Source of the DNA: Chiloscyllium plagiosum
Taxonomy: Eukaryota
DNA: 59,214 nt
NCBI RefSeq assembly: GCF_004010195.1
Contig: NC_057758.1
Coordinates: forward strand, 5,968,150-6,027,363
Reading direction: 5' to 3'
The notes beneath the pieces are model-generated. The model ran no database searches and was not told the origin of the DNA. It worked only from the letters and a program-made list of their open reading frames with translations. Shown here piece after piece: positions 1-59,214 of this stretch; positions within the stretch are counted from its first letter, which is position 1; every line of letters starts with the position of its first letter. A program made the translations under genes and the position numbers.

Positions 1-119
1 AAACAAGCATTAATTCATTCATTCTAAACGTGCTCCACTTCTATCTCTCCCACTTGCGTGCACCTATACACACACACACAGAAGGAGAGTCACAGCTAAA
101 GTGGGTTGAATCAATTCAT

Positions 120-500
120 CTGTAAGGGAGATAGACTAAGCTCAGATTGGTTTCTTTGGAGCAGCGACGTTCCGAGGAGTCCTGTTGGAGCTATTAATTA
201 TTATGAGGGTCACGGTCAGAGTGGGTACGATGCAACTGCTCCACTTCATTGAATTGGCCAGACCAAAGCGGAGAACATTTTAATGGAATGGCAGGTTTGC
301 AGACAGGAATGGAGGGAATAATTCGTCATTCATAGAGGGGTGGTAGTCTGAAATGCTCTGCCTGGCAGGGTAGCTGAGGTGGGAACACTGCACCCTTTAG
401 TAAGCACTGACGTTGATGGATGTGTGGGAATGTGGCCTCATGCAGGTTTTGGATGTCTTTGTTGGCAGCAGATACTTGATGGGCTGAAGCATCTCAAAGG
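120..500 (+). mobile_element. Degraded CR1/HER1-like LINE 3' fragment
   Basis: Resembles the LINE 3' end seen intact at 9881-10392 (LGLFSLE.RRL motif region; cagagggg tggtagtctgaaatgctctgcc). Boundaries are approximate. Confidence 0.55.
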
Positions 501-1249
501 AATTCTGTGCTTCAATGTATCTGTGGGTCTCCCTGAGTTTTCATGAATCACATTGGACTCAGTCTCCATAAAATAATCAGAATTCTGGAACGTTTATAGT
601 AAGCAAGGAAGACATTGCAGCCATCGTGCATGTACTGACTCCTAAAAGGGAAACCCCGCTTGTCCTGTCCTCAAATCCTCTCTCTGCAGTCCTCTCTAAC
701 TTCCAAACATATATCTGCTCTGTTGTCTGAAATCTGCGATGGAATTCACCTCCACCATACACCCAGGCAATGCACTCCACTCCTGATAATTCTCTGAGTA
801 ATAACTCCCAGTGGGACAACATGAGGGGAGTAAAGGAGAACAGGGACCTGGAGAGTGCTTTTCAATATGATCAGCAGTTGTCCCTGCAGAATGAAACAAT
901 CTTTAAGAAACATTTTGCAAATACTAACAAATTTAAGTCTGAAGACCTTTCTCCTCATCACATTCCCAGTTCTCTTGCTGAAATTCTTGAAATTAAAATC
1001 CCACTTACTGACCTACCAACAAGTAGAAAAAAAAAAATCCTTCATTACCCTTTCAAAATTGTCCACAATTTTTAGCATCTGAATTAAGTTACCTCTTCTC
1101 GGCGCCGAGGAGAACAAGCTCAGTTTCTCTATTCTTTCTTTCTCTTTAAAATCCTGCAATCATGGTTGACGATTCACACTGTTGGTAGTGCGCATCGGCA
1201 GTAGAGGGGCGGCTCGAGATATGTTGCGCACTAAGTGGCTGCTTTTCGT

Positions 1250-1440
1250 GGAATTGTGTCGAGTTTCTTGGGCATTGTCGGAGTTGCACCCGCTCAAGCA
1301 AGTCAGATGATTTCCATTGCAATCCTTACTTTCACCTTATAGATGGTGAACAGACTTCAGGGAGTTAGGAGATGAGTTACTCTCCCAGATCTCCCAAGAC
1401 TCGGAACTGTTTTTGTAAACTTCATATTTAAATGGCCGTA
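1250..1440 (-). mobile_element. LINE (CR1/L2 group) RT C-terminal fragment
   Basis: Reverse complement resembles the 13470-13620 segment (RVTHLLTP.SL.TIYK.VR..ME-like). Confidence 0.5.
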
Positions 1441-2228
1441 ATTTATATTCTGTTCAGTGTCAGATCAACAGTAACCCTCTGAACAGTAATAGCTTGTATT
1501 TAAAGGCAGAGAGAAGCTCCTTGTCTTCAAAAGGGTAGAATTGAAATTTCTTGATGACAACTCCATATTTGTGGCGGAACAACCCTGTCAGTAGTCGTGT
1601 TCCAGGAGATGTGTTCAGTGATCATAACAGTGTGGTGATAATCTCTAAGTCGTAAAAGTGCATTGTCTAAAGGGACATTGCCATCTTTAAAGATCACTGA
1701 TAAATTTCTCCTTGCTAGTTAAGTGGTTTACAAAGGTTGCTTCTCAAGAAATATTAGTTCCCTTCTGCCAGGATATTCTGCACACTCGACAGGTAATTAT
1801 GCAATGGTTTCGTGAATGGGGTACTTTTGTGACAACTCAAATCTGAAGTTAAACTGAACAAGCAAATCTACTACGTAAATCAGCTAACTCAAGACGGTCG
1901 CACCTAAAACTGTAGTATCCATAGAGATAAACTGGACAAGATGAGATTCTCCACAGGAGGAAACATTGAGGAAGTTATCAGCTCTCTGTAAACTGGAAGT
2001 TCTCAGTGTGTAAGCATTCTATAAAGGGGCATTTTTGTAACGCATAGTTTGATCACAGTTACAATTTTGTTACTTAGTGGAAGTTTGAAGAACAATTCTG
2101 ATAGTACAATGTTCTGAACTACATATGCAATCGAAGAATTAGAAAGAGAAACAACAAATTAGCGTGAAAAGGTTAGCTGCATTTTCGAAGGAAATGTCCA
2201 CCGGCACTGAAGAGCCCCAATATGTTGT

Positions 2229-2545
2229 GGACGGCACGGTGGCAAAGTGGTTAGCACTGCTACCTCATAGTGCCAGAGACCCGGGTTCAATTCCCGCCTC
2301 AGGTGACTGCCTGTGTGGAGTTTGTTCGTTCTCCCCGTGTCTGCATGGGTTTCCTCTGGGTGCTCCGGTTTCCTCCCACAGTCCAAAGATGTGCAGGTCA
2401 GGTGAATTAGCCATGCTAAATTGCCCGTAGTGTTAGGTAAGGGGTACATGTAGGGGTATGGGGGGTTGCGCTTCGGCGGGTCGGTGTGGACTTGTTGGGC
2501 CGAAGGGCCTGTTTCCACGCTGTAAGTAATCTAATCTAATTTAAT
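2229..2545 (+). mobile_element. HE1-type tRNA-derived SINE, near full length
   Basis: Pol III A box TGGCAAAGTGG and B box GGTTCAATTCC, a central conserved body (gtgtggagtttg..ttctccccgtgtctgc..gggtttcc), and a (taatc)n tail. Several related copies occur in the window. Confidence 0.9.
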
Positions 2546-3241
2546 CAAAAGTGATGAGCTGGAGAAGTGTGACGTCCATAAAGATAAAGGGCACTCGAGA
2601 GGGGAGAAGACATTACGACGAGGGAAAAATTGACAATTGAAACCTAAGTGCAATCGTTCCCTAATGGATTGTGGAATCTAGGCAAGTTTCATTTGATTGC
2701 TTCGTAAAGTTCTTTCGTGGTTGAATTTCAATCTTGTCTGTTGACTTTGAATGGATGTTTTTGCCAAGGAAAGGCAATTCGTTTTTCAAAGTTTACAGCA
2801 CAGGAAAAGACTCTTCAGCCTTCCAAGTCCGCTCTAATCCAGATATTCTGTCTCAACTTGTGAGCCGCTGGTTTGAACTCAGCCGGAGGTTTGTTGTGGA
2901 AAACTGGTTCGCACATTACAGGGAGAGCATCAGTGCTCTAGAGAATGTCCAGAAGAGATGCATACGAATTGAACTTGAATCTGTACGGGTAACTCTGGAA
3001 ACTGTAACAATACACATCAGGTCCTGTCATGTTGAGCCAGAATAGGCGACTTTATCTTTCGACCAGCACAGAGCTTTTGAGCTGAAAGTTCTCTCTGCTT
3101 GTGCCGTTACTTTACTGTGGTCCAATAGTTCTCTTCTCCTTGTCACTCGGTTAAATGGCAATGGGAATATTGTACAGCGTTCTGAGGTCCATGTATATCA
3201 GTGATAGCAGGCATCAGGGTTGGTCTGTCTCGACCGTTGCT

Positions 3242-4172
3242 TCAATAATGTCTCCCTTTCTGTTGGCAAGGTGGATTCTCCTCTTGTGCATTTGTCGGAG
3301 GAGTGTGCAGAGCGAATTGCTGCGATCCAGGAGAAGTATACATCGTTGTGTATTGCCCTGAAGGGTTACGCTGCTGTAAGAAGAAATAATTGAGACATTG
3401 GGAATGGTCCCATGTTTGCGACTCTTCTGAGCCTCCAACTGATACTTACTGTATTCCTGTTGCTCAGGCTCAGCTCCACTGAGTTAATTTCATCACCCCT
3501 GAAACATTACCTTCTGACTCGTGGCAATAAAACTTATAGCATTGATTGCAACCCCTTGTTCGTTACTCATTTTTCATTGTGATTTGTGTGTTTGCTCATA
3601 TTGACAGAAAGAGAGGGGGAGTTAAGAAAAGGCAAGAGAATACTGACATCTTATAGCTCCAATACAGTCAGCATTAGAGAATCATTGCTTACCAACAAGT
3701 CCCAGCTTCGATCAGGAGCAGTGCACATTCTATCCTTGCCCCACTAGAAGGATACAAACTCCAGAGTTGGTGGTGCAGTCGTGTCCACGGTGCGAAGTGA
3801 ATGACCCTGGTGACCCTGGATGTACTCACTGTTGATTCCTAACACTACGATATCTCAATACGTACGTCCTGACCTGAAAATGGAGGACTGATGCTGATTT
3901 TCCACCGTGTACCCTCCCTCAGCCAAACAAGCCGACCTCCTGTGAATTGAACATCACACAGAGGATGCTCTGACGGGAGGGTACGGCACAGGTCGGAATC
4001 TGATTTGCTCAAACGTAAATGGCGAACCACATCTAACAGTGGGATTCAGATTAAAAAAAAAACTGATCAGAGAAAGGTTCCACCAATACCCGACCCTGAA
4101 AGTTGTGGGAGTCCATCTGTCATTTTGAGTAACAACACTGAAGAGACTTTCAATTACCCCTCGTGCGTACAT
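3242..4172 (-). CDS. Candidate 4-exon small gene of unknown function (~100 aa); exons 4172-4095, 3873-3830, 3498-3450, 3373-3242
   Basis: All introns are GT-AG (donors GTCGGG, GTGAGT, GTAAGT; acceptors cattttcag, tgtttcag, ttcttcttacag). Phases 0/2/0 give one open frame: MYARGVIESLFSVVTQNDRWTPTTFRVRTYVLRYRSVRNQQGDEINSVELSLSNRNTQRNPSGQYTTMYTSPGSQQFALHTPPTNAQEENPPCQQKGRHY*. The first exon is the least certain. No family recognised. Confidence 0.45.
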
Positions 4173-4589
4173 GTTCAGAGGGTGATTGCTTTATCCTTTT
4201 TTTAAAAAGACTGATCCATCACTGTGATGGACAAATATCTTTTCATGATTCCTCTATTAGAGTTGTAAATACAAGTCATTATGTGCACAGCACTCTGAAA
4301 GATTTTGGAGCTCCAAAAGATACTGGTGAAGCGTCTACAGATCATTCATTTCTGCTGTCATCACTTCCTCTGAATCGTTCGTGAGCTCTCCTCTCTCTGT
4401 CTGTCTATCTTTGTTCATGTTTACACTTCCCTCTTCTTCCTCTCCCTCTCTATCTCACACTCTAATTGGAAACTTAAATTCTCGCACTCCCACTCTTATC
4501 CACATATTCTACCATTATGATTTTAAACATAGAGCAATACAGCAACCGTGTCTGTTCAGACATATGCTGCGTTTCTAAACTGATCCAAT

Positions 4590-5525
4590 TCGTCTGAACA
4601 TGTGCAGAACACCTCTATTTCCTGCGTACTCATGTTTCTGCCCAAATCACTCTGCATATCCACACCAGCTGGTCGCTTGCTACAGGCACTTGTCATCCTT
4701 TTGCATGAAGAAAATATCTTACCTCAGATAACTCCGTTAATGATTCCCCTTCTCATCTTAATCCTTACATCTGCTATTTCTACCCCGTGAAAAAGACCGT
4801 GCAATTCAGGCTGCTCATGCCACTCGAAATTTTATCGACCTCTATCAAGTCACAACTTTCCCTCTAAAACTCTCATAAAAACGTTCTAAGTTTATTTAAC
4901 TTCGACTCATGGCAAATTCACTCTAATCCAGGCAGCATCCTTGAAACCCATTTTGCACCCAGGCCGATGCCTCCATATGTTTCTTGTGCTGCGGTAAAAA
5001 CAAATGTACACAACGTTACAACTGTGACCAAACATTTTGTTTTTTTACAGCTGCCGCATAATTTGCCAGCTTTTACACTCAACGTCCTGACTGATGAAGG
5101 CTACCAATTCACATGTCTTCTTTGCCACTTTATCTGTTTTGTTGTCACTTTCAGGCAGCAATGAATTTGCATCATAAGAATCATTTGCGCATCAATGCTC
5201 CTCAGGGTTCTGCCAGTTACTGCATTAACTCCTCTTGCATTAACTTCCCAAAATCACTGACTTCACACTTACTGTAAGAGTCAGAAAGATGTATAGCAAA
5301 GAAAATGTCCCTTGGTTCCAACTCGTCCATGACAACCAGAAGTTAATCTAGTCCTATTTATCAGCACTTGGCCTATATGCCTCTAAACCCCTCCTATTTA
5401 CGTACCCATCAAATACCTTTAAAATATTATAATTGCACCAGCCTCCACCACTTGCTCGAGCAGCATATTCCATACACGCATGGCAGCCTGTGTGAAACTG
5501 CTGTATTTTAGGTCCATTTTAAATC
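4590..5525 (-). mobile_element. Degraded CR1-like LINE 3' fragments
   Basis: Reverse-complement similarity to the LINE 3' ends elsewhere in the window (acctctatcaagtca; caggcagcatcc; accagcctccaccactt). Boundaries are approximate. Confidence 0.6.
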
Positions 5526-5529
5526 TCTG

Positions 5530-6200
5530 CCACCTGTAATCGCACCTCACCGCCAAAGGTATATTTCTCTACCCATCCCTATCTGAGTTTCAGAGAGACC
5601 ATTTCCTCGGCGACTCACATGTTAGGTCCACGCCCTCCATCAACCCACCCTCCACAACAGAAACGTTCATTTTGCTGCCATAAGAGGTGTTTTGCCATCC
5701 ACATCAACTCCGTTCACGGACCCAAATGATCTTTCCACATCCATTCATCTCATATACTGTGTCCGTTGCAATTGATGTGCTCTCCTCTACATTGTAACAG
5801 GATGCCAACTCCCGGAGCTTTTCAGGGAACATCTCAGGAAGACATGCACCAAACAAACCTACCAAACAATGGCCGACCACGTCAACTGCCCCTCACATTC
5901 CTCCAAGGTCAAGCAAGTCCAGGGACTCCCTGACCACGAAATACAAACGACCCAACAACTGCAAGAACAACGCATGGTCTTCCAACTTGGCACCATTCAA
6001 CCACACAAAATCAACAACAATTTCACTAGTTTTCAAAGCTGCCAGCCTTCCACCTTATCCCAGGCCCAATGCTCCAACTCGACACTGCCATTTTGATTTA
6101 TTATACCAGTTCATCTTCCTTACCAGTTATCCATTAAACCCTCTCCCACGACCTTTCACAATATGCTGCCCCGTGCATCCACCTGTTGTCTTCCAAATTA
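5530..6200 (+). mobile_element. Penelope-like element, GIY-YIG endonuclease end (degenerate)
   Basis: Frameshifted translation resembles 'LLYI..TG.QL.E.FREHL...MADHVNCPSHS...EQRMVFQLGTIQPH.IN', typical of the PLE GIY-YIG C-terminus. Confidence 0.75.
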
Positions 6201-6669
6201 GCGAAGCCAGTGCCAACCCCACACATATATTTAACTTTCAGTGCTCTTTCAACCCTGACCCAGTTTATACGCTTGCTACAAAATGCAAATGGTGTTGATT
6301 GAACTGTGAATCTTCTCCGTAAAATATATAAGATCTGAAATCTTGTCATGGTCTCTTGCTTCAGAAGCAAACTAAAGGTATATTTTCTCTCTCAAGAAGT
6401 ATCGCTTCTAAGGCAAGTGTTTGTTGTCAATTCAGAATTATTCGCCTTGGTTACAACCTTAAATTCATGACAGCTTCAGTCCAAATTTCGACATAATAAG
6501 GGGAAGCACAAGAGATAAGGTGAAAGTGACTGCCCTTCAAAGTCAGTCGTCATTTGACTGAGTTTTGGATTTGAGAATCTTTCGGCATCCGAGGGTCAAT
6601 GAAACTCCAATGCATTAGAAAACTCTGTTCTTAAGAAACTGATTCGTTTCTGACTTTTTTTAAAGAAAT

Positions 6670-6970
6670 GGAATCCCTACAGTGTGAAAACAGGCCCTTC
6701 AGCCCAGCAAGTCCACTCCCACCCTCTGAAGAAGTACCCACCCACCCAGTCCCATTATTGTGCAATTATCCCTGAACACTATGGGCAATTTAACACGGCC
6801 AATTCAACTAACTCGCACATATTTGAATTGTGGGAAGCAGCCAGAGGAAACTCACGGTGACCCGGAAAGAATGTGGAAAGTCCACATAGACATTCGCCCA
6901 ATTCTAAAACTGAACTCAGGTCCTTGGCGCTGTGAGGCAGCAGTGCTGGAAACTTAGCCACTGTGCTGCC
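6670..6970 (-). mobile_element. HE1-type SINE (diverged)
   Basis: Reverse-complement match to 2229-2545 (ggcgctgtgaggcagcagtgct; gggcaatttaacacggccaattca). Confidence 0.8.
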
Positions 6971-7299
6971 TCAATGAAGAGTGTCGCTGTTCATTGTATT
7001 TTCTATTCACTTTTAATGAGTGTCTGGCCGGACATCCTCTGGTTCACTGATCATTTACGAGTAGGAAATAGTTTATCCTGGTCTTTTCTCTTTAGCTGCC
7101 TCGTCAAATTGTGATTACTTTAACCACTAGAAAATCCTTCCACACCCTTCCCACGCTCAAACCATCGCACATCTATGGAGAAACGTCCATAGTACTCCAA
7201 TCTTCACAACTGACGTTTATAACCAAGAATCTATGCAAGCAAAGGCCCCTACTCTTGCAGTCTCCAAAATATTCATACCTAGCTCACCTGAAGGAGGTA

Positions 7300-7530
7300 T
7301 GCACTCTCAGATCAGTGCTGTCAGAGCTCTGTAATGTCAGAGTGTCAGTTGAGAGGGATTACCAGGCTGATGAACAGTAACTGCTGCGGTAACTACACAC
7401 AATTGGAGGGTTAGCGCTGATGGGTTCCTGCAGTACTGGAGGGTCTGTGCTCAGGAAGCTTCGCACAATCAGGGAATCAGTGCTGAGGGAGTGGGGTGTG
7501 CCGGATTGCGAGCTCAGAGACGGCTGTCCA
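7300..7530. repeat. Degenerate ~33-bp tandem repeat (approximately gcactgtcggagggtcagtgctgagggag)
   Basis: Recurring variants: tcagatcagtgctg, tcagagtgtcagttgagaggg, ggagggttagcgctgatggg, ggagggtctgtgctcagg, gggaatcagtgctgagggag. Confidence 0.55.
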
Positions 7531-7580
7531 CTATTGAAACGTCAGAATAAAACGTTGAGACCAGTTAGAAATTAAGTGAT

Positions 7581-7586
7581 TTTAAT
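7581..7586 (-). terminator. Putative polyadenylation signal (ATTAAA) of the beta-defensin gene
   Basis: tttaat on the + strand, about 115 nt downstream of the defensin stop codon. Confidence 0.4.
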
Positions 7587-7701
7587 TAACACAATTCGCA
7601 ATGAATGTCATGTTATGAAGACTGACACTATCTGTCAATAGTTGGAGCTGTTGTGGGAGTGGTGACGTCGCAGTCGACAGTGACAACTCCCCAGTCTTTC
7701 A

Positions 7702-7820
7702 TCATCTGACCACGCAACATTTATAAAACCAGAAACATTTATTAGGGACGATGTACTCATTTCCCCGACAAGGCCCCTGTCTACAGCTCCCAGGAATTCT
7801 GTCGCATCCAAAGATCGCCC
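7702..7820 (-). CDS. defb: Beta-defensin-like gene, coding exon 2 (mature six-cysteine domain)
   Basis: Acceptor ttgctttcctttcag|GG. Encodes (G)AIFGCDRIPGSCRQGPCRGNEYIVPNKCFWFYKCCVVR*, with C-X6-C-X4-C-X10-C-X5-CC spacing, GxC before Cys2 and a Glu after Cys3, matching the beta-defensin signature. Confidence 0.9.
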
Positions 7821-7864
7821 CTGAAAGGAAAGCAATTTCAGAGTATAAGTAGACAGACATTATG

Positions 7865-8130
7865 CACGGTGCTTCAAGTGTGTTCGGGAAAAGGGAAGTA
7901 TGACAGGAAGTGTGCACTGTTCTCCCAGTGTGGTCTGAGCAGGGGAGATAGAGATCGGGCCTGTACGCTATACTCCCAACGTGATCTGATAGGGAAGGTC
8001 GAGTCATGGTATGTACACTGTACTTCACTGTGGTCTATTATCGACAACGCAGTCAGGGAATGTACACTGGCATTCTTCTGTAATCGGAACAGGAGAGGTG
8101 GAGCCAGGGACTGAGCTCTGTGCTCTGCTT
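7865..8130 (-). repeat. ~50-bp degenerate minisatellite within the defensin intron
   Basis: tgtgcactg, tgtacgcta, tgtacactg, tgtacactg and tgagctctg fall at about 7911, 7962, 8012, 8061 and 8112 (period ~50). Confidence 0.65.
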
Positions 8131-8343
8131 TTGGCATAACCAATGAACAACAAAAACTTAGGTGTACGTAGAAAGTTGAAGATAAAGGAAAATCATTCCT
8201 CGGTAACTGAAACCAATGTACAAAAGTGAGAATTCTTTTTTAGTAAATTTAGTAGCAACCTTAAACTGAGAGTCTTCGTTAAGGGTCAAACCTCTTTGAG
8301 AACTACGTTAAGTAAGTCGATTCAAACTGGGGGACATCTTTGT

Positions 8344-8590
8344 GGGCGGCACGATTGGCAAAGTGCCAGAGACCTGGGTTCAATTCCAGCCTCCGGCGAC
8401 TGACTGTGTGGAGATTGCACATTCTCCCCGTGACTGCGTGGGAGTTTCCTCCGACAGTCCAAAAATGTGCAGGTTAGATGAATAGGCCATGCTAAATTTG
8501 CCCGTAGTGTTAGGTCAAGGGATAAATGTAGGGGGAATGGGTCTGGATGGGTGGCGCTTCGGCGGGTCGAAGCCTGTAAGTAATCTAATC
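8344..8590 (+). mobile_element. HE1-type SINE with internal deletions, within the defensin intron
   Basis: gggcggcacga...gagacctgggttcaattcc...gtaagtaatctaatc, matching 2229-2545. Confidence 0.85.
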
Positions 8591-8680
8591 TCTGATTCAC
8601 CTGAATGACGTTTCAGGTCCGTCAATTCATCCCGTCTGTCGGAGTGGCTCGTCAGATTGGAGACGGAAAAGCTCACTTAC

Positions 8681-8774
8681 CCCCATAGAGAAAGCGTCCT
8701 CTTAATCCACATGCAGACTCGATGGGATGTTCCAGCACCAGAAACACAAGCAACAAGAGCCGTGCTCTCCACAT
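8681..8774 (-). CDS. defb: Beta-defensin-like gene, coding exon 1 (signal peptide and N-terminus)
   Basis: ATG at 8774. Encodes MWRARLLLLVFLVLEHPIESACGLRGRFLYG plus one G, then a consensus donor G|GTAAGT. The 94-nt length gives phase 1, which joins in frame to 7820-7702. Confidence 0.85.
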
Positions 8775-8821
8775 CTTCAGCTGATCCCCTTGGAGGGATA
8801 CTGAGATGGTCAGAGTTTCCA

Positions 8822-8827
8822 TTTATA
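8822..8827 (-). promoter_or_regulatory. TATA box of the beta-defensin gene
   Basis: TATAAA on the minus strand (cttataaatgg), about 48 nt upstream of the ATG. Confidence 0.7.
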
Positions 8828-8884
8828 AGAACACGCAGTACCTCCAGTTAATGAATACACGTGCTTGGCAATACTGTATCAAGC

Positions 8885-9100
8885 AGAAAGTTAGGACTGC
8901 AGATGCTGGAGATCAGAGACGAAGACTGTGGTTCTCGAAAAGAACAGCCATTCAAGCAGCATCTGAGGAGCAGGAAAGTCGCTATTTCGGGCTTATGGCA
9001 TTCATCAGGAATTCCTGCTGTCGGGCTAATGCCCAAAACGTCGCACTTACTTTTCCTCGGATGCGGCCTGACCCACTTACCTTTCCAGCCCTGCACTTTT
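8885..9100. mobile_element. Penelope-associated terminal repeat, two inverted halves centred on caggaattcctg
   Basis: gaaagttaggactgcagatgctggagatcagag...gcagcatctgaggagcagg, then the mirrored half. Degenerate hammerhead boxes on both strands. Confidence 0.65.
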
Positions 9101-9649
9101 CGATGAAATATTGCATCCACCCCAGCATGCTGGTGAGTTTCAGAACAAATTTGTTTTCAGAAAAAAAAACTCCTCAAAAAGACTTTACATGCTGCGTGAG
9201 TTTTATTATTTTAATGTCCGTCTGAAGTTGCTTAGAATCGTCGCAATTCACTATTGACCCTAATTAATGTCATTTCTAAATTGAGGGATTTTACTCTCAT
9301 TCACTATCTCTCAATGATTCTCTAAGTAATTAAAAAACAATAAGGATTCAGAAAGTTATGTGTGGAACCGCCACTTCAGACTGTCTCCGATCTGTGGATC
9401 GACTACCTCCCATACAGTCTGTTTTCAATCTTTTAGCGATTTTTAATCCATGTTGCCAAAGATCAATCAATCCCGAATATTTGATATTTGATAAGCAATA
9501 TGTCATGTGGCAGAGTAACAAATACTTTCTGAAACTCCAAGAAACAACATTCACAGTACTCCCTCATGTTCTGACTATGAGACATCATTTTCCTGTTTTC
9601 CTTATAGTGTGTATTTTCACGAATTTCATACTTTGGCTCCCATCACTCT

Positions 9650-9880
9650 TCTTTCCTGATGAAGGGCCTTTGCCCGAAACGTCGATTTTGCTGCTCGTCG
9701 GATGCTGCCTGAATTGCTGTGCTCTTCCAGCACCACTGATCCAGAATTCCCATTATTGATATCAAGCGAACAGGTCTGCAATTTGCAAGTTTAGGAGAAA
9801 GTGAAGACTGCAAATCGTCGAGAGTCGAGTCGAGAGTGTGGTGCTGGAATAGCACAGCAGCTCAGGCATAATCCAAGGAG
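9650..9880. mobile_element. Penelope-associated terminal repeat fragments
   Basis: Same repeat family as 8885-9100 and 12655-12780 (ggatgctgcctga..tgctgtgc..ttccagcaccac; gaaagtgaagactgca). Confidence 0.65.
9654..9687 (+). ncRNA. Minimal type I hammerhead ribozyme core (Penelope type)
   Basis: CUGAUGA (9656-9662), stem II GGGC-cuuu-GCCC, GAAAC, then a GUC cleavage triplet (9681-9683). Stem I is only about 2 bp in this copy. Confidence 0.65.
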
Positions 9881-10392
9881 CTGTGTGTGCAGTTTTGGTC
9901 GCCATGCTATAGGAAGGATGTGGAGGCACTGGAACGGGTGCAGAGGAGGTTTACCAGGATGTTGCCTGGTATGGAAGGAAGATCGTATGAGGAACTACTG
10001 AGACACTTGGGGCTGTTTTCATGCGAGAAAAGAAGGTTTAGGGGTGACTTGATTGAGGTGTACAAGATGATTAGGGGGTTAGGTAGGGTTGACAGTGTGA
10101 ACCTTTTCCCGCGTATGGAGTCGGGTATTACAAGGGGGCATAGCTTTAAATTAAGGGGGGGTAGATATAGGACTGAAGTTAGGGGTAGGTTCTTCACTCA
10201 GCGAGTCGTAAGTTCATGGAATGCCCTGCCAGCAGCAGTGGTGGACTCTCCCTCTTTATGGGCATTTAAGCGGGCATTGGATAGGTTTTTGGAGGATAGT
10301 GGGTTAGTATAGGTTAGGTGGGCTTGGATCGGCGCAACATCGAGGGCCAAAGGGCCTGTACCGCGCTGTATTCTTCTATGTTCTATGTTCTA
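9881..10392 (+). mobile_element. Young 5'-truncated CR1/HER1-like LINE (ORF2 C-terminus, 3' UTR and (ttctatg)n tail)
   Basis: Uninterrupted ORF 9887-10312: QFWSPCYRKDVEALERVQRRFTRMLPG...LGLFS.EKRR.RGDLIEVYK...FFTQRVVSSWNALP, followed by the tail repeat. Confidence 0.95.
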
Positions 10393-12654
10393 GCTTCATT
10401 AACTCTTACTTAGTCAATTGTGACATTTTAAACATCAAGCATTCAAGGTCATTGTGGAACGTTATGAATGCAACTGTGCACCATTCTGTGGGTATCCTGG
10501 GCTGAAATGATCAGAACTTTGGAGTGACTATTCTGTTCAAATCTCCATTAAATGCCTCTTTTAAAAACCTCAATACAATTTATCTCCGCCTTACTTCCAG
10601 ACAGCAATTCCAGTACAAACGTCAGTGCTTTGAGGAACAAACAAGTTTTTCAACTCAAGTGTGTTGCATTTCAAGTCATTTGAAATCGTGCCTGATTCCA
10701 CACCCCATGTGTTCTCTCACAATTTCGAGCGGAAAACAGTCCATCTTGCTCACCTTTGTTCAATACCATCGTGTGATTGGATCCACTAATCCTTTTCCTG
10801 GACAAGGAGAAATGTGCCACATTAATACCTTCAGAACTGCGTTTCTTGCACGGAACCCATGCTTTTAAAGCTCTTTTGCGCTATCTCTCTTCCTTGTGCT
10901 TATATCTCGCTCAGACTTTAGGTCCAGAAATGGGTTCACAAAACGAATGGAGGCTGCAGTACCTTTAAACTAGTGAACAAGACCGGGTTAAATGGGTCGC
11001 TTTACAAATGCAAGATTCACCTAGAAACAGTCACATCCCTTGAAAACAAAGTCTGCAGTTTCCCAACGATAATGGCCACAATGCTTGTCTCTGGGAAGCT
11101 TCTCTTCAGGTATTACCGACAAATACAACTCACGTTATTTTACAATATTAAGGATATAATCTGGTGATTATCGGATATTCAGCCATTCAGATCTATGGAT
11201 TGTCCCAACAGATCGACAGTGAGCTGCTGTATCATATTCTGTGACAGCTCATTCCTTGCAACTTAAGTAAAAAAAATCTGATGGTGAGCAGCGAGAAAGC
11301 AGGACCATTTGGAAGCAGTTATTCCACAACACAACGAAGAATCAATACTGTTTAACACTCTGGGCAAATAAATCAGGCAGGGTGAGAGAGAGATGCAGAG
11401 AGATAGCATGAAGCAAGGCAGAGATCGTGACAGAAGAACGTGGATGAATGGTAATGACGCAAACGATTAGAATGAGATCAAGAAGAGAAAAGAACACTGG
11501 AACACATGTAGAGACAGTGGTAGAAAGAGATGCAGAAAAGCAGCGAATGTGTGAGAAGAATCAGAAGGTGAAACCAGAGTAAGGCAGAGCTACAGATTGA
11601 GAGGTAAAAATGGAGACAGATCGGAAGGAGAGAAACAAAGAGAGAAAGGAGTGAAGTAAGAAAAAGCCAGACAGAATTATGAGAAAGATCGGGACATAAG
11701 TAAATACAAGAAAGGATGAGACACTGAGATGGAATCATTGAAAGAAAGAATAACGCAATACAGAAGAGGCCGTTTGGAAAATCGAAACTATATTGCTTGA
11801 ACTATGGCAGCAGTTGAAAATGTTGATCGAGAGAGATGCAAAGAGTTCTTGGGGAGGAAATGGTGGGATGAAAGGGAGCTGAGATCATTTTCTATCTCAC
11901 TTTCCCAGGGTCGGAATGTGCCAGTGTAATGTGCAGGCAACGAATTCCAGTTGAAGTGTTGTCACTGTTGCAAGCCTGCACTATCAAAGTCCATCTCTCT
12001 CTCACCCTCTCTCTTGTTTTGTCTCTCTATATCTTTCTCTCTCTCGCTCTGTATCTCTCCCCTTCATTCTGTGCCTGTAAACAAGACAGATGGGGGAAAT
12101 GTCTGATCTCTTGCCCCATTCTAGGGATCCGTGTGCGTTTATTTTAGCAGCTGTTGTACAGCATTTTGGGAAATTCGGTGGTGTTCTCGACGTCGATAAA
12201 AGTTATTTCAAGCGAAGTGAACAGCTCCAAACCTCGGCATCCATGGCACACTGTGGCCAAGAACAACTGTAGATGAGATTGCAGTTGAGCAAGAAGTTAG
12301 CTCACCGCCACCTTCTCAAAGAGAGCGAGGGCTGGGCAAAGAACGCTGCCTACAACAGAGATACAGGTCGCGCCAATTGAAGAAAAATGAAATGAACTTC
12401 AATGTTATTGATAACCTCACGGCCTGGGTATTCACTTCAAGCGCTATTTCCCAGCGACAGTGCTGAAATGAAGAGGATGTCAAGAGCAGAACCAAGTGCA
12501 CATTCGGAATGAGGGATGATCTTGCTGAAGATATAATAAAGAAATACATGCAAGCTTAATAGTGGGAGGAGCACAGGCGAGTAAAACAATGCATGAGCTC
12601 TGTCATTCCACACCCACTGGATCAGATCTCCAGTCCGAACAACCAGTTGTGGGA

Positions 12655-13200
12655 GAAAGTGAAGGCAGCAGATGCTGGGGATCCGAGTCGACAGTGAGGT
12701 GCTGGAAAAGCAGAGCAGGTCAGACAGCATCTGTGGAACAGTGAAGTCGAACTTCAGGGTGTAAGTCCTTAATCAGGAATGAGGCTTGTTGGGCAATCGG
12801 GCTGAGAGACAAATAGACGGAGTGTGTGGTTTGTGGAAAGGTAGCTGAGAATGCAACAGGCAGATGAAGGTGGCAAGAAGGTGATAGGTCAGAGAGTAGG
12901 GTGGAGTGGATAGTTCGAAAAGCTAATGGACAGATCAAGAGAATGATGCTGAGTTGGAGGATTGTGATTGAGATAACAGGTGGTGGAAGGGAAAATGAGC
13001 AACCTGGTGAAATTCGCGTTACTCCCGTGTGTTTGCAGGGTGCCAAGGTGGAACAGGAGGAATTCTTCCTCCAGTTTAGAGTGTGGGAAAATGTGATCCT
13101 CTGAAGTGTTTTATAAACAAACCCACAACTCGTTCTGGAGAGAGTGATGCTGGAAAAGAACAGCAGGTCAGGTAGCATGAGAGGAGCTGGAGAAATGATT
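12655..13200 (-). mobile_element. Penelope-like element 3' end and terminal repeat
   Basis: Terminal-repeat sequence as at 8885-9100, plus a purine-rich body antisense to the 6050-6200 type of sequence. Confidence 0.6.
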
Positions 13201-13229
13201 TTTCGGTCCAAACATCCAAACATCAGCAA

Positions 13230-13950
13230 GTCCTGGAAAATATTCAGACTTGGCCAGGCAAGTGGAAAATAATACTTATGCTGAACAAGTATCAAACGCT
13301 GACCATCAGCAACAAGAAAGAAACAAACTATCATCCCTTGACATTCAGTAGCATCACAATCACTGGTTCCCACGCTGTCAACATAATACACGGTTTGAGG
13401 AGTTCATGGGGTACCTTTGACCAGAAAATCACAAATTTCGCCATCTAAATGTCTTGGAACGTCTGAGACTAGGAATCCTACAGCGAGTGGCCCACCTCCT
13501 GACTCCCAGTATCATGTCCTCCATCAACAAGTCAAAAGTCAGAAGTCTGATGGAATGCTGTGATGAGTGCAGTTCCAATTACACTCGAGAAGCTCTAAAT
13601 CATCCAAAGTAAACAGCCTACTTGATTTCCATCACACTAAAAACACTCACTCTGCCCCATTAGGCTCTCAGAAGAAGTAGTTTTTGCTTACTTCAGGAAT
13701 TCAAGAAAGATCCTAAGCCAGCACCTTCCAAACGCGTGACCACTGCATTCTAAAAGAAAAAGGATAGCAGATACATAGCAAAATCATTTACTGCAAGTTC
13801 ACATTCAAGTCGTTCGCTATCGTGACTGAGAAATATATTGCCATTCCTTCACTTTCATATGACCAGAATCCTGGAATTGCCCTCGCTGACAGCACTGTGT
13901 GTCTATCTACATCACATGGACTGCAGCGGTTCAATAAGGCAAATCACCTG
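13230..13950 (+). mobile_element. LINE (CR1/L2 group) RT C-terminus and 3' UTR, degenerate
   Basis: Frameshifted 'WQV...GVPLTRK...LGILQRVAHLLTP...KSKVRSLME...W.CP' motifs. Confidence 0.65.
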
Positions 13951-14459
13951 TGGACATATGACAATTCAGACAGGGGTAATACATGCTCATCCAGAGTGAC
14001 AGCTCCAACGTCCCAGGAGAGGCCTTAAAAAGCTAAGCTTATGGTAATCGTATAATCAGTATTCCAGGTTTCGTGTACATGTCCCACCGGCAGTCATTGA
14101 CCTGTTTGTACATTTTTAGGAACACCTTCTTCCTGGTGACTTTGCTCAAGGTTGTCAGACAAAACGCAACTAATGACAGCACCACGTTTTCAAAGCACAA
14201 ATATTTAACAAGCTGATAAACAGCTGGGAATATTTCACCTTCTGGACAGAGAGATGACAACGGGTGATAGATACATGGAGAGTTTGTGCATCAGATGGAA
14301 AGGGACGGAGAAAGTGAGAATGCTAATTACACAGAGGCACAATGAAAAGTCCAACAAAATAAAATAATAAAATAGCAGATGTGGAAAAGGGAAAGGCAGA
14401 CAGACACCGAGATTCAGAGACAGAGGAAGAAATTTGATGAGGGCAAAGAGTCAAGGGTG

Positions 14460-15365
14460 CAAGCCTCACCTGGACGGCTATACACAATTCTCGTCTCTGT
14501 ATAACTGAAGTAATCCAAACGTACAGGACTGCGCACAGATCCGGTCTATGTAGCCCTACTTGGAAGACTGTGTGAAATTCTACTATCCACATGCTTCAGT
14601 TAAACTACCTTTACAACACTGTGCATGGAGCGAGCAGCGCAATATTCATTCTTTAGTCCGCATGCTTAGCACCGTGCTCAGTTCCGGCTTCTGTATACCA
14701 CAGGTAGAAAACACGAGGGTACAATGCATATTTGTGGTTACTCCGTCCATTGATTAGGCCACACTTAGTGCACTGTGTGCAGTTCCTCTCTCCATATCCC
14801 GCAGTAAGACGCCACGCATTATCTGAACATGCACATTGCTGGACTCCAAATCTCTCAGCACGATACTTTGTTCTGCTCTCCATATCCCTTGTGTATTTAG
14901 AGCACTATTCGCATTTCTGATCTGGATTTCGCATGGTGCGCCTAAAATGAGAGTACACAGCGGAGATCAAATCCTTTTCTCCCTCAGTTTGGTCACGTTT
15001 TGATAATTTCACGCTGTCCGAGACTTCTATCTCTTAGCAGAATTACTTCAAACCGCTGCACCGAGTTCTGTTCTCCAGATTCTATGACTGTACGTTTCTC
15101 TGAACTTCCTGAACAGTTCTGGTCAATGTATCACATTTCAGATCCCACTTAAAGCAATACGCAGTGCTCCAACAGCCGAATCCCCAGTTTATATAATGGT
15201 TCAATCCTTTTCCACAGTTCCTGTTCTCATGTGCTTCAGTCCCCAACCTCATACGTAGCACAATGCAAAGTTCTTATCTCTGTAACAGTTGGATACACCA
15301 CATCTGGAGCACTGCGCACAGATCTGGGCTCCATATCCCTTAGTTAGACCACACTCAGAACACGG
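14460..15365 (+). repeat. ~50-bp degenerate minisatellite array resembling the CR1 'LVRPHLEYCVQFWSP' segment
   Basis: Units such as ttaggccacacttagtgcactgtgtgcagttcctctctccatatccc and accacatctggagcactgcgcacagatctgggctccatatcccttagttagaccacac. acca recurs at 15297 and 15348. Confidence 0.7.
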
Positions 15366-18364
15366 TGTGCCTTTCTGGATATAGACTGGAAGAAATACAG
15401 AGAACTGTCGTCACTGCTGAGGTCAACGTTCAAGCCAACCTTCAATCCATTTACTCTACCTGCACTTCTCGTTGCAGTGGAATGAAAGGCAACATCATTA
15501 AAGACTCCTCCTACAGCCGTCATAATATCTTCTTGACTCTTAGAGTCATAGAAAGCCATCGAGTCCGACAACACGGAGCCAAGCCCTTTGGCCCAAACTG
15601 GTCCATGATGATAAAAATGTCCATCCCCATGTAAATCTTGCTTAGTCATACATTAGTACAAATGCGTTTTAAATATTGTTTATCTACCTGCTCAACTACT
15701 TCAACTGGCATCTCATTCAATATGCAGACCCTCTGTGTAAAACACATGCCCTCAGGTTTCTTTTCACTCTATCACCTTTACCCGTAATATTATGGCCTCT
15801 CGTCCTCGATTCCCTCGCCTTGGGAAAAAGACTGAGTGTATTGAGTCTCTTTTTACAGACTCAAGGCAGAAAAGCTTAAACACACATACCAAAACGTTCA
15901 ACAACGTCTTCTTCCCCGCTGTTCAGGACTTCTGAACAGACAAATCAGATCTGAAATTTCATGTTGACGTTGATTTCTGTACACGTTTGCAGTCGTAACT
16001 TGGTATTGCTCTCTCTGTTTTATCACCCCTGTGACTTTGTGTGTTGTGGTCAGCCATACTGCACGCAACACAAAACGCTTCGTTGTACTTATGGACATGT
16101 GGCAAGAATAAATCAAAATAAATCAAACTGACTTCTGGCATTGCTCTGCATCAAAAACAAGACATCCTCCAAAATCACCTGCCCAACACCAACATCGATG
16201 CAATCACATTAATATTAAAATTGAAAGCTGAAATATTGTTTGCAGGTAGTGATACATAAAAGTAGGCAAGGTCGACCCAGGGGAACATCATTGGCAAACA
16301 GGAAAGTAGAGATATGTGAAATGGCCAACACGGAGAAAGTGAGATAGAGAGAGAAATGAAAGCGATAGTCAGAGAGAATAATCAGGTAGAGGCAGCGAAA
16401 TAGAAACGCAAAAAGGAGATAAAGTGGGAGAGAGAGTTGGTGGTGGCGGGGGGGGGGGGGGCGCGGATGCAGAGCGAGCTGCTGGGAATTCGACAGATCA
16501 GGAATGGATCCGAATTGAAATAAACAGCTGTCAGCACCTTCCAGTATCCCAGGAGTTGTCAGAGTGGGACACGCACATGCCCTCACTGTGGACTGCTGTC
16601 ATTGATTTATTCGGGGAGACAAGACAGCTAGTTTGCACACAAAAGTTTCCATTGTTACCAAAAAAGTAACGGCTGGTCTGTTGGAGGTATACCTTTTGGT
16701 GTCATTTCACTATTGGGGGTGGCGCTGGGAGAGAGTTTGGAGAAGCCTTGAGGCCAGATTCCATGAAATACTTGATACTGGGAAGTTTTAAGAACCGGTA
16801 GAGATACATCAATGTGAACGGAGTGAAGGACAACTAGATAGAAAGTTACATTGCTTCCAACGTTGATTAACTGAATAACTTGCCATACGAAGGGAAATGC
16901 AAGCAGTCATGCCATTCCGCGTTGGAAGTATATAAGTAATTGGAAAGGGAAGTTTATTCAGAACCATCTGAAATAGAGTAGTGGTGTGTGGATAATCTCC
17001 CAGCCTCTTTTAAAGACCCAAACGCATCATTTCTTGCCCAATTGCAATGTGTTTAAATGCAGACTTGGACTATTTTTGTTTTCCCACATGCTATTCTTGT
17101 TGTCAACAATCAGCAACAGTTCTTCAATCTGAACAAAACATTGGCGTGATTAAATAATCGGGTTTTTGTGTCCTCGGTTTGATGTGGAGATATGACTAAT
17201 GAACTCAGCCCTCTTTGCTCAGAGGTCAGAAGATTAGAAAGGATTCTTTCTTAACACCACAACTGCCCTCGGTAACTTGCCTGTTATTGTTCGCTCTTTA
17301 TGACTAATGCATTCGTTGAGAATTAATTGGAGATTAACTTCTTTATCTTCAGGGATACAACATCAGGTTAAACGCCAAGAAGCGGACACACTTGACAGAA
17401 ATACTTCTATTTAAGGAATGCGGTGTGATTATCTCTCATTGCTATCGACGTCAGTCAGTCTGTTAAATATTTGCCTTTAACACGGATCGTACCGGCAACA
17501 AGGCTCAATTCAGTCTCCGAGGTTTCGACAAAGGCTGCAATGTCCAACTGTAAAACCTGGTTAGAATCCAGGATCTCATTGTGTCTTCAATACACATACC
17601 TAGTGTCCCATATTTTAGACATTGCATTACCGTACACAATGTAGACTGTGGAGATGCCGCATATTGAAACATCAACCACCTCACACGCTTCACATTGAAT
17701 TTCTGTGGATAACAAAGTTTACACAATGCTAAGTGTCAAAATATCAGTAACCCAACACAGTAGTTGTTGTATTACTACTGGTATTGCTTTGCTGCAGTCT
17801 ATACATTGATGATTGTTCAAGCCAAACAATAGACATTGTATTACAGCAGACAACGCATAGATAGCTATTCTGCTCCAGAGTAGACATTCTATTCCTGTAG
17901 ATGATACACACTTTGCACACTGCTGAGTGTCCATGTGTCAGTTCATTTAGAGCTTATAGTGGAATGTATGCACAATACACAATCTGAATACTGCTGATTA
18001 CTTGAATATGAGTCCTCCCAGACTGTCCACATTGCATTACTGTATATGTGTGAGTCTGATAAAAGACATATTTATATATGTACATATGTGTGTTTGTGAG
18101 AGTATGTGTGTCTGCATTTGAATGTAAGTTTGTGATTTGTGTGTTTATCTGTACATGCATGATGTGAATGAGTCTGTTTGTGTGAATGTGAGTGCATATC
18201 TATTTGTGTGAGATTTTTTGTATGACTGCGTTTGTGGCTGTGCATGTGAATGGGTGTGAGTCTACGTGCATATCCGTGTGTGTGAGTGTGCGTTTGTATG
18301 TATGTGAATGTATGAGATTACGTGAAAATGTGTTTCACTGTGTGTGTCTGTTTCTATGAGAGTG

Positions 18365-18885
18365 TTACTGTGAATTCAATAATTTCTGTTCATGTTTCGT
18401 CACCTCGCGAGATGACGTCATCAGTGCATTTCCAGTGAATTGTTTGTGGTCTGGCCTAAATGGTATGTGTTTGCCTTTATTTCTAGAACTCCTGGTTCTG
18501 CATCGGATTTTCATGTGTATGGGTGTCCAGTTCAATGCGTTTATTGTTTCAATTCTCATTGGGGTGCCATTCTTTAATGAATTCTGTCAGGTGGCTTTGT
18601 TTTGCATGTGGTAAGATGTTAGATTGGGCTAGTTGAACTTTTGTCATTCGTTGTCTGCATGGTTGGAAATGAGAGAGCACTGGTCGAATCTGACAATGGC
18701 AAGTTGACGTTTGTGCCCAAAGTATGTTTAATCTTCTTCATATTTGTTCAATGTCGTGCTTTTCCCGGTCCTTGCAGATAATCTTGTCGATTTCGTACGC
18801 GCTTTTGGATGTGGGTGTCGGGTCTTTAACTTATGTGAGTAGCTGGTCGATGATGTCTCCTGGTTTGTGCACCAGTATGACTCCT
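18365..18885 (-). mobile_element. Penelope-like element fragment (GIY-YIG end plus hammerhead-like motif)
   Basis: Minus-strand 'QLAIVRFDQCSLISNHADNE.QKFN' resembles a PLE endonuclease C-terminus. CUGAUGA...GAAAC at 18424-18394. Confidence 0.65.
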
Positions 18886-18917
18886 ACAGTACTGTATGTT
18901 ACTTTCTATGTATCGCA

Positions 18918-19230
18918 GTGTGTGTGTGTGTGTGTGTGTGTGCGTGTGTGTGTGTGTTTGCGTGTGTGTGTGTGTTTGTGTGTGTAAGCGCGTGTGTTAC
19001 GTGTCTCAATGAGTATTTTCTTTTGTGCATCAATGTGTATCTGTATGGTTGAGCATCCCAGTCTGTGCACATGATGATATGTCAGTATGATTGTATATGA
19101 ATGCGTGTATGTCAGGGTATATGATTGTGTGTGTGCCTGTGCATGTGCGTCAGTATCTGTGCGAGTGTGTGTGTTTCTGTTTGTGTGTGTGTGTATGGGG
19201 AAGAGGGAGAGAGAGAGGGAGGGACAGGGA
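18918..19230. repeat. (TG)n and (GA)n microsatellite-rich tract
   Basis: Seen directly. A further TG-rich degenerate tract lies at about 18040-18360. Confidence 0.9.
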
Positions 19231-19244
19231 GAGAGTCTGCTTGC

Positions 19245-22200
19245 AATAGGTGCAGGAGTAGGAAATATTGCCCTTTGAGCAGCACCACCATTCATTATGA
19301 TCATGGCTGAACATCCTCAATCAGTATCCTGTTCCTGCCTTAACCTCATAACCCTTGATTTCACTATCCTTAAGAGCTCTATCCAACTCTTTATTGAAAG
19401 AATCCAGAGACTTGGCCTCCACAGCCTTCTGGGGCATAACATTCCATACAACCAACATGCTCTTAGTGAAGTCGTTTCTCCTCAACTGCGTTCTAAGTGG
19501 CCTACCCCTTATTGTTAAACTGTCTCGTCTGGTTCTGGACTCACCCATCAGCCGAAACGTGCTTCCTGCCTCCAGAGTGTCCAATCCTTTAATAATCTTA
19601 TTCGTCTCAATCAGATCACCTCTCAGCTTTCTAAACTCAAGCGTATACAAGTCCAGTCGCTGCAATCTTTCAACGAAATGTAGTGCCACCATTCAGAGAA
19701 TTAACCTCGTGAACCTACGCTGCACTTCCTCAATAGCTAGAATGTTGTTCCTTAAATTTGAAGACCAAAACTGCACACAATATTCCAGGTGCGATCTCAC
19801 CAGGGCTCTGTACAGCTGCCGAAGGACCTCTTTGCTTCTATACTCAATTCCACTTGGAATGAAGGCCACCAAGCTATTAGCTTTTTTCACTGCCTGCTGT
19901 ATCTGCATGCTTGCTTTCATTGACTGATGTCTAAGAACACTGAGATCTCGTTGTACTGCCCCTTTACCTAACCTGACTCCATTTAGGTAGTAACCAGCCT
20001 TCCTGTTCTTTCCACCAAAGTGGATAACCACATATTTATCTGCCATGCATCCGTCCACTCACCTCGCCTGTCCAGGTCACCCTGTATTCTACTAACATCC
20101 TCCTCACATTTCACCCTGCCACCCAGCTTTGCGTCATCAACAAATTTGTTAATATTACTTTTGTACCAACATTTATGATTAATGTACATTGTAAGAAGCT
20201 GCGGTCCCAGCAGTGATCCCTGCGGAAACTACTGGTCAGTGCCTGCCATTCTGAGAGGGAGCCATTTATCACTAGTCTTTGTTTCCAGTCAGCCAAACAA
20301 TTTTCAATCCATGTCAGTATTTTGCCTCTCATACCATGTGCCCTACATTTGCTAACTAAACTCCTATGTGGGACTTTATCAAAGGCTTTCTGAAAGTCCA
20401 GGTATACTACATCCACTAGATCTCCCTTATCCATTTTCTGAGTGACATCCTCAAACAATTCCAGAAGATTAGTCAAGCATGATTTCTCCTTCATAAATCC
20501 ATGTTGACGCTGACCTATCTTGTTACTGCTATCCAGATGTGTCGTAATTTCGTCCTTTATAATTGACTACAGCATTTTTATCACCACTGAGATCAGACTA
20601 ACTTGTCTATAATTCTCTGTTTTCTCTTTCCCTCCTTTCTCAAAATGTGGGACAACATTATCCACCCTCCAATCCGCTCGAACTAATCCTGAATCCATAG
20701 AACATTGGAAAATGATCATCCACGATTTCTAGAGCCACCTCCTTCAGTAGCCTGTGATGCAGATCATCAGGTCCCGGGGACTTATCAGCCTTCAGACCTA
20801 AAAGTCTCTCCAACACAATTTCCTGCGTAATATAAATTCCCTTCAGTTCCTATTCTTCAGCCGCTATTACATCTGGGAGATTGCTCATGTCTTCCCCCGT
20901 CGAGACAGAAAAAAGTACCAATTCAGCTCTTCTGCCATTTCTTTGTTCCCCGTAATAAATTCAACCACTTCTGTCTTCAAGCGCCCAATTTTAGTCTTTA
21001 GCATTTGTTTTATCTTTTCACATACCTAAAAAAGCCTTAACTATCCTACTTTATATTTTTGGCCAGTTTACCTACGTACCTTATTTTTTCTTGGCGTATT
21101 TCCTTTTTATTTAGCCTCTGTTGTTCTTTAAAAGCTTCCCAGTCCTCTGATTTCCCACTCATCTTTGCTATGTTATACATTTTCCCGTTCGTCTTTTTAT
21201 GGTTATAAAATTCCCTCGTCAGTCATGGCCACCCCGCCTCCCCTTCGGATCTTACTTCCTTTTTGGAACGAACTGATCCTGCATCTTCTGCATTATACCC
21301 AGAAATACCTGCCATTGTTATTCCACTGCCATCACTGCTAGGGTATTGCACCATTGAACTTTGGCCAGTTCCTACCTCATAGCTCCATCTTTCCCCTTAT
21401 TCAACTGTTGTATTGTCACTTCCGATTCTATCCTCTCCCTTTCAAACTGCAGATTAAAGTTTATGGTATTGTGGTCACTACCTCCTAATGGCTCCTTTCC
21501 TTCGAGGTCCCTGATCAAATCCGATACGTTGCACAACATCAGATCCAGAGTTGCTTTCTCCCTGGTAGGCTCCAGCACAAGCTGTTCTAAGAATCCATCT
21601 CGGAGGCACCCCACAAACTCCCTTTCTTGGGGTCCAGTACAATCTTGATTCTCTGCATGATGAAATCCCACATAACAACTGTAGTAATATCTTTGAGACA
21701 GGCCACTTTCAGCTCCTTATTCAACTTACACACTACATCCAGGCTACTGTTTGGGGGCCTGTAGAAAACTCACATTCGGGTCCTTCTACCCTGAGAATTT
21801 CTCAGCTCTATCCATACTGACTGTACATCGTTTGATTCGAGGTCCCCCCACGCAACGGACTGAGTATCAATCCATATCAACCGGGCCACCCCACCCCCTC
21901 TGCCAGTCAGTCTGTCCTTACGATAGGACGTATAGCCTTGAATATTTATTTCCCAAGCCCTGACCACTTGAAGCCACATCTCAGTTAACCCACAACATTA
22001 TAACTGCCAATTTCCAAATGAGCCTAAAGCTCATCCACCTTATTTCTAATATTTCGTGCATTCATATATAATATGTTTAATTTGTTACTCCCCTCACCCT
22101 TCCTATCAATCCCCATTTCACTTGAACTTGCGGCATGATGCTTTTTTGAGTTTTCTGCTCCATTGATTCCGTTGTCTTTCTTGACATCTCTTGTTCTAAC

Positions 22201-22262
22201 TTTCCCTTTAACTTCCTTCTTAAACTTCCAGTTTGTCCCCTCCCCTCTGCTATTTAGCTTAA
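19245..22262 (-). mobile_element. CR1/HER1-like LINE, ~3 kb, endonuclease through RT and 3' UTR, frameshifted
   Basis: ORF fragments 'LNILYMNARNIRNKVDEL', 'QGYTSYRKDRLTGRGGGVA', 'LDLMLCN...LGGSDHN', 'YLDFQKAFDKVPH', 'KFVDDAKLGG', 'YRALVRSHLEYCVQFWS'. Confidence 0.95.
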
Positions 22263-23589
22263 ACGCAACTGTGAGTGCGTGTGTGAATATGAATGGGAGT
22301 GTGACTGAGTTTGTCTGTGTGTGTATATACAGGGCTGAGCAAAGGGACACTATTTTCAGTGACGGTATCTGCGCCTGTGCAGAAGCACTGAGTTTAAAAT
22401 TCGTCATCGCAATTTGATAATCAGACCCCTCCCAGCATTTTCAGATAATCTGTGAATTAAAAAAAAACCACACAAACCGGTCGTATAATGTCTCCGATAG
22501 ATATTTAGAAATAAAACACATTTGTTGAACTATCGTAAGACCTGTAGAGGAAATGTCCCGCTCAATAACAAAACTTCCTGTTTTTCTTTGATGAGTTATT
22601 TTCGCTAAAGCTTGTGTTTATTTGAGAAAAAAACTTTGAATAAACACTCAATGAATTCCAAATTTAAGCTTTCCGTGTTATACATGAATATTGAGCAGTT
22701 TCGGACGACACCGTCTCCAGAATGGAGACGATTGCAGGAGATCTATGAGACGCTGAATTGCGTTGACAGAATAGACGGAGAGATAATGTTTCCTCATGTG
22801 GGGTAACCTAGAACGAGAGCTCACAGTTTTTGGATAAGAGATTGCAAGCTTAAAATGGAATTATGGGGGGAGTGTTTTTCACAAATGATCATACGTATAT
22901 GGAATTCACAGAGTATGGTGTATGCCAGATGTTATGACGATAGTTTGAACCTTTTTGCTAATCATAACCAAAGCACCCAGGTAAGGTCGCTCTGCCTCAT
23001 CACCTGTTCAAAGTGTTCATTAATGAAAACATCCCTGATTTCCACTGTTTAATGAAAAAACAATGTATTTTCCAAACGATAGAAGTGAATTCCAAACAAA
23101 AAGTGTTAAAAATCTGAGCCCACTTTTCTTAACTAACCAAGGTGTTACCCCAATTCTTTAAAAATGCTGTTTCAAGAACACAACTTAGTCTGTAGAAGTC
23201 CATATAATCTCTGTTGCTGAACTCCTTCTGGTCTTCTGAATCTGTTAGTTATGATGCCCTTCCGATTCTGTTGTCTTCTGCCCAGGCCATCTTCCTAATT
23301 TTGTATTGATCAGTTGTTACTATGCGATCATGCTCCATGCCTGCTTTTGCACAATGTACATGAACCCTATGCAGATTGTGTAAGTAGTTGGATTCTTTTG
23401 ATTGCCAAGGAGTATTCATACTTCTGGGGGAGTCAGAGTCTGCCAACCCAACGCTGTATTATAGAATAAGCGTTTAGTTCTGAAATTGACAAAAAGTCAT
23501 TCACAGGTGTGCTGATTAACTGATTGCGGAACCGAGACACCAATCCCAAGCAGTTCAGGTCTTCAGGTGTATCTAATTGAACGGTATAG

Positions 23590-23940
23590 AAAACTGAGAA
23601 TTTTGAGTAGAGAATGGGAGATGTTTCCATTGGCAGGAGCCAAAAGTGCCCGAGGGGATATCCTTAGAGTAAAGGAAATACCCTTTAGAGTAGAGATACG
23701 GAGAAATTTATTCAGTCAGAAGGTGGTGTATTTATGGAATTCATTGGCGCAGCATACCGTGGAAATCAAGTTGCTGAGTATATTTCAGGCAGAGTTTTGC
23801 ATTTTCTTGATTGTTAATGGCATCAAATGTTACAGGAATGAAACGGGAGAATGTATTCAACACTTCCAAGTTATTATTTAATGGTGGAGTAGACTTGATG
23901 GGTCGAATAACCTCATTCATTCTCGTACCTCCTTTGGTAT
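23590..23940 (+). mobile_element. CR1-like LINE 3' fragment
   Basis: ORF 23567-23881: 'MFPLAG.KSARGD.LRVK..PFRVEIRRNLFSQKVVYLWNSL'. A similar fragment lies at about 22720-22930. Confidence 0.8.
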
Positions 23941-24141
23941 GAACTAAATGAATGCAAAACCCTGAAGATTAGCACGTAATGTCACCACTAAATGTGCTTA
24001 AGTCCAATAATTCTAAACTCAACTGCATTTCGAGAATTTGATCCTGGGCGTGAACTATAATCGTCCGTATGCAGAAGAAGAGATGCCTGCTAGTTGCAAA
24101 CCCCCTACCCCCATCGGCCCGAAGTTCTGTAAGGAGGTAGT

Positions 24142-24780
24142 GTGATGATCCAGCTCATTTTACAATATTATATTCTCCTAGTCTTTTTTTTTCAAAATGA
24201 CTTGGAAAATGTGGTGGTTCCAATTTGTTTGTGTTCAGGGAACTTTGATTGTGGCTAACAGGAACTACCCTTGTCAAACATAAGGAAAAACGTTAATTTT
24301 TTTAAAAAAACACGCTTATACACAGAAAAATCAAGCCTCCGAGTTCTCGCATTTTTCTAGTTTCATTCAGTTTTCTCTGGGGCACCAAACAAGCTGCTGG
24401 AAATAAGGAGATTCCTTATCTCAGCTAAGGATCATTGTTTGATCCTCTCTGTAACCTCTCTCTCCTGTAAGAATCTGTCTTGTATTTCACTTTTTTTGCC
24501 AAGGCGATTGTTTATTGAATTTGGCAGGAAATCAGAACAGCCGTTCGTTATGTTGCGGGAGATGTTGTGTTGGTAGTCTTCACAAATTGCTGTTATTCTA
24601 AATTCTGCTTTCTTTTGCTTGTTTTCATTCGGTAATCTGTAAATAAATTCTGTTCTGCTTCAAACTGAGTGGTTTTCCCAGTGTCTGGAATATTCACCTT
24701 ATTTTTGTTTAAAAGTACTGGAAATGTTCGGGTTTGGGCTACGTTCTTGAAATACTTTGAGGTGTCTGGCCTCGTCAACA
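24142..24780 (+). mobile_element. Probable LTR (Gypsy type), solitary or 3' LTR remnant
   Basis: Starts TGTG and ends AACA, has an internal AATAAA, and its 3' third resembles the LTR at 56889-57545. It is preceded by purine-rich aaggaggtag. No clear target-site duplication. Confidence 0.55.
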
Positions 24781-25699
24781 ACAATTGCCTCGTTCAAATC
24801 CTTTGACTTTATTGAAAGGCAAGTGGAAGATGGTGTGTTCAAATTCCGATTCGATTTGTCTAACAGTAAGCTGTAAAAGAACCATCATTTGCTCTCGTGA
24901 CAGAGTTAGAATACAATAAAAAAGATGGATTTTATACTTTTTACTCAATTCAAATACCAACAATGCACTTTTAAAGATTAAACATCCAGTGTTTTAATGT
25001 AGACAGTATAGCATAACCAGACCTTTGACAAGGCAATTTAGCAAAGCAACCAGATACTGTCCCTCTCCAGTACAGAAGATAGAAACAATCAGCCCCCTTT
25101 CATGGTTAAGTCGAGGCCTCGCTATCTAAGGTATTCCTCCAGCAGAGAATGCCCTCTTGCAGTTGAACAGCAGCAAAATCATTCACAATAACTGAAAACC
25201 AACTCATAACTTAATTTTCTAATCTGGGGATATAAACAAAAAACACTGACCCTCCATTCCATTCACGTAGTTAATAAATTTGGAGTATTCGACGAGGTTC
25301 AAGAGGAAATAAACCAAGGTTGTCCAATTTCTCTTCATCCTGAATACGCTTCTTACTCATGTGTAATTTTAAAGAAAAAAACACCCAGGGATAACTCCTG
25401 GTTGTTTACCAAATAAAGATCTGAAGCCAATAATCCAAAGCCACTGTGTTAAGACCTATCCGCAACAGCAACAGGGAAGAATGCATCTCTCTTAAACTCA
25501 CAGTACAGTCACATACACAATGACCCTCGAGTCATTGTACCTACAAAAATGAAACTCGGTCTTCTACATGTCTTCTATGTCGGCTTCAAAGAAAAGTTTA
25601 AATTTTCTGGAATGATTGAGAAATGTAAGTCTATTAGTTTGAGTTAATTACTCACTCAAGGCTGCCTCCCAGATGCCAAGAAATGGGATGTCTCTGATA

Positions 25700-28600
25700 T
25701 AGGCTACAAGATTCTAAAAGAGCTTTGTGAGCAGGCAGAAGTCGTGATGTTCGTTGGCATCAGGGACAAAGCTCGGAAATGGGATGAGGATCTAAAAGTT
25801 GATTTGGCAAGTTAGGTTGGAAGCTAAATAAGAGGACGAGTAGAATAGTTATCTCAGGATAACTACCGGTGACACGTGCTATTAAGGCGAGGAACAGGAA
25901 GCGAGTGTAAATACACACATGATTACAGCGCTGGTGCAGGAGGGAGGGCTTGAGTTACGTTGTTCATTGGGGTGCCTTCTGTAAAAGGTGACGCCTGAAC
26001 ACGAATGACGGGTTGCCCTTGAACGGAAGGGTAAACAATATCCTGGGCAAGATGTTTGCTGCAGCACTTCGTGTGAGTTTAAATTAGTTTATCAGGGGGA
26101 TGGTATTGGAGCTACATATCACAGGAGAGGATACTTGTTCAACGGGCAGGAATAGAATGCAGAAAGTCTGTCAGGAAGAATGCAGAATTGATAAGACAAA
26201 GAGCTGGATTATAGTGAGTATGTTTCAATGCAATGTGTGTCGGGAATAACAGTAAGGCATTTAGAGCATGGATCAAGACTTGGAAATACGATGTTGTGGC
26301 CATAACAGAACCTTCGATTTCACAGGGCAAGAATGGTTGCTGGATGCTCCAGGGTTTAGATATTTTAAAAAGAACAGGGAGGGGTGTAAAAGAGATAGAG
26401 GAGTAGCATTAATAATTAGAGTGTGCATCACAGCTGCAGAAAAGTAGTTTGTTGAGGAGATATAGTTGAAAGATTCGCATTGGTGGAGGTGTGTTACAGC
26501 AAAAGAGCAGTCACTTTATAAAGTATTATCTACAGATTTCCAAAAGCAGAAGTGCGACAGAAGTACAGATTGGACCGCAGGTCTTGGGAAGGTGCAGATG
26601 TAACAGTTATTGTTATGGCAATTCAACTTCTCAAATTTTCATTGGAATCTCCTTAATGAAGATGATCGAGATGGAGTCAATTTTGTCAAGTGCGTCCAGG
26701 AAGGAATCTTGACTCAATCTGTAGGTCGACCAAGTGGAGGGAAGCCATATTGGATTTGGTTCTCAACAACGAGCCAGGTCAGGTCTCAGGTCTCCCGTTG
26801 GGAACGCATTTAATGTGACAGTGACCAAAACTGCCTCACCTCTACCATAGCCATGGAGAGAGCAACGAGCAGACAGTATGGAATGTCATTTAATTGTAGT
26901 AAGGGAAACTTATACTCCGGTTAGACAGACGCTGTGGAGTAGAAATTAGGATTAAGTATTCTACGGGAAATGCACAACAGAAATGTGGAGGCAGTTTAAG
27001 GAACACTTGTGAGTGTAGAACAAATTTTCCCACTGTGACGGGCAAGGAATTGAAAGATGTAGGAGCCTTGGTCAAGAGGATGGAGGAGCTTACTTAATGT
27101 TGAGGAACATAGCTCTGACAAAGCTTTAGCGTTTCATAAGGTACCTCGCAATTAACTCAGAAATGGACAGAGGAGATCTCGGAGGAGGCAGAAAAAAGTC
27201 TTGCAACGAAGGTTAGGGCAAACCAAAGGCATTCTAAAATTAGGTGAGGAAAAAGAGAATGATCAGAGATAATGTAGGGCTGATCAGGAACAATAGAGAG
27301 AACTTGTGCCTGGGATATCATGTTAAGCGGAAATAGAAGGCTTATGTGAAGTTGAGACGAGGAGACACAATCGCAGCGTTTCAGAGTTACAAGATAGCCA
27401 GCAAGGACCTAAAGAGAGAGCTCAGAAGAGCAAGGAGAGCACATCAGATGTCTTTGTAGGGTAGAATCAAGGGAACCCTTGAAGCTTTCTATAGGTATGT
27501 CAGGAATAAAATAATGACTAGAATAAGTTGAAGACCAGTCATGGGCACGAGTGGAAAGTTTTATGTGGCAAAGCGCTAAATGAATATTCTTTTGTCAGTA
27601 TTCACATTGGAAAAGGACAACGTTGCAGAGGAGCACACTGAGGTACAGAGTATTATAATAGGCAGGATTGAGGTTCACAAGGAGGAGATGTTAGCAATTC
27701 TGGAAACTGTGAAAATAGATACATCTCGGGGGGAAATCGGATTCATCATCAGATTCTCTGGGAAGCTTGGGAGGAGGTTGTAGATTCTTTGGCTTGGACC
27801 TTGATGTTGTAACTGTCTACGGGAATGGTGTTGGAAGATTGGAGGACAGCAAATGTTGCCTCCTCTTTCAATAAGAGGAGTAGGGAAAATCTGGTAATTA
27901 CACACCAGTGTGTCTTATATGAGATGTGAGTAATGATTTGGAAAGAATGTGAATTATTATCATCTAGAAATGAATAATTTGTGTAGGGATGGTCAACACG
28001 GTTTTGTGAAGAGTAGGTTCGTGCTTCACATGTCTTATTATGTTCTTTGAGAAGATGAAGAAACAGGTCGATGAGAGTAAATTGTTTGAGCGGGCGTATA
28101 TGGAATTCAGTAAAGTGTTTGATAACTTTATACACAGCAGGCTACTGGAGAAACAAACAGGTCTGAGGGTGAGTTCGCGGTTTGGATCAAAAATTGGCGA
28201 GCTGAAAGAAGACAGAGGATGATGTTTGATGGGAAATATTCGTCTGGTCATCTGTCCCTCGTGGTGTACCGTACATATCTGTTTTGGGTGCACGACCGTT
28301 TGTCATTTTTGCAAAGTGACCTGTATGAGTAGTTAGAAGGGTGGTTTAATAAGCTTGCAGATGAAACTGATGTCGGTAGATTTGTGGATATTGCTGAAGC
28401 ATTCTGCAGGATATATCGCGACATGGATAAGTAGCCGAGTTGGGCTGAGAGGTGACAAATTGAGTTGAGCTCAGAAAATTGTGAGTTGATTCACTTTGTA
28501 ATGATTAACAGGAATGAGGAGTACTGGGATAACGGTACAATTCTTGGAAGTGTGGATATGCAGATAGATCTCGGTGTCCATGTGTATAGATTCCTGAAAC

Positions 28601-29070
28601 TTGCCACCGCGGTTGGTAGGGGTGTGAAGAAGACAAACGGTGAATTAGCTTTAATTGGTAGGGGGATTCAGTTTCGGAGATATGAGGTAATGTTGCATCT
28701 GTACAAAACTCTGGTGCAGCCGCACTTGGAGTATTGCTTAAAGTTCTGGTCACCACATTACAGGAAGGAAGTGGAAGCGTTGGAAAGGGTGCAGAGGGAA
28801 TTTACCAGGGTGTTGCTTGGTCTGGAGAGAAGGTCCAGTGAAAAAAGGTTGAGCGACGTTTAGGCTGTTTTCGTTTGGAATGAACAAGCTTGAGAGATGA
28901 CATAATAGAGACGTATAATATGATCAGAGTAGTAGGTAGGGTTCACAGTGAGAGCCTTCTTCCGCAGATGGTAATGTGTAGCATGAGGAAACATAGCTTT
29001 AAATCAACGGGAGATGGAAATGGAAATAGATGTACGAGGTATTTTTTTTAAACTCCGAGAGTTGTAATGG
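25700..29070 (+). mobile_element. CR1/HER1-like LINE remnants (probably two adjacent copies joined near 27315)
   Basis: Endonuclease motifs (CFNA..V.NNS..LRAWI..WKYDVVAITE) and RT motifs (YMEFSKVFDN, LYKTLVQPHLEYCLKFWSPHYRKEVEALERVQREFTR). The segment 27080-27310 recurs in diverged form at about 27320-27570. Confidence 0.9.
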
Positions 29071-29079
29071 CTTGTCGGC

Positions 29080-30030
29080 TCTTTAGGACCTTTATTTTTC
29101 TGCTCCTTCTCCATTTATGTATCTGTCTCGACACATCTTAAATGACATTATCATGTTTACCTCTACCAACTCTGCTGGCAAAGCATTCCAGGCACCCACC
29201 ACGTGATGTGTAAAGAAAGTTCCATGCATATCTCCATTAAACTTTCACGTCTCAAAATGAAATCGTAACCTTTCCTAATGGAGCTCCCTCCTCTGGGAAA
29301 CAACTTCATGCTATCCACCCTGTCTATATCTCTCATGATTTTGTACACGTCAGTAAGGTCCCCCCCTCAACATCCGTGTTTCTAATGAACATGGTTTTAA
29401 ACTACTCAGCATCTCTTCATAGATAGCGCCCTCTATACCACGAAATATCCTGTTGAACCTTCTCTGCAACTTCTGAAATGCATCCACGTCGTTTTGGTAA
29501 TGTGGCGTTCAGAACGCAGTGTTCAATTTGAGGCTGAACTGAAGCCTATGCAGCTGTAACATAACGTGTCAACTCTTGAACAGAGTACCCCGACCAATGA
29601 AGGAAATCTTGCCACTCCATCGACCGGCATTGCCACCTTCAGGTTATAATGGACCTGAGCATCCAGATCTCTCGGTCAATTTCCAATAGAGCTTTTCCAT
29701 TTACCGTATAGTTCACTCTTGAATTGGATCTTACAGAGTGCATCACCTCGCATATGCCTGGATTGAAATTCATCTGCTATTTCTCTGTCGAACTCTCCTA
29801 TTTATCTATATTCTGCTGCATTCTCTGACAGTCCACTTCACTAAATGCTACATCACCAATGTTCATGTCATCCGTAAACATGCTAATCAGACCAGTGCAC
29901 ATTCCTCCTAATCATTTATGTATATCACAAACAAAAATTTTACCGTCACGGATCCATGTGCAAGACGATATATCACCATTTTGAGATGCTTCTTTCCACT
30001 ATTACTCTCGCTGTCCTGCTGCGCAGCCAG
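29080..30030 (-). mobile_element. CR1-like LINE 3' portion
   Basis: ORF 29163-29348 'YKIMRDIDRVDSMKLFPRG'. Upstream RT motifs include 'LFVIYIND'. Confidence 0.9.
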
Positions 30031-30034
30031 CCTT

Positions 30035-31310
30035 GAACTGATTGATGTTATAAGTGTGGATATGCTGGAAATTCTGGGAAGCATCAAGATAGATAAATCC
30101 CTAGGACCGGACGAGATATATCCAAGGTTACTGTGGGAAGCCAGGAATGAGAATGCTGCTGTACTGGCGATAATACTTGTATTTTCACTCTCCACTGGAT
30201 CTGTGCTGGATAACTGGAGATGTGAATGTTGTTCTTCTTTTCAAGAAAGGGTATAGGAAAATCCCTGGGAATTACGGAACAGTCTGTGGTGAGCAACTTA
30301 CTGGCAAGGATTCCCAGAAATAGGATTTATGGCTATTTGGAAAAAAACACAGTTTGACGACAGACATTAAACATGACTTTGTTAGGAGCAGGCCATACCT
30401 CACAATCCTTATTGATTTCTCTGAGGAGATCATGAGACAAGTGGAAAAAGGCCGAGGGGGCGATGTGGTGTATTTCAGTAAGGCATTTGATAAGGTTTCC
30501 CACATTCGGCTCATTCAGGAAGTTAGGAGGTATAGGATGTCGGGAAATGTAGCTGTCTGGATACATAATTGGATGGCTGAACGAAGAGAGCGAGTGGTCG
30601 TGAATGGGAAGTATTCCGCAGGGATCTGTTCGTTGGCCTCTGCTCTTTGTCTCTTATACAAAATACTTGGATGGGGAAGTGGAAGTTTGAGTTAGTAAGT
30701 TCGCCGGTGACGCAAAGTTGGGTGGTGTTGCAGATAGTGTTTAAGTCTTTTGCAGGCTTAAACGAGTCATTGCTAGGATGCAAAGCTCGGCTGAGAAGTG
30801 GCATATGGAGTTCAACCTGGATAAATTCGATGCGATGCATGTGGAAGGTAGAATTGGAATGACGAATACAGGGTTAAAGACTGGGTTCTTGACACAGTGG
30901 AGGTACATACGGATCTTGGGGCCAAAGTACACAGATCCTCAAACTTGTCACTCAGTTTGATCAGATCTTTAAGAAGGCTTTTTTTTTGGCTTTCATGAAC
31001 AGAGAGAATTGAGTTTCCGAGCATCGAGGTTTAGCTGCAGCTCTATAAAAGCTTGAAAACACCACAATTAGAATATTGTGTTCTGTTCTGGTCACCTCAT
31101 CATAGTAAGGATGTATATGCTTCCGAAAGAGTGCAGAGGAGATTTTCCGGGATGCAGCCTGAATTGGAGGCCTTGTCTCATGAATAAAGTTTGAGTGAGC
31201 TAGGGATTTTCACAGAGGAGATAAAAGGAAGAGAGGTTGCTTTAAAGAGATGCACAAGGTAATGAGAGCAGAGAAAGCCAGAAACTTTTCCCCACGGCGG
31301 AAGTGGCTGA
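30035..31310 (+). mobile_element. CR1-like LINE RT region
   Basis: 'IKIDKSLGPDEIYPRLLWEAR', 'YFSKAFDKVSH', 'AEKWHMEFNLDK'. Confidence 0.9.
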
Positions 31311-31420
31311 CACGCAGAGAATGTGCAAACTCCACACAGTCAGTCGCCTGAGGCAGGAATTGAGCCCAGGTCTCTGGCGCTGTGAGGCAGCAGTGCTAAC
31401 CACTGTGCCACCGTGCCACC
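31310..31420 (-). mobile_element. HE1 SINE 5' (tRNA-like) fragment
   Basis: Reverse complement reads ggtggcacggtggcacagtggttagcactgctgcctcacagcgccagagacctgggctcaattcc. Confidence 0.85.
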
Positions 31421-31870
31421 CACACATTGAAGATTGAATGTATTCGCTCTTGGTGCTGTCCTCCCACTAACTGTTCAAAATGTCCGATTTTATCCCCAAA
31501 ACGTAGGATCATTTCATTGGTTTGATGTCATCAGAAACAGAAAAATTCAAATTCGATTGCATTTTGGTATCTGGGTCATAATTGAAACTAATGGCCTAAA
31601 TTTAATTTGTTTTTGTTTCATGGAAGTACATTGCAAGCTATTTGTGTCAACCAAATGTTACATGTTTAATTTTTTGGCACAATATTCGATTCTCGATTTC
31701 CTTGCCAGCTACCCCTCGCTCTTAAAGGTACGGCACACTTCATAACACATCATTTTGCCTCTATAGGGTCGTCTTCCTCTCTTGCCTGCTGTTAACATGT
31801 CTACCATTATGCCTCTGGAGCGGTACCATTGTATCTGCCTCCACAAACTTCTCTGGCTGGAAAATCCAGG

Positions 31871-31967
<97 letters not shown>

Positions 31968-31975
31968 ATGTGTGT
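31871..31975. repeat. (TG)n microsatellite, about 100 bp
   Basis: Seen directly. Confidence 0.95.
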
Positions 31976-33749
31976 ATTCTGCTGTGTTAAAAAAAAGCAG
32001 CTGAGGTCTACTTAAACTTACCTTTTCTTCATTAAAAATGTGCCAGCTCGTAGTTGACATTGCTAACATTGTTTAAGAAAAGCAATGATTATCCATTCCA
32101 CTCACGTAGTTAATAATTAAGTATTTTTCTGTCAGGTTACCACTGATTTTTCAACAATCAATACCAAGCAAACCATGGTTGTCCAATATCCCTTCCTCAC
32201 GAATACCCTGCAGACCAGGTAACATCCTCGTAAAAGGTTTCTACACTCTTTCCAAAGTCACTTCTAATTATAGCCGAACTGAAATTGCGTACAATCCCCA
32301 CATGACGTGCGAAATATATACTCGATGCCGTGACAAATGAAGCAAGGATGACATGTTCCCTCTTTTTACCCCATTTAATTCCTCCTGCCAAATTCAAAGA
32401 AGTGTGGATCTGCCTGCCTCGATACATCTGCATTTTGTTAATAAGGGTTCTGCGATATCGTTTATTTATCAGAGATCACATTTTTCTCCACATTTTAACT
32501 TCATTTTATTTCACGCAATCCAGTAAAGTTTAGGTAAATATGCACAGGGTATTGCTCTATATATTTGGCAACACAAACAAAAATTGTCAAAAAAAATCTG
32601 GTCGTGAACAGGAAAAAAGAAATATGCCCAAAGTTCAGATTGAAAATGGGGAGATGACATTGAAGACTGCAGATGCAGGAGATCAATACTTAAAACAGAT
32701 TGCATGTTTTCTGAAGCAGAATGCCCCGGGTAGAGCCAAATTAACGATCCAGGGAGGGCAGTGGTGGAGGAGAGAGTCCTCTAACATTTTTCTGACTTGT
32801 TGCTGGCCGCTCACGTGGGGGTTACTTGAAAAGTGTGCTTTAAAGAGGAGCGTGAGTTGCGACGAAATCAGGGCAAGTAAAGACATTGGTTTACTGAGTC
32901 TGGTATTGTCAGCGGGACATATATATTAGACGCAGTTGAGTCGAATTCTCATCGTGTCATATGTGGTAGATAAGGCAGCAATCGAGTGGCGCTGGCTTCT
33001 ATGACTCCAGGAAATTTGTCCATTTGCAGCTTTTCTCAAGCTGGTTGAACCTACAGATAGACATGCTGGGTTGAACATGCAGCAGGTTGAACCTACAGAT
33101 GGACATGAGGGGAAGACAGGAGGCAGCAGCATAACAGATAATAGATTCAGCCACGTGTTCACATCACAAGTTCAATGAGGTAGATTATTAATTCATGTTA
33201 GGGATATGGCCCTATTTATTGCCCATCCCAAGATGCACTTTACAGGATGGTGGTCGGTTGCCATTTTAAAATGTTGCAATCCTTAAGCTATAGGTTCACC
33301 AACAATGCTATCAAGGCGAGAATTCCTGGATGACTGCCACAATAGGTAGGCAGGTAATGTGGGCGTCTTCCCCTCTCATTACAGCATTTTAGATATCGGT
33401 GAATATAGGTTGTCTCAGGGGAAAATAGCACGAACAGCCAGTTTTTGGAGCTGTGCCTGGCTCTGTTGTAAAGAAGACTGTGAGAGAGTATAAGCAAACA
33501 ATTGTGATAGGTGACAGACTTGGGCACAAACAGGAATTAATGTTGGGGACGAGTAAGTCTTCACGATGATGTGTTGTTTCCCTGGTGCCAGGTTAAACAT
33601 TTCGAAAACAGTTTCTGTAAATTTTCAAAGGGGAGCATTAGCAACCAGAGGTCATTGCACAATTGGTCCAAATGGCGACGGTATATCATCGCCTTCGAGG
33701 ACGGGAATGACTGGTGTTCACACTCTGACTGAGTCTAGGCGTGGCTGTA

Positions 33750-34830
33750 CAGATGTCTACAGATCTGTTACACCTGGGCATTCTTCTTCCATTTTGGTTA
33801 GTATTTACCAATCGTTGAAAAGTGTCTATGAGAATACTGCATTTCACCAGCCAGACCTTGAGTGTATGACTCAATCAGCTCCTCTGTCCATCTGGGGCTC
33901 GGACGCCATTTCACAACTGGGATTAGATACTAACTTGAGGAGTCTTATTTCGGTCACGTATCCAACCCGTTGTAGCTGACCAAGGGTGGTCAATGCCTCT
34001 ATGATGGTCAACGCGGCCTAATCGAGGAGACAGGTGTTCTTGTGGTTTTCTTCCCAGAAGATTGTCAGGATCTTGTGCATGCAGCATTGAGAGTCCAGTT
34101 CCAGAACCTTCCAATGTTTGCTCTGAACAGTCCACATCTCAGTACGATAGAAGACGAACGAAACAACCACAGCTCTGCAAATGATGATCTTGCTTTTGGA
34201 TCTCATGCTATTGTACTCCAACATCTGTTTTTTCAGGAGGTTGATATTTGCACTTGTACTGGTCCCCTTCATCGACAGGAAACTCCTGAGGTATTGGAAG
34301 TCGTCAAACTTCTTCAAAGCGGCCCCTCCATTTTGATGATCATGGTTTTACACCAATAATTTTGGAGGAGTACCTTTGACTTGCGAATGTTCAGAATGAA
34401 ACCAATGCTCTCATGGGCCTTATGATTTCACACCCACAAGCATCATCTGTATGTGGCAGCTTGATGGCATTGGTTGACAACATGGCCCAGACATACACAT
34501 GAATTGCACCACCGGACAGCTACAATCTACAAACGAATCTATTCAACTTTACAAAGGCCTTTGATACAGTCAAAATTAAGCATTATCTTTCACTCTGTTA
34601 GTTGTACAAGGAAGTTTGTCGCCATCCTTTGCTTGCTCCTCGATGACATGAAAGTGCTGGTAATGTCAAAAGCCACAATACCGACCAGTTACCCGCTCGG
34701 AACAGTATCAGTCAGGAATCAGTCAGAGCTCAACACTGTTCCTGATACGCTGGCTGCAATAATTGCACTCAGCAACGACAAGATTCCCACTGGACGGCTT
34801 AACTGACAGAACCATTGGGAAATCAGGTGG
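33750..34830 (-). mobile_element. RTE-clade LINE fragment with an inverted 5' segment (34510-34830 on +)
   Basis: Minus strand: 'KIIICRAVVVSFVFYRTEMWTV..KHWKVLE...CCMHKILTIFWEE' and 'PHTDDAC' (YADD-like). Plus strand: 'TKAFDTV...CTRKFVAILCLLLDDMK'. Confidence 0.75.
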
Positions 34831-35999
34831 CAGATGAATGCATTGTTGTTGAGCTAGTGGAGGTGGCAGGTTTTCAGATTTTTTGGATCTTTTGAATTGT
34901 TCTGGAGCAGAGGTGAACTTTAGAGGGGGACAATTTTCTTGGCGGGGAGATTTGCAGGAGCCTCACTGTAGGGGTTACACTAGTCGAGTAGTGAGGTGGG
35001 TACAGCATCAAAAGATGAAAGAAAGATTCAGTATGGTACAGAACTTAGATACAGTAAGTTAACTGGACAAGGAAGGGAAGAGTATGCAAGGGAACAAGGA
35101 AAGTGTATGAATTAAACTGCATTTTGTTTCAATGCACGTGGCCTGATAGGTAAGGTGGATGAACTCAGCGCACAGATGTGTACATACGACTGGGATGGTG
35201 TAGCTACTATCTAAACATGGTTGACGGCAGGACAAGACTGCCAACTCAATGATCCAGGCTACATAAAATGATATGCTTTACAAATGATTTCTTCAAATCA
35301 GGCTATTACAGCTGATCTGTTAAACTTCAATTGGACTTGATAATGAACAAATTAAATGGAAAACTATGGAAAAGAAGATCAAATGCAAAAATAGCCTGTT
35401 TTGTTTTTATTGAAAAGGAAGAACGTATCAGTGGGAACTATTTTTAGGAGCCGTTACAAAGGTCGACCTGAACATATCGTTTTAATGTAATGGAGTTTTG
35501 GAAAAGTTCTTCAAGTACGATGGGAACGCTGAAAAAAATCATGGAATCGTTGATTCAGAATGGGATTATGGTTGTGGTCTTTGTACTTATCAAGGGACTC
35601 CAGCTTGGACTGAGATTGTGAATGAAACCTGAGTTCTCCAGATGTGGAATTGGAAAGTGGTGCCCCCGCGGGCAGGAAGTAGTGAGACTCAATTTTGAGC
35701 ATTTTTGTAGAATTCCAGCACTCATTAGTTTGCATGTGTTGTTGATATCCTTAAGGAAGTTTGCTGCTTAATGTATATTCGCTACTATTTATATTTCTAC
35801 TGCGTGATGGATGCCCGTATATTTATCTCAATATATTAATTTGCTACTTAATGTATTCACCACACTTCATGTTTATCATATATAAAAAAACAGCAAAAAA
35901 TCCTAATTATTATCATTTAATTTGTAGAGTATTTTGCTACATTCCACCGTGTCCATTGTCGAATCGTATCATTTTTGCGCTGCAAACAGGTTTAGAAAA

Positions 36000-36499
36000 N
36001 NNNNNNNNNNNNNNNNNNNNNNNNNNNNNNNNNNNNNNNNNNNNNNNNNNNNNNNNNNNNNNNNNNNNNNNNNNNNNNNNNNNNNNNNNNNNNNNNNNNN
36101 NNNNNNNNNNNNNNNNNNNNNNNNNNNNNNNNNNNNNNNNNNNNNNNNNNNNNNNNNNNNNNNNNNNNNNNNNNNNNNNNNNNNNNNNNNNNNNNNNNNN
36201 NNNNNNNNNNNNNNNNNNNNNNNNNNNNNNNNNNNNNNNNNNNNNNNNNNNNNNNNNNNNNNNNNNNNNNNNNNNNNNNNNNNNNNNNNNNNNNNNNNNN
36301 NNNNNNNNNNNNNNNNNNNNNNNNNNNNNNNNNNNNNNNNNNNNNNNNNNNNNNNNNNNNNNNNNNNNNNNNNNNNNNNNNNNNNNNNNNNNNNNNNNNN
36401 NNNNNNNNNNNNNNNNNNNNNNNNNNNNNNNNNNNNNNNNNNNNNNNNNNNNNNNNNNNNNNNNNNNNNNNNNNNNNNNNNNNNNNNNNNNNNNNNNNN
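36000..36499. other. Assembly gap (N run)
   Basis: Seen directly. Confidence 1.
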
Positions 36500-37896
36500 T
36501 TCCTTCCTTCCTGCTGGTGGAAAATGAATGCACCTGTTGTTTTTCGTTGTGTCTCGCAACTGCACATGCAAAACCTGGGTGCTGGGGAAGAACTGAAATA
36601 AAAAATAAATTCAAAACCGATCATTCCTCACTTTGTACATCAGTCACTCCAGCCCAGGAATCTGCTTTGTAAGCCTTCGTTGCACTTTCTCACTTAAGGA
36701 GGCCAAAACTGGAGCAATATATTAACTAACATTGCTTTATATTCTATTATATCATGTTATATTATGAAATATTATGTTGTACCATATCAAGGTAAGTTTC
36801 CCACATTGCGATTTCCTTCATTGAACAGCACAATGCATCAGTGGTTCGCATTCCCGTCTCACAGCACCAGGGCTGAGGCTCTATTCCACAACTGCATGCT
36901 GGCTGTGCAGAGTTTGTACTTTCACCTCATCTCTGTTGGATTTCCTCTGATTTATCCAGTTGTCTCGCACATTCCAAAGATGTCGCAGTTTAGTTAAATT
37001 AGACTTGGTGAATCAAGGCTAAAAGGGGGAGGATGAGAATTTCATCTGGTCTTGAAGCTCTTTAGGGGGTCGACATGAATTCGATGGTTCTATATCATAA
37101 TATCTTTATATTCACAGTCTTTTACTGGTCATGTATTGACGGCATCAATCAGGTCACCTCTTCACCTTCTCAATTCCAGAAAATACAGGTCTCCTCAAAA
37201 GGTAACACACGAAGTCATCATTCATGTAAACCCATATTTTACTTGATCCAAGGCAAATTAAATCTTTGTAAGATCTGTTTCTCAGATCTGCTCACAGGAG
37301 AGAAATGGGGTGTAAACAGAGTGTTGTCAAATCGTAGCACAGCTTCTATGCCGTCATGCTCCTTTCCCTCAAGTTGAACACAATATTCTTTCAACAGCCT
37401 TGAACATTTTCTGCAAAATGTCGACTTCCAATCATGTTTACTTCCCTTCACTCCTTTCCACAATCTGTGGTATCGATCTCCTACCCGTGCTGAGCAAGCG
37501 AGTGACTGCTCCATTTGTAAAATATCAGATGGATTATTTGATAGTGGGAACAAACAAAACGTGCCAAGCTTTCTCCAGAGGCCAGGCTTAAGTTCTTGAA
37601 GGATATAGATTGGAATGGCATTGAGGCAGATGGAGTAGTTTGAACAGAGTAACATTCTGGAAGGAGTTGTTGGCGCATGGAGATCAACTGACGATCAATG
37701 TGGAAATCTTCAAAGATTCTCCGAATACCTGTGAATACATATATCTGTTACCATGTGACTCCAACCGACAACGTTGTGGTAACTACCCACCTGCACTGTC
37801 TCCACAAGTGATGCCTGACCCACGGCACTGTGGGTGCTACTGACCTGCTGTGGACTTATTTGCGAATCCACACCCATTTTACAATGGACTGCTCTT

Positions 37897-38472
37897 NNNN
37901 NNNNNNNNNNNNNNNNNNNNNNNNNNNNNNNNNNNNNNNNNNNNNNNNNNNNNNNNNNNNNNNNNNNNNNNNNNNNNNNNNNNNNNNNNNNNNNNNNNNN
38001 NNNNNNNNNNNNNNNNNNNNNNNNNNNNNNNNNNNNNNNNNNNNNNNNNNNNNNNNNNNNNNNNNNNNNNNNNNNNNNNNNNNNNNNNNNNNNNNNNNNN
38101 NNNNNNNNNNNNNNNNNNNNNNNNNNNNNNNNNNNNNNNNNNNNNNNNNNNNNNNNNNNNNNNNNNNNNNNNNNNNNNNNNNNNNNNNNNNNNNNNNNNN
38201 NNNNNNNNNNNNNNNNNNNNNNNNNNNNNNNNNNNNNNNNNNNNNNNNNNNNNNNNNNNNNNNNNNNNNNNNNNNNNNNNNNNNNNNNNNNNNNNNNNNN
38301 NNNNNNNNNNNNNNNNNNNNNNNNNNNNNNNNNNNNNNNNNNNNNNNNNNNNNNNNNNNNNNNNNNNNNNNNNNNNNNNNNNNNNNNNNNNNNNNNNNNN
38401 NNNNNNNNNNNNNNNNNNNNNNNNNNNNNNNNNNNNNNNNNNNNNNNNNNNNNNNNNNNNNNNNNNNNNNNN
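37897..38472. other. Assembly gap (N run)
   Basis: Seen directly. Confidence 1.
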
Positions 38473-38749
38473 CACAAAGCTGTGCTTCCAAAAGATCTGT
38501 TCTGTCTCTGTATGTGACCTGAGATGCACAGTACTTTGGTTACCACCGATGTGCTCTGTCTCCATGTCTGCCTCAAGGTAGACTGCATTATGATTACCAA
38601 CGACTTGGTCTGTCTCTGCTTTTGAATCCAGATTCACAGCACCTTGGTTACCACTCACCTCCTTATTCTCTACACGTGACTGCAATCCACTGCACTCTTG
38701 ATACTGCTGGTCTGCACTGTTTCTTACACCAGACCCACAACATCATAGA

Positions 38750-39085
38750 TTCATGTAATCCCTACAGTGAGGAAATAGATTCCTTGCATCAACAAGTCCA
38801 GACTGAGCATCTCAGGAGTAACCCAACAAGAAGCATTCCCCTCCCCTATCAATCCACATTTCCATGAACTAATGAACCTAACCAACATATCCCTGAACAC
38901 TACGGACATCTTAGCATGGCCAATTCACCTAATCTTCAGATTGTGCGAGGAAACGGGAGCAGCTGGAGGAGCCCAGGCAGAGGCGGAATGTGCAAACTCC
39001 ACACGGAAAGTTGCCCAAGGTTGTAATCAAACACTGGTCCCTGGCATTGTGATACGGCAATGCTAACCACTGAGACACCGTGATG
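38750..39085 (-). mobile_element. HE1-type SINE inserted in the 54-bp satellite
   Basis: ttagcatggccaattcacct, gaatgtgcaaactccacac and tgctaaccactgag match the antisense SINE. Confidence 0.8.
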
Positions 39086-40139
39086 TTTGGATACCAGAAG
39101 GTATTGATAAGAATGTTGCCAAGAATGGTGTTATTGAGCTTTATGGATGGGTTCTGTGTGTTTTTCTCTGCAGTATCAGAAAAACATCATAATATTTTCC
39201 CATGATCTGCTCTCTCTGTGCATTTGCCTTCAGAACAAAAACATTGTGGTTATCACTGATCTGCTCAGGCTACCTATGTGAAACCAGATTCAGAGCACTC
39301 TATTTCACACTCATCTACTCTACCTCTACCTGTGACTCCAGAACACCAGCACTGTAAATATTATCATCTATACTGTCTTTTCATTCTACTCCAGACCCAC
39401 AGAACAGTATCTACCACTGAACCGCTGTATATAACTCCAGGCCAACTGCATTATGGTCACCACAATCTGCAATATCTCTGCTTTTAACTCCAAACCCATA
39501 GCACTGTGGGCAACACCGATCGTCGCTGTCTCTACATGAGACTCCAGAAGCACAACAGTTTGTTTATAATTAACTTGCTGTCTCTACATGTAACTCCAGA
39601 CCCACGGGCTTGTGGTTACCACTGACCTGCTCCCTCTCTACATCCGCGTCCTGACACACAGCGCTGTGGTTACCGCTTACCTGCTCTGCATCTGCATTCG
39701 AATCAGACCCACAGCAATGTGTTTAATCCAACCTGCGTTTATCTATATTTGACTACAGACTCAAAGCACTGTTATGAATGACCTGCTATGTAACGACAGG
39801 CAGAAAGCACTGGGTGTTCTATTAATCTATTCTGTCTTAATATATGCCGTATGGCCGACGTAATTTCGCTTTGAAATAATCTACTTTCTATCTGCATGTG
39901 ACTCGAGGCACAAAACATGGTGATTACCAATGACTTGCTTTGTCTCAATATGTAACTCCAGACTCAAAGCACCGTGGTTGCCATTGGCCTATCCTGTCTC
40001 TACATTTGAGAGCAGGCCCAAAGCACAGTTGTTCCCAATGACCTGATATCTATCTACACGAGACACCAGTCCACAGCACTTATAGTTACCACTGGTCCAC
40101 GCTTTTTCTGCACTTGATTCCAGACTTACAACACTGCCC

Positions 40140-41750
40140 GTAACACAAAGGATTTGGAAGAAATTTGCCAAGTTTTGAGGGGTTGAGCTTCAGGGAGAGC
40201 CTCAGCAATCTGTTGTTTCTCTTCCCTGGAGCCGATGGGTGACCTTATAAAAGTTTACAAAATCATGAGGGGCATGGATAAGTTGCAAAGTTCATACCTT
40301 TCCCCGACAGTAGAGGAGTCCAAACCTGGAGAGCATTTGCTTAAGGGTGAGAGGGAAAATTGATAAAAGGGGCGTGAGGGGCGACTTTTTTTCACACAGT
40401 ACATGGTGAATGCATGAAATGTCCTGCCAGCGGACGTGATAAACACTGCAACAGTTACAACATTTTAAAAGTATCTGGATGGGCATATGAGCAGGAAAGC
40501 TTGAGAGAGATAAGTGTCAAATGGGAAATAATCGGGTAGTTGGACTAAAGGTCCTGTTTCCCTGCTACACATGTCGGTGATTCTATGACACTGGACCGAC
40601 AGCATTGTGAATACGAGTGATATATTATGGCTCTACATCTGCATGTCAAACCAAATCATTTATATCTATCAGAATTCGCAGAGGTCCCAGTAAGAAACTT
40701 TGTGGACAACCATTAGTCACGGACCTACAGAAAACAAATACCCTTCTACAGTCATCCTCTTCCTTATTTGGAGAACTCAAAAGTGTATCCACGCGTCCAT
40801 GTTACCATGGATCCCATGCATCTTAAGCTTCTGCATGAGTCCACCAGGTGGTTTCTTTTCAAATCACTTACTAAAATCCATGTAAGCAAAATACCCTGCT
40901 CTACCCTTATCGACCATCTTTGTGACCTGCTCAAAACGTCAATTAGGTCAGAAAAACATGACCTGTACTGCACGAACGCACGTTAACTGCCCCTAATCAG
41001 GCCATGCGTTTCCAAATGTATTTAAATCCTATTCCACAGAATTCTCTCCAAAATCTTCTGAAACACCATTGTGAGACTGACTGGCCTATAGTTTCCTGTA
41101 TTACCCCTATTTCCCTTCTTGAATAAAGGAAAAACAATAGCTATTCGCCAGTCGTTCGGGATCTCTTACGTGGTTAGCGATGACACAAAGCTCTTGTTCC
41201 AAGCCGCAACAAACATTTCTCTTCCCTCTCTCAATTCACTGTAAGGAGATACTTTCAAGCCCTGGCAACTTATCCATGTTAATGTTTCTCAAGAGGTTCA
41301 AAACAACATCTTTCTTGATCTCACTGCGCCCTGCCATATCTGTATACTCCGCACATATTTCAATCTCCACCATGTCCTTTTAATGAGTGACTGCCGAAGC
41401 AAAATATTCATCAGTATCTCATCCACAACCTCCGCATCCAAGCACAGGTTCCCCCCATTATCCCTGTGTGGTCCATTTTCTTCCTCGTTATGCTCTTGGT
41501 TTCAATGTTAGCATCGAATATCTTGGAACTTCCCTTTACTCTGCTTGCCTAAGGCATGTCATGGCTCTTTCTTGCTCCTCTAAACCCCTGCTTTAGTACC
41601 TTCCTGCCTTCCTTATATTATTCCAATCGGCCTTTTCCAATTTATAAATTCTAAAACCTACGTATGCTTCTTTTTTCCCTTTCACTCAATTCAGAACTTC
41701 CCTCGTCATCCATATGTCCCTTACATTGCTTTCCTTGCTTTCCATTCATC
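40140..41750. mobile_element. Two CR1-like LINE fragments in the satellite: 40140-40590 (+, 3' end) and 40690-41750 (-, RT N-terminal part)
   Basis: Plus strand 'GDLIKVYKIMRGMDK'. Minus-strand similarity to 20300-21200 (NYRPVSLT-like gactgactggcctatagttt). Confidence 0.8.
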
Positions 41751-43927
41751 TATTACAATATTGTTGTCAATGTCTCGGCAAGTAACTTCAGACAGCAGCA
41801 CTGTGTTTCCCCTGACCTACTCTGTCTCCAGACGCACAGCTCTGTGGTTAACCTGACATGCTCTGTCCTGATGACTGAAGACCTCCAGCACTGCGGTTAG
41901 CACTCAACTGTTCTGCAACTGCATGCGACTCGTGACCAACAGCACTGTCGTATTGCCTGATCTGCTTTTACTCGACATGTGCTTATCAGAGTCCTATCTG
42001 GCTCTGTACGTAGCTTCAGACACAAAACATTGTGTTAAGCACTGGCCTTGTCTCTTTCTACATGTGACACCAGAACTTCCGTGATGTCCTTGCCACTGAC
42101 ATGCTGTGTCTCTTCATATGACTCCTGGTTAAATGTACTGTGGTTCTCATTTACTTGTGTTATCTCTGCATTAAACTCCAGCCCCACAGTACCTTGGTTT
42201 CTATTCTCTGCTCTGCCTCCAAAGGTGAATCTAGATACACAGCAATCTGGTTATTATTGACCTGCTGAGAGTATACATGTCACTGCGAACCCACAGCACT
42301 ATTGTTATAACTGACGTGCTCTGGCTCTGCATGCGACCTCAGACCCACAGCACTATGGTTGCTGTTGATCTGCTATGCCTATACTTATGATGACAGGACT
42401 GCTTTTACCAACACTGAGGTCTGGATGTATTTGTGAATCCAGAACCACAGTTGCATTAACCTACTCTGTCTATACTTCGTGACTTAATGATAACAGCAAT
42501 GCGATAAATACAGACCTTCTCATCCCTTCAATCGAAACCATAGGCACAGCGCTGTGCGTACTACTGGCCTGCCTTGTCCCTATATTTAACTCCAGACTCA
42601 AAACGTAATTATGATCTTGACCCCGTCTGTTGCTGCACGTGAAGACAGATCCACTTCGTCAGCGTTGTCACTGACTGCGAATGGAATGTTGGCCTTTCTT
42701 TCAAATGGAATGTCGCAAATGCCTTCACCAAGCCGTCAAGCAGCACATTCTATTTTGGATCAACTACTGCACCTATGAAACTTATGCACTCTGGTCTTAG
42801 ACATGGCACTCTAGGGAAAGAGATTTTCATAATCTATACGTCTCATAATTTCCCATTCCTCCTCAGTAAATCCAACCTTCCCAGTCACTTGTCATAACTG
42901 AGAACTTCCATTCCAGGTAACATCATGCTGAATCTCGTCTATTATGTCTGAAGTGGAAGCAGGACTTTCCAACAGTGTGGTGAGCAAAGCTACACTCAGT
43001 AATCCCACTATGGTTGATGCAATGATTTATAATTTTGTAAAGTGACTTCCTTGCTTCCAATTTCTAATGACTTAAAAGTGAAATCAATACGTATGCCCTT
43101 CGTATAACTCTGTCTACAGGCGTTCACATCTTCGGAGACCTACTAACTTGCACACCAAGTTTCCATCGTTCCTCAATACGTCCGGGGGCCTAACATACAT
43201 TGTGCACATCCGTACCCTATTAGACTTCAAAAAAGCATCAGCTCACACTTTTTGGGATTAAATGTTTATCTGCCATAGATCTGCGAATTGAACAAATGAG
43301 CATTATCAAACTCAAAACTGAGATTATCTTCCTCACGATCAACAACACTATGGAATTCGAGTCATTTGCAAACTTACTAATTGTCGATTTACTTTCTCAT
43401 CCAAGTTGTGAATGCATAGTCCATATTCAAGAAATAGACATCCATTACTTTAGAGGAAGGAGGTTGCCATTTAAAACGTTGTGAGTGCTTGGAATTCCCT
43501 TTCTCAAAAGTTAAGGGTTGCAAATAGATTAGATTTTGCTTTCAGGCTGATGTCAACATATTGTCGATCATTGACAGGTGAAAATTGCTCAGCAAATGCG
43601 TAAGACATCATAGTTGACGTCCAAAAGAATCAGCCACGACATTTTTGCATAGAAAACCAAAGAACTGGGAATGCTGTAAATCAGAAAGTAAAACAGCAAT
43701 TCCCGGAAAAGTTCAGCAGTCTGGCAGCATTTGTGGATCCAAATCAGATTTAAAGATTCGGGGCGAACTACCGTTCCACAGAACTGTGTTGCCTTTCTTA
43801 GTTCTGAGGAAGGATCACTTGAATCGAAAAGGTGACACTGATTTACCATGACAAATGCTGCCAAATCTGCTGAACGTTGCCAGCTATTTCAGTTGGTCAT
43901 GATCTCATTAAATTGAATTGTATTAAA

Positions 43928-44572
43928 CTGGAATTGCTGATTGGCCTGCTCCGGTTCTTATTTGGTATGTTCGGGTGACCACACATTGTACCCCTGGCAG
44001 TGTCCAAGACCGATAAGTCGCTATTGTACATTGGAAGTTTTGATTTGTTTTCTGCCTACTCAGTGGTTCGTTCACCTCATGATGTAAGCCAAGCTTGGTA
44101 GATATTTCCCTTTGTGTTTGACCAGTGTGGTTCAGAAGTGATGCAACTGACGTTCTCCTGCTTGTAGGCCAACATGACGTGTGCATTTTGTCTCCTTCCC
44201 AGTGCAACTCCCAATTTTCTTTCCAGTCTTTGTGGTCGGAGAGTGATGTATTGGAGATATACAAGCATCCCTCTGTGCGCAAAAGCACGCTTCCCTTCCC
44301 CGAAGTGAAGAGTGGACAATGAGCCAATGACATTGCCTGCGAGCTTCTATTTGTGTCTGTTGGAGCAGAGAATCCTAGAACCTAGGAGACTATCTTCAAG
44401 TCCTTTCAATTTCTATTTGTGTCCCCTTATTGCACTCAAAGGAGCAGCTGTTTTCTGCTCGCTCTGCCCGTGCTCCCCAAAAACTTGTTCACATGAAACA
44501 TATCTGCCCAATACGGCCTTTGCTCTAAAGAAAAAGAAGTTCTGTTTAAGTCCAGCCTCTCTCCGAAGCTAA
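43928..44572 (+). pseudogene. Possible degenerate beta-defensin relic (exon end at 43964; exon 44442-44572)
   Basis: LELLIGLLRFLF-G|GTATGT resembles the intact exon-1 end GLRGRFLYG-G|GTAAGT. A phase-1 acceptor is followed by AAVFCSLCPCSPKTCSHETYLPNTAFALKKKKFCL, which partly matches AIFGCDRIPGSCRQGPCRGNEYIVPNKCFWFYKCCV. Cys4 and Cys5 are absent. Confidence 0.3.
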
Positions 44573-45979
44573 AATTCTCCAGAGAAATGTACAACACAGG
44601 AACAAACCCTTCCGCCATCATGTCTGTGACGATCAGTGTGCTACTCTACTATAATAACATCTACCTTCACATGGTCAAGATCGCTATACAGTTGACATGT
44701 TCATCCGTCTGTCTAATTGCCTGTTACCTTTGCTCTTATATCCAATTTTACCACTTTCCTGGCAGTGTATTCCGGACATCTGCCACCCTCTTTGTAAAAA
44801 CAAACTCTCAAACATTTTCCCCTGTGCCCGATATGAAGCAACATTGCAAACTTGGGTGTTTTATATACTTCTTTCAGATCGCCTCCCAGCATCAAACCTC
44901 GAGGACAAATCATCCAAATTTGTCATAAGGCTTTTGGTGACTCATCATCTCCGATCCAAGCAACATTATGGTAAAACTCTTTCCGAGTACAACACAGGAA
45001 CAAACCCTGCAGTGTGACGACAATCAATGCATCTTACCCATTTTCTGACCACTCCCTTCCTCCCTGTTCCTGGGAAATTGATTTGAAAGTTGCTGACTTC
45101 CACCCATACTGACTCTGTAAACAAACCCTCATCGACGATCATCCTTTGTGCAGCTATAATATTATCGCTGATTAGCTTTGCCAATCATCCATTTCTTTTC
45201 CGCCCCACACACCCAATTCGTTTTGAAACATCTAAACGGTGGAACATCCAACAACTATTCCTGCCTCTTTTGTATTCAATTATCCGTAATGGGCACGAAA
45301 TGACAGTTCCAAGTATTGATCCAGATTTGGAGTTCTGAACGCTCATTCTTGATGCTTCTTGTATTAAAGTAGACACATTTCAACGCATCACACTGACTGC
45401 ACCTTTGCACAATCTAGCGCCTGTCCCTATTTACAGACCCTCTGCAAGCTGTATCTAGTGCATCACTGCCTACTGCAAAATTGCTCCATGGTGCTGTTTT
45501 CACCACTCCTGCTTTTCTAGATTTAACTCTCCCAAAGATCTCTAGCACACCTCCTGTGGTGCCCCTCCAGTTCAGATACAATACATACTTCTAAAGATCA
45601 CATATTTTCCAGAATGTATCCAATACGATACGGAAATTATGGATTTCTGGTAATCGTGTCTACTCTGACATTAAATCATGGCTGATAGGTTTATCATTCC
45701 CATTCCCCCGCTTTCCCCCATAACCATTCTCCTGCTTTCCCCTCAATAATCAGGAAACCATCTGTCTCAAAATTAAGTACACGCAACGACCTAACTTGCA
45801 AAAACGTCTGTGGCAATAAATTCCAATGATTCACCAATCTCTGGCTAAATTCATTTCTCATTTCTCGGTGTTTAAAGTGCTTCCTTTCACACCCAGGCTT
45901 TGCTGTCGGGTCCAATTCTCTCCCATCAATTGAACCATCTTCGCAAAATTCACTCTTATATCTGCCCATTTAGTATTCT

Positions 45980-48260
45980 GCTTCTGCACTGCAGCGAATG
46001 TAAATGCAAATCTCCAAATATCCATCTCTCTGTCACCCTTGTGGGTTTGGGGAAAATGATCAGGATTTTGACCCAGTGAAGAAGGTGGTGAAATTTGGAC
46101 AGAGCCTCTGAAATGCCGAGATAGTGAGATGGGATAATGCTGGGATATTTCAGAGCGTGTGTATAGATGTTAATTATTTAAAGCAGTCAAGAACGCGGCC
46201 TTTGGAATTCTGTACTCATAGCAACGGGGTCTCTCTCGTTGTCTTTTTGTTGGACTATTAGGCTTCCAACAACTCAGCTCCAGGGAGTTAGGACGGACCT
46301 TGTCCAGAAACGCTCCACACAATATCTGGCCTGCGAGTCAGGCAGATATGTCATAAGCAAAACCGACGGACAATGTGTAGTGGAAACAGAATACGGAATT
46401 AAGGACATCAAATCGATGTGAAGCGAGTCGACAATCAAACCAGGTAGTTGCAGTTAGAGAATGTGTGTGTGTGTGTGTATGTGTGTGTGTGTCTGTGTGT
46501 GTCTGTGTGTGTCTGTGTGTGAGAGAGAGTGAGAGAAAGAGAGAGAGATTCATAGCAAATGAGATTGTCTTTGAGCGGCAGAGATACGAATGTAGAGAGA
46601 GTGGCAGAGGTGGAGTAGCAAGGACAACGAAATGGAGAGCACGACAGACAGAGAAGGAAAGACAGAAAGCTAGACAGAGTGAGCAACGAGTCGGGGAGAG
46701 TATGAGTTGCACACAAAGTCACAGATACAAGGGAGACAGAGAGAGTGAGAGGCGGAAAGTGAAAGAGATTGATTCAGTTTATTACACCGAGTAAAACTGA
46801 AACGAGAGAAAGTGAGTGGGACAATGTGAGCAAGGGTGACAAGCGACAGTGAGAGAGTGAGAGAAAAGTATATAGAGAGGCAGTCAGAATGAGAGTGACA
46901 GAAAAAACTGAAGAAAAGGTAGAGTGAAGATCAAAGACAGATTGAGCAACATATTGATGAAAGGAAAATGAATGAAAGAAATGAGGGAGTGAAAGGTAGA
47001 CAGGCAGTGATTCAGAAACAGAGTAAGATAGAGCAGCATAGGTTCCCCACTCACTGGCTGAAGACGTTTCTCCTTATCACTATTCTTAAAGATCTTCCAA
47101 ATACCATCAAGCTGTACTTTAATATCCTATTCTCTCGTGCCAATGAACACATCATCTCAATATCCACTCTGATCAGATCATTCACTATTCTGCTTCTACA
47201 CCATAGGGATTCAAAATATAAAGCTTCGAATAGCCATCTCCCTGTAGCCAGTTGAGATTGGGAAAACGAACATCAGTTGAACCCAGTGAAGGAGGTGATG
47301 AAATTTGCACAGAATCTCTGAAATGCGGATGCAGTGTGCCGGTGAAAGCCCGGGATGTATCAGAGAGTGGGTGCACAATTTACTGATTTCAAGCGGCCAT
47401 GGATTCAGCCGGTGGTGATCCTTCATACCAGGAACGAGGGTGTTCTAATCGCCTTGTTGTGGGTCTGTTCGGTCCAGACCTACTCAGCCCCAAGGGGTTA
47501 GGACGGACCTTGCACAGAATCGTTCCTAACAATATTCTCGCGTCGAACAGCACCACACAAGACAAATCGGCAGACATCGCCCGGTCACTTTAGAGTAAAG
47601 AAGGTGATGCAGCGTATTTCATTCACCGTGTGAGTGCGGAATGTATTTCATAGGAAAAACTGCTGGAAAATATACAAGGGGAGCAGAATCCGGAATCAGA
47701 AACTAAAAATAGTTGTGAAGACAGTAGACAAAGAAACCAGGCAGCTACAACGAGAGAGTGAGAGACAGAGACAGAGACGGAAATTGGGATAAGTGAATTG
47801 TGCGTGTGTTAACTGCAGAGAGGAATGGAGAGAGAGTGCGAGAGACAAGGAGGGACGGATAGTGAAACAGAGAGCGCGACAGACAGGGAAAGAGTGGCAG
47901 AAAATTGGAGAAAGTAAGAAAGGAGAGGGGAAGAGCGAATGGCAGAGAACGTCACAGATACAAGTGAGGCAGTGGGAGTGAGAGGCGGCAAGTGACAGAC
48001 AGTACGACATATTGTTACACGGTAAGTGAAACTGAGGCGACACAGAATGAGAGACAATGTATGTAAGGATGACAAGAGACTGAGAGAGGGGAGAGAATGA
48101 GGTGTAAATAGAAATCATCCTAGATACAGACGAAGTGAGAATGACAGAAAAAGTGACAGAGAGACAGAGTGAAAGACAAACACAGATTGAACAATATATC
48201 AATGAAAATAGAAGGAATGAGAGGAATTGTGAGAGAAAAGAGGGAGTGTAATGCAGACAG
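45980..48260. repeat. Old tandem duplication (~1.1-1.2 kb unit: about 45980-47030 versus 47180-48260)
   Basis: Shared blocks acccagtgaag.aggtg.tgaaattt, ctctgaaatgc, gttaggacggaccttg, gtcacagatacaag, agtgagaggcgg and acagattga.caa.atat. Confidence 0.75.
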
Positions 48261-49908
48261 ACAGGACATAGAAAAGGGGTAAGACATAAAGGGGGTAGCG
48301 AGAGAGTGAGTAGGACAATAAAATGACAGCAGAGTGAGAATGATGAGAAGTTGTGAGATAGACAGACATGAGTACAGGCAAAAATAAAAGAGATAAAGAG
48401 AGCGACAGAGTGAGTAAGCAAGAAAATAGGAAGACAGAAAGTGAGAGTAAGACAGAGTGTGTGAGACGGCAGAGGTAGAGTGAGAGAGAAGTAGAAAAAT
48501 GTTGAGAGTCTGTGAACAAGACAAAAACAAAGTAAGAGACAGAAAGGTGTTGGGACTCTTTGCCGATATTGACAGACTGTTTTTACTGGTCTCTTCCAGT
48601 TACCTGTTTGGAGGTCTCCGCCTTTACTTGACTCATAATGTGTGGTTTTTGGAGACCATTCCTGTGGAACTAGAATTGTAAACGGTGCAAAATTCCCTCT
48701 GTCCTCTGTACACTCCCGGCTTGGAGGAGCTGACAGGAAGAGGAAAAGTATATTCTTCCTCTTCCTTGGATTCATGACCATGTCTCTGTCCAGAACTCTG
48801 CATTGCCACGGAGGCATGCCATCCACACAGGCCATTCGCCACCACATGTGGGCGTGTGAGTGGGGCTTGTCGAGTAGCTGGCTGGCATAGTGAAAGTATA
48901 GTACCCGCTTTCCCAGGAGATGGTAGCTGAGCTTTATTCCAGGCTTCACTCCACTCAGGCCTATTCTTACCAGTAATCCTCCAGTTCCCGTGAGTACACC
49001 ATCTGACAGTGTCTCCTGTGATATTTGCATGCAAAGATTGAAAGGGGGAACAGAAACTGGTTAGTCAGCCAATCAATTCTGTTCCACCATTTGGTCTGAT
49101 CATGGTTGATCTTCTTAAGATAGAGTCATAGAGTAACACAGAATGGAAACAAATCCTTGGGGCCGAAAATGATCCATGCAGACTATGGTGCCCAGTCAGA
49201 TAGATTCAATTGCCTGCATTTAGTCCATATCCGTCCACTCCTTCCCATCCATGTACATATCCCAAAGCTTTTTAAAATATTGATGCTGCACCTGCCTCGA
49301 GCATTTTCTCTTGCATCCCATTCCACATATGCACCACTTTCTGGGTGAAGAGGTTGCCCAACGGGTCTTTTATAAATCTTTCCATTCTCACCTGAATCCG
49401 ATGCCCACTAGTTTACCCAACCCTGGGTAAAAATACAACATGCACTCATTAACACTTCTCAATAAGATCACCCTTCATTCACCTACCTTCCAAGGAATAA
49501 AGTCCGACCTTGGCAATACTTTTCGTCTGACTCTTGTCGACTGGTCTTGGCAACATCCTCTTCATAGAACGAGAGATACAGGCAGAGAGACCAAACACAG
49601 AAATTCGTAAACTAGTGTTGGACCTCAGCCACTGGGACCATTCAATATGACTTTTGCTGATCATTTTCCCTTAGAAAGAAAGACAGAGACAAAATGACAA
49701 AGAGATGCACCCACACAAACACAGAGAGAGAGAGAATCCAAAACACATAAAATAGTAACATGCATAAACCATTCGGCCCCTGACTCCTGCTCCACCCTTT
49801 CACATGACCAGGTCTGGTCCTCTCCTGGAGGGTCAGGCAACCAAACAGATAGACTGGCAAGCAGAGAGAAATTCACACAGGCAGAGAGCGAAAGACCGAG
49901 AACCATGC

Positions 49909-52652
49909 AAATTCGGAGAAGGAGTTGTCCAATTGACGCATAATATGCTGATAACGGATCCGCTACCATGACGGATGCCATTTCATTATGATGGGAATTT
50001 CAAGTCTGGGAATACAACTTTAAAATGAGACATGGGGCATTTAGAAAATAAACAGAGTCTTTTTTTTAACACAGAGAGCGGTTAGTTTGTAGAGGAAGGA
50101 ACGACAATCTGGAAAATATCAGGAAATGTTTGAGATTTCAGCTCTTTGAAAATCATTGAATGTCTTACTTTTAATGTGAAGTGACTCAGGGATAGGGATG
50201 CTGATTTGGTTTGCATGACAATCACGATGATGGCACAACAAGGTGAACAACAGAGGGAAGGGTCGCCAGAAGTGAAGCATTGGACAGGGAGACACAGGGC
50301 AGAAATCAAGGAGGGAGAAGATGGGACACAGAATCAGAGAGGAAACAAGTTAGAAGAAGGAACATGAAGGGATAAGGAGAATATGGAACGGAACAGAAGA
50401 CAGGGGCAGAACAGCGGTTAGTAATGTTGCCTCACATTGGCAGGGACCTGAGATTGAGTTCAATCTTGGGTGACTGCCTGTATGCAGTTTCCATCTTTGT
50501 CTGTGTGGGTTTACTCTGGGTGTTCCAGTGTCCTGCCACAGTCCAAAGATGTGCCGGCTTGGTCGTTTGACCATGATCACAAGCACAACTGATGCGGAAA
50601 CAAGATGGAAATTTCGGCAGGTATTTGTTAGGTGTTTGTGAGCATGAGAGGGACAGTGTGGGCCCGATGGGCTGAAGAGAATCCCAGTAGGGATGATTTG
50701 AAAGAGCGAAGGAGAAGCAGATAGAAAATACCTGAGCAGAAACAGGAGGCAAAGTACAAAGCGTGAGAAACAGAGAAGGAGCAAGAGAGGAATGGAAACG
50801 GGGAGAAACAGCGAAAGAAAAACCGAACGAAATAATAAGAGAAGGAGAGAAGAGGGTGAAGGAACGGGGATGAGGTGAAACAAATAAGGATAAATTTCTG
50901 AGAAAAGAAAAAGTACAAAATACAAAGGAAGAAACTGACCAGGTGAAACAAAGTGTGAGATGAAAGGAGAGGCGAAAAGATGGGAAATCACAAAGGGAGA
51001 ATATAAGGTGGTAAACAGAGACAGAGGGGAACAGAGACTTATGACTCCTTTAAGCGGCATTTGGATAGGTACATGGATGGGTACTTAATCTAGGTTAGAA
51101 GTTCGGCACAACATCGTGGGCCGAAAGGCCTGTTCTGTGTTGTATTGTTCTATGTTCTATGTTCTATATGTAAATTCGGAGAAGGAGTCGTCCAATTGAC
51201 GCATATTATGCTGATAACGGATCCGCTACCATGACGTCATATTATTTGGTGGATGCCATTTGATTATGATGGGAATTTCAAGTCTGGGGATACAACTTTA
51301 AAATGAGACATGAGGCATTCAGAAAATAAACAGAGTCTTTTTTTTAACACAGAGAGCGGTTAGTTTGTAGAATGAACTTCCTGAGAAAGTAATGGATGTG
51401 GGTACCATAACAACATTTAAAAGTCATTTGGGAAAGTCCACGAATAGGAAAGATTTGGAGGGGTATGCGCCTGGAGCAGGTATGTGGGTGAGGTTAAGAT
51501 TGAGAATATGCTTGTTGCTGAGACTTGCATTTGTAACTTCTATTTTTCGCAAATCTATTGTAGAACCTGGAGTGAAAGTTGAATTTGATCTTTGAGGAGC
51601 AGCTTGTATTTGGAAGGAAGAAGGAAATATATTTGTTTGCACGAACTGTCCTGGATAGATATTTGCAGGTTAATTGCTGCTTCTGGAACACTATTCACAT
51701 TTTGGCATTAGGATGCGTTGCTCAGAGAATAACAGTTGTTTGGACCTTGGATGGGTCAATCAATGATAGACTGGAATAGCCATTCATTCACAGAAAACCA
51801 TGAAATATGCAGTTTGAAAGAGTTTAATCTTGAGATTGGGCTGAAGGCTGTGCGCGTGGAAGCTGCTGGACTGGAAGCTGTTTTGAGTTCTGCTCTTTTC
51901 AGACTTATCCTGTTGTTTTGAGGAAGGAACGGCAATCTGGAAAATATCAGGGAATGTTTGAGATTTCAGCTCGTTGAAAATCATTGAATGTCTTACTTTT
52001 AATGTGAAGCGATTCAGGGATAGGGATGCTCATTTGGTTTGCATGACAGTAACTATGATGTCACAACAAGGTGAACAACAGAAGTAGGGGTAGACAGAAG
52101 TGAAGCATTGGACAGGGAGACACAGGTCAGAAATCAGGGAGGGAGAAGGTGGGGCATAGAATCAGAGAGGAAACAAGTTAGAAGAAGGAACATGAAGGGA
52201 TAAGGAGAATATGGAACGGAACAGAAGAAGACAGGGGCAGAACAGTGCTTAGTAATTTTGCCACACATTGGCAGGGACCTGAGATTGAGTTCAAACTTGG
52301 GTGACTGCCTGTATGCAGTTTCCATCTTTCTCTGTGTGGGTTTACTCTGGGTGTCCAGTGTCCTACCACAGTCTAAAGTTGTGCAGGCTAGGTCGTTTGA
52401 CAATGATCACGACCACAACTGATGCAGAAACAAGATGGAAATTTAGGCAGGTATTTGTTAGGTGTTTGTGGGCATCAGACGGTCAGTGTGGGCTCGATGG
52501 GCTGAATAGAATCCCAATATGGATGATTTGAAAGAGCGAAGGAGGAGCAGATAGAAAATACCTGAGCAGAAACAGGAGGCAAAGTACGAAGAGTGAGAAA
52601 CAGAGAAGGAGCAAAAGAGGAATGGAAACGGGGAGAAACAGCGAAAGAAAAA
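49909..52652. repeat. Recent tandem duplication (copy 1 about 49909-50822; copy 2 about 51172-52652); copy 1 lacks the segment equivalent to about 51372-51918
   Basis: Long near-identical stretches (aaattcggagaaggagt.gtccaattgacgcata; aaacaagttagaagaaggaacatgaagggataaggagaatatggaacggaacagaaga; aatggaaacggggagaaacagcgaaagaaaaa). Both copies carry the same degenerate SINE. Confidence 0.9.
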
Positions 52653-52921
52653 GGAGTTCCATGATGGCAATGTGTCCCTCCCGTTTTCTGACCTGTCCAT
52701 TTCGCCTGATATTGTGCGTGTACACTAATCCCAGTGAAAAACCTAATGATGGGCAAGAAGTGGTGTTAATGCAGTAAGATGTGTTGTCATCTTTTGGAAA
52801 TCAACGGGACAGTGGATGGTTATATTTAGAGAGTCAAGCAGAGACTGAACTATAAAAAATACAGCTAGCATTAATTGAAATTCAGATGAGTCTCAAAGTT
52901 GGGAATATTGCACTTTTTGTA

Positions 52922-53074
52922 TCATATAATAAAACAGCAGATGGCATTGAAGGAATAACTCCTCCTGTGGATAATCTCATTTGCATGACAGCCGTCTTCT
53001 GTGGGCAATCTCATGCACAAGACAGCCTTCTTCTCTGCAGATCCTTTCATCATCCTCACATTCCAATACATTAA
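52922..53074 (-). pseudogene. defb: Beta-defensin paralogue, exon 2, disrupted by a 34-nt internal duplication and a Cys4-to-Tyr change
   Basis: Acceptor cttcctttccgttctcag, phase 1. Removing one copy of the duplication (53034-53001 versus 53000-52967) leaves 119 nt, the same length as 7820-7702. It then reads NVLECEDDERICREDGCHANEIIHRRSYSFNAICCFII* (C-X6-C-X4-C-X10-Y-X5-CC). Confidence 0.8.
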
Positions 53075-53479
53075 CTGAGAACGGAAAGGAAGTCTCAATT
53101 AATAAAACGGTCATTAGACTCGGATATAAAAACAGAATCAGACTGTGCACGGTGCTCCTAGTATGGCTGAAGAGCGGTATTTGATTAATAGAACAGTGTA
53201 AATTATTACCAGAGTGGTCTACCTTAGAGACATGGAGATTAAAACTATGCACAGGGTTCCAAGTGTGGTATAACTTCGAAGTAGTTGAGACAGGTACATT
53301 AGCAAAATTGAAGGGCATCTGACCAACTACATGAATAAGAAATATTTCAAAGGATATAAGTCTAGTGCCGGCAAATGGGTTTATCTTAGGTAGACATTTT
53401 GGCCAGCGTGGACCAGTTTGAGCCAAAGGGCATGTCTTCATGCTGAAGGACTCAATGACTCCAGACGTAAGTGACATAG

Positions 53480-53900
53480 AGCCAAGAAATGCATACAGTG
53501 TTCCACATATGGTGGAAGTGAGGGTTATTGGTTATCAAAATAAAGTTCAGTGTGCCCAGTTAGATCTGACCAAGGCATATAATGACCAGAAGAGTGTACA
53601 GTACTCCAGATATAGAGTAAGAGACGCGTTTGATGATCAGAACAGTACATAGCTTCCAGTATGATCTGGCCTCGATACATCAGGATTGGAAATGTGCATA
53701 GTACTCTAAGCGTGGTTATTGAGGGACATAGAGAGCAGAACAGTGCATAATGCTCCATGTATGATCGGACTGAGGAATATGTTCATCAGAATTTTGCACA
53801 GTCGGCAGATATGCTTGAACTTAGGGACATGGTTACCAGGAAAGTGCACAGTGCTCCAATTAAGTTCTAATAGAGGGACGTGTCAAAAACTGCATAGCTT
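53480..53900 (-). repeat. ~50-bp degenerate minisatellite, same family and orientation as 7865-8130
   Basis: cagaa/cagga-initiated units at about 53588, 53638, 53736, 53787 and 53837. Confidence 0.7.
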
Positions 53901-54169
53901 TACAGAAAAGCAGCCGATATCTCGCCTTCTTTCAGAATTTAAATTTCTGACATGACTGAATCACCTGGAGATGACTAAATAACCCGTTGACTGGATGACA
54001 TGAGCAGCTGACATGTCACACGATTATTTCCTTCAGTGGAAGTGATTGGGTGCAGGGAGATTGTTAAAATCAGTCTGGGAATGTGGTGAGGTTTGGACGC
54101 TTTTAGGCATATTGTAGCTCCGTATCATGAGGAATAAATGACCAAGACAGAAGAAAGACAATCACGTAC

Positions 54170-54275
54170 TTTCCCAGAAACGACATTTGGAGGAATGCAG
54201 GTGACGTGCAGGATCAACTGACTGGAGATCATTATCAAAGAGGAGTAACACGAGATCAATTGATCTGAGTTCTAA
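54170..54275 (-). pseudogene. Possible degenerate exon 1 of the defensin paralogue
   Basis: Reads LELRSIDLVLLLFDNDLQSVDPARHLHSSKCRFWE plus A|GTACGT. This is phase 1, compatible with 53074. It has a short hydrophobic core and weak similarity to HPIESACGL. No in-frame ATG seen. Confidence 0.3.
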
Positions 54276-54867
54276 CTGCGGTGTAAAATTGATGGAAATT
54301 ATCCCCCAAATGCAACATGTTAGAGGGAAATACAAGTGAAGTAAGAATCGAACTGTGGCTGATAGGCGTTTTTGGCTATTTTATTGAAAACTATTGGAAG
54401 GTGCAGCCAGAGGAAGGCGTGTAAGCTTGTCAGAAGATAACACTTAAAAGGCATTTGAATGAGTATATGAATAAGAACGCTTTTGAAGGCTGAGGGACAA
54501 ACAAAATGTGATATTGCTGGTGAACCCTGCAGATCTGGCACCATCTGTGAAAACAAAGCAGTTAATATTTTACTTCGCCATTCACAGTGAAACCCTCCCT
54601 CCACCTTCAAGGCCCGGTAGAAGCAATACATCCCAACTACAAAACGCATTGCATACCTGCTCCAAAGATCCTCAGACAGCATCTTCCAAAACTATGAACA
54701 TTTGAATGTGGAAGGACAAGTGGAACACCACCTCCTGCACGTCCCCTTCCAAGGCACTCACTATCCTGACTTGAAAATATTTCGCTGCTGTTTCATGTTT
54801 GCTTGGTTAAAATCTTGGATATTCTTTTGTAATGGCACGATGGAACTGACGTGCAAAACATGGAACA

Positions 54868-55513
54868 NNNNNNNNNNNNNNNNNNNNNNNNNNNNNNNNN
54901 NNNNNNNNNNNNNNNNNNNNNNNNNNNNNNNNNNNNNNNNNNNNNNNNNNNNNNNNNNNNNNNNNNNNNNNNNNNNNNNNNNNNNNNNNNNNNNNNNNNN
55001 NNNNNNNNNNNNNNNNNNNNNNNNNNNNNNNNNNNNNNNNNNNNNNNNNNNNNNNNNNNNNNNNNNNNNNNNNNNNNNNNNNNNNNNNNNNNNNNNNNNN
55101 NNNNNNNNNNNNNNNNNNNNNNNNNNNNNNNNNNNNNNNNNNNNNNNNNNNNNNNNNNNNNNNNNNNNNNNNNNNNNNNNNNNNNNNNNNNNNNNNNNNN
55201 NNNNNNNNNNNNNNNNNNNNNNNNNNNNNNNNNNNNNNNNNNNNNNNNNNNNNNNNNNNNNNNNNNNNNNNNNNNNNNNNNNNNNNNNNNNNNNNNNNNN
55301 NNNNNNNNNNNNNNNNNNNNNNNNNNNNNNNNNNNNNNNNNNNNNNNNNNNNNNNNNNNNNNNNNNNNNNNNNNNNNNNNNNNNNNNNNNNNNNNNNNNN
55401 NNNNNNNNNNNNNNNNNNNNNNNNNNNNNNNNNNNNNNNNNNNNNNNNNNNNNNNNNNNNNNNNNNNNNNNNNNNNNNNNNNNNNNNNNNNNNNNNNNNN
55501 NNNNNNNNNNNNN
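54868..55513. other. Assembly gap (N run)
   Basis: Seen directly. Confidence 1.
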
Positions 55514-57545
55514 ACAGAAGCCTGTGGTCAACGCCTCAGGAATCGAAGGAGGTAGAATGGGTAAACCTACATGGAGTATGAAAGGTTCAAACAGAGTAAT
55601 TTTGACAGGTGGATAGGACCGTTAAGATTTGAGCAAACCTATGATGCCCTAAGAGAGGTAACTGTTTTGGATGAAATCAAAAATCCACTGCCTGATATGT
55701 AGCGAATACCTGTGCAAGACCAGAGAGTTAAAACAATAAGTTTAGCATCTGAAGTGGCTGATAACTATGAGCTGGTCTATAAAGCACAGTTTGTCTTTTA
55801 TAACCAATTTCAGTCCATGAGGGATAGAAACTGGGGAAAAGAGAATTCCTCACGTGGAAAGGGAAGGTACATTTCATTGAAGATCAGAAAGATAACGTAC
55901 CAAAGAATGAAAATAAAGAAATCCTTGAGGGGGACAAATAACTTAAAAGGCTTCGGTGTTTTCATTGTCATAAAGTGGGCCACACGAAATCACAGTGTTG
56001 GTGGGATCGGAGAAAGCCAGATGTCGGAAATTCAGACAAGCCTGGAAGGTTCGTTGGTCTAATAACAATAAGCAAAAGTGAAGTTACACAAATCTCTCAG
56101 AACGTACAAGATGATCAGAGATTGATTAAGGAGGATGTTCTAGATCTGCTTAAAAATATACATGCAAGCTTAGGGAGTATTCACGTCGGCCAAAGGTAAT
56201 ATGTAGCGGGCTTATAATATTAAGCGACACAGGATCCTCTCAGTCTATAATGCTAATGGATGAGGAGATATGCACTCTTGTGAGGTTATTGCCAGAAGAA
56301 GTGCTGGTAACAGGAATTCTGCAATAGGAAACTGAAACAAATTATGCTCGGTTACGTGAAGTGCGTCTGGAGAGACCAGAGAAGTGTGCAGATATTGTGG
56401 TAGGAATACTGGACAGACTCAGCTCCAGGAATACGATTTATCCTGACAAGTGATATAGCTGATTCACCAATTTGGAGTAAGTTAACGGTGGAGAAAGAGT
56501 CTTTTAACATAGTTTTAGCATTACAACATTTCAATATTTATATTACCAGCAAGTTATCTGAGACAATTGTACACGCAAATCACAACAAATTCACATTTTT
56601 GGAAAAATGTCAGGTCAAAATTCCAGACTTTTTTAATGGTGTTGTTAGAAGCGATTCAAGTTCAGAATTGTGCATGTGACAACTCGCGAAAATATGATTT
56701 CTGATGCGTTATGAAGACTCGGATGAGACAAGGAAGTGCATGACGGCCTGAATTTCCATACGGTTGTGCATGTTTCCATGTTTATACTTAGTAAAGTGTA
56801 TTTTTATGTGTTCAGACTAACCGTGTTGTGAAAGGTTAAAAATGAAGCCATCTTCTAAAGTCGATGGTTCATTTAGTAAGTGGGTAGGTGTCAGAAAGCT
56901 ACCCTTCTTTATTCGTCAAAACTGTTTCGTGGCTCAAGAAGACTCTGGCCTTGATTTTTTTTAGAGAGGGCAATAAACCAGGCCGGGTTTCGATCAGTCT
57001 GATTTGGTAGAGAGATTAAAATGATTTGGAGAGGCTTTCAGTTTATATGTAAACAGATCAGACTTCAGGCCAAATTGGTCATGTTTTGGAAGTGACCTGA
57101 TTAATGGAAGGAGAGTGGTCAGATCTGTTGATAGCTGAGTTGAGCTAAGCAGTTTTAGTTCATTCTTGAACTGGTTGGAAGTTGAACACGGAGCTGTGTG
57201 GAAACTCTCTCTCTTTTCTGTCATTCAACTTCAATCTGTTAGCATGTGTTCTATTTATACCGAATTTTAATTTGATTTTGCTTATTGGGACTGTTGTGTA
57301 TATTTGGAACAGCATAATTTAGTTGAGTTGGATAGGGTGAGTTCTGTAGGAATTTTTTAATCTGTTCTTTCTGGTTCGTTGTGTAATTTTGTGAATAAAT
57401 GTTTGTCTGCTTTAAAATGTAGTACTCAACCTAGTTATCTTAATCCGGGTAAATTTCACTGCATACTTACCGAAACCAATTGCAAACTTATGGTCTGTGG
57501 CTGCATGCTTAAGAATATTGTGAATGGCAGGCCTAGCTCGTAAGA
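55514..57545 (+). mobile_element. Internally deleted Gypsy LTR retrotransposon (Gmr1-like): gag, protease, RNase H end, and 3' LTR at about 56889-57545
   Basis: gag-like 'QDQRVKTISLASEVADNYEL'; CCHC knuckle 'RCFHCHKVGHTKSQCW' (~55950-56000); protease 'IILSDTGSSQSIML' (~56215-56255); RNase H-like 'LALQHFNIYI...IVHV..RENMISDAL'. A purine tract is followed by TGTCAG at the LTR start. Confidence 0.8.
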
Positions 57546-58379
57546 AAAGGAACCGGATGAAACTTGAAATCGATAGTGAGCGCTGCCTCGGTTGGTTTGT
57601 TCTGACAACATTTGCAGAGTTTTGACAGGCAAGCTCTGCATGTGGTATCTGATGGAACAACCTATAGCCGTAGTTCATCCCAACATCGAACAGTGCAACT
57701 CAAAATGAGTGCTTCAAGCTCATTTTAAAATACAGGGAGATCCATCCGAACACGTAGAGTTTTGGCTCAGCCACATTCACCGAATGAATGTGGAAGAAAA
57801 TTGTCTTTCTGATCTGGATGGGCAACACACTGGGGTCAGCGTTTTCAGAGTATAGGCATTGGTCATTGGAGACTGTTGGCTCTTGTTGGGGATTTACATA
57901 TTTGACAGGAGGGCTGATGGAATGGGGCCAGAAAAGCATAAAGAGAAATACGCGGTGTTGTGTGCAACATTGGGGACATAACTTCAGCGTTGAGAGTGAA
58001 AAACATGTTCCCATCTCAGCTGCAGTCTAAATCAAACCTCTCCCTCCTTACTTGCATGGAAGGAGGAAGGGGAATCCAGAATCCTATGCCCATTAAGCTC
58101 TGCATTTGGAATAGAGGCTGGTTCGATCCCAGCCCCCGAGGGAATTTCGCACTTCCCTGTGAACCACAACAGGAGCTGAAAGACAAAAGTCTTTCACAGT
58201 CGCGTTGGATTATTGGAGGGGAGACTGCCATTGCTCCATCCATTGCACAGGGTCATTCATCAGCTGGTCATGTTGGGACAAGCCTCTGTAATGAGTGGAA
58301 TTTGAAACAGAACCTTCTGTCTCAGAGATAAATAGAATAGGAAATATCAGGAGCAATTCAGCAGCTCTGGCAGCACCTG

Positions 58380-58640
58380 CATGCACTCAATTCCCAGTGT
58401 CTGCGTGGGTTTCCTTTGGGTTTTGCGGTTTCCTATCACAGATCAAAAATGTGCAGGTTAGGTGAATTGGCCTTGCTAAATATTCCATGGAGCTCAAGGA
58501 TTTGTAGGGTAGATGCATGACTAAGGAGATATGTAAGTTTGTAGGACAGCGGACTGCATCTCGGTGTGTTACTCTTCTGAATGTCGGAATGGGCCCATTG
58601 GGTCGAAAACCTGTTTCCTCAGTGTCGGGATTCTATGAAA
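58380..58640 (+). mobile_element. HE1-type SINE, 5'-truncated
   Basis: gtgtctgcgtgggtttcc...atgtgcaggttaggtgaattggcc.tgctaaat. Confidence 0.8.
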
Positions 58641-59214
58641 ACAGAGTGCATGTTTCGCAGCCACATTCAAAAACAAAATCTGCTCCCAGCACCATGGAAG
58701 CTCAGAAACAACACTGTCCCATGTGCATGATGAGCTACAGAGATTCTCCAAACCTCTCTGGAGATTTCCTCACAAGCCAAGGTGAGAGGAATTGTCAGAG
58801 GTCTTTCAGGGGATGCTGTGAGATAATTATGCATGAGGCAAATGCCCTGCCATGATTTAAGAGATTGTTAATGTATTAAGCTCCATTGAAGCAACATGGA
58901 TGCCCAGATTTTAGCTTCACGATCTGTCCAGTTTCTGCTGTATTTAGCACAATGTCTATATCCAACAACAGAACTGTTTTCTCAGTGAAGGCAACATTTC
59001 ATCTTCACCAGACTGAGTGATCTGTATTCCTACTAATGATGATATGGATAGATGTATTTGAGGCAGGAAAATCGTAAGAAGGAAGGCAAGAACGATATTC
59101 CCCTTTTTGCAGTTTCCCTCGCCAGGAATATTTTGGTGTTCAAATCTCGGATAATTGAAAGAATCATTGGAGAAACCGAAACGTTCAGGGTGGAGGCGAT
59201 TCATGTTCGAAAGT

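Follow-up and report, generated by a model that had tools for sequence, protein, structure and literature searches.

A probable beta-defensin gene in the shark Chiloscyllium plagiosum and the large set of six-cysteine exons to which it belongs

A short two-exon reading frame in the DNA of the shark Chiloscyllium plagiosum raises the question of whether a cartilaginous fish carries a working beta-defensin gene and, if so, whether this gene stands alone. We have analyzed the frame within a stretch of 59,214 nucleotides, referred to here as the window, and in the rest of the genome. The reading that we favor, with a probability of roughly 60%, is that of a working, recently copied beta-defensin gene for a secreted cationic host-defence peptide. 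Continued expression of this particular copy appears slightly more probable than the reading as a whole, and antimicrobial defence as the main role takes the same share of the total as that reading. One more beta-defensin gene is ordinary; the news is that a shark genome holds 59 or more distinct six-cysteine cores.

The initial annotation had described a minus-strand gene with a TATA box, an ATG, a phase-1 GT-AG intron of 860 nt and a product of 70 amino acids; this model was reproduced base for base (Table 1), and so was the cysteine spacing C-X6-C-X4-C-X10-C-X5-CC (6-4-10-5-0). Exon 1 encodes the leader, a 7-residue spacer and four further residues, and contributes the first base of the codon split by the intron; spliced to exon 2 it gives 213 nt, that is 70 residues plus the stop. 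The predicted splice sites are backed by the same 94-nt exon 1 in distant paralogues, and the acceptor AG lies 14 nt before Cys1 in 61 of the 69 intact cores found in the genome. The TATA box is kept in 19 of the 24 subfamily copies having exon 1, and the window copy alone lacks 5 nt near 8816, just downstream of this box. An upstream in-frame ATG at 8822 was considered as the start and rejected, since it shares bases with the TATA box and, owing to the 5-nt indel, loses the reading frame in the five copies nearest to this one. The SINE-like insert in the intron, which may resemble the shark HE1 SINE, occurs in all six of the youngest copies (L001-L006) and in none of 12 older ones; in L018 the intron is largely deleted. 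In 100 dinucleotide-matched random sequences of window length, read in six frames, the strict spacing pattern was found 0 times against once in the window; a loose version was found three times in the 100 controls against three in the window, one of those being a CA/TG microsatellite.

Table 1. Positions in the window of the features of the gene and of the other defensin-like exons
Feature	Position	Strand	Basis or detail
TATA box TATAAA	8822..8827	-	sequence
Coding exon 1, 94 nt	8681..8774	-	ATG at 8774, then GTAAGT donor
Predicted phase-1 GT-AG intron, 860 nt	7821..8680	-	pyrimidine tract and TTTCAG at 7821; donor and acceptor kept in paralogues
SINE-like insertion, ~250 nt, inside the intron	8344..8595	+	high-copy by genome matches and read depth
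Coding exon 2, six-cysteine beta-defensin-type domain and TGA stop	7702..7820	-	spacing 6-4-10-5-0
Candidate poly(A) signal ATTAAA (variant)	7581..7586	-	sequence only
Second defensin-like exon 2, six-cysteine core and one extra Cys	3271..3389	+	AAG acceptor; AATAAA at 3526
Relic of a third defensin exon 2	52931..53066	-	broken by a 34-nt tandem duplication, 52965-53034

The 70-residue precursor has cysteines at positions 22, 37, 44, 49, 60, 66 and 67, the last six of which form the core. Its leader reaches a hydropathy of 3.77 over the best eight residues, and the exon 2 domain carries Gly-x-Cys2 and, four residues after Cys3, a Glu, both of them hallmarks of beta-defensins. Residue 20 is Ala in 13 and Ser in three of 16 diverse first exons from across the repertoire; acidic residues are frequent at 21-22, and position 27 holds Arg in seven of these exons and Lys or His in four. 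On the strength of this register the signal cut is placed after Ser20, followed by the 7-residue spacer, so that residues 1-20 are the more likely signal peptide; a cut after Cys22, which fits the small-residue rule for signal cleavage sites, appears less likely. Cleavage after Ala-Cys-Gly (Gly23), as originally put forward, is the least likely of the three candidate cuts, with Glu at -3 in 20 of the 24 subfamily copies; the count of eight K/R against two D/E given for that cut is correct. The spacer contains the extra Cys22, present in 23 of the 24 subfamily copies, ends in Arg27 and is likely trimmed at this single Arg. A furin site in the spacer was rejected: furin recognition calls for an Arg at P4, and here there is a single terminal Arg with none at P4. 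Cut after Arg27, the peptide has 43 residues with the six cysteines, 6 K/R and 2 D/E, and a computed net charge of +4; left untrimmed after Ser20 it has 50 residues, a net charge of +6 and a spare cysteine. Depending on the cut site the mature peptide thus spans 43-50 residues, +4 to +6, with a pI of 8.9-9.3. An aromatic patch had also been described; it precedes the last cysteines of the window peptide and is not a fixed feature, with a Gly lying within it in the sister clade.

From these signals the following route can be proposed. Transcription would begin from the TATA box and the one phase-1 intron would be removed; the hydrophobic leader would direct the precursor into the secretory pathway, where it would be cut after Ser20 or, less likely, Cys22. 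Trimming at Arg27 would probably release the 43-residue form, and in the untrimmed form the spare cysteine could link two chains. The six cysteines are predicted, with moderate confidence, to lock a three-stranded beta-sheet; the pairing in beta-defensins is Cys1-5, 2-4 and 3-6. By family likeness, the cationic and partly aromatic surface would bind microbial envelopes at an epithelium, and the peptide may also attract leukocytes as other vertebrate beta-defensins do. For bony-fish beta-defensins, antimicrobial roles and induction are described in the available part of PMC3978493.

We consider it highly probable that the gene belongs to the beta-defensin family. The spacing fits the consensus C-X4-8-C-X3-5-C-X9-13-C-X4-7-CC as given in an excerpt of PMC515299, and a phase-1 intron just 5' of the cysteine region is described, in an excerpt of PMC7203481, as conserved in beta-defensins and big defensins. 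Across 22 aligned family members (29-95% identity) the cysteines, the Arg after Cys2 and the Glu after Cys3 are invariant, and the Gly is kept in at least 90%. The Pfam check that had been suggested gave a divided answer: the window peptide itself has 0 matches at E up to 10, and its paralogues match PF00711 and PF13841. PF13841 is matched by 10 and PF00711 by eight of the 22 aligned members at E up to 1; at E up to 0.1, PF00711 and PF13841 are matched by 11 and seven of 28 members; and L034 reaches 25.6 bits against PF00711 (cut-off 21), the sole one above the cut-off among eight members scored singly. Scanning the genome with PF00711 returned five weak matches, three of them tied to family members. 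Against the PDB the family profile found two sequence matches, both beta-defensins (E 0.041 and 0.41), and the exons of the window used as a single-sequence query found no defensin.

An AlphaFold model of the window peptide has three strands (pLDDT 73.5, pTM 0.44). In Foldseek the top nine rows are beta-defensins, the best at E 0.45 and none at E 0.001 or better, and in the VIA fold search the top six rows are beta-defensins, the best (Z 3.9, rmsd 3.3, 37 aligned) being below significance. The best ESM Atlas cluster is PF00711, with 182 shared features and a score of 0.85, a lead by the tool's own scale; all ten of the best matches fall within one family or clan, and the clusters are those of host-defence beta-defensins. 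Fold and language-model searches point weakly to beta-defensins. Structure prediction, proposed at the outset as a check, yielded a three-stranded model of moderate confidence whose nearest folds, below significance, are beta-defensins, and the beta-defensin call of the initial annotation is supported by paralogue Pfam matches, fold search, language model, consensus spacing and phase-1 intron.

Searching 1.84 billion representative proteins with the profile of the family brought up two matches, the 71-residue chiPu_0020313 of Chiloscyllium punctatum (GCC16467.1; UniRef100_A0A401REA7) and P0001, which was discarded as a low-complexity tandem repeat. Word-indexed protein searches returned two candidates and no match with the 28-member alignment, and only the query itself with the C. 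punctatum protein. That protein has the same spacing and an automatic 'Beta-defensin' label; it is 84.5% identical over 71 residues to L046, in keeping with the elasmobranch-like origin first read from the sequence, and 48% identical to the exon 2 of the window gene over 31 residues. It differs from the window gene in belonging to another subfamily, and its model reads through the intron acceptor, is without the leader exon and looks like a partial annotation. A single shark member, and that a partial model, among 1.84 billion representative proteins supports the earlier remark that genes this short are missed by annotation. In the literature, a search that covered few subscription journals found no description of chondrichthyan defensin genes, and no paper on chiPu_0020313 was found. 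In the available part of a 2019 review on fish immunity (PMC6795676), defensins are missing from the antimicrobial molecules that sharks and skates have yielded, and a table excerpted from a 2025 review gives only Kenojeinin I for cartilaginous fish (PMC12734493); with none listed in one and only Kenojeinin I in the other, the impression that cartilaginous-fish defensins are poorly covered in print holds for these two reviews.

Two further defensin-like exons lie in the window (Table 1). The exon at 3271-3389 stands tail to tail with the gene, 4.3 kb apart, and matches Pfam DEFB136 weakly (E 0.13, below the cut-off). The block of about 9 kb that holds both recurs in L055, L056 and L057 at 91-95% identity. 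This exon is probably a pseudogene, because its candidate leader, near 3082, begins with CTG (ATG in nine paralogues) and has an out-of-phase donor; two other candidate first exons for it, one at 1221-1297 and the other, seen in paralogues, upstream of 2859, were discarded. The relic belongs to the L054 subfamily, and over about 1.5 kb its flanks match L054 at 67-71% identity. Degenerate reverse-transcriptase-like frames are found at 9872-10312, 19321-20566, 28456-28863 and 30324-30695 and are presumably LINE-type retrotransposons. Three runs of N, near 36000-36500, 37900-38450 and 54830-55500 (1722 bases in total), may hide further exons. No long protein-coding gene besides the defensin exons was recognised in the 59-kb window.

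Across the genome, 69 places with an intact six-cysteine core, representing 59 distinct sequences, were identified among 114 fetched loci and the window; these are second exons and not whole genes, and they include nine copies of the dispersed subfamily L075-L083. Chromosome C49 carries 17 of them, C46 eight and C50 five; a further 12 are spread over other numbered chromosomes, and the remaining 27 lie on unplaced contigs. The unplaced contigs may include uncollapsed haplotypes, and many matches lie outside the fetched set, which makes the core count a lower bound. Seven single-protein searches of the genome revealed many further subfamilies, the locus counts from these seeds again being lower bounds. 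On C49 the copies are spread from 1.16 to 8.0 Mb.

Several members of this set have features of their own. L075-L083 (on C7, C8, C23, C32, C38 and unplaced contigs) represent a separate defensin-like exon with the spacing 6-4-10-5-0 and an acceptor 14 nt before Cys1. The unit around it is longer than 2 kb, and its copies, scattered over many large chromosomes, are 87-93% identical to one another. All nine fetched copies have an intact core, and 51 of 78 genome matches are stop-free inside. No first exon for it was found within ~1.5-1.8 kb upstream, where a LINE-like remnant lies; a mobile or repeatedly copied segment may be what carries this defensin exon. At L044 (C46 near 3.86 Mb) two near-identical second exons, at 3544-3657 and 3927-4040 on the plus strand, lie 383 nt apart; with this tandem duplication, either of the two could be chosen as second exon. 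L032, L033, L035 and L036 (C49 near 8.0 Mb and unplaced) form a subfamily in which Cys1 and Cys2 are separated by only four residues and the basic tail is longer, and L032 and L033 have a 91-nt first exon about 2.7 kb upstream. Single defensin-like copies are L060 (C26 near 11.48 Mb), L084 (C16 near 72.35 Mb) and L085 (C37 near 7.28 Mb), the last with a TATA box, a 91-nt first exon and the spacing 7-4-11-5-0.

The lone hidden gene of the original description is one member among many in a birth-and-death family of large size. Searching the genome at the DNA level gave 62 matches, and 27 loci fetched from these hold exon 1 or exon 2 of the subfamily of the window gene, which has at least this many loci. 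Twenty have both exons, eight of them intact and 12 broken, whether through loss of the start or of a cysteine, a stop or a frameshift; the remaining seven are partial, at contig ends or gaps. Three of the six youngest copies are broken. The term 'intact' remains true of the TATA box, start, splice sites, frame and six cysteines of the window copy; with 12 of 20 loci broken, this intactness says less about the copy than appears. The six SINE-bearing copies differ by 2-6% in the intron, the window copy being 0.02 from its nearest relative, and the SINE-free sister clade is about 0.25-0.28 away.

In exon 2 of the six youngest copies three amino-acid changes at 92 sites compare with four silent changes at 22 (Fisher p 0.025) and with 125 changes at 848 intron sites (Fisher p 0.0006). 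This shows purifying selection on exon 2 among these copies, a result that gene conversion or fast-mutating SINE sites could inflate. The corresponding counts are 1/92 for amino-acid changes against 41/629 in the intact sister clade (p 0.02) and 53/92 against 244/574 in five broken older copies, in which there is no deficit of amino-acid changes; for the three intact young copies alone the test is not significant (p 0.15 and 0.08). Between the two clades dN in exon 2 is 0.21-0.25 against about 0.25-0.28 in the intron, with all cysteines kept, which suggests fast change at the non-cysteine positions. In simulations a dead lineage stays intact over the sister-clade distance in 0.8-2.9% per lineage, and a copy as young as the window copy looks intact by chance in 67-74%. 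The low chance survival over the longer distance means that the lineage has been working; the window copy itself may or may not be.

Sequencing runs were compared with positions 7350-8950 of the window at 80% likeness. Both exons are covered in run X1, whose behavior is that of DNA and which contains SINE-bearing as well as SINE-free copies; the subfamily is therefore real in an independent data set. All X1 contigs over 7750 and 7764 carry the letters of the paralogues and none the private letters of the window copy, which are either an allele or an assembly error. Junction reads across 8681/7820, named earlier as a test of splicing, were not seen in the single-cell RNA run X5: within about 2% of this run (one sample, tissue not given) 2135 reads fit, all on repeats and none on either exon. 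Among the contigs that make up run X7, likewise, none falls on the exons.

How do these data divide between the possible readings? That cysteines and splice-like sites have come together by chance in repeat-rich DNA could be argued from the missing Pfam match and RNA support of the window peptide; this reading is already refuted by paralogue conservation, that is by the invariant residues of the 22 aligned members and by exon length and phase that are conserved across subfamilies, and the random controls gave no strict match. Hardly more credible is a toxin with a defensin fold, akin to crotamine or the platypus defensin-like peptides. Crotamine does appear in the profile search (E 0.83) and in the fold search (Z 2.7), where platypus peptides reach Z 2.3; these rows stand below ordinary beta-defensins and are not significant, the Atlas clusters are of host-defence type, and nothing ties the gene to venom tissue.

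A more serious possibility, albeit a doubtful one, is that the sequence is that of a true beta-defensin in a silent or dying duplicate which has no visible lesion yet. The broken majority of two-exon loci, the neutral survival of 67-74% that goes with an intron distance of 0.02, the private 5-nt loss beside the TATA box, two window neighbours that both look dead and the lack of exon reads in X5 would all fit a silent copy. Against it are the undamaged TATA box, start, splice sites, frame and cysteines, and the depletion of amino-acid changes in exon 2 of the young clade, and the RNA test amounts to one sample, of tissue not given, at 2% depth. It is also conceivable, though unlikely, that the peptide is expressed and serves mainly reproduction or signalling, as a sperm or egg-case coat or a receptor ligand, in the manner of mammalian reproductive-tract sets. 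This would accord with the charge diversity of the repertoire, in which 29 of the 69 intact cores are neutral or acidic, with the closeness of exon 2 dN to the intron value between clades, and with the wide expression of beta-defensins in reproductive tract, testis and pituitary reported in parts of PMC6362941 and PMC3978493. The cationic window peptide (+4 to +6, pI ~9) suits direct antimicrobial action instead, no tissue data point toward gonads, and the roles are not exclusive. A working host-defence gene is the reading that we prefer.

Published beta-defensin counts are 14 in chicken and 48 in mouse and human (PMC6362941, in part) and 63 in a lizard (PMC12278569, in part). We see about an even chance that the following holds as a whole: an overlooked shark repertoire at least as large as those of mammals and lizards, of well over 100 copies when broken ones are included, would lie on several of the smallest chromosomes and away from cathepsin B; it would turn over fast by segmental duplication of head-to-head and tail-to-tail blocks, with one exon scattered among many large chromosomes in a mobile or repeatedly copied unit, and would keep a two-exon, mammal-like plan with a short Arg-ended spacer. 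If true, the two-exon gene and the large repertoire are likely the ancestral state of jawed vertebrates, or else an independent expansion; if ancestral, the small three-exon teleost set is the derived case. Dozens of untried candidate antimicrobial peptides would also become available. The ancestral gene structure and repertoire size in jawed vertebrates can now be tested, as can a contribution of defensins to the defence of shark skin and mucosa.

Among known systems, invertebrate big defensins share with the window gene a phase-1 intron and a C-terminal cysteine domain (PMC7203481, in part), and the oyster big-defensin domain is found at Z 3.3 in the fold search. The window gene is unlike them in being without the hydrophobic N-terminal domain, there being 16 residues between Ser20 and Cys1. 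Compared with the cathepsin B-linked cluster of reptiles and other amniotes, the shark arrays are on several small chromosomes, and none was found within the 400 kb around cathepsin B, the single marker gene used. In the lizard the beta-defensin block contains the cathepsin B gene, according to an excerpt of PMC12278569; in the shark the propeptide exons of cathepsin B are located on C9, near 579 kb, and not on C49. No defensin exon was found in C9:280-680 kb (400 kb, of which 33 kb are N), the best score being 8.2 bits against 49-54 for the exons of the window. A Gly-x-Cys-Arg stretch 90 kb from cathepsin B was rejected as a defensin relic, as it sits in an apparent LINE remnant.

Teleosts have only a few beta-defensin genes. 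As described in the available part of PMC3978493, their precursors consist of a signal peptide, a short propeptide and a mature peptide, measure 60-77 residues and have a charge of +1 to +5, and their genes consist of three exons, two of which share the cysteines between them. The window precursor, with 70 residues and +4 after Arg27, is like them in these measures. Its gene is not: it has two coding exons, the second of which encodes all six cysteines, and this upholds the earlier comparison with the mammalian plan and its contrast to the three-exon teleost plan.

The tetrapod beta-defensins are also among the closest known systems; they are represented by PF00711 (Defensin_beta) and PF13841 (Defensin_beta_2) and, among solved structures, by mallard AvBD3 (7lzl), human HBD4 (5ki9) and HBD2 (1fd3) and crocodile CpoBD13 (7t9q). 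The window peptide is too divergent for a Pfam match of its own, its ten residues between Cys3 and Cys4 are such that the two best PDB matches need a one-residue gap there, and its subfamily has the extra Cys22 in the spacer. The two share the consensus spacing, the Gly-x-Cys2 and the Glu after Cys3, the six cysteines in one exon with a phase-1 intron after the leader exon, the cationic mature peptide with a predicted three-stranded sheet, and the clustering of recent duplicates.

Follow-up and report, generated by a model that had tools for sequence, protein, structure and literature searches.

A probable unprocessed pseudogene of an acidic beta-defensin with an internal 34-nt tandem duplication in a shark-type defensin cluster

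Analysis of the 59,214-nt stretch of DNA studied here (hereafter, the window) revealed a broken mature-peptide exon that, as judged from its sequence, is most likely what remains of an acidic beta-defensin gene, an unprocessed pseudogene within a shark-type defensin cluster. The exon carries two independent lesions, a 34-nt tandem duplication and the replacement of the fourth conserved cysteine (Cys4) by tyrosine, and sequence comparison demonstrates its descent from a six-Cys, 119-nt mature-peptide exon. The elements of the broken exon are as follows:

52922..53074, minus strand: the broken exon itself, encoding the mature peptide of a beta-defensin-type gene; 153 nt as it stands and 119 nt after removal of one tandem copy
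53075..53100, minus strand: AG splice acceptor and polypyrimidine tract of the broken exon, phase 1
53001..53034, minus strand: tandem copy 1, 34 nt, in frame and containing Cys3; four of the seven differences between the copies appear derived here
52967..53000, minus strand: tandem copy 2, 34 nt, out of frame, the source of a new fourth cysteine and of an early stop at 52979-52977
52955..52957, minus strand: TAT (Tyr) replacing the Cys4 codon TGT, by base comparison with relatives
52934..52939, minus strand: Cys5-Cys6 codons, downstream of the early stop

Two further exons of the same type, both intact, lie in the window, one of them with a recognizable first exon:

8681..8774, minus strand: exon 1 of the intact neighbour gene, signal-peptide-like, with a phase-1 donor
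7702..7820, minus strand: exon 2 of the intact neighbour gene, 119 nt, six cysteines, two acidic (D/E) and six basic (K/R) residues
3271..3389, plus strand: third cluster member, 119 nt, in which one extra cysteine is added to the shared six-Cys spacing

All three exons, the broken one in reconstructed form, are 119 nt long and read in phase 1, with four residues ahead of Cys1 and identical cysteine spacing. The 3271-3389 exon encodes seven cysteines, the extra one immediately before Cys3, and is followed by an AATAAA signal at 3526; no first exon for it was found within 1-3270. A relaxed six-frame scan of the window (threshold of at least five of the six cysteines) returned six-of-six matches only at 7820-7702 and 3271-3389. 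The original prediction had described the broken exon as a paralogue of the minus-strand intact gene in a cluster evolving by birth and death; the paralogy and the birth-and-death reading stand, and the cluster is extended by the plus-strand member at 3271-3389, to which the prediction does not refer.

In searches with the intact exons, the 3271-3389 exon yielded weak matches to PF17333 DEFB136 (E 0.13) and to 2lwl, human DEFB106 (E 0.11). For the 7820-7702 exon no Pfam family was recovered, the clusters neighbouring it in the Atlas are of beta-defensins (0.85, with 182 features in common), which serves as a lead only, and its structural model (pLDDT 78) presents three strands. In both fold searches with this model defensins came first, with a best Foldseek E of 0.3 and no match at 0.001, and VIA returned a middling best Z of 3.8 (rmsd 1.8, 35 aligned). 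By these signals, weak but consistent, the two intact exons are defensin-like. The broken exon itself matched no Pfam family up to E 10 and gave no usable Atlas match, and the single-sequence model of its 31-residue peptide (pLDDT 57, pTM 0.22) says little either way. A PDB sequence search with that peptide returned one unrelated match (E 2.9), a profile search against 1.84 billion representatives returned two long repeat proteins that were rejected as artefacts, and a word-index search with the broken exon and both neighbours, over proteins 22-74 residues long, yielded no candidate.

Read in phase 1, the broken exon begins with four residues followed by C-x6-C-x4-C. Its acceptor AG (53076-53075) is preceded by 22 bases containing 16 pyrimidines, a count equal to that at both intact exons, and has the top pyrimidine content (14 of 17) among the AGs in 53200-52940. 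Removal of either 34-nt copy leaves 119 nt ending at a stop at 52924-52922, with Cys1, 2, 3, 5 and 6 of the pattern C-x6-C-x4-C-x10-C-x5-CC kept, tyrosine at Cys4 and eight D/E against four K/R, a charge for which the term acidic covers the mature-peptide exon alone, without the first exon. As it stands, the duplication shifts the frame past the Cys3 loop and translation ends before Cys4-6, at 52979-52977, giving 31 residues with four cysteines, eight D/E and six K/R. The description of the exon in the original prediction was accurate throughout: strand, phase and the four residues before Cys1 agree with the intact 7820-7702 exon, the reconstructed length, cysteine spacing and TAT at Cys4 are all as given, the reconstructed peptide is indeed acidic where the intact exon has two D/E and six K/R, and the exon unaltered does encode a four-Cys peptide.

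The two tandem copies are identical at 27 of 34 positions and differ at seven, as the original prediction had reported, and Tandem Repeats Finder (TRF) delineates the repeat at 52965-53034 (period 34, 2.1 copies, score 91). Purine-rich look-alike runs, 34 nt apart, bound the duplicated unit. Hand reading against the letters of relatives assigns about four of the seven changes to copy 1 and three to copy 2, and six of the seven are nonsynonymous in the original frame, approximately the share expected without selection.

Vertebrate beta-defensins (PF00711, PF13841, PF17333; among them 7t9q crocodile CpoBD13, 7lzl mallard AvBD3 and 2lwl human DEFB106) occur as clustered paralogues, as here. The available text of one study gives their spacing as C-X4-6-C-X3-5-C-X9-10-C-X5-6-CC and places a phase-1 intron before the mature-peptide exon (PMC11874394), and the read-through broken exon resembles them in its phase-1 intron and in a cysteine spacing that fits at every position bar Cys4. 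It departs from them in retaining five of the six cysteines when read through and four as it stands, none of these with its native partner. The disulphide pairing described in part of another source is C1-C5, C2-C4 and C3-C6 (PMC8698591); with tyrosine at Cys4 and Cys5-6 beyond the stop, all three bonds are impossible, and any peptide made, deprived of these disulphides and of the last strand, would not work as a defensin. A six-Cys frame is not recovered in the broken exon through another acceptor or through an internal donor. The exon is a beta-defensin by descent that, judged as a working gene, falls short of both the six-Cys pattern and the disulphide pairing.

Comparable broken members are on record. 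Among 354 beta-defensin genes of galliform birds, seven pseudogenes are described, four of them arising by frameshift, and in the same partial text an avian beta-defensin is called a pseudogene when a frameshift precedes its last conserved cysteine (PMC11874394); in the broken exon the stop at 52979-52977 likewise precedes Cys5-6 (52939-52934). The mouse cluster, in the available portion of its description, contains a four-Cys locus, OTTMUSG00000019857, in addition to 22 defensin pseudogenes (PMC2807441). Like the galliform pseudogenes and the mouse locus, the exon analysed here is a broken member with a frameshift before the last cysteine, lying beside intact paralogues; unlike them, its lesion is a diverged 34-nt tandem duplication, in a shark-type genome.

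To score the broken exon, we derived an ungapped BLOSUM62 profile from the two intact exons alone, with the broken exon excluded. With copy 1 kept, its score of 12.0 was reached by 11 of 100,000 shuffles; with copy 2 kept, a score of 24.0 was reached by none of 100,000, and position 53072 was the best non-self start among 118,126 window positions when one 34-nt deletion was allowed (24.0; next 14.5), the score reflecting mostly cysteine spacing. The reconstructed peptide thus outscores shuffled sequence on a defensin profile, as had been anticipated, the profile here comprising the two intact exons only. At the DNA level, the intron end and broken exon rank third of 2222 windows compared in likeness to the 7820-7702 neighbour, and the weakness of this likeness indicates that the paralogy between the two genes is old. 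A comparison of the two introns was set aside as unspecific, since its score of 97.5, above all 200 shuffles (maximum 94), was exceeded by other stretches of the window (98.5 and 110.5). Cysteine patterns at 42062, 39536, 35232 and 24476 were likewise discarded, since they fall within repeats or open sequence and are missing an acceptor or part of the spacing. The resemblances at 1941-1961 and 805-1114 were rejected as well, 109 and 68 of 500 shuffles, respectively, scoring equally high.

An assembly artefact or a chance cysteine pattern is, on this evidence, highly improbable. The best sequencing runs contain only 0.53-0.57 of the window's words, with no raw reads of the window's own sample among them, and the broken exon has no Pfam, PDB or Atlas match of its own; against this, the intact 7820-7702 neighbour is also without a Pfam match, the profile score is the best non-self value of 118,126 positions, relatives carry the six-Cys form, and assembly stutter is ruled out because it would yield identical copies, whereas seven of 34 positions differ here.

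Sequencing data from relatives bear on the polarity of both lesions. Words were shared with the stretch by 20 of 24 sequencing runs (up to 0.57 for organism A, 0.07-0.08 for organism B and 0.06 for organism C), and the contigs of three DNA runs, X2 (organism A), X14 (organism B) and X20 (organism C), were aligned to 52700-54400. The relatives' contigs are unitig pieces in which the exon is never whole, and orthologue and paralogue are not separable with certainty; the alignments reported are the best-supported ones. In organism B, two joints fall short of the window by 34 nt each: the first skips 69 letters with 35 between (depth 8.79), the second skips 57 with 23 between (depth 40.5), and hand translation of both reads Cys3, ten residues, Cys4. 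In organism C, a single contig (depth 3.67) presents a loose end with the same reading. Hence at least three contigs from organisms B and C are free of the 34-nt duplication and keep the Cys3-x10-Cys4 spacing. The Cys4 base at 52956 accounts for 70.4 of 70.4 depth in X14 and for 63.5 of 121.9 in X2. Since organisms B and C are without the additional 34 nt and with Cys4, both the duplication and the tyrosine are derived in the window, and the check suggested in the original prediction, to look in related species for an unduplicated form, turned out as expected, with an unduplicated exon carrying Cys4.

Organism A is closer to the window. Intron and flank differ by approximately 1-2.5% on both sides of the exon, and a near-identical contig (X2 record 10; two differences in 271, depth 58.3) already carries the tyrosine; it ends at 52993 with its last letter mismatched, so that the duplication junction is outside the matched part. 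No 34-nt skip occurs among the X2 joints listed, and summed depth across the unit shows no dip in X2 (140, 135, 121), compared with 162, 51 and 65 in the unduplicated X14. These data weakly suggest that organism A carries the duplication, summed contig depth being weak evidence.

The two tandem copies diverge by 20.6% (95% interval 8.7-37.9%), far above the approximately 1-2.5% that separates the window from organism A (at 1.6%, P about 1e-6). This excess suggests that the duplication predates the split from organism A. The divergence is also somewhat above the 5-10% seen against the closer contigs of organism B (P 0.029 for at least seven differences at 9%; P 0.19 when adjacent changes are pooled as five events), so that recombination of diverged alleles may have given rise to it. 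The lesion could be young, a null allele private to an individual or species that arose, for instance, by out-of-register crossing-over between diverged alleles, with other haplotypes unduplicated. The excess of copy divergence over what the flanks predict, the fast divergence of defensin loops (10 of 33 bases between the organism B loops), the end of the near-identical organism A contig short of the junction and the discussion of null alleles for quail AvBD6 in part of PMC11874394 would all fit such an origin, which we nevertheless regard as decidedly unlikely. The near-identical contig of organism A, with 58.3 of the 121.9 depth at 52956, already has the tyrosine, and an unduplicated haplotype would hence still have five cysteines; neither a 34-nt skip among the listed joints nor a depth dip, itself weak evidence, points to one; and, with intron and flank only about 1-2.5% from organism A on both sides, the 5' side does not derive from a distant paralogue.

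More distant copies, 12-16% different from the window, span the intron and 3' flank in both organism A (X2 records 9, 14 and 16) and organism B (X14 records 1 and 4), and the diverged copy of organism A (depth approximately 22) has flank letters in common with the organism B copies. X2 records 9, 14 and 16 have about half the depth of the near-identical copy (approximately 22 versus 45-58), an imbalance that may reflect copy-number variation or the collapse into one of two young copies of the window's gene. Between the two Cys3-Cys4 loops of organism B, a hand count gives 10 differences in 33 bases, of which one is silent, so the loop of intact copies would appear, from these two sequences only, to evolve fast. 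In organisms B and C, a sister copy contains an extra cysteine within this loop (X14 joint 52963-53021 and X20 record 17), and in X20 record 17, a single low-depth contig of organism C, Cys1 is apparently two residues nearer to Cys2; tentatively, the sister copy may be a rearranged-cysteine defensin.

For the unprocessed pseudogene, these observations are compatible with a sequence of events in which the gene would have arisen by whole-gene duplication, as related copies parallel it through the intron and 3' flank, and would then have become redundant; replication slippage between the two purine-rich look-alike runs would have generated the 34-nt duplication, and both 34-nt copies would subsequently have drifted.

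We also examined the capacity of the locus to be transcribed. A scan of 53075-59214 found no ATG-led exon with a hydrophobic core and did recover the first exon of the intact neighbour; it is not a strong test, because it missed the first exon of the intact-looking 3271-3389 member. Two features upstream of the broken exon are relevant here:

54868..55513, no strand: assembly gap of 646 nt, which could conceal the true first exon
54170..54275, minus strand: candidate upstream exon of the original prediction, with a phase-1 donor and no in-frame ATG

The candidate with its donor at 54170 found no support. It contains a short hydrophobic run and no ATG over 70 open codons, matches the neighbour's first exon at 26 of 51 ungapped bases, a value equalled or bettered by 16 other non-self positions, and ranks 15th of 1065 donors by likeness to that exon; it is possibly a relic first exon. 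A hydrophobic frame near 58370 was also rejected, as it lies within an apparent repeat and has no in-frame ATG. Downstream, no AATAAA or ATTAAA occurs within approximately 900 nt behind the broken exon (the nearest is at 52003), compared with polyA signal distances of about 115 and 137 nt at the intact exons, and a weak variant of the signal, AATATA, lies at 52826. Transcripts with an early stop in the last exon are not expected to undergo nonsense-mediated decay. A transcript from the broken gene is thus possible, given the intact acceptor and a last-exon stop that would escape decay.

The intact acceptor and the position of the stop would also allow a living gene remodelled by frameshift, in which an as yet unseen first exon would lead into a secreted, acidic, 31-residue four-Cys peptide with a basic tail. 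The shifted frame supplies a fourth cysteine and hence an even number, the in-frame copy has amino-acid changes at three codons, the substitution at 52994 leaves an Arg unchanged in the shifted frame, and cryptdin-related genes of altered cysteine number are described for mouse clusters in part of PMC2807441. Sequence considerations nonetheless make such a gene unlikely: every native disulphide partner is gone, the first exon was not found in 53075-59214, a single silent site is no selection signal, and the comparable four-Cys mouse locus was judged possibly pseudogenic by its annotators (same partial text, PMC2807441). It seems equally improbable, from the same sequence, that the duplication was retained because it made an expressed four-Cys peptide with a new disulphide pairing, an acidic head and a basic tail; if so, the peptide would be a new scaffold born by frameshift, in a shark defensin cluster with cysteine rearrangement under way in the sister copies too. 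Between the two outcomes that the original prediction had left open, a pseudogene is therefore much the likelier, and a frameshift-derived four-Cys variant is retained at low odds.

Several other repeats were observed in the window. Local duplications at 50092-50822/51920-52652 (93%, 734 nt) and 49905-50093/51168-51371 (89%, 204 nt) lie directly behind the broken exon and exclude it, and an old tandem duplication of approximately 1.2 kb pairs 45830-47028 with 47043-48284 (68-69% identity). A degenerate motif of about 50 nt occurs in the introns before both minus-strand exons (53140-53900 and 7860-8060, minus strand) and also at 14640-15380 on the plus strand, where no defensin exon was found. 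Degenerate 54-nt tandem arrays at 39250-40100 and 41780-42450 (minus strand) present chance defensin-like cysteine patterns.

Acidic fish beta-defensins and frameshifted defensin pseudogenes are both already known, as far as the available text of PMC8698591 and PMC11874394 goes, and recent duplication within defensin clusters is described for birds (PMC3161384, in part). The olive flounder fBD is an active anionic beta-defensin according to portions of PMC8698591 and PMC8116387; the acidic gene of the window resembles this fish beta-defensin in charge only, and differs from it in that fBD is intact, six-Cys and expressed, whereas the broken exon is not six-Cys. Given fBD, antibacterial and chemotactic activity is conceivable for an acidic ancestor, and by analogy with other beta-defensins the intact ancestor was most likely a secreted host-defence or chemotactic peptide. 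The antimicrobial-peptide section of a 2019 review names no shark defensin (PMC6795676), the available text of a shark skin proteome paper names defensin in its references only (PMC10707392), and no paper on a shark defensin cluster was found by titles and abstract openings, a coverage that excludes subscription journals.

Taken alone, the broken exon is most likely one dead gene copy, an ordinary member of a fast-turnover cluster. It is of modest value as a case of probable gene death, with its polarity established, in a defensin cluster of sharks about which little seems to have been published. The intact sister copies in relatives, with loops diverging faster than their flanks and an extra cysteine, would be better targets for functional work.
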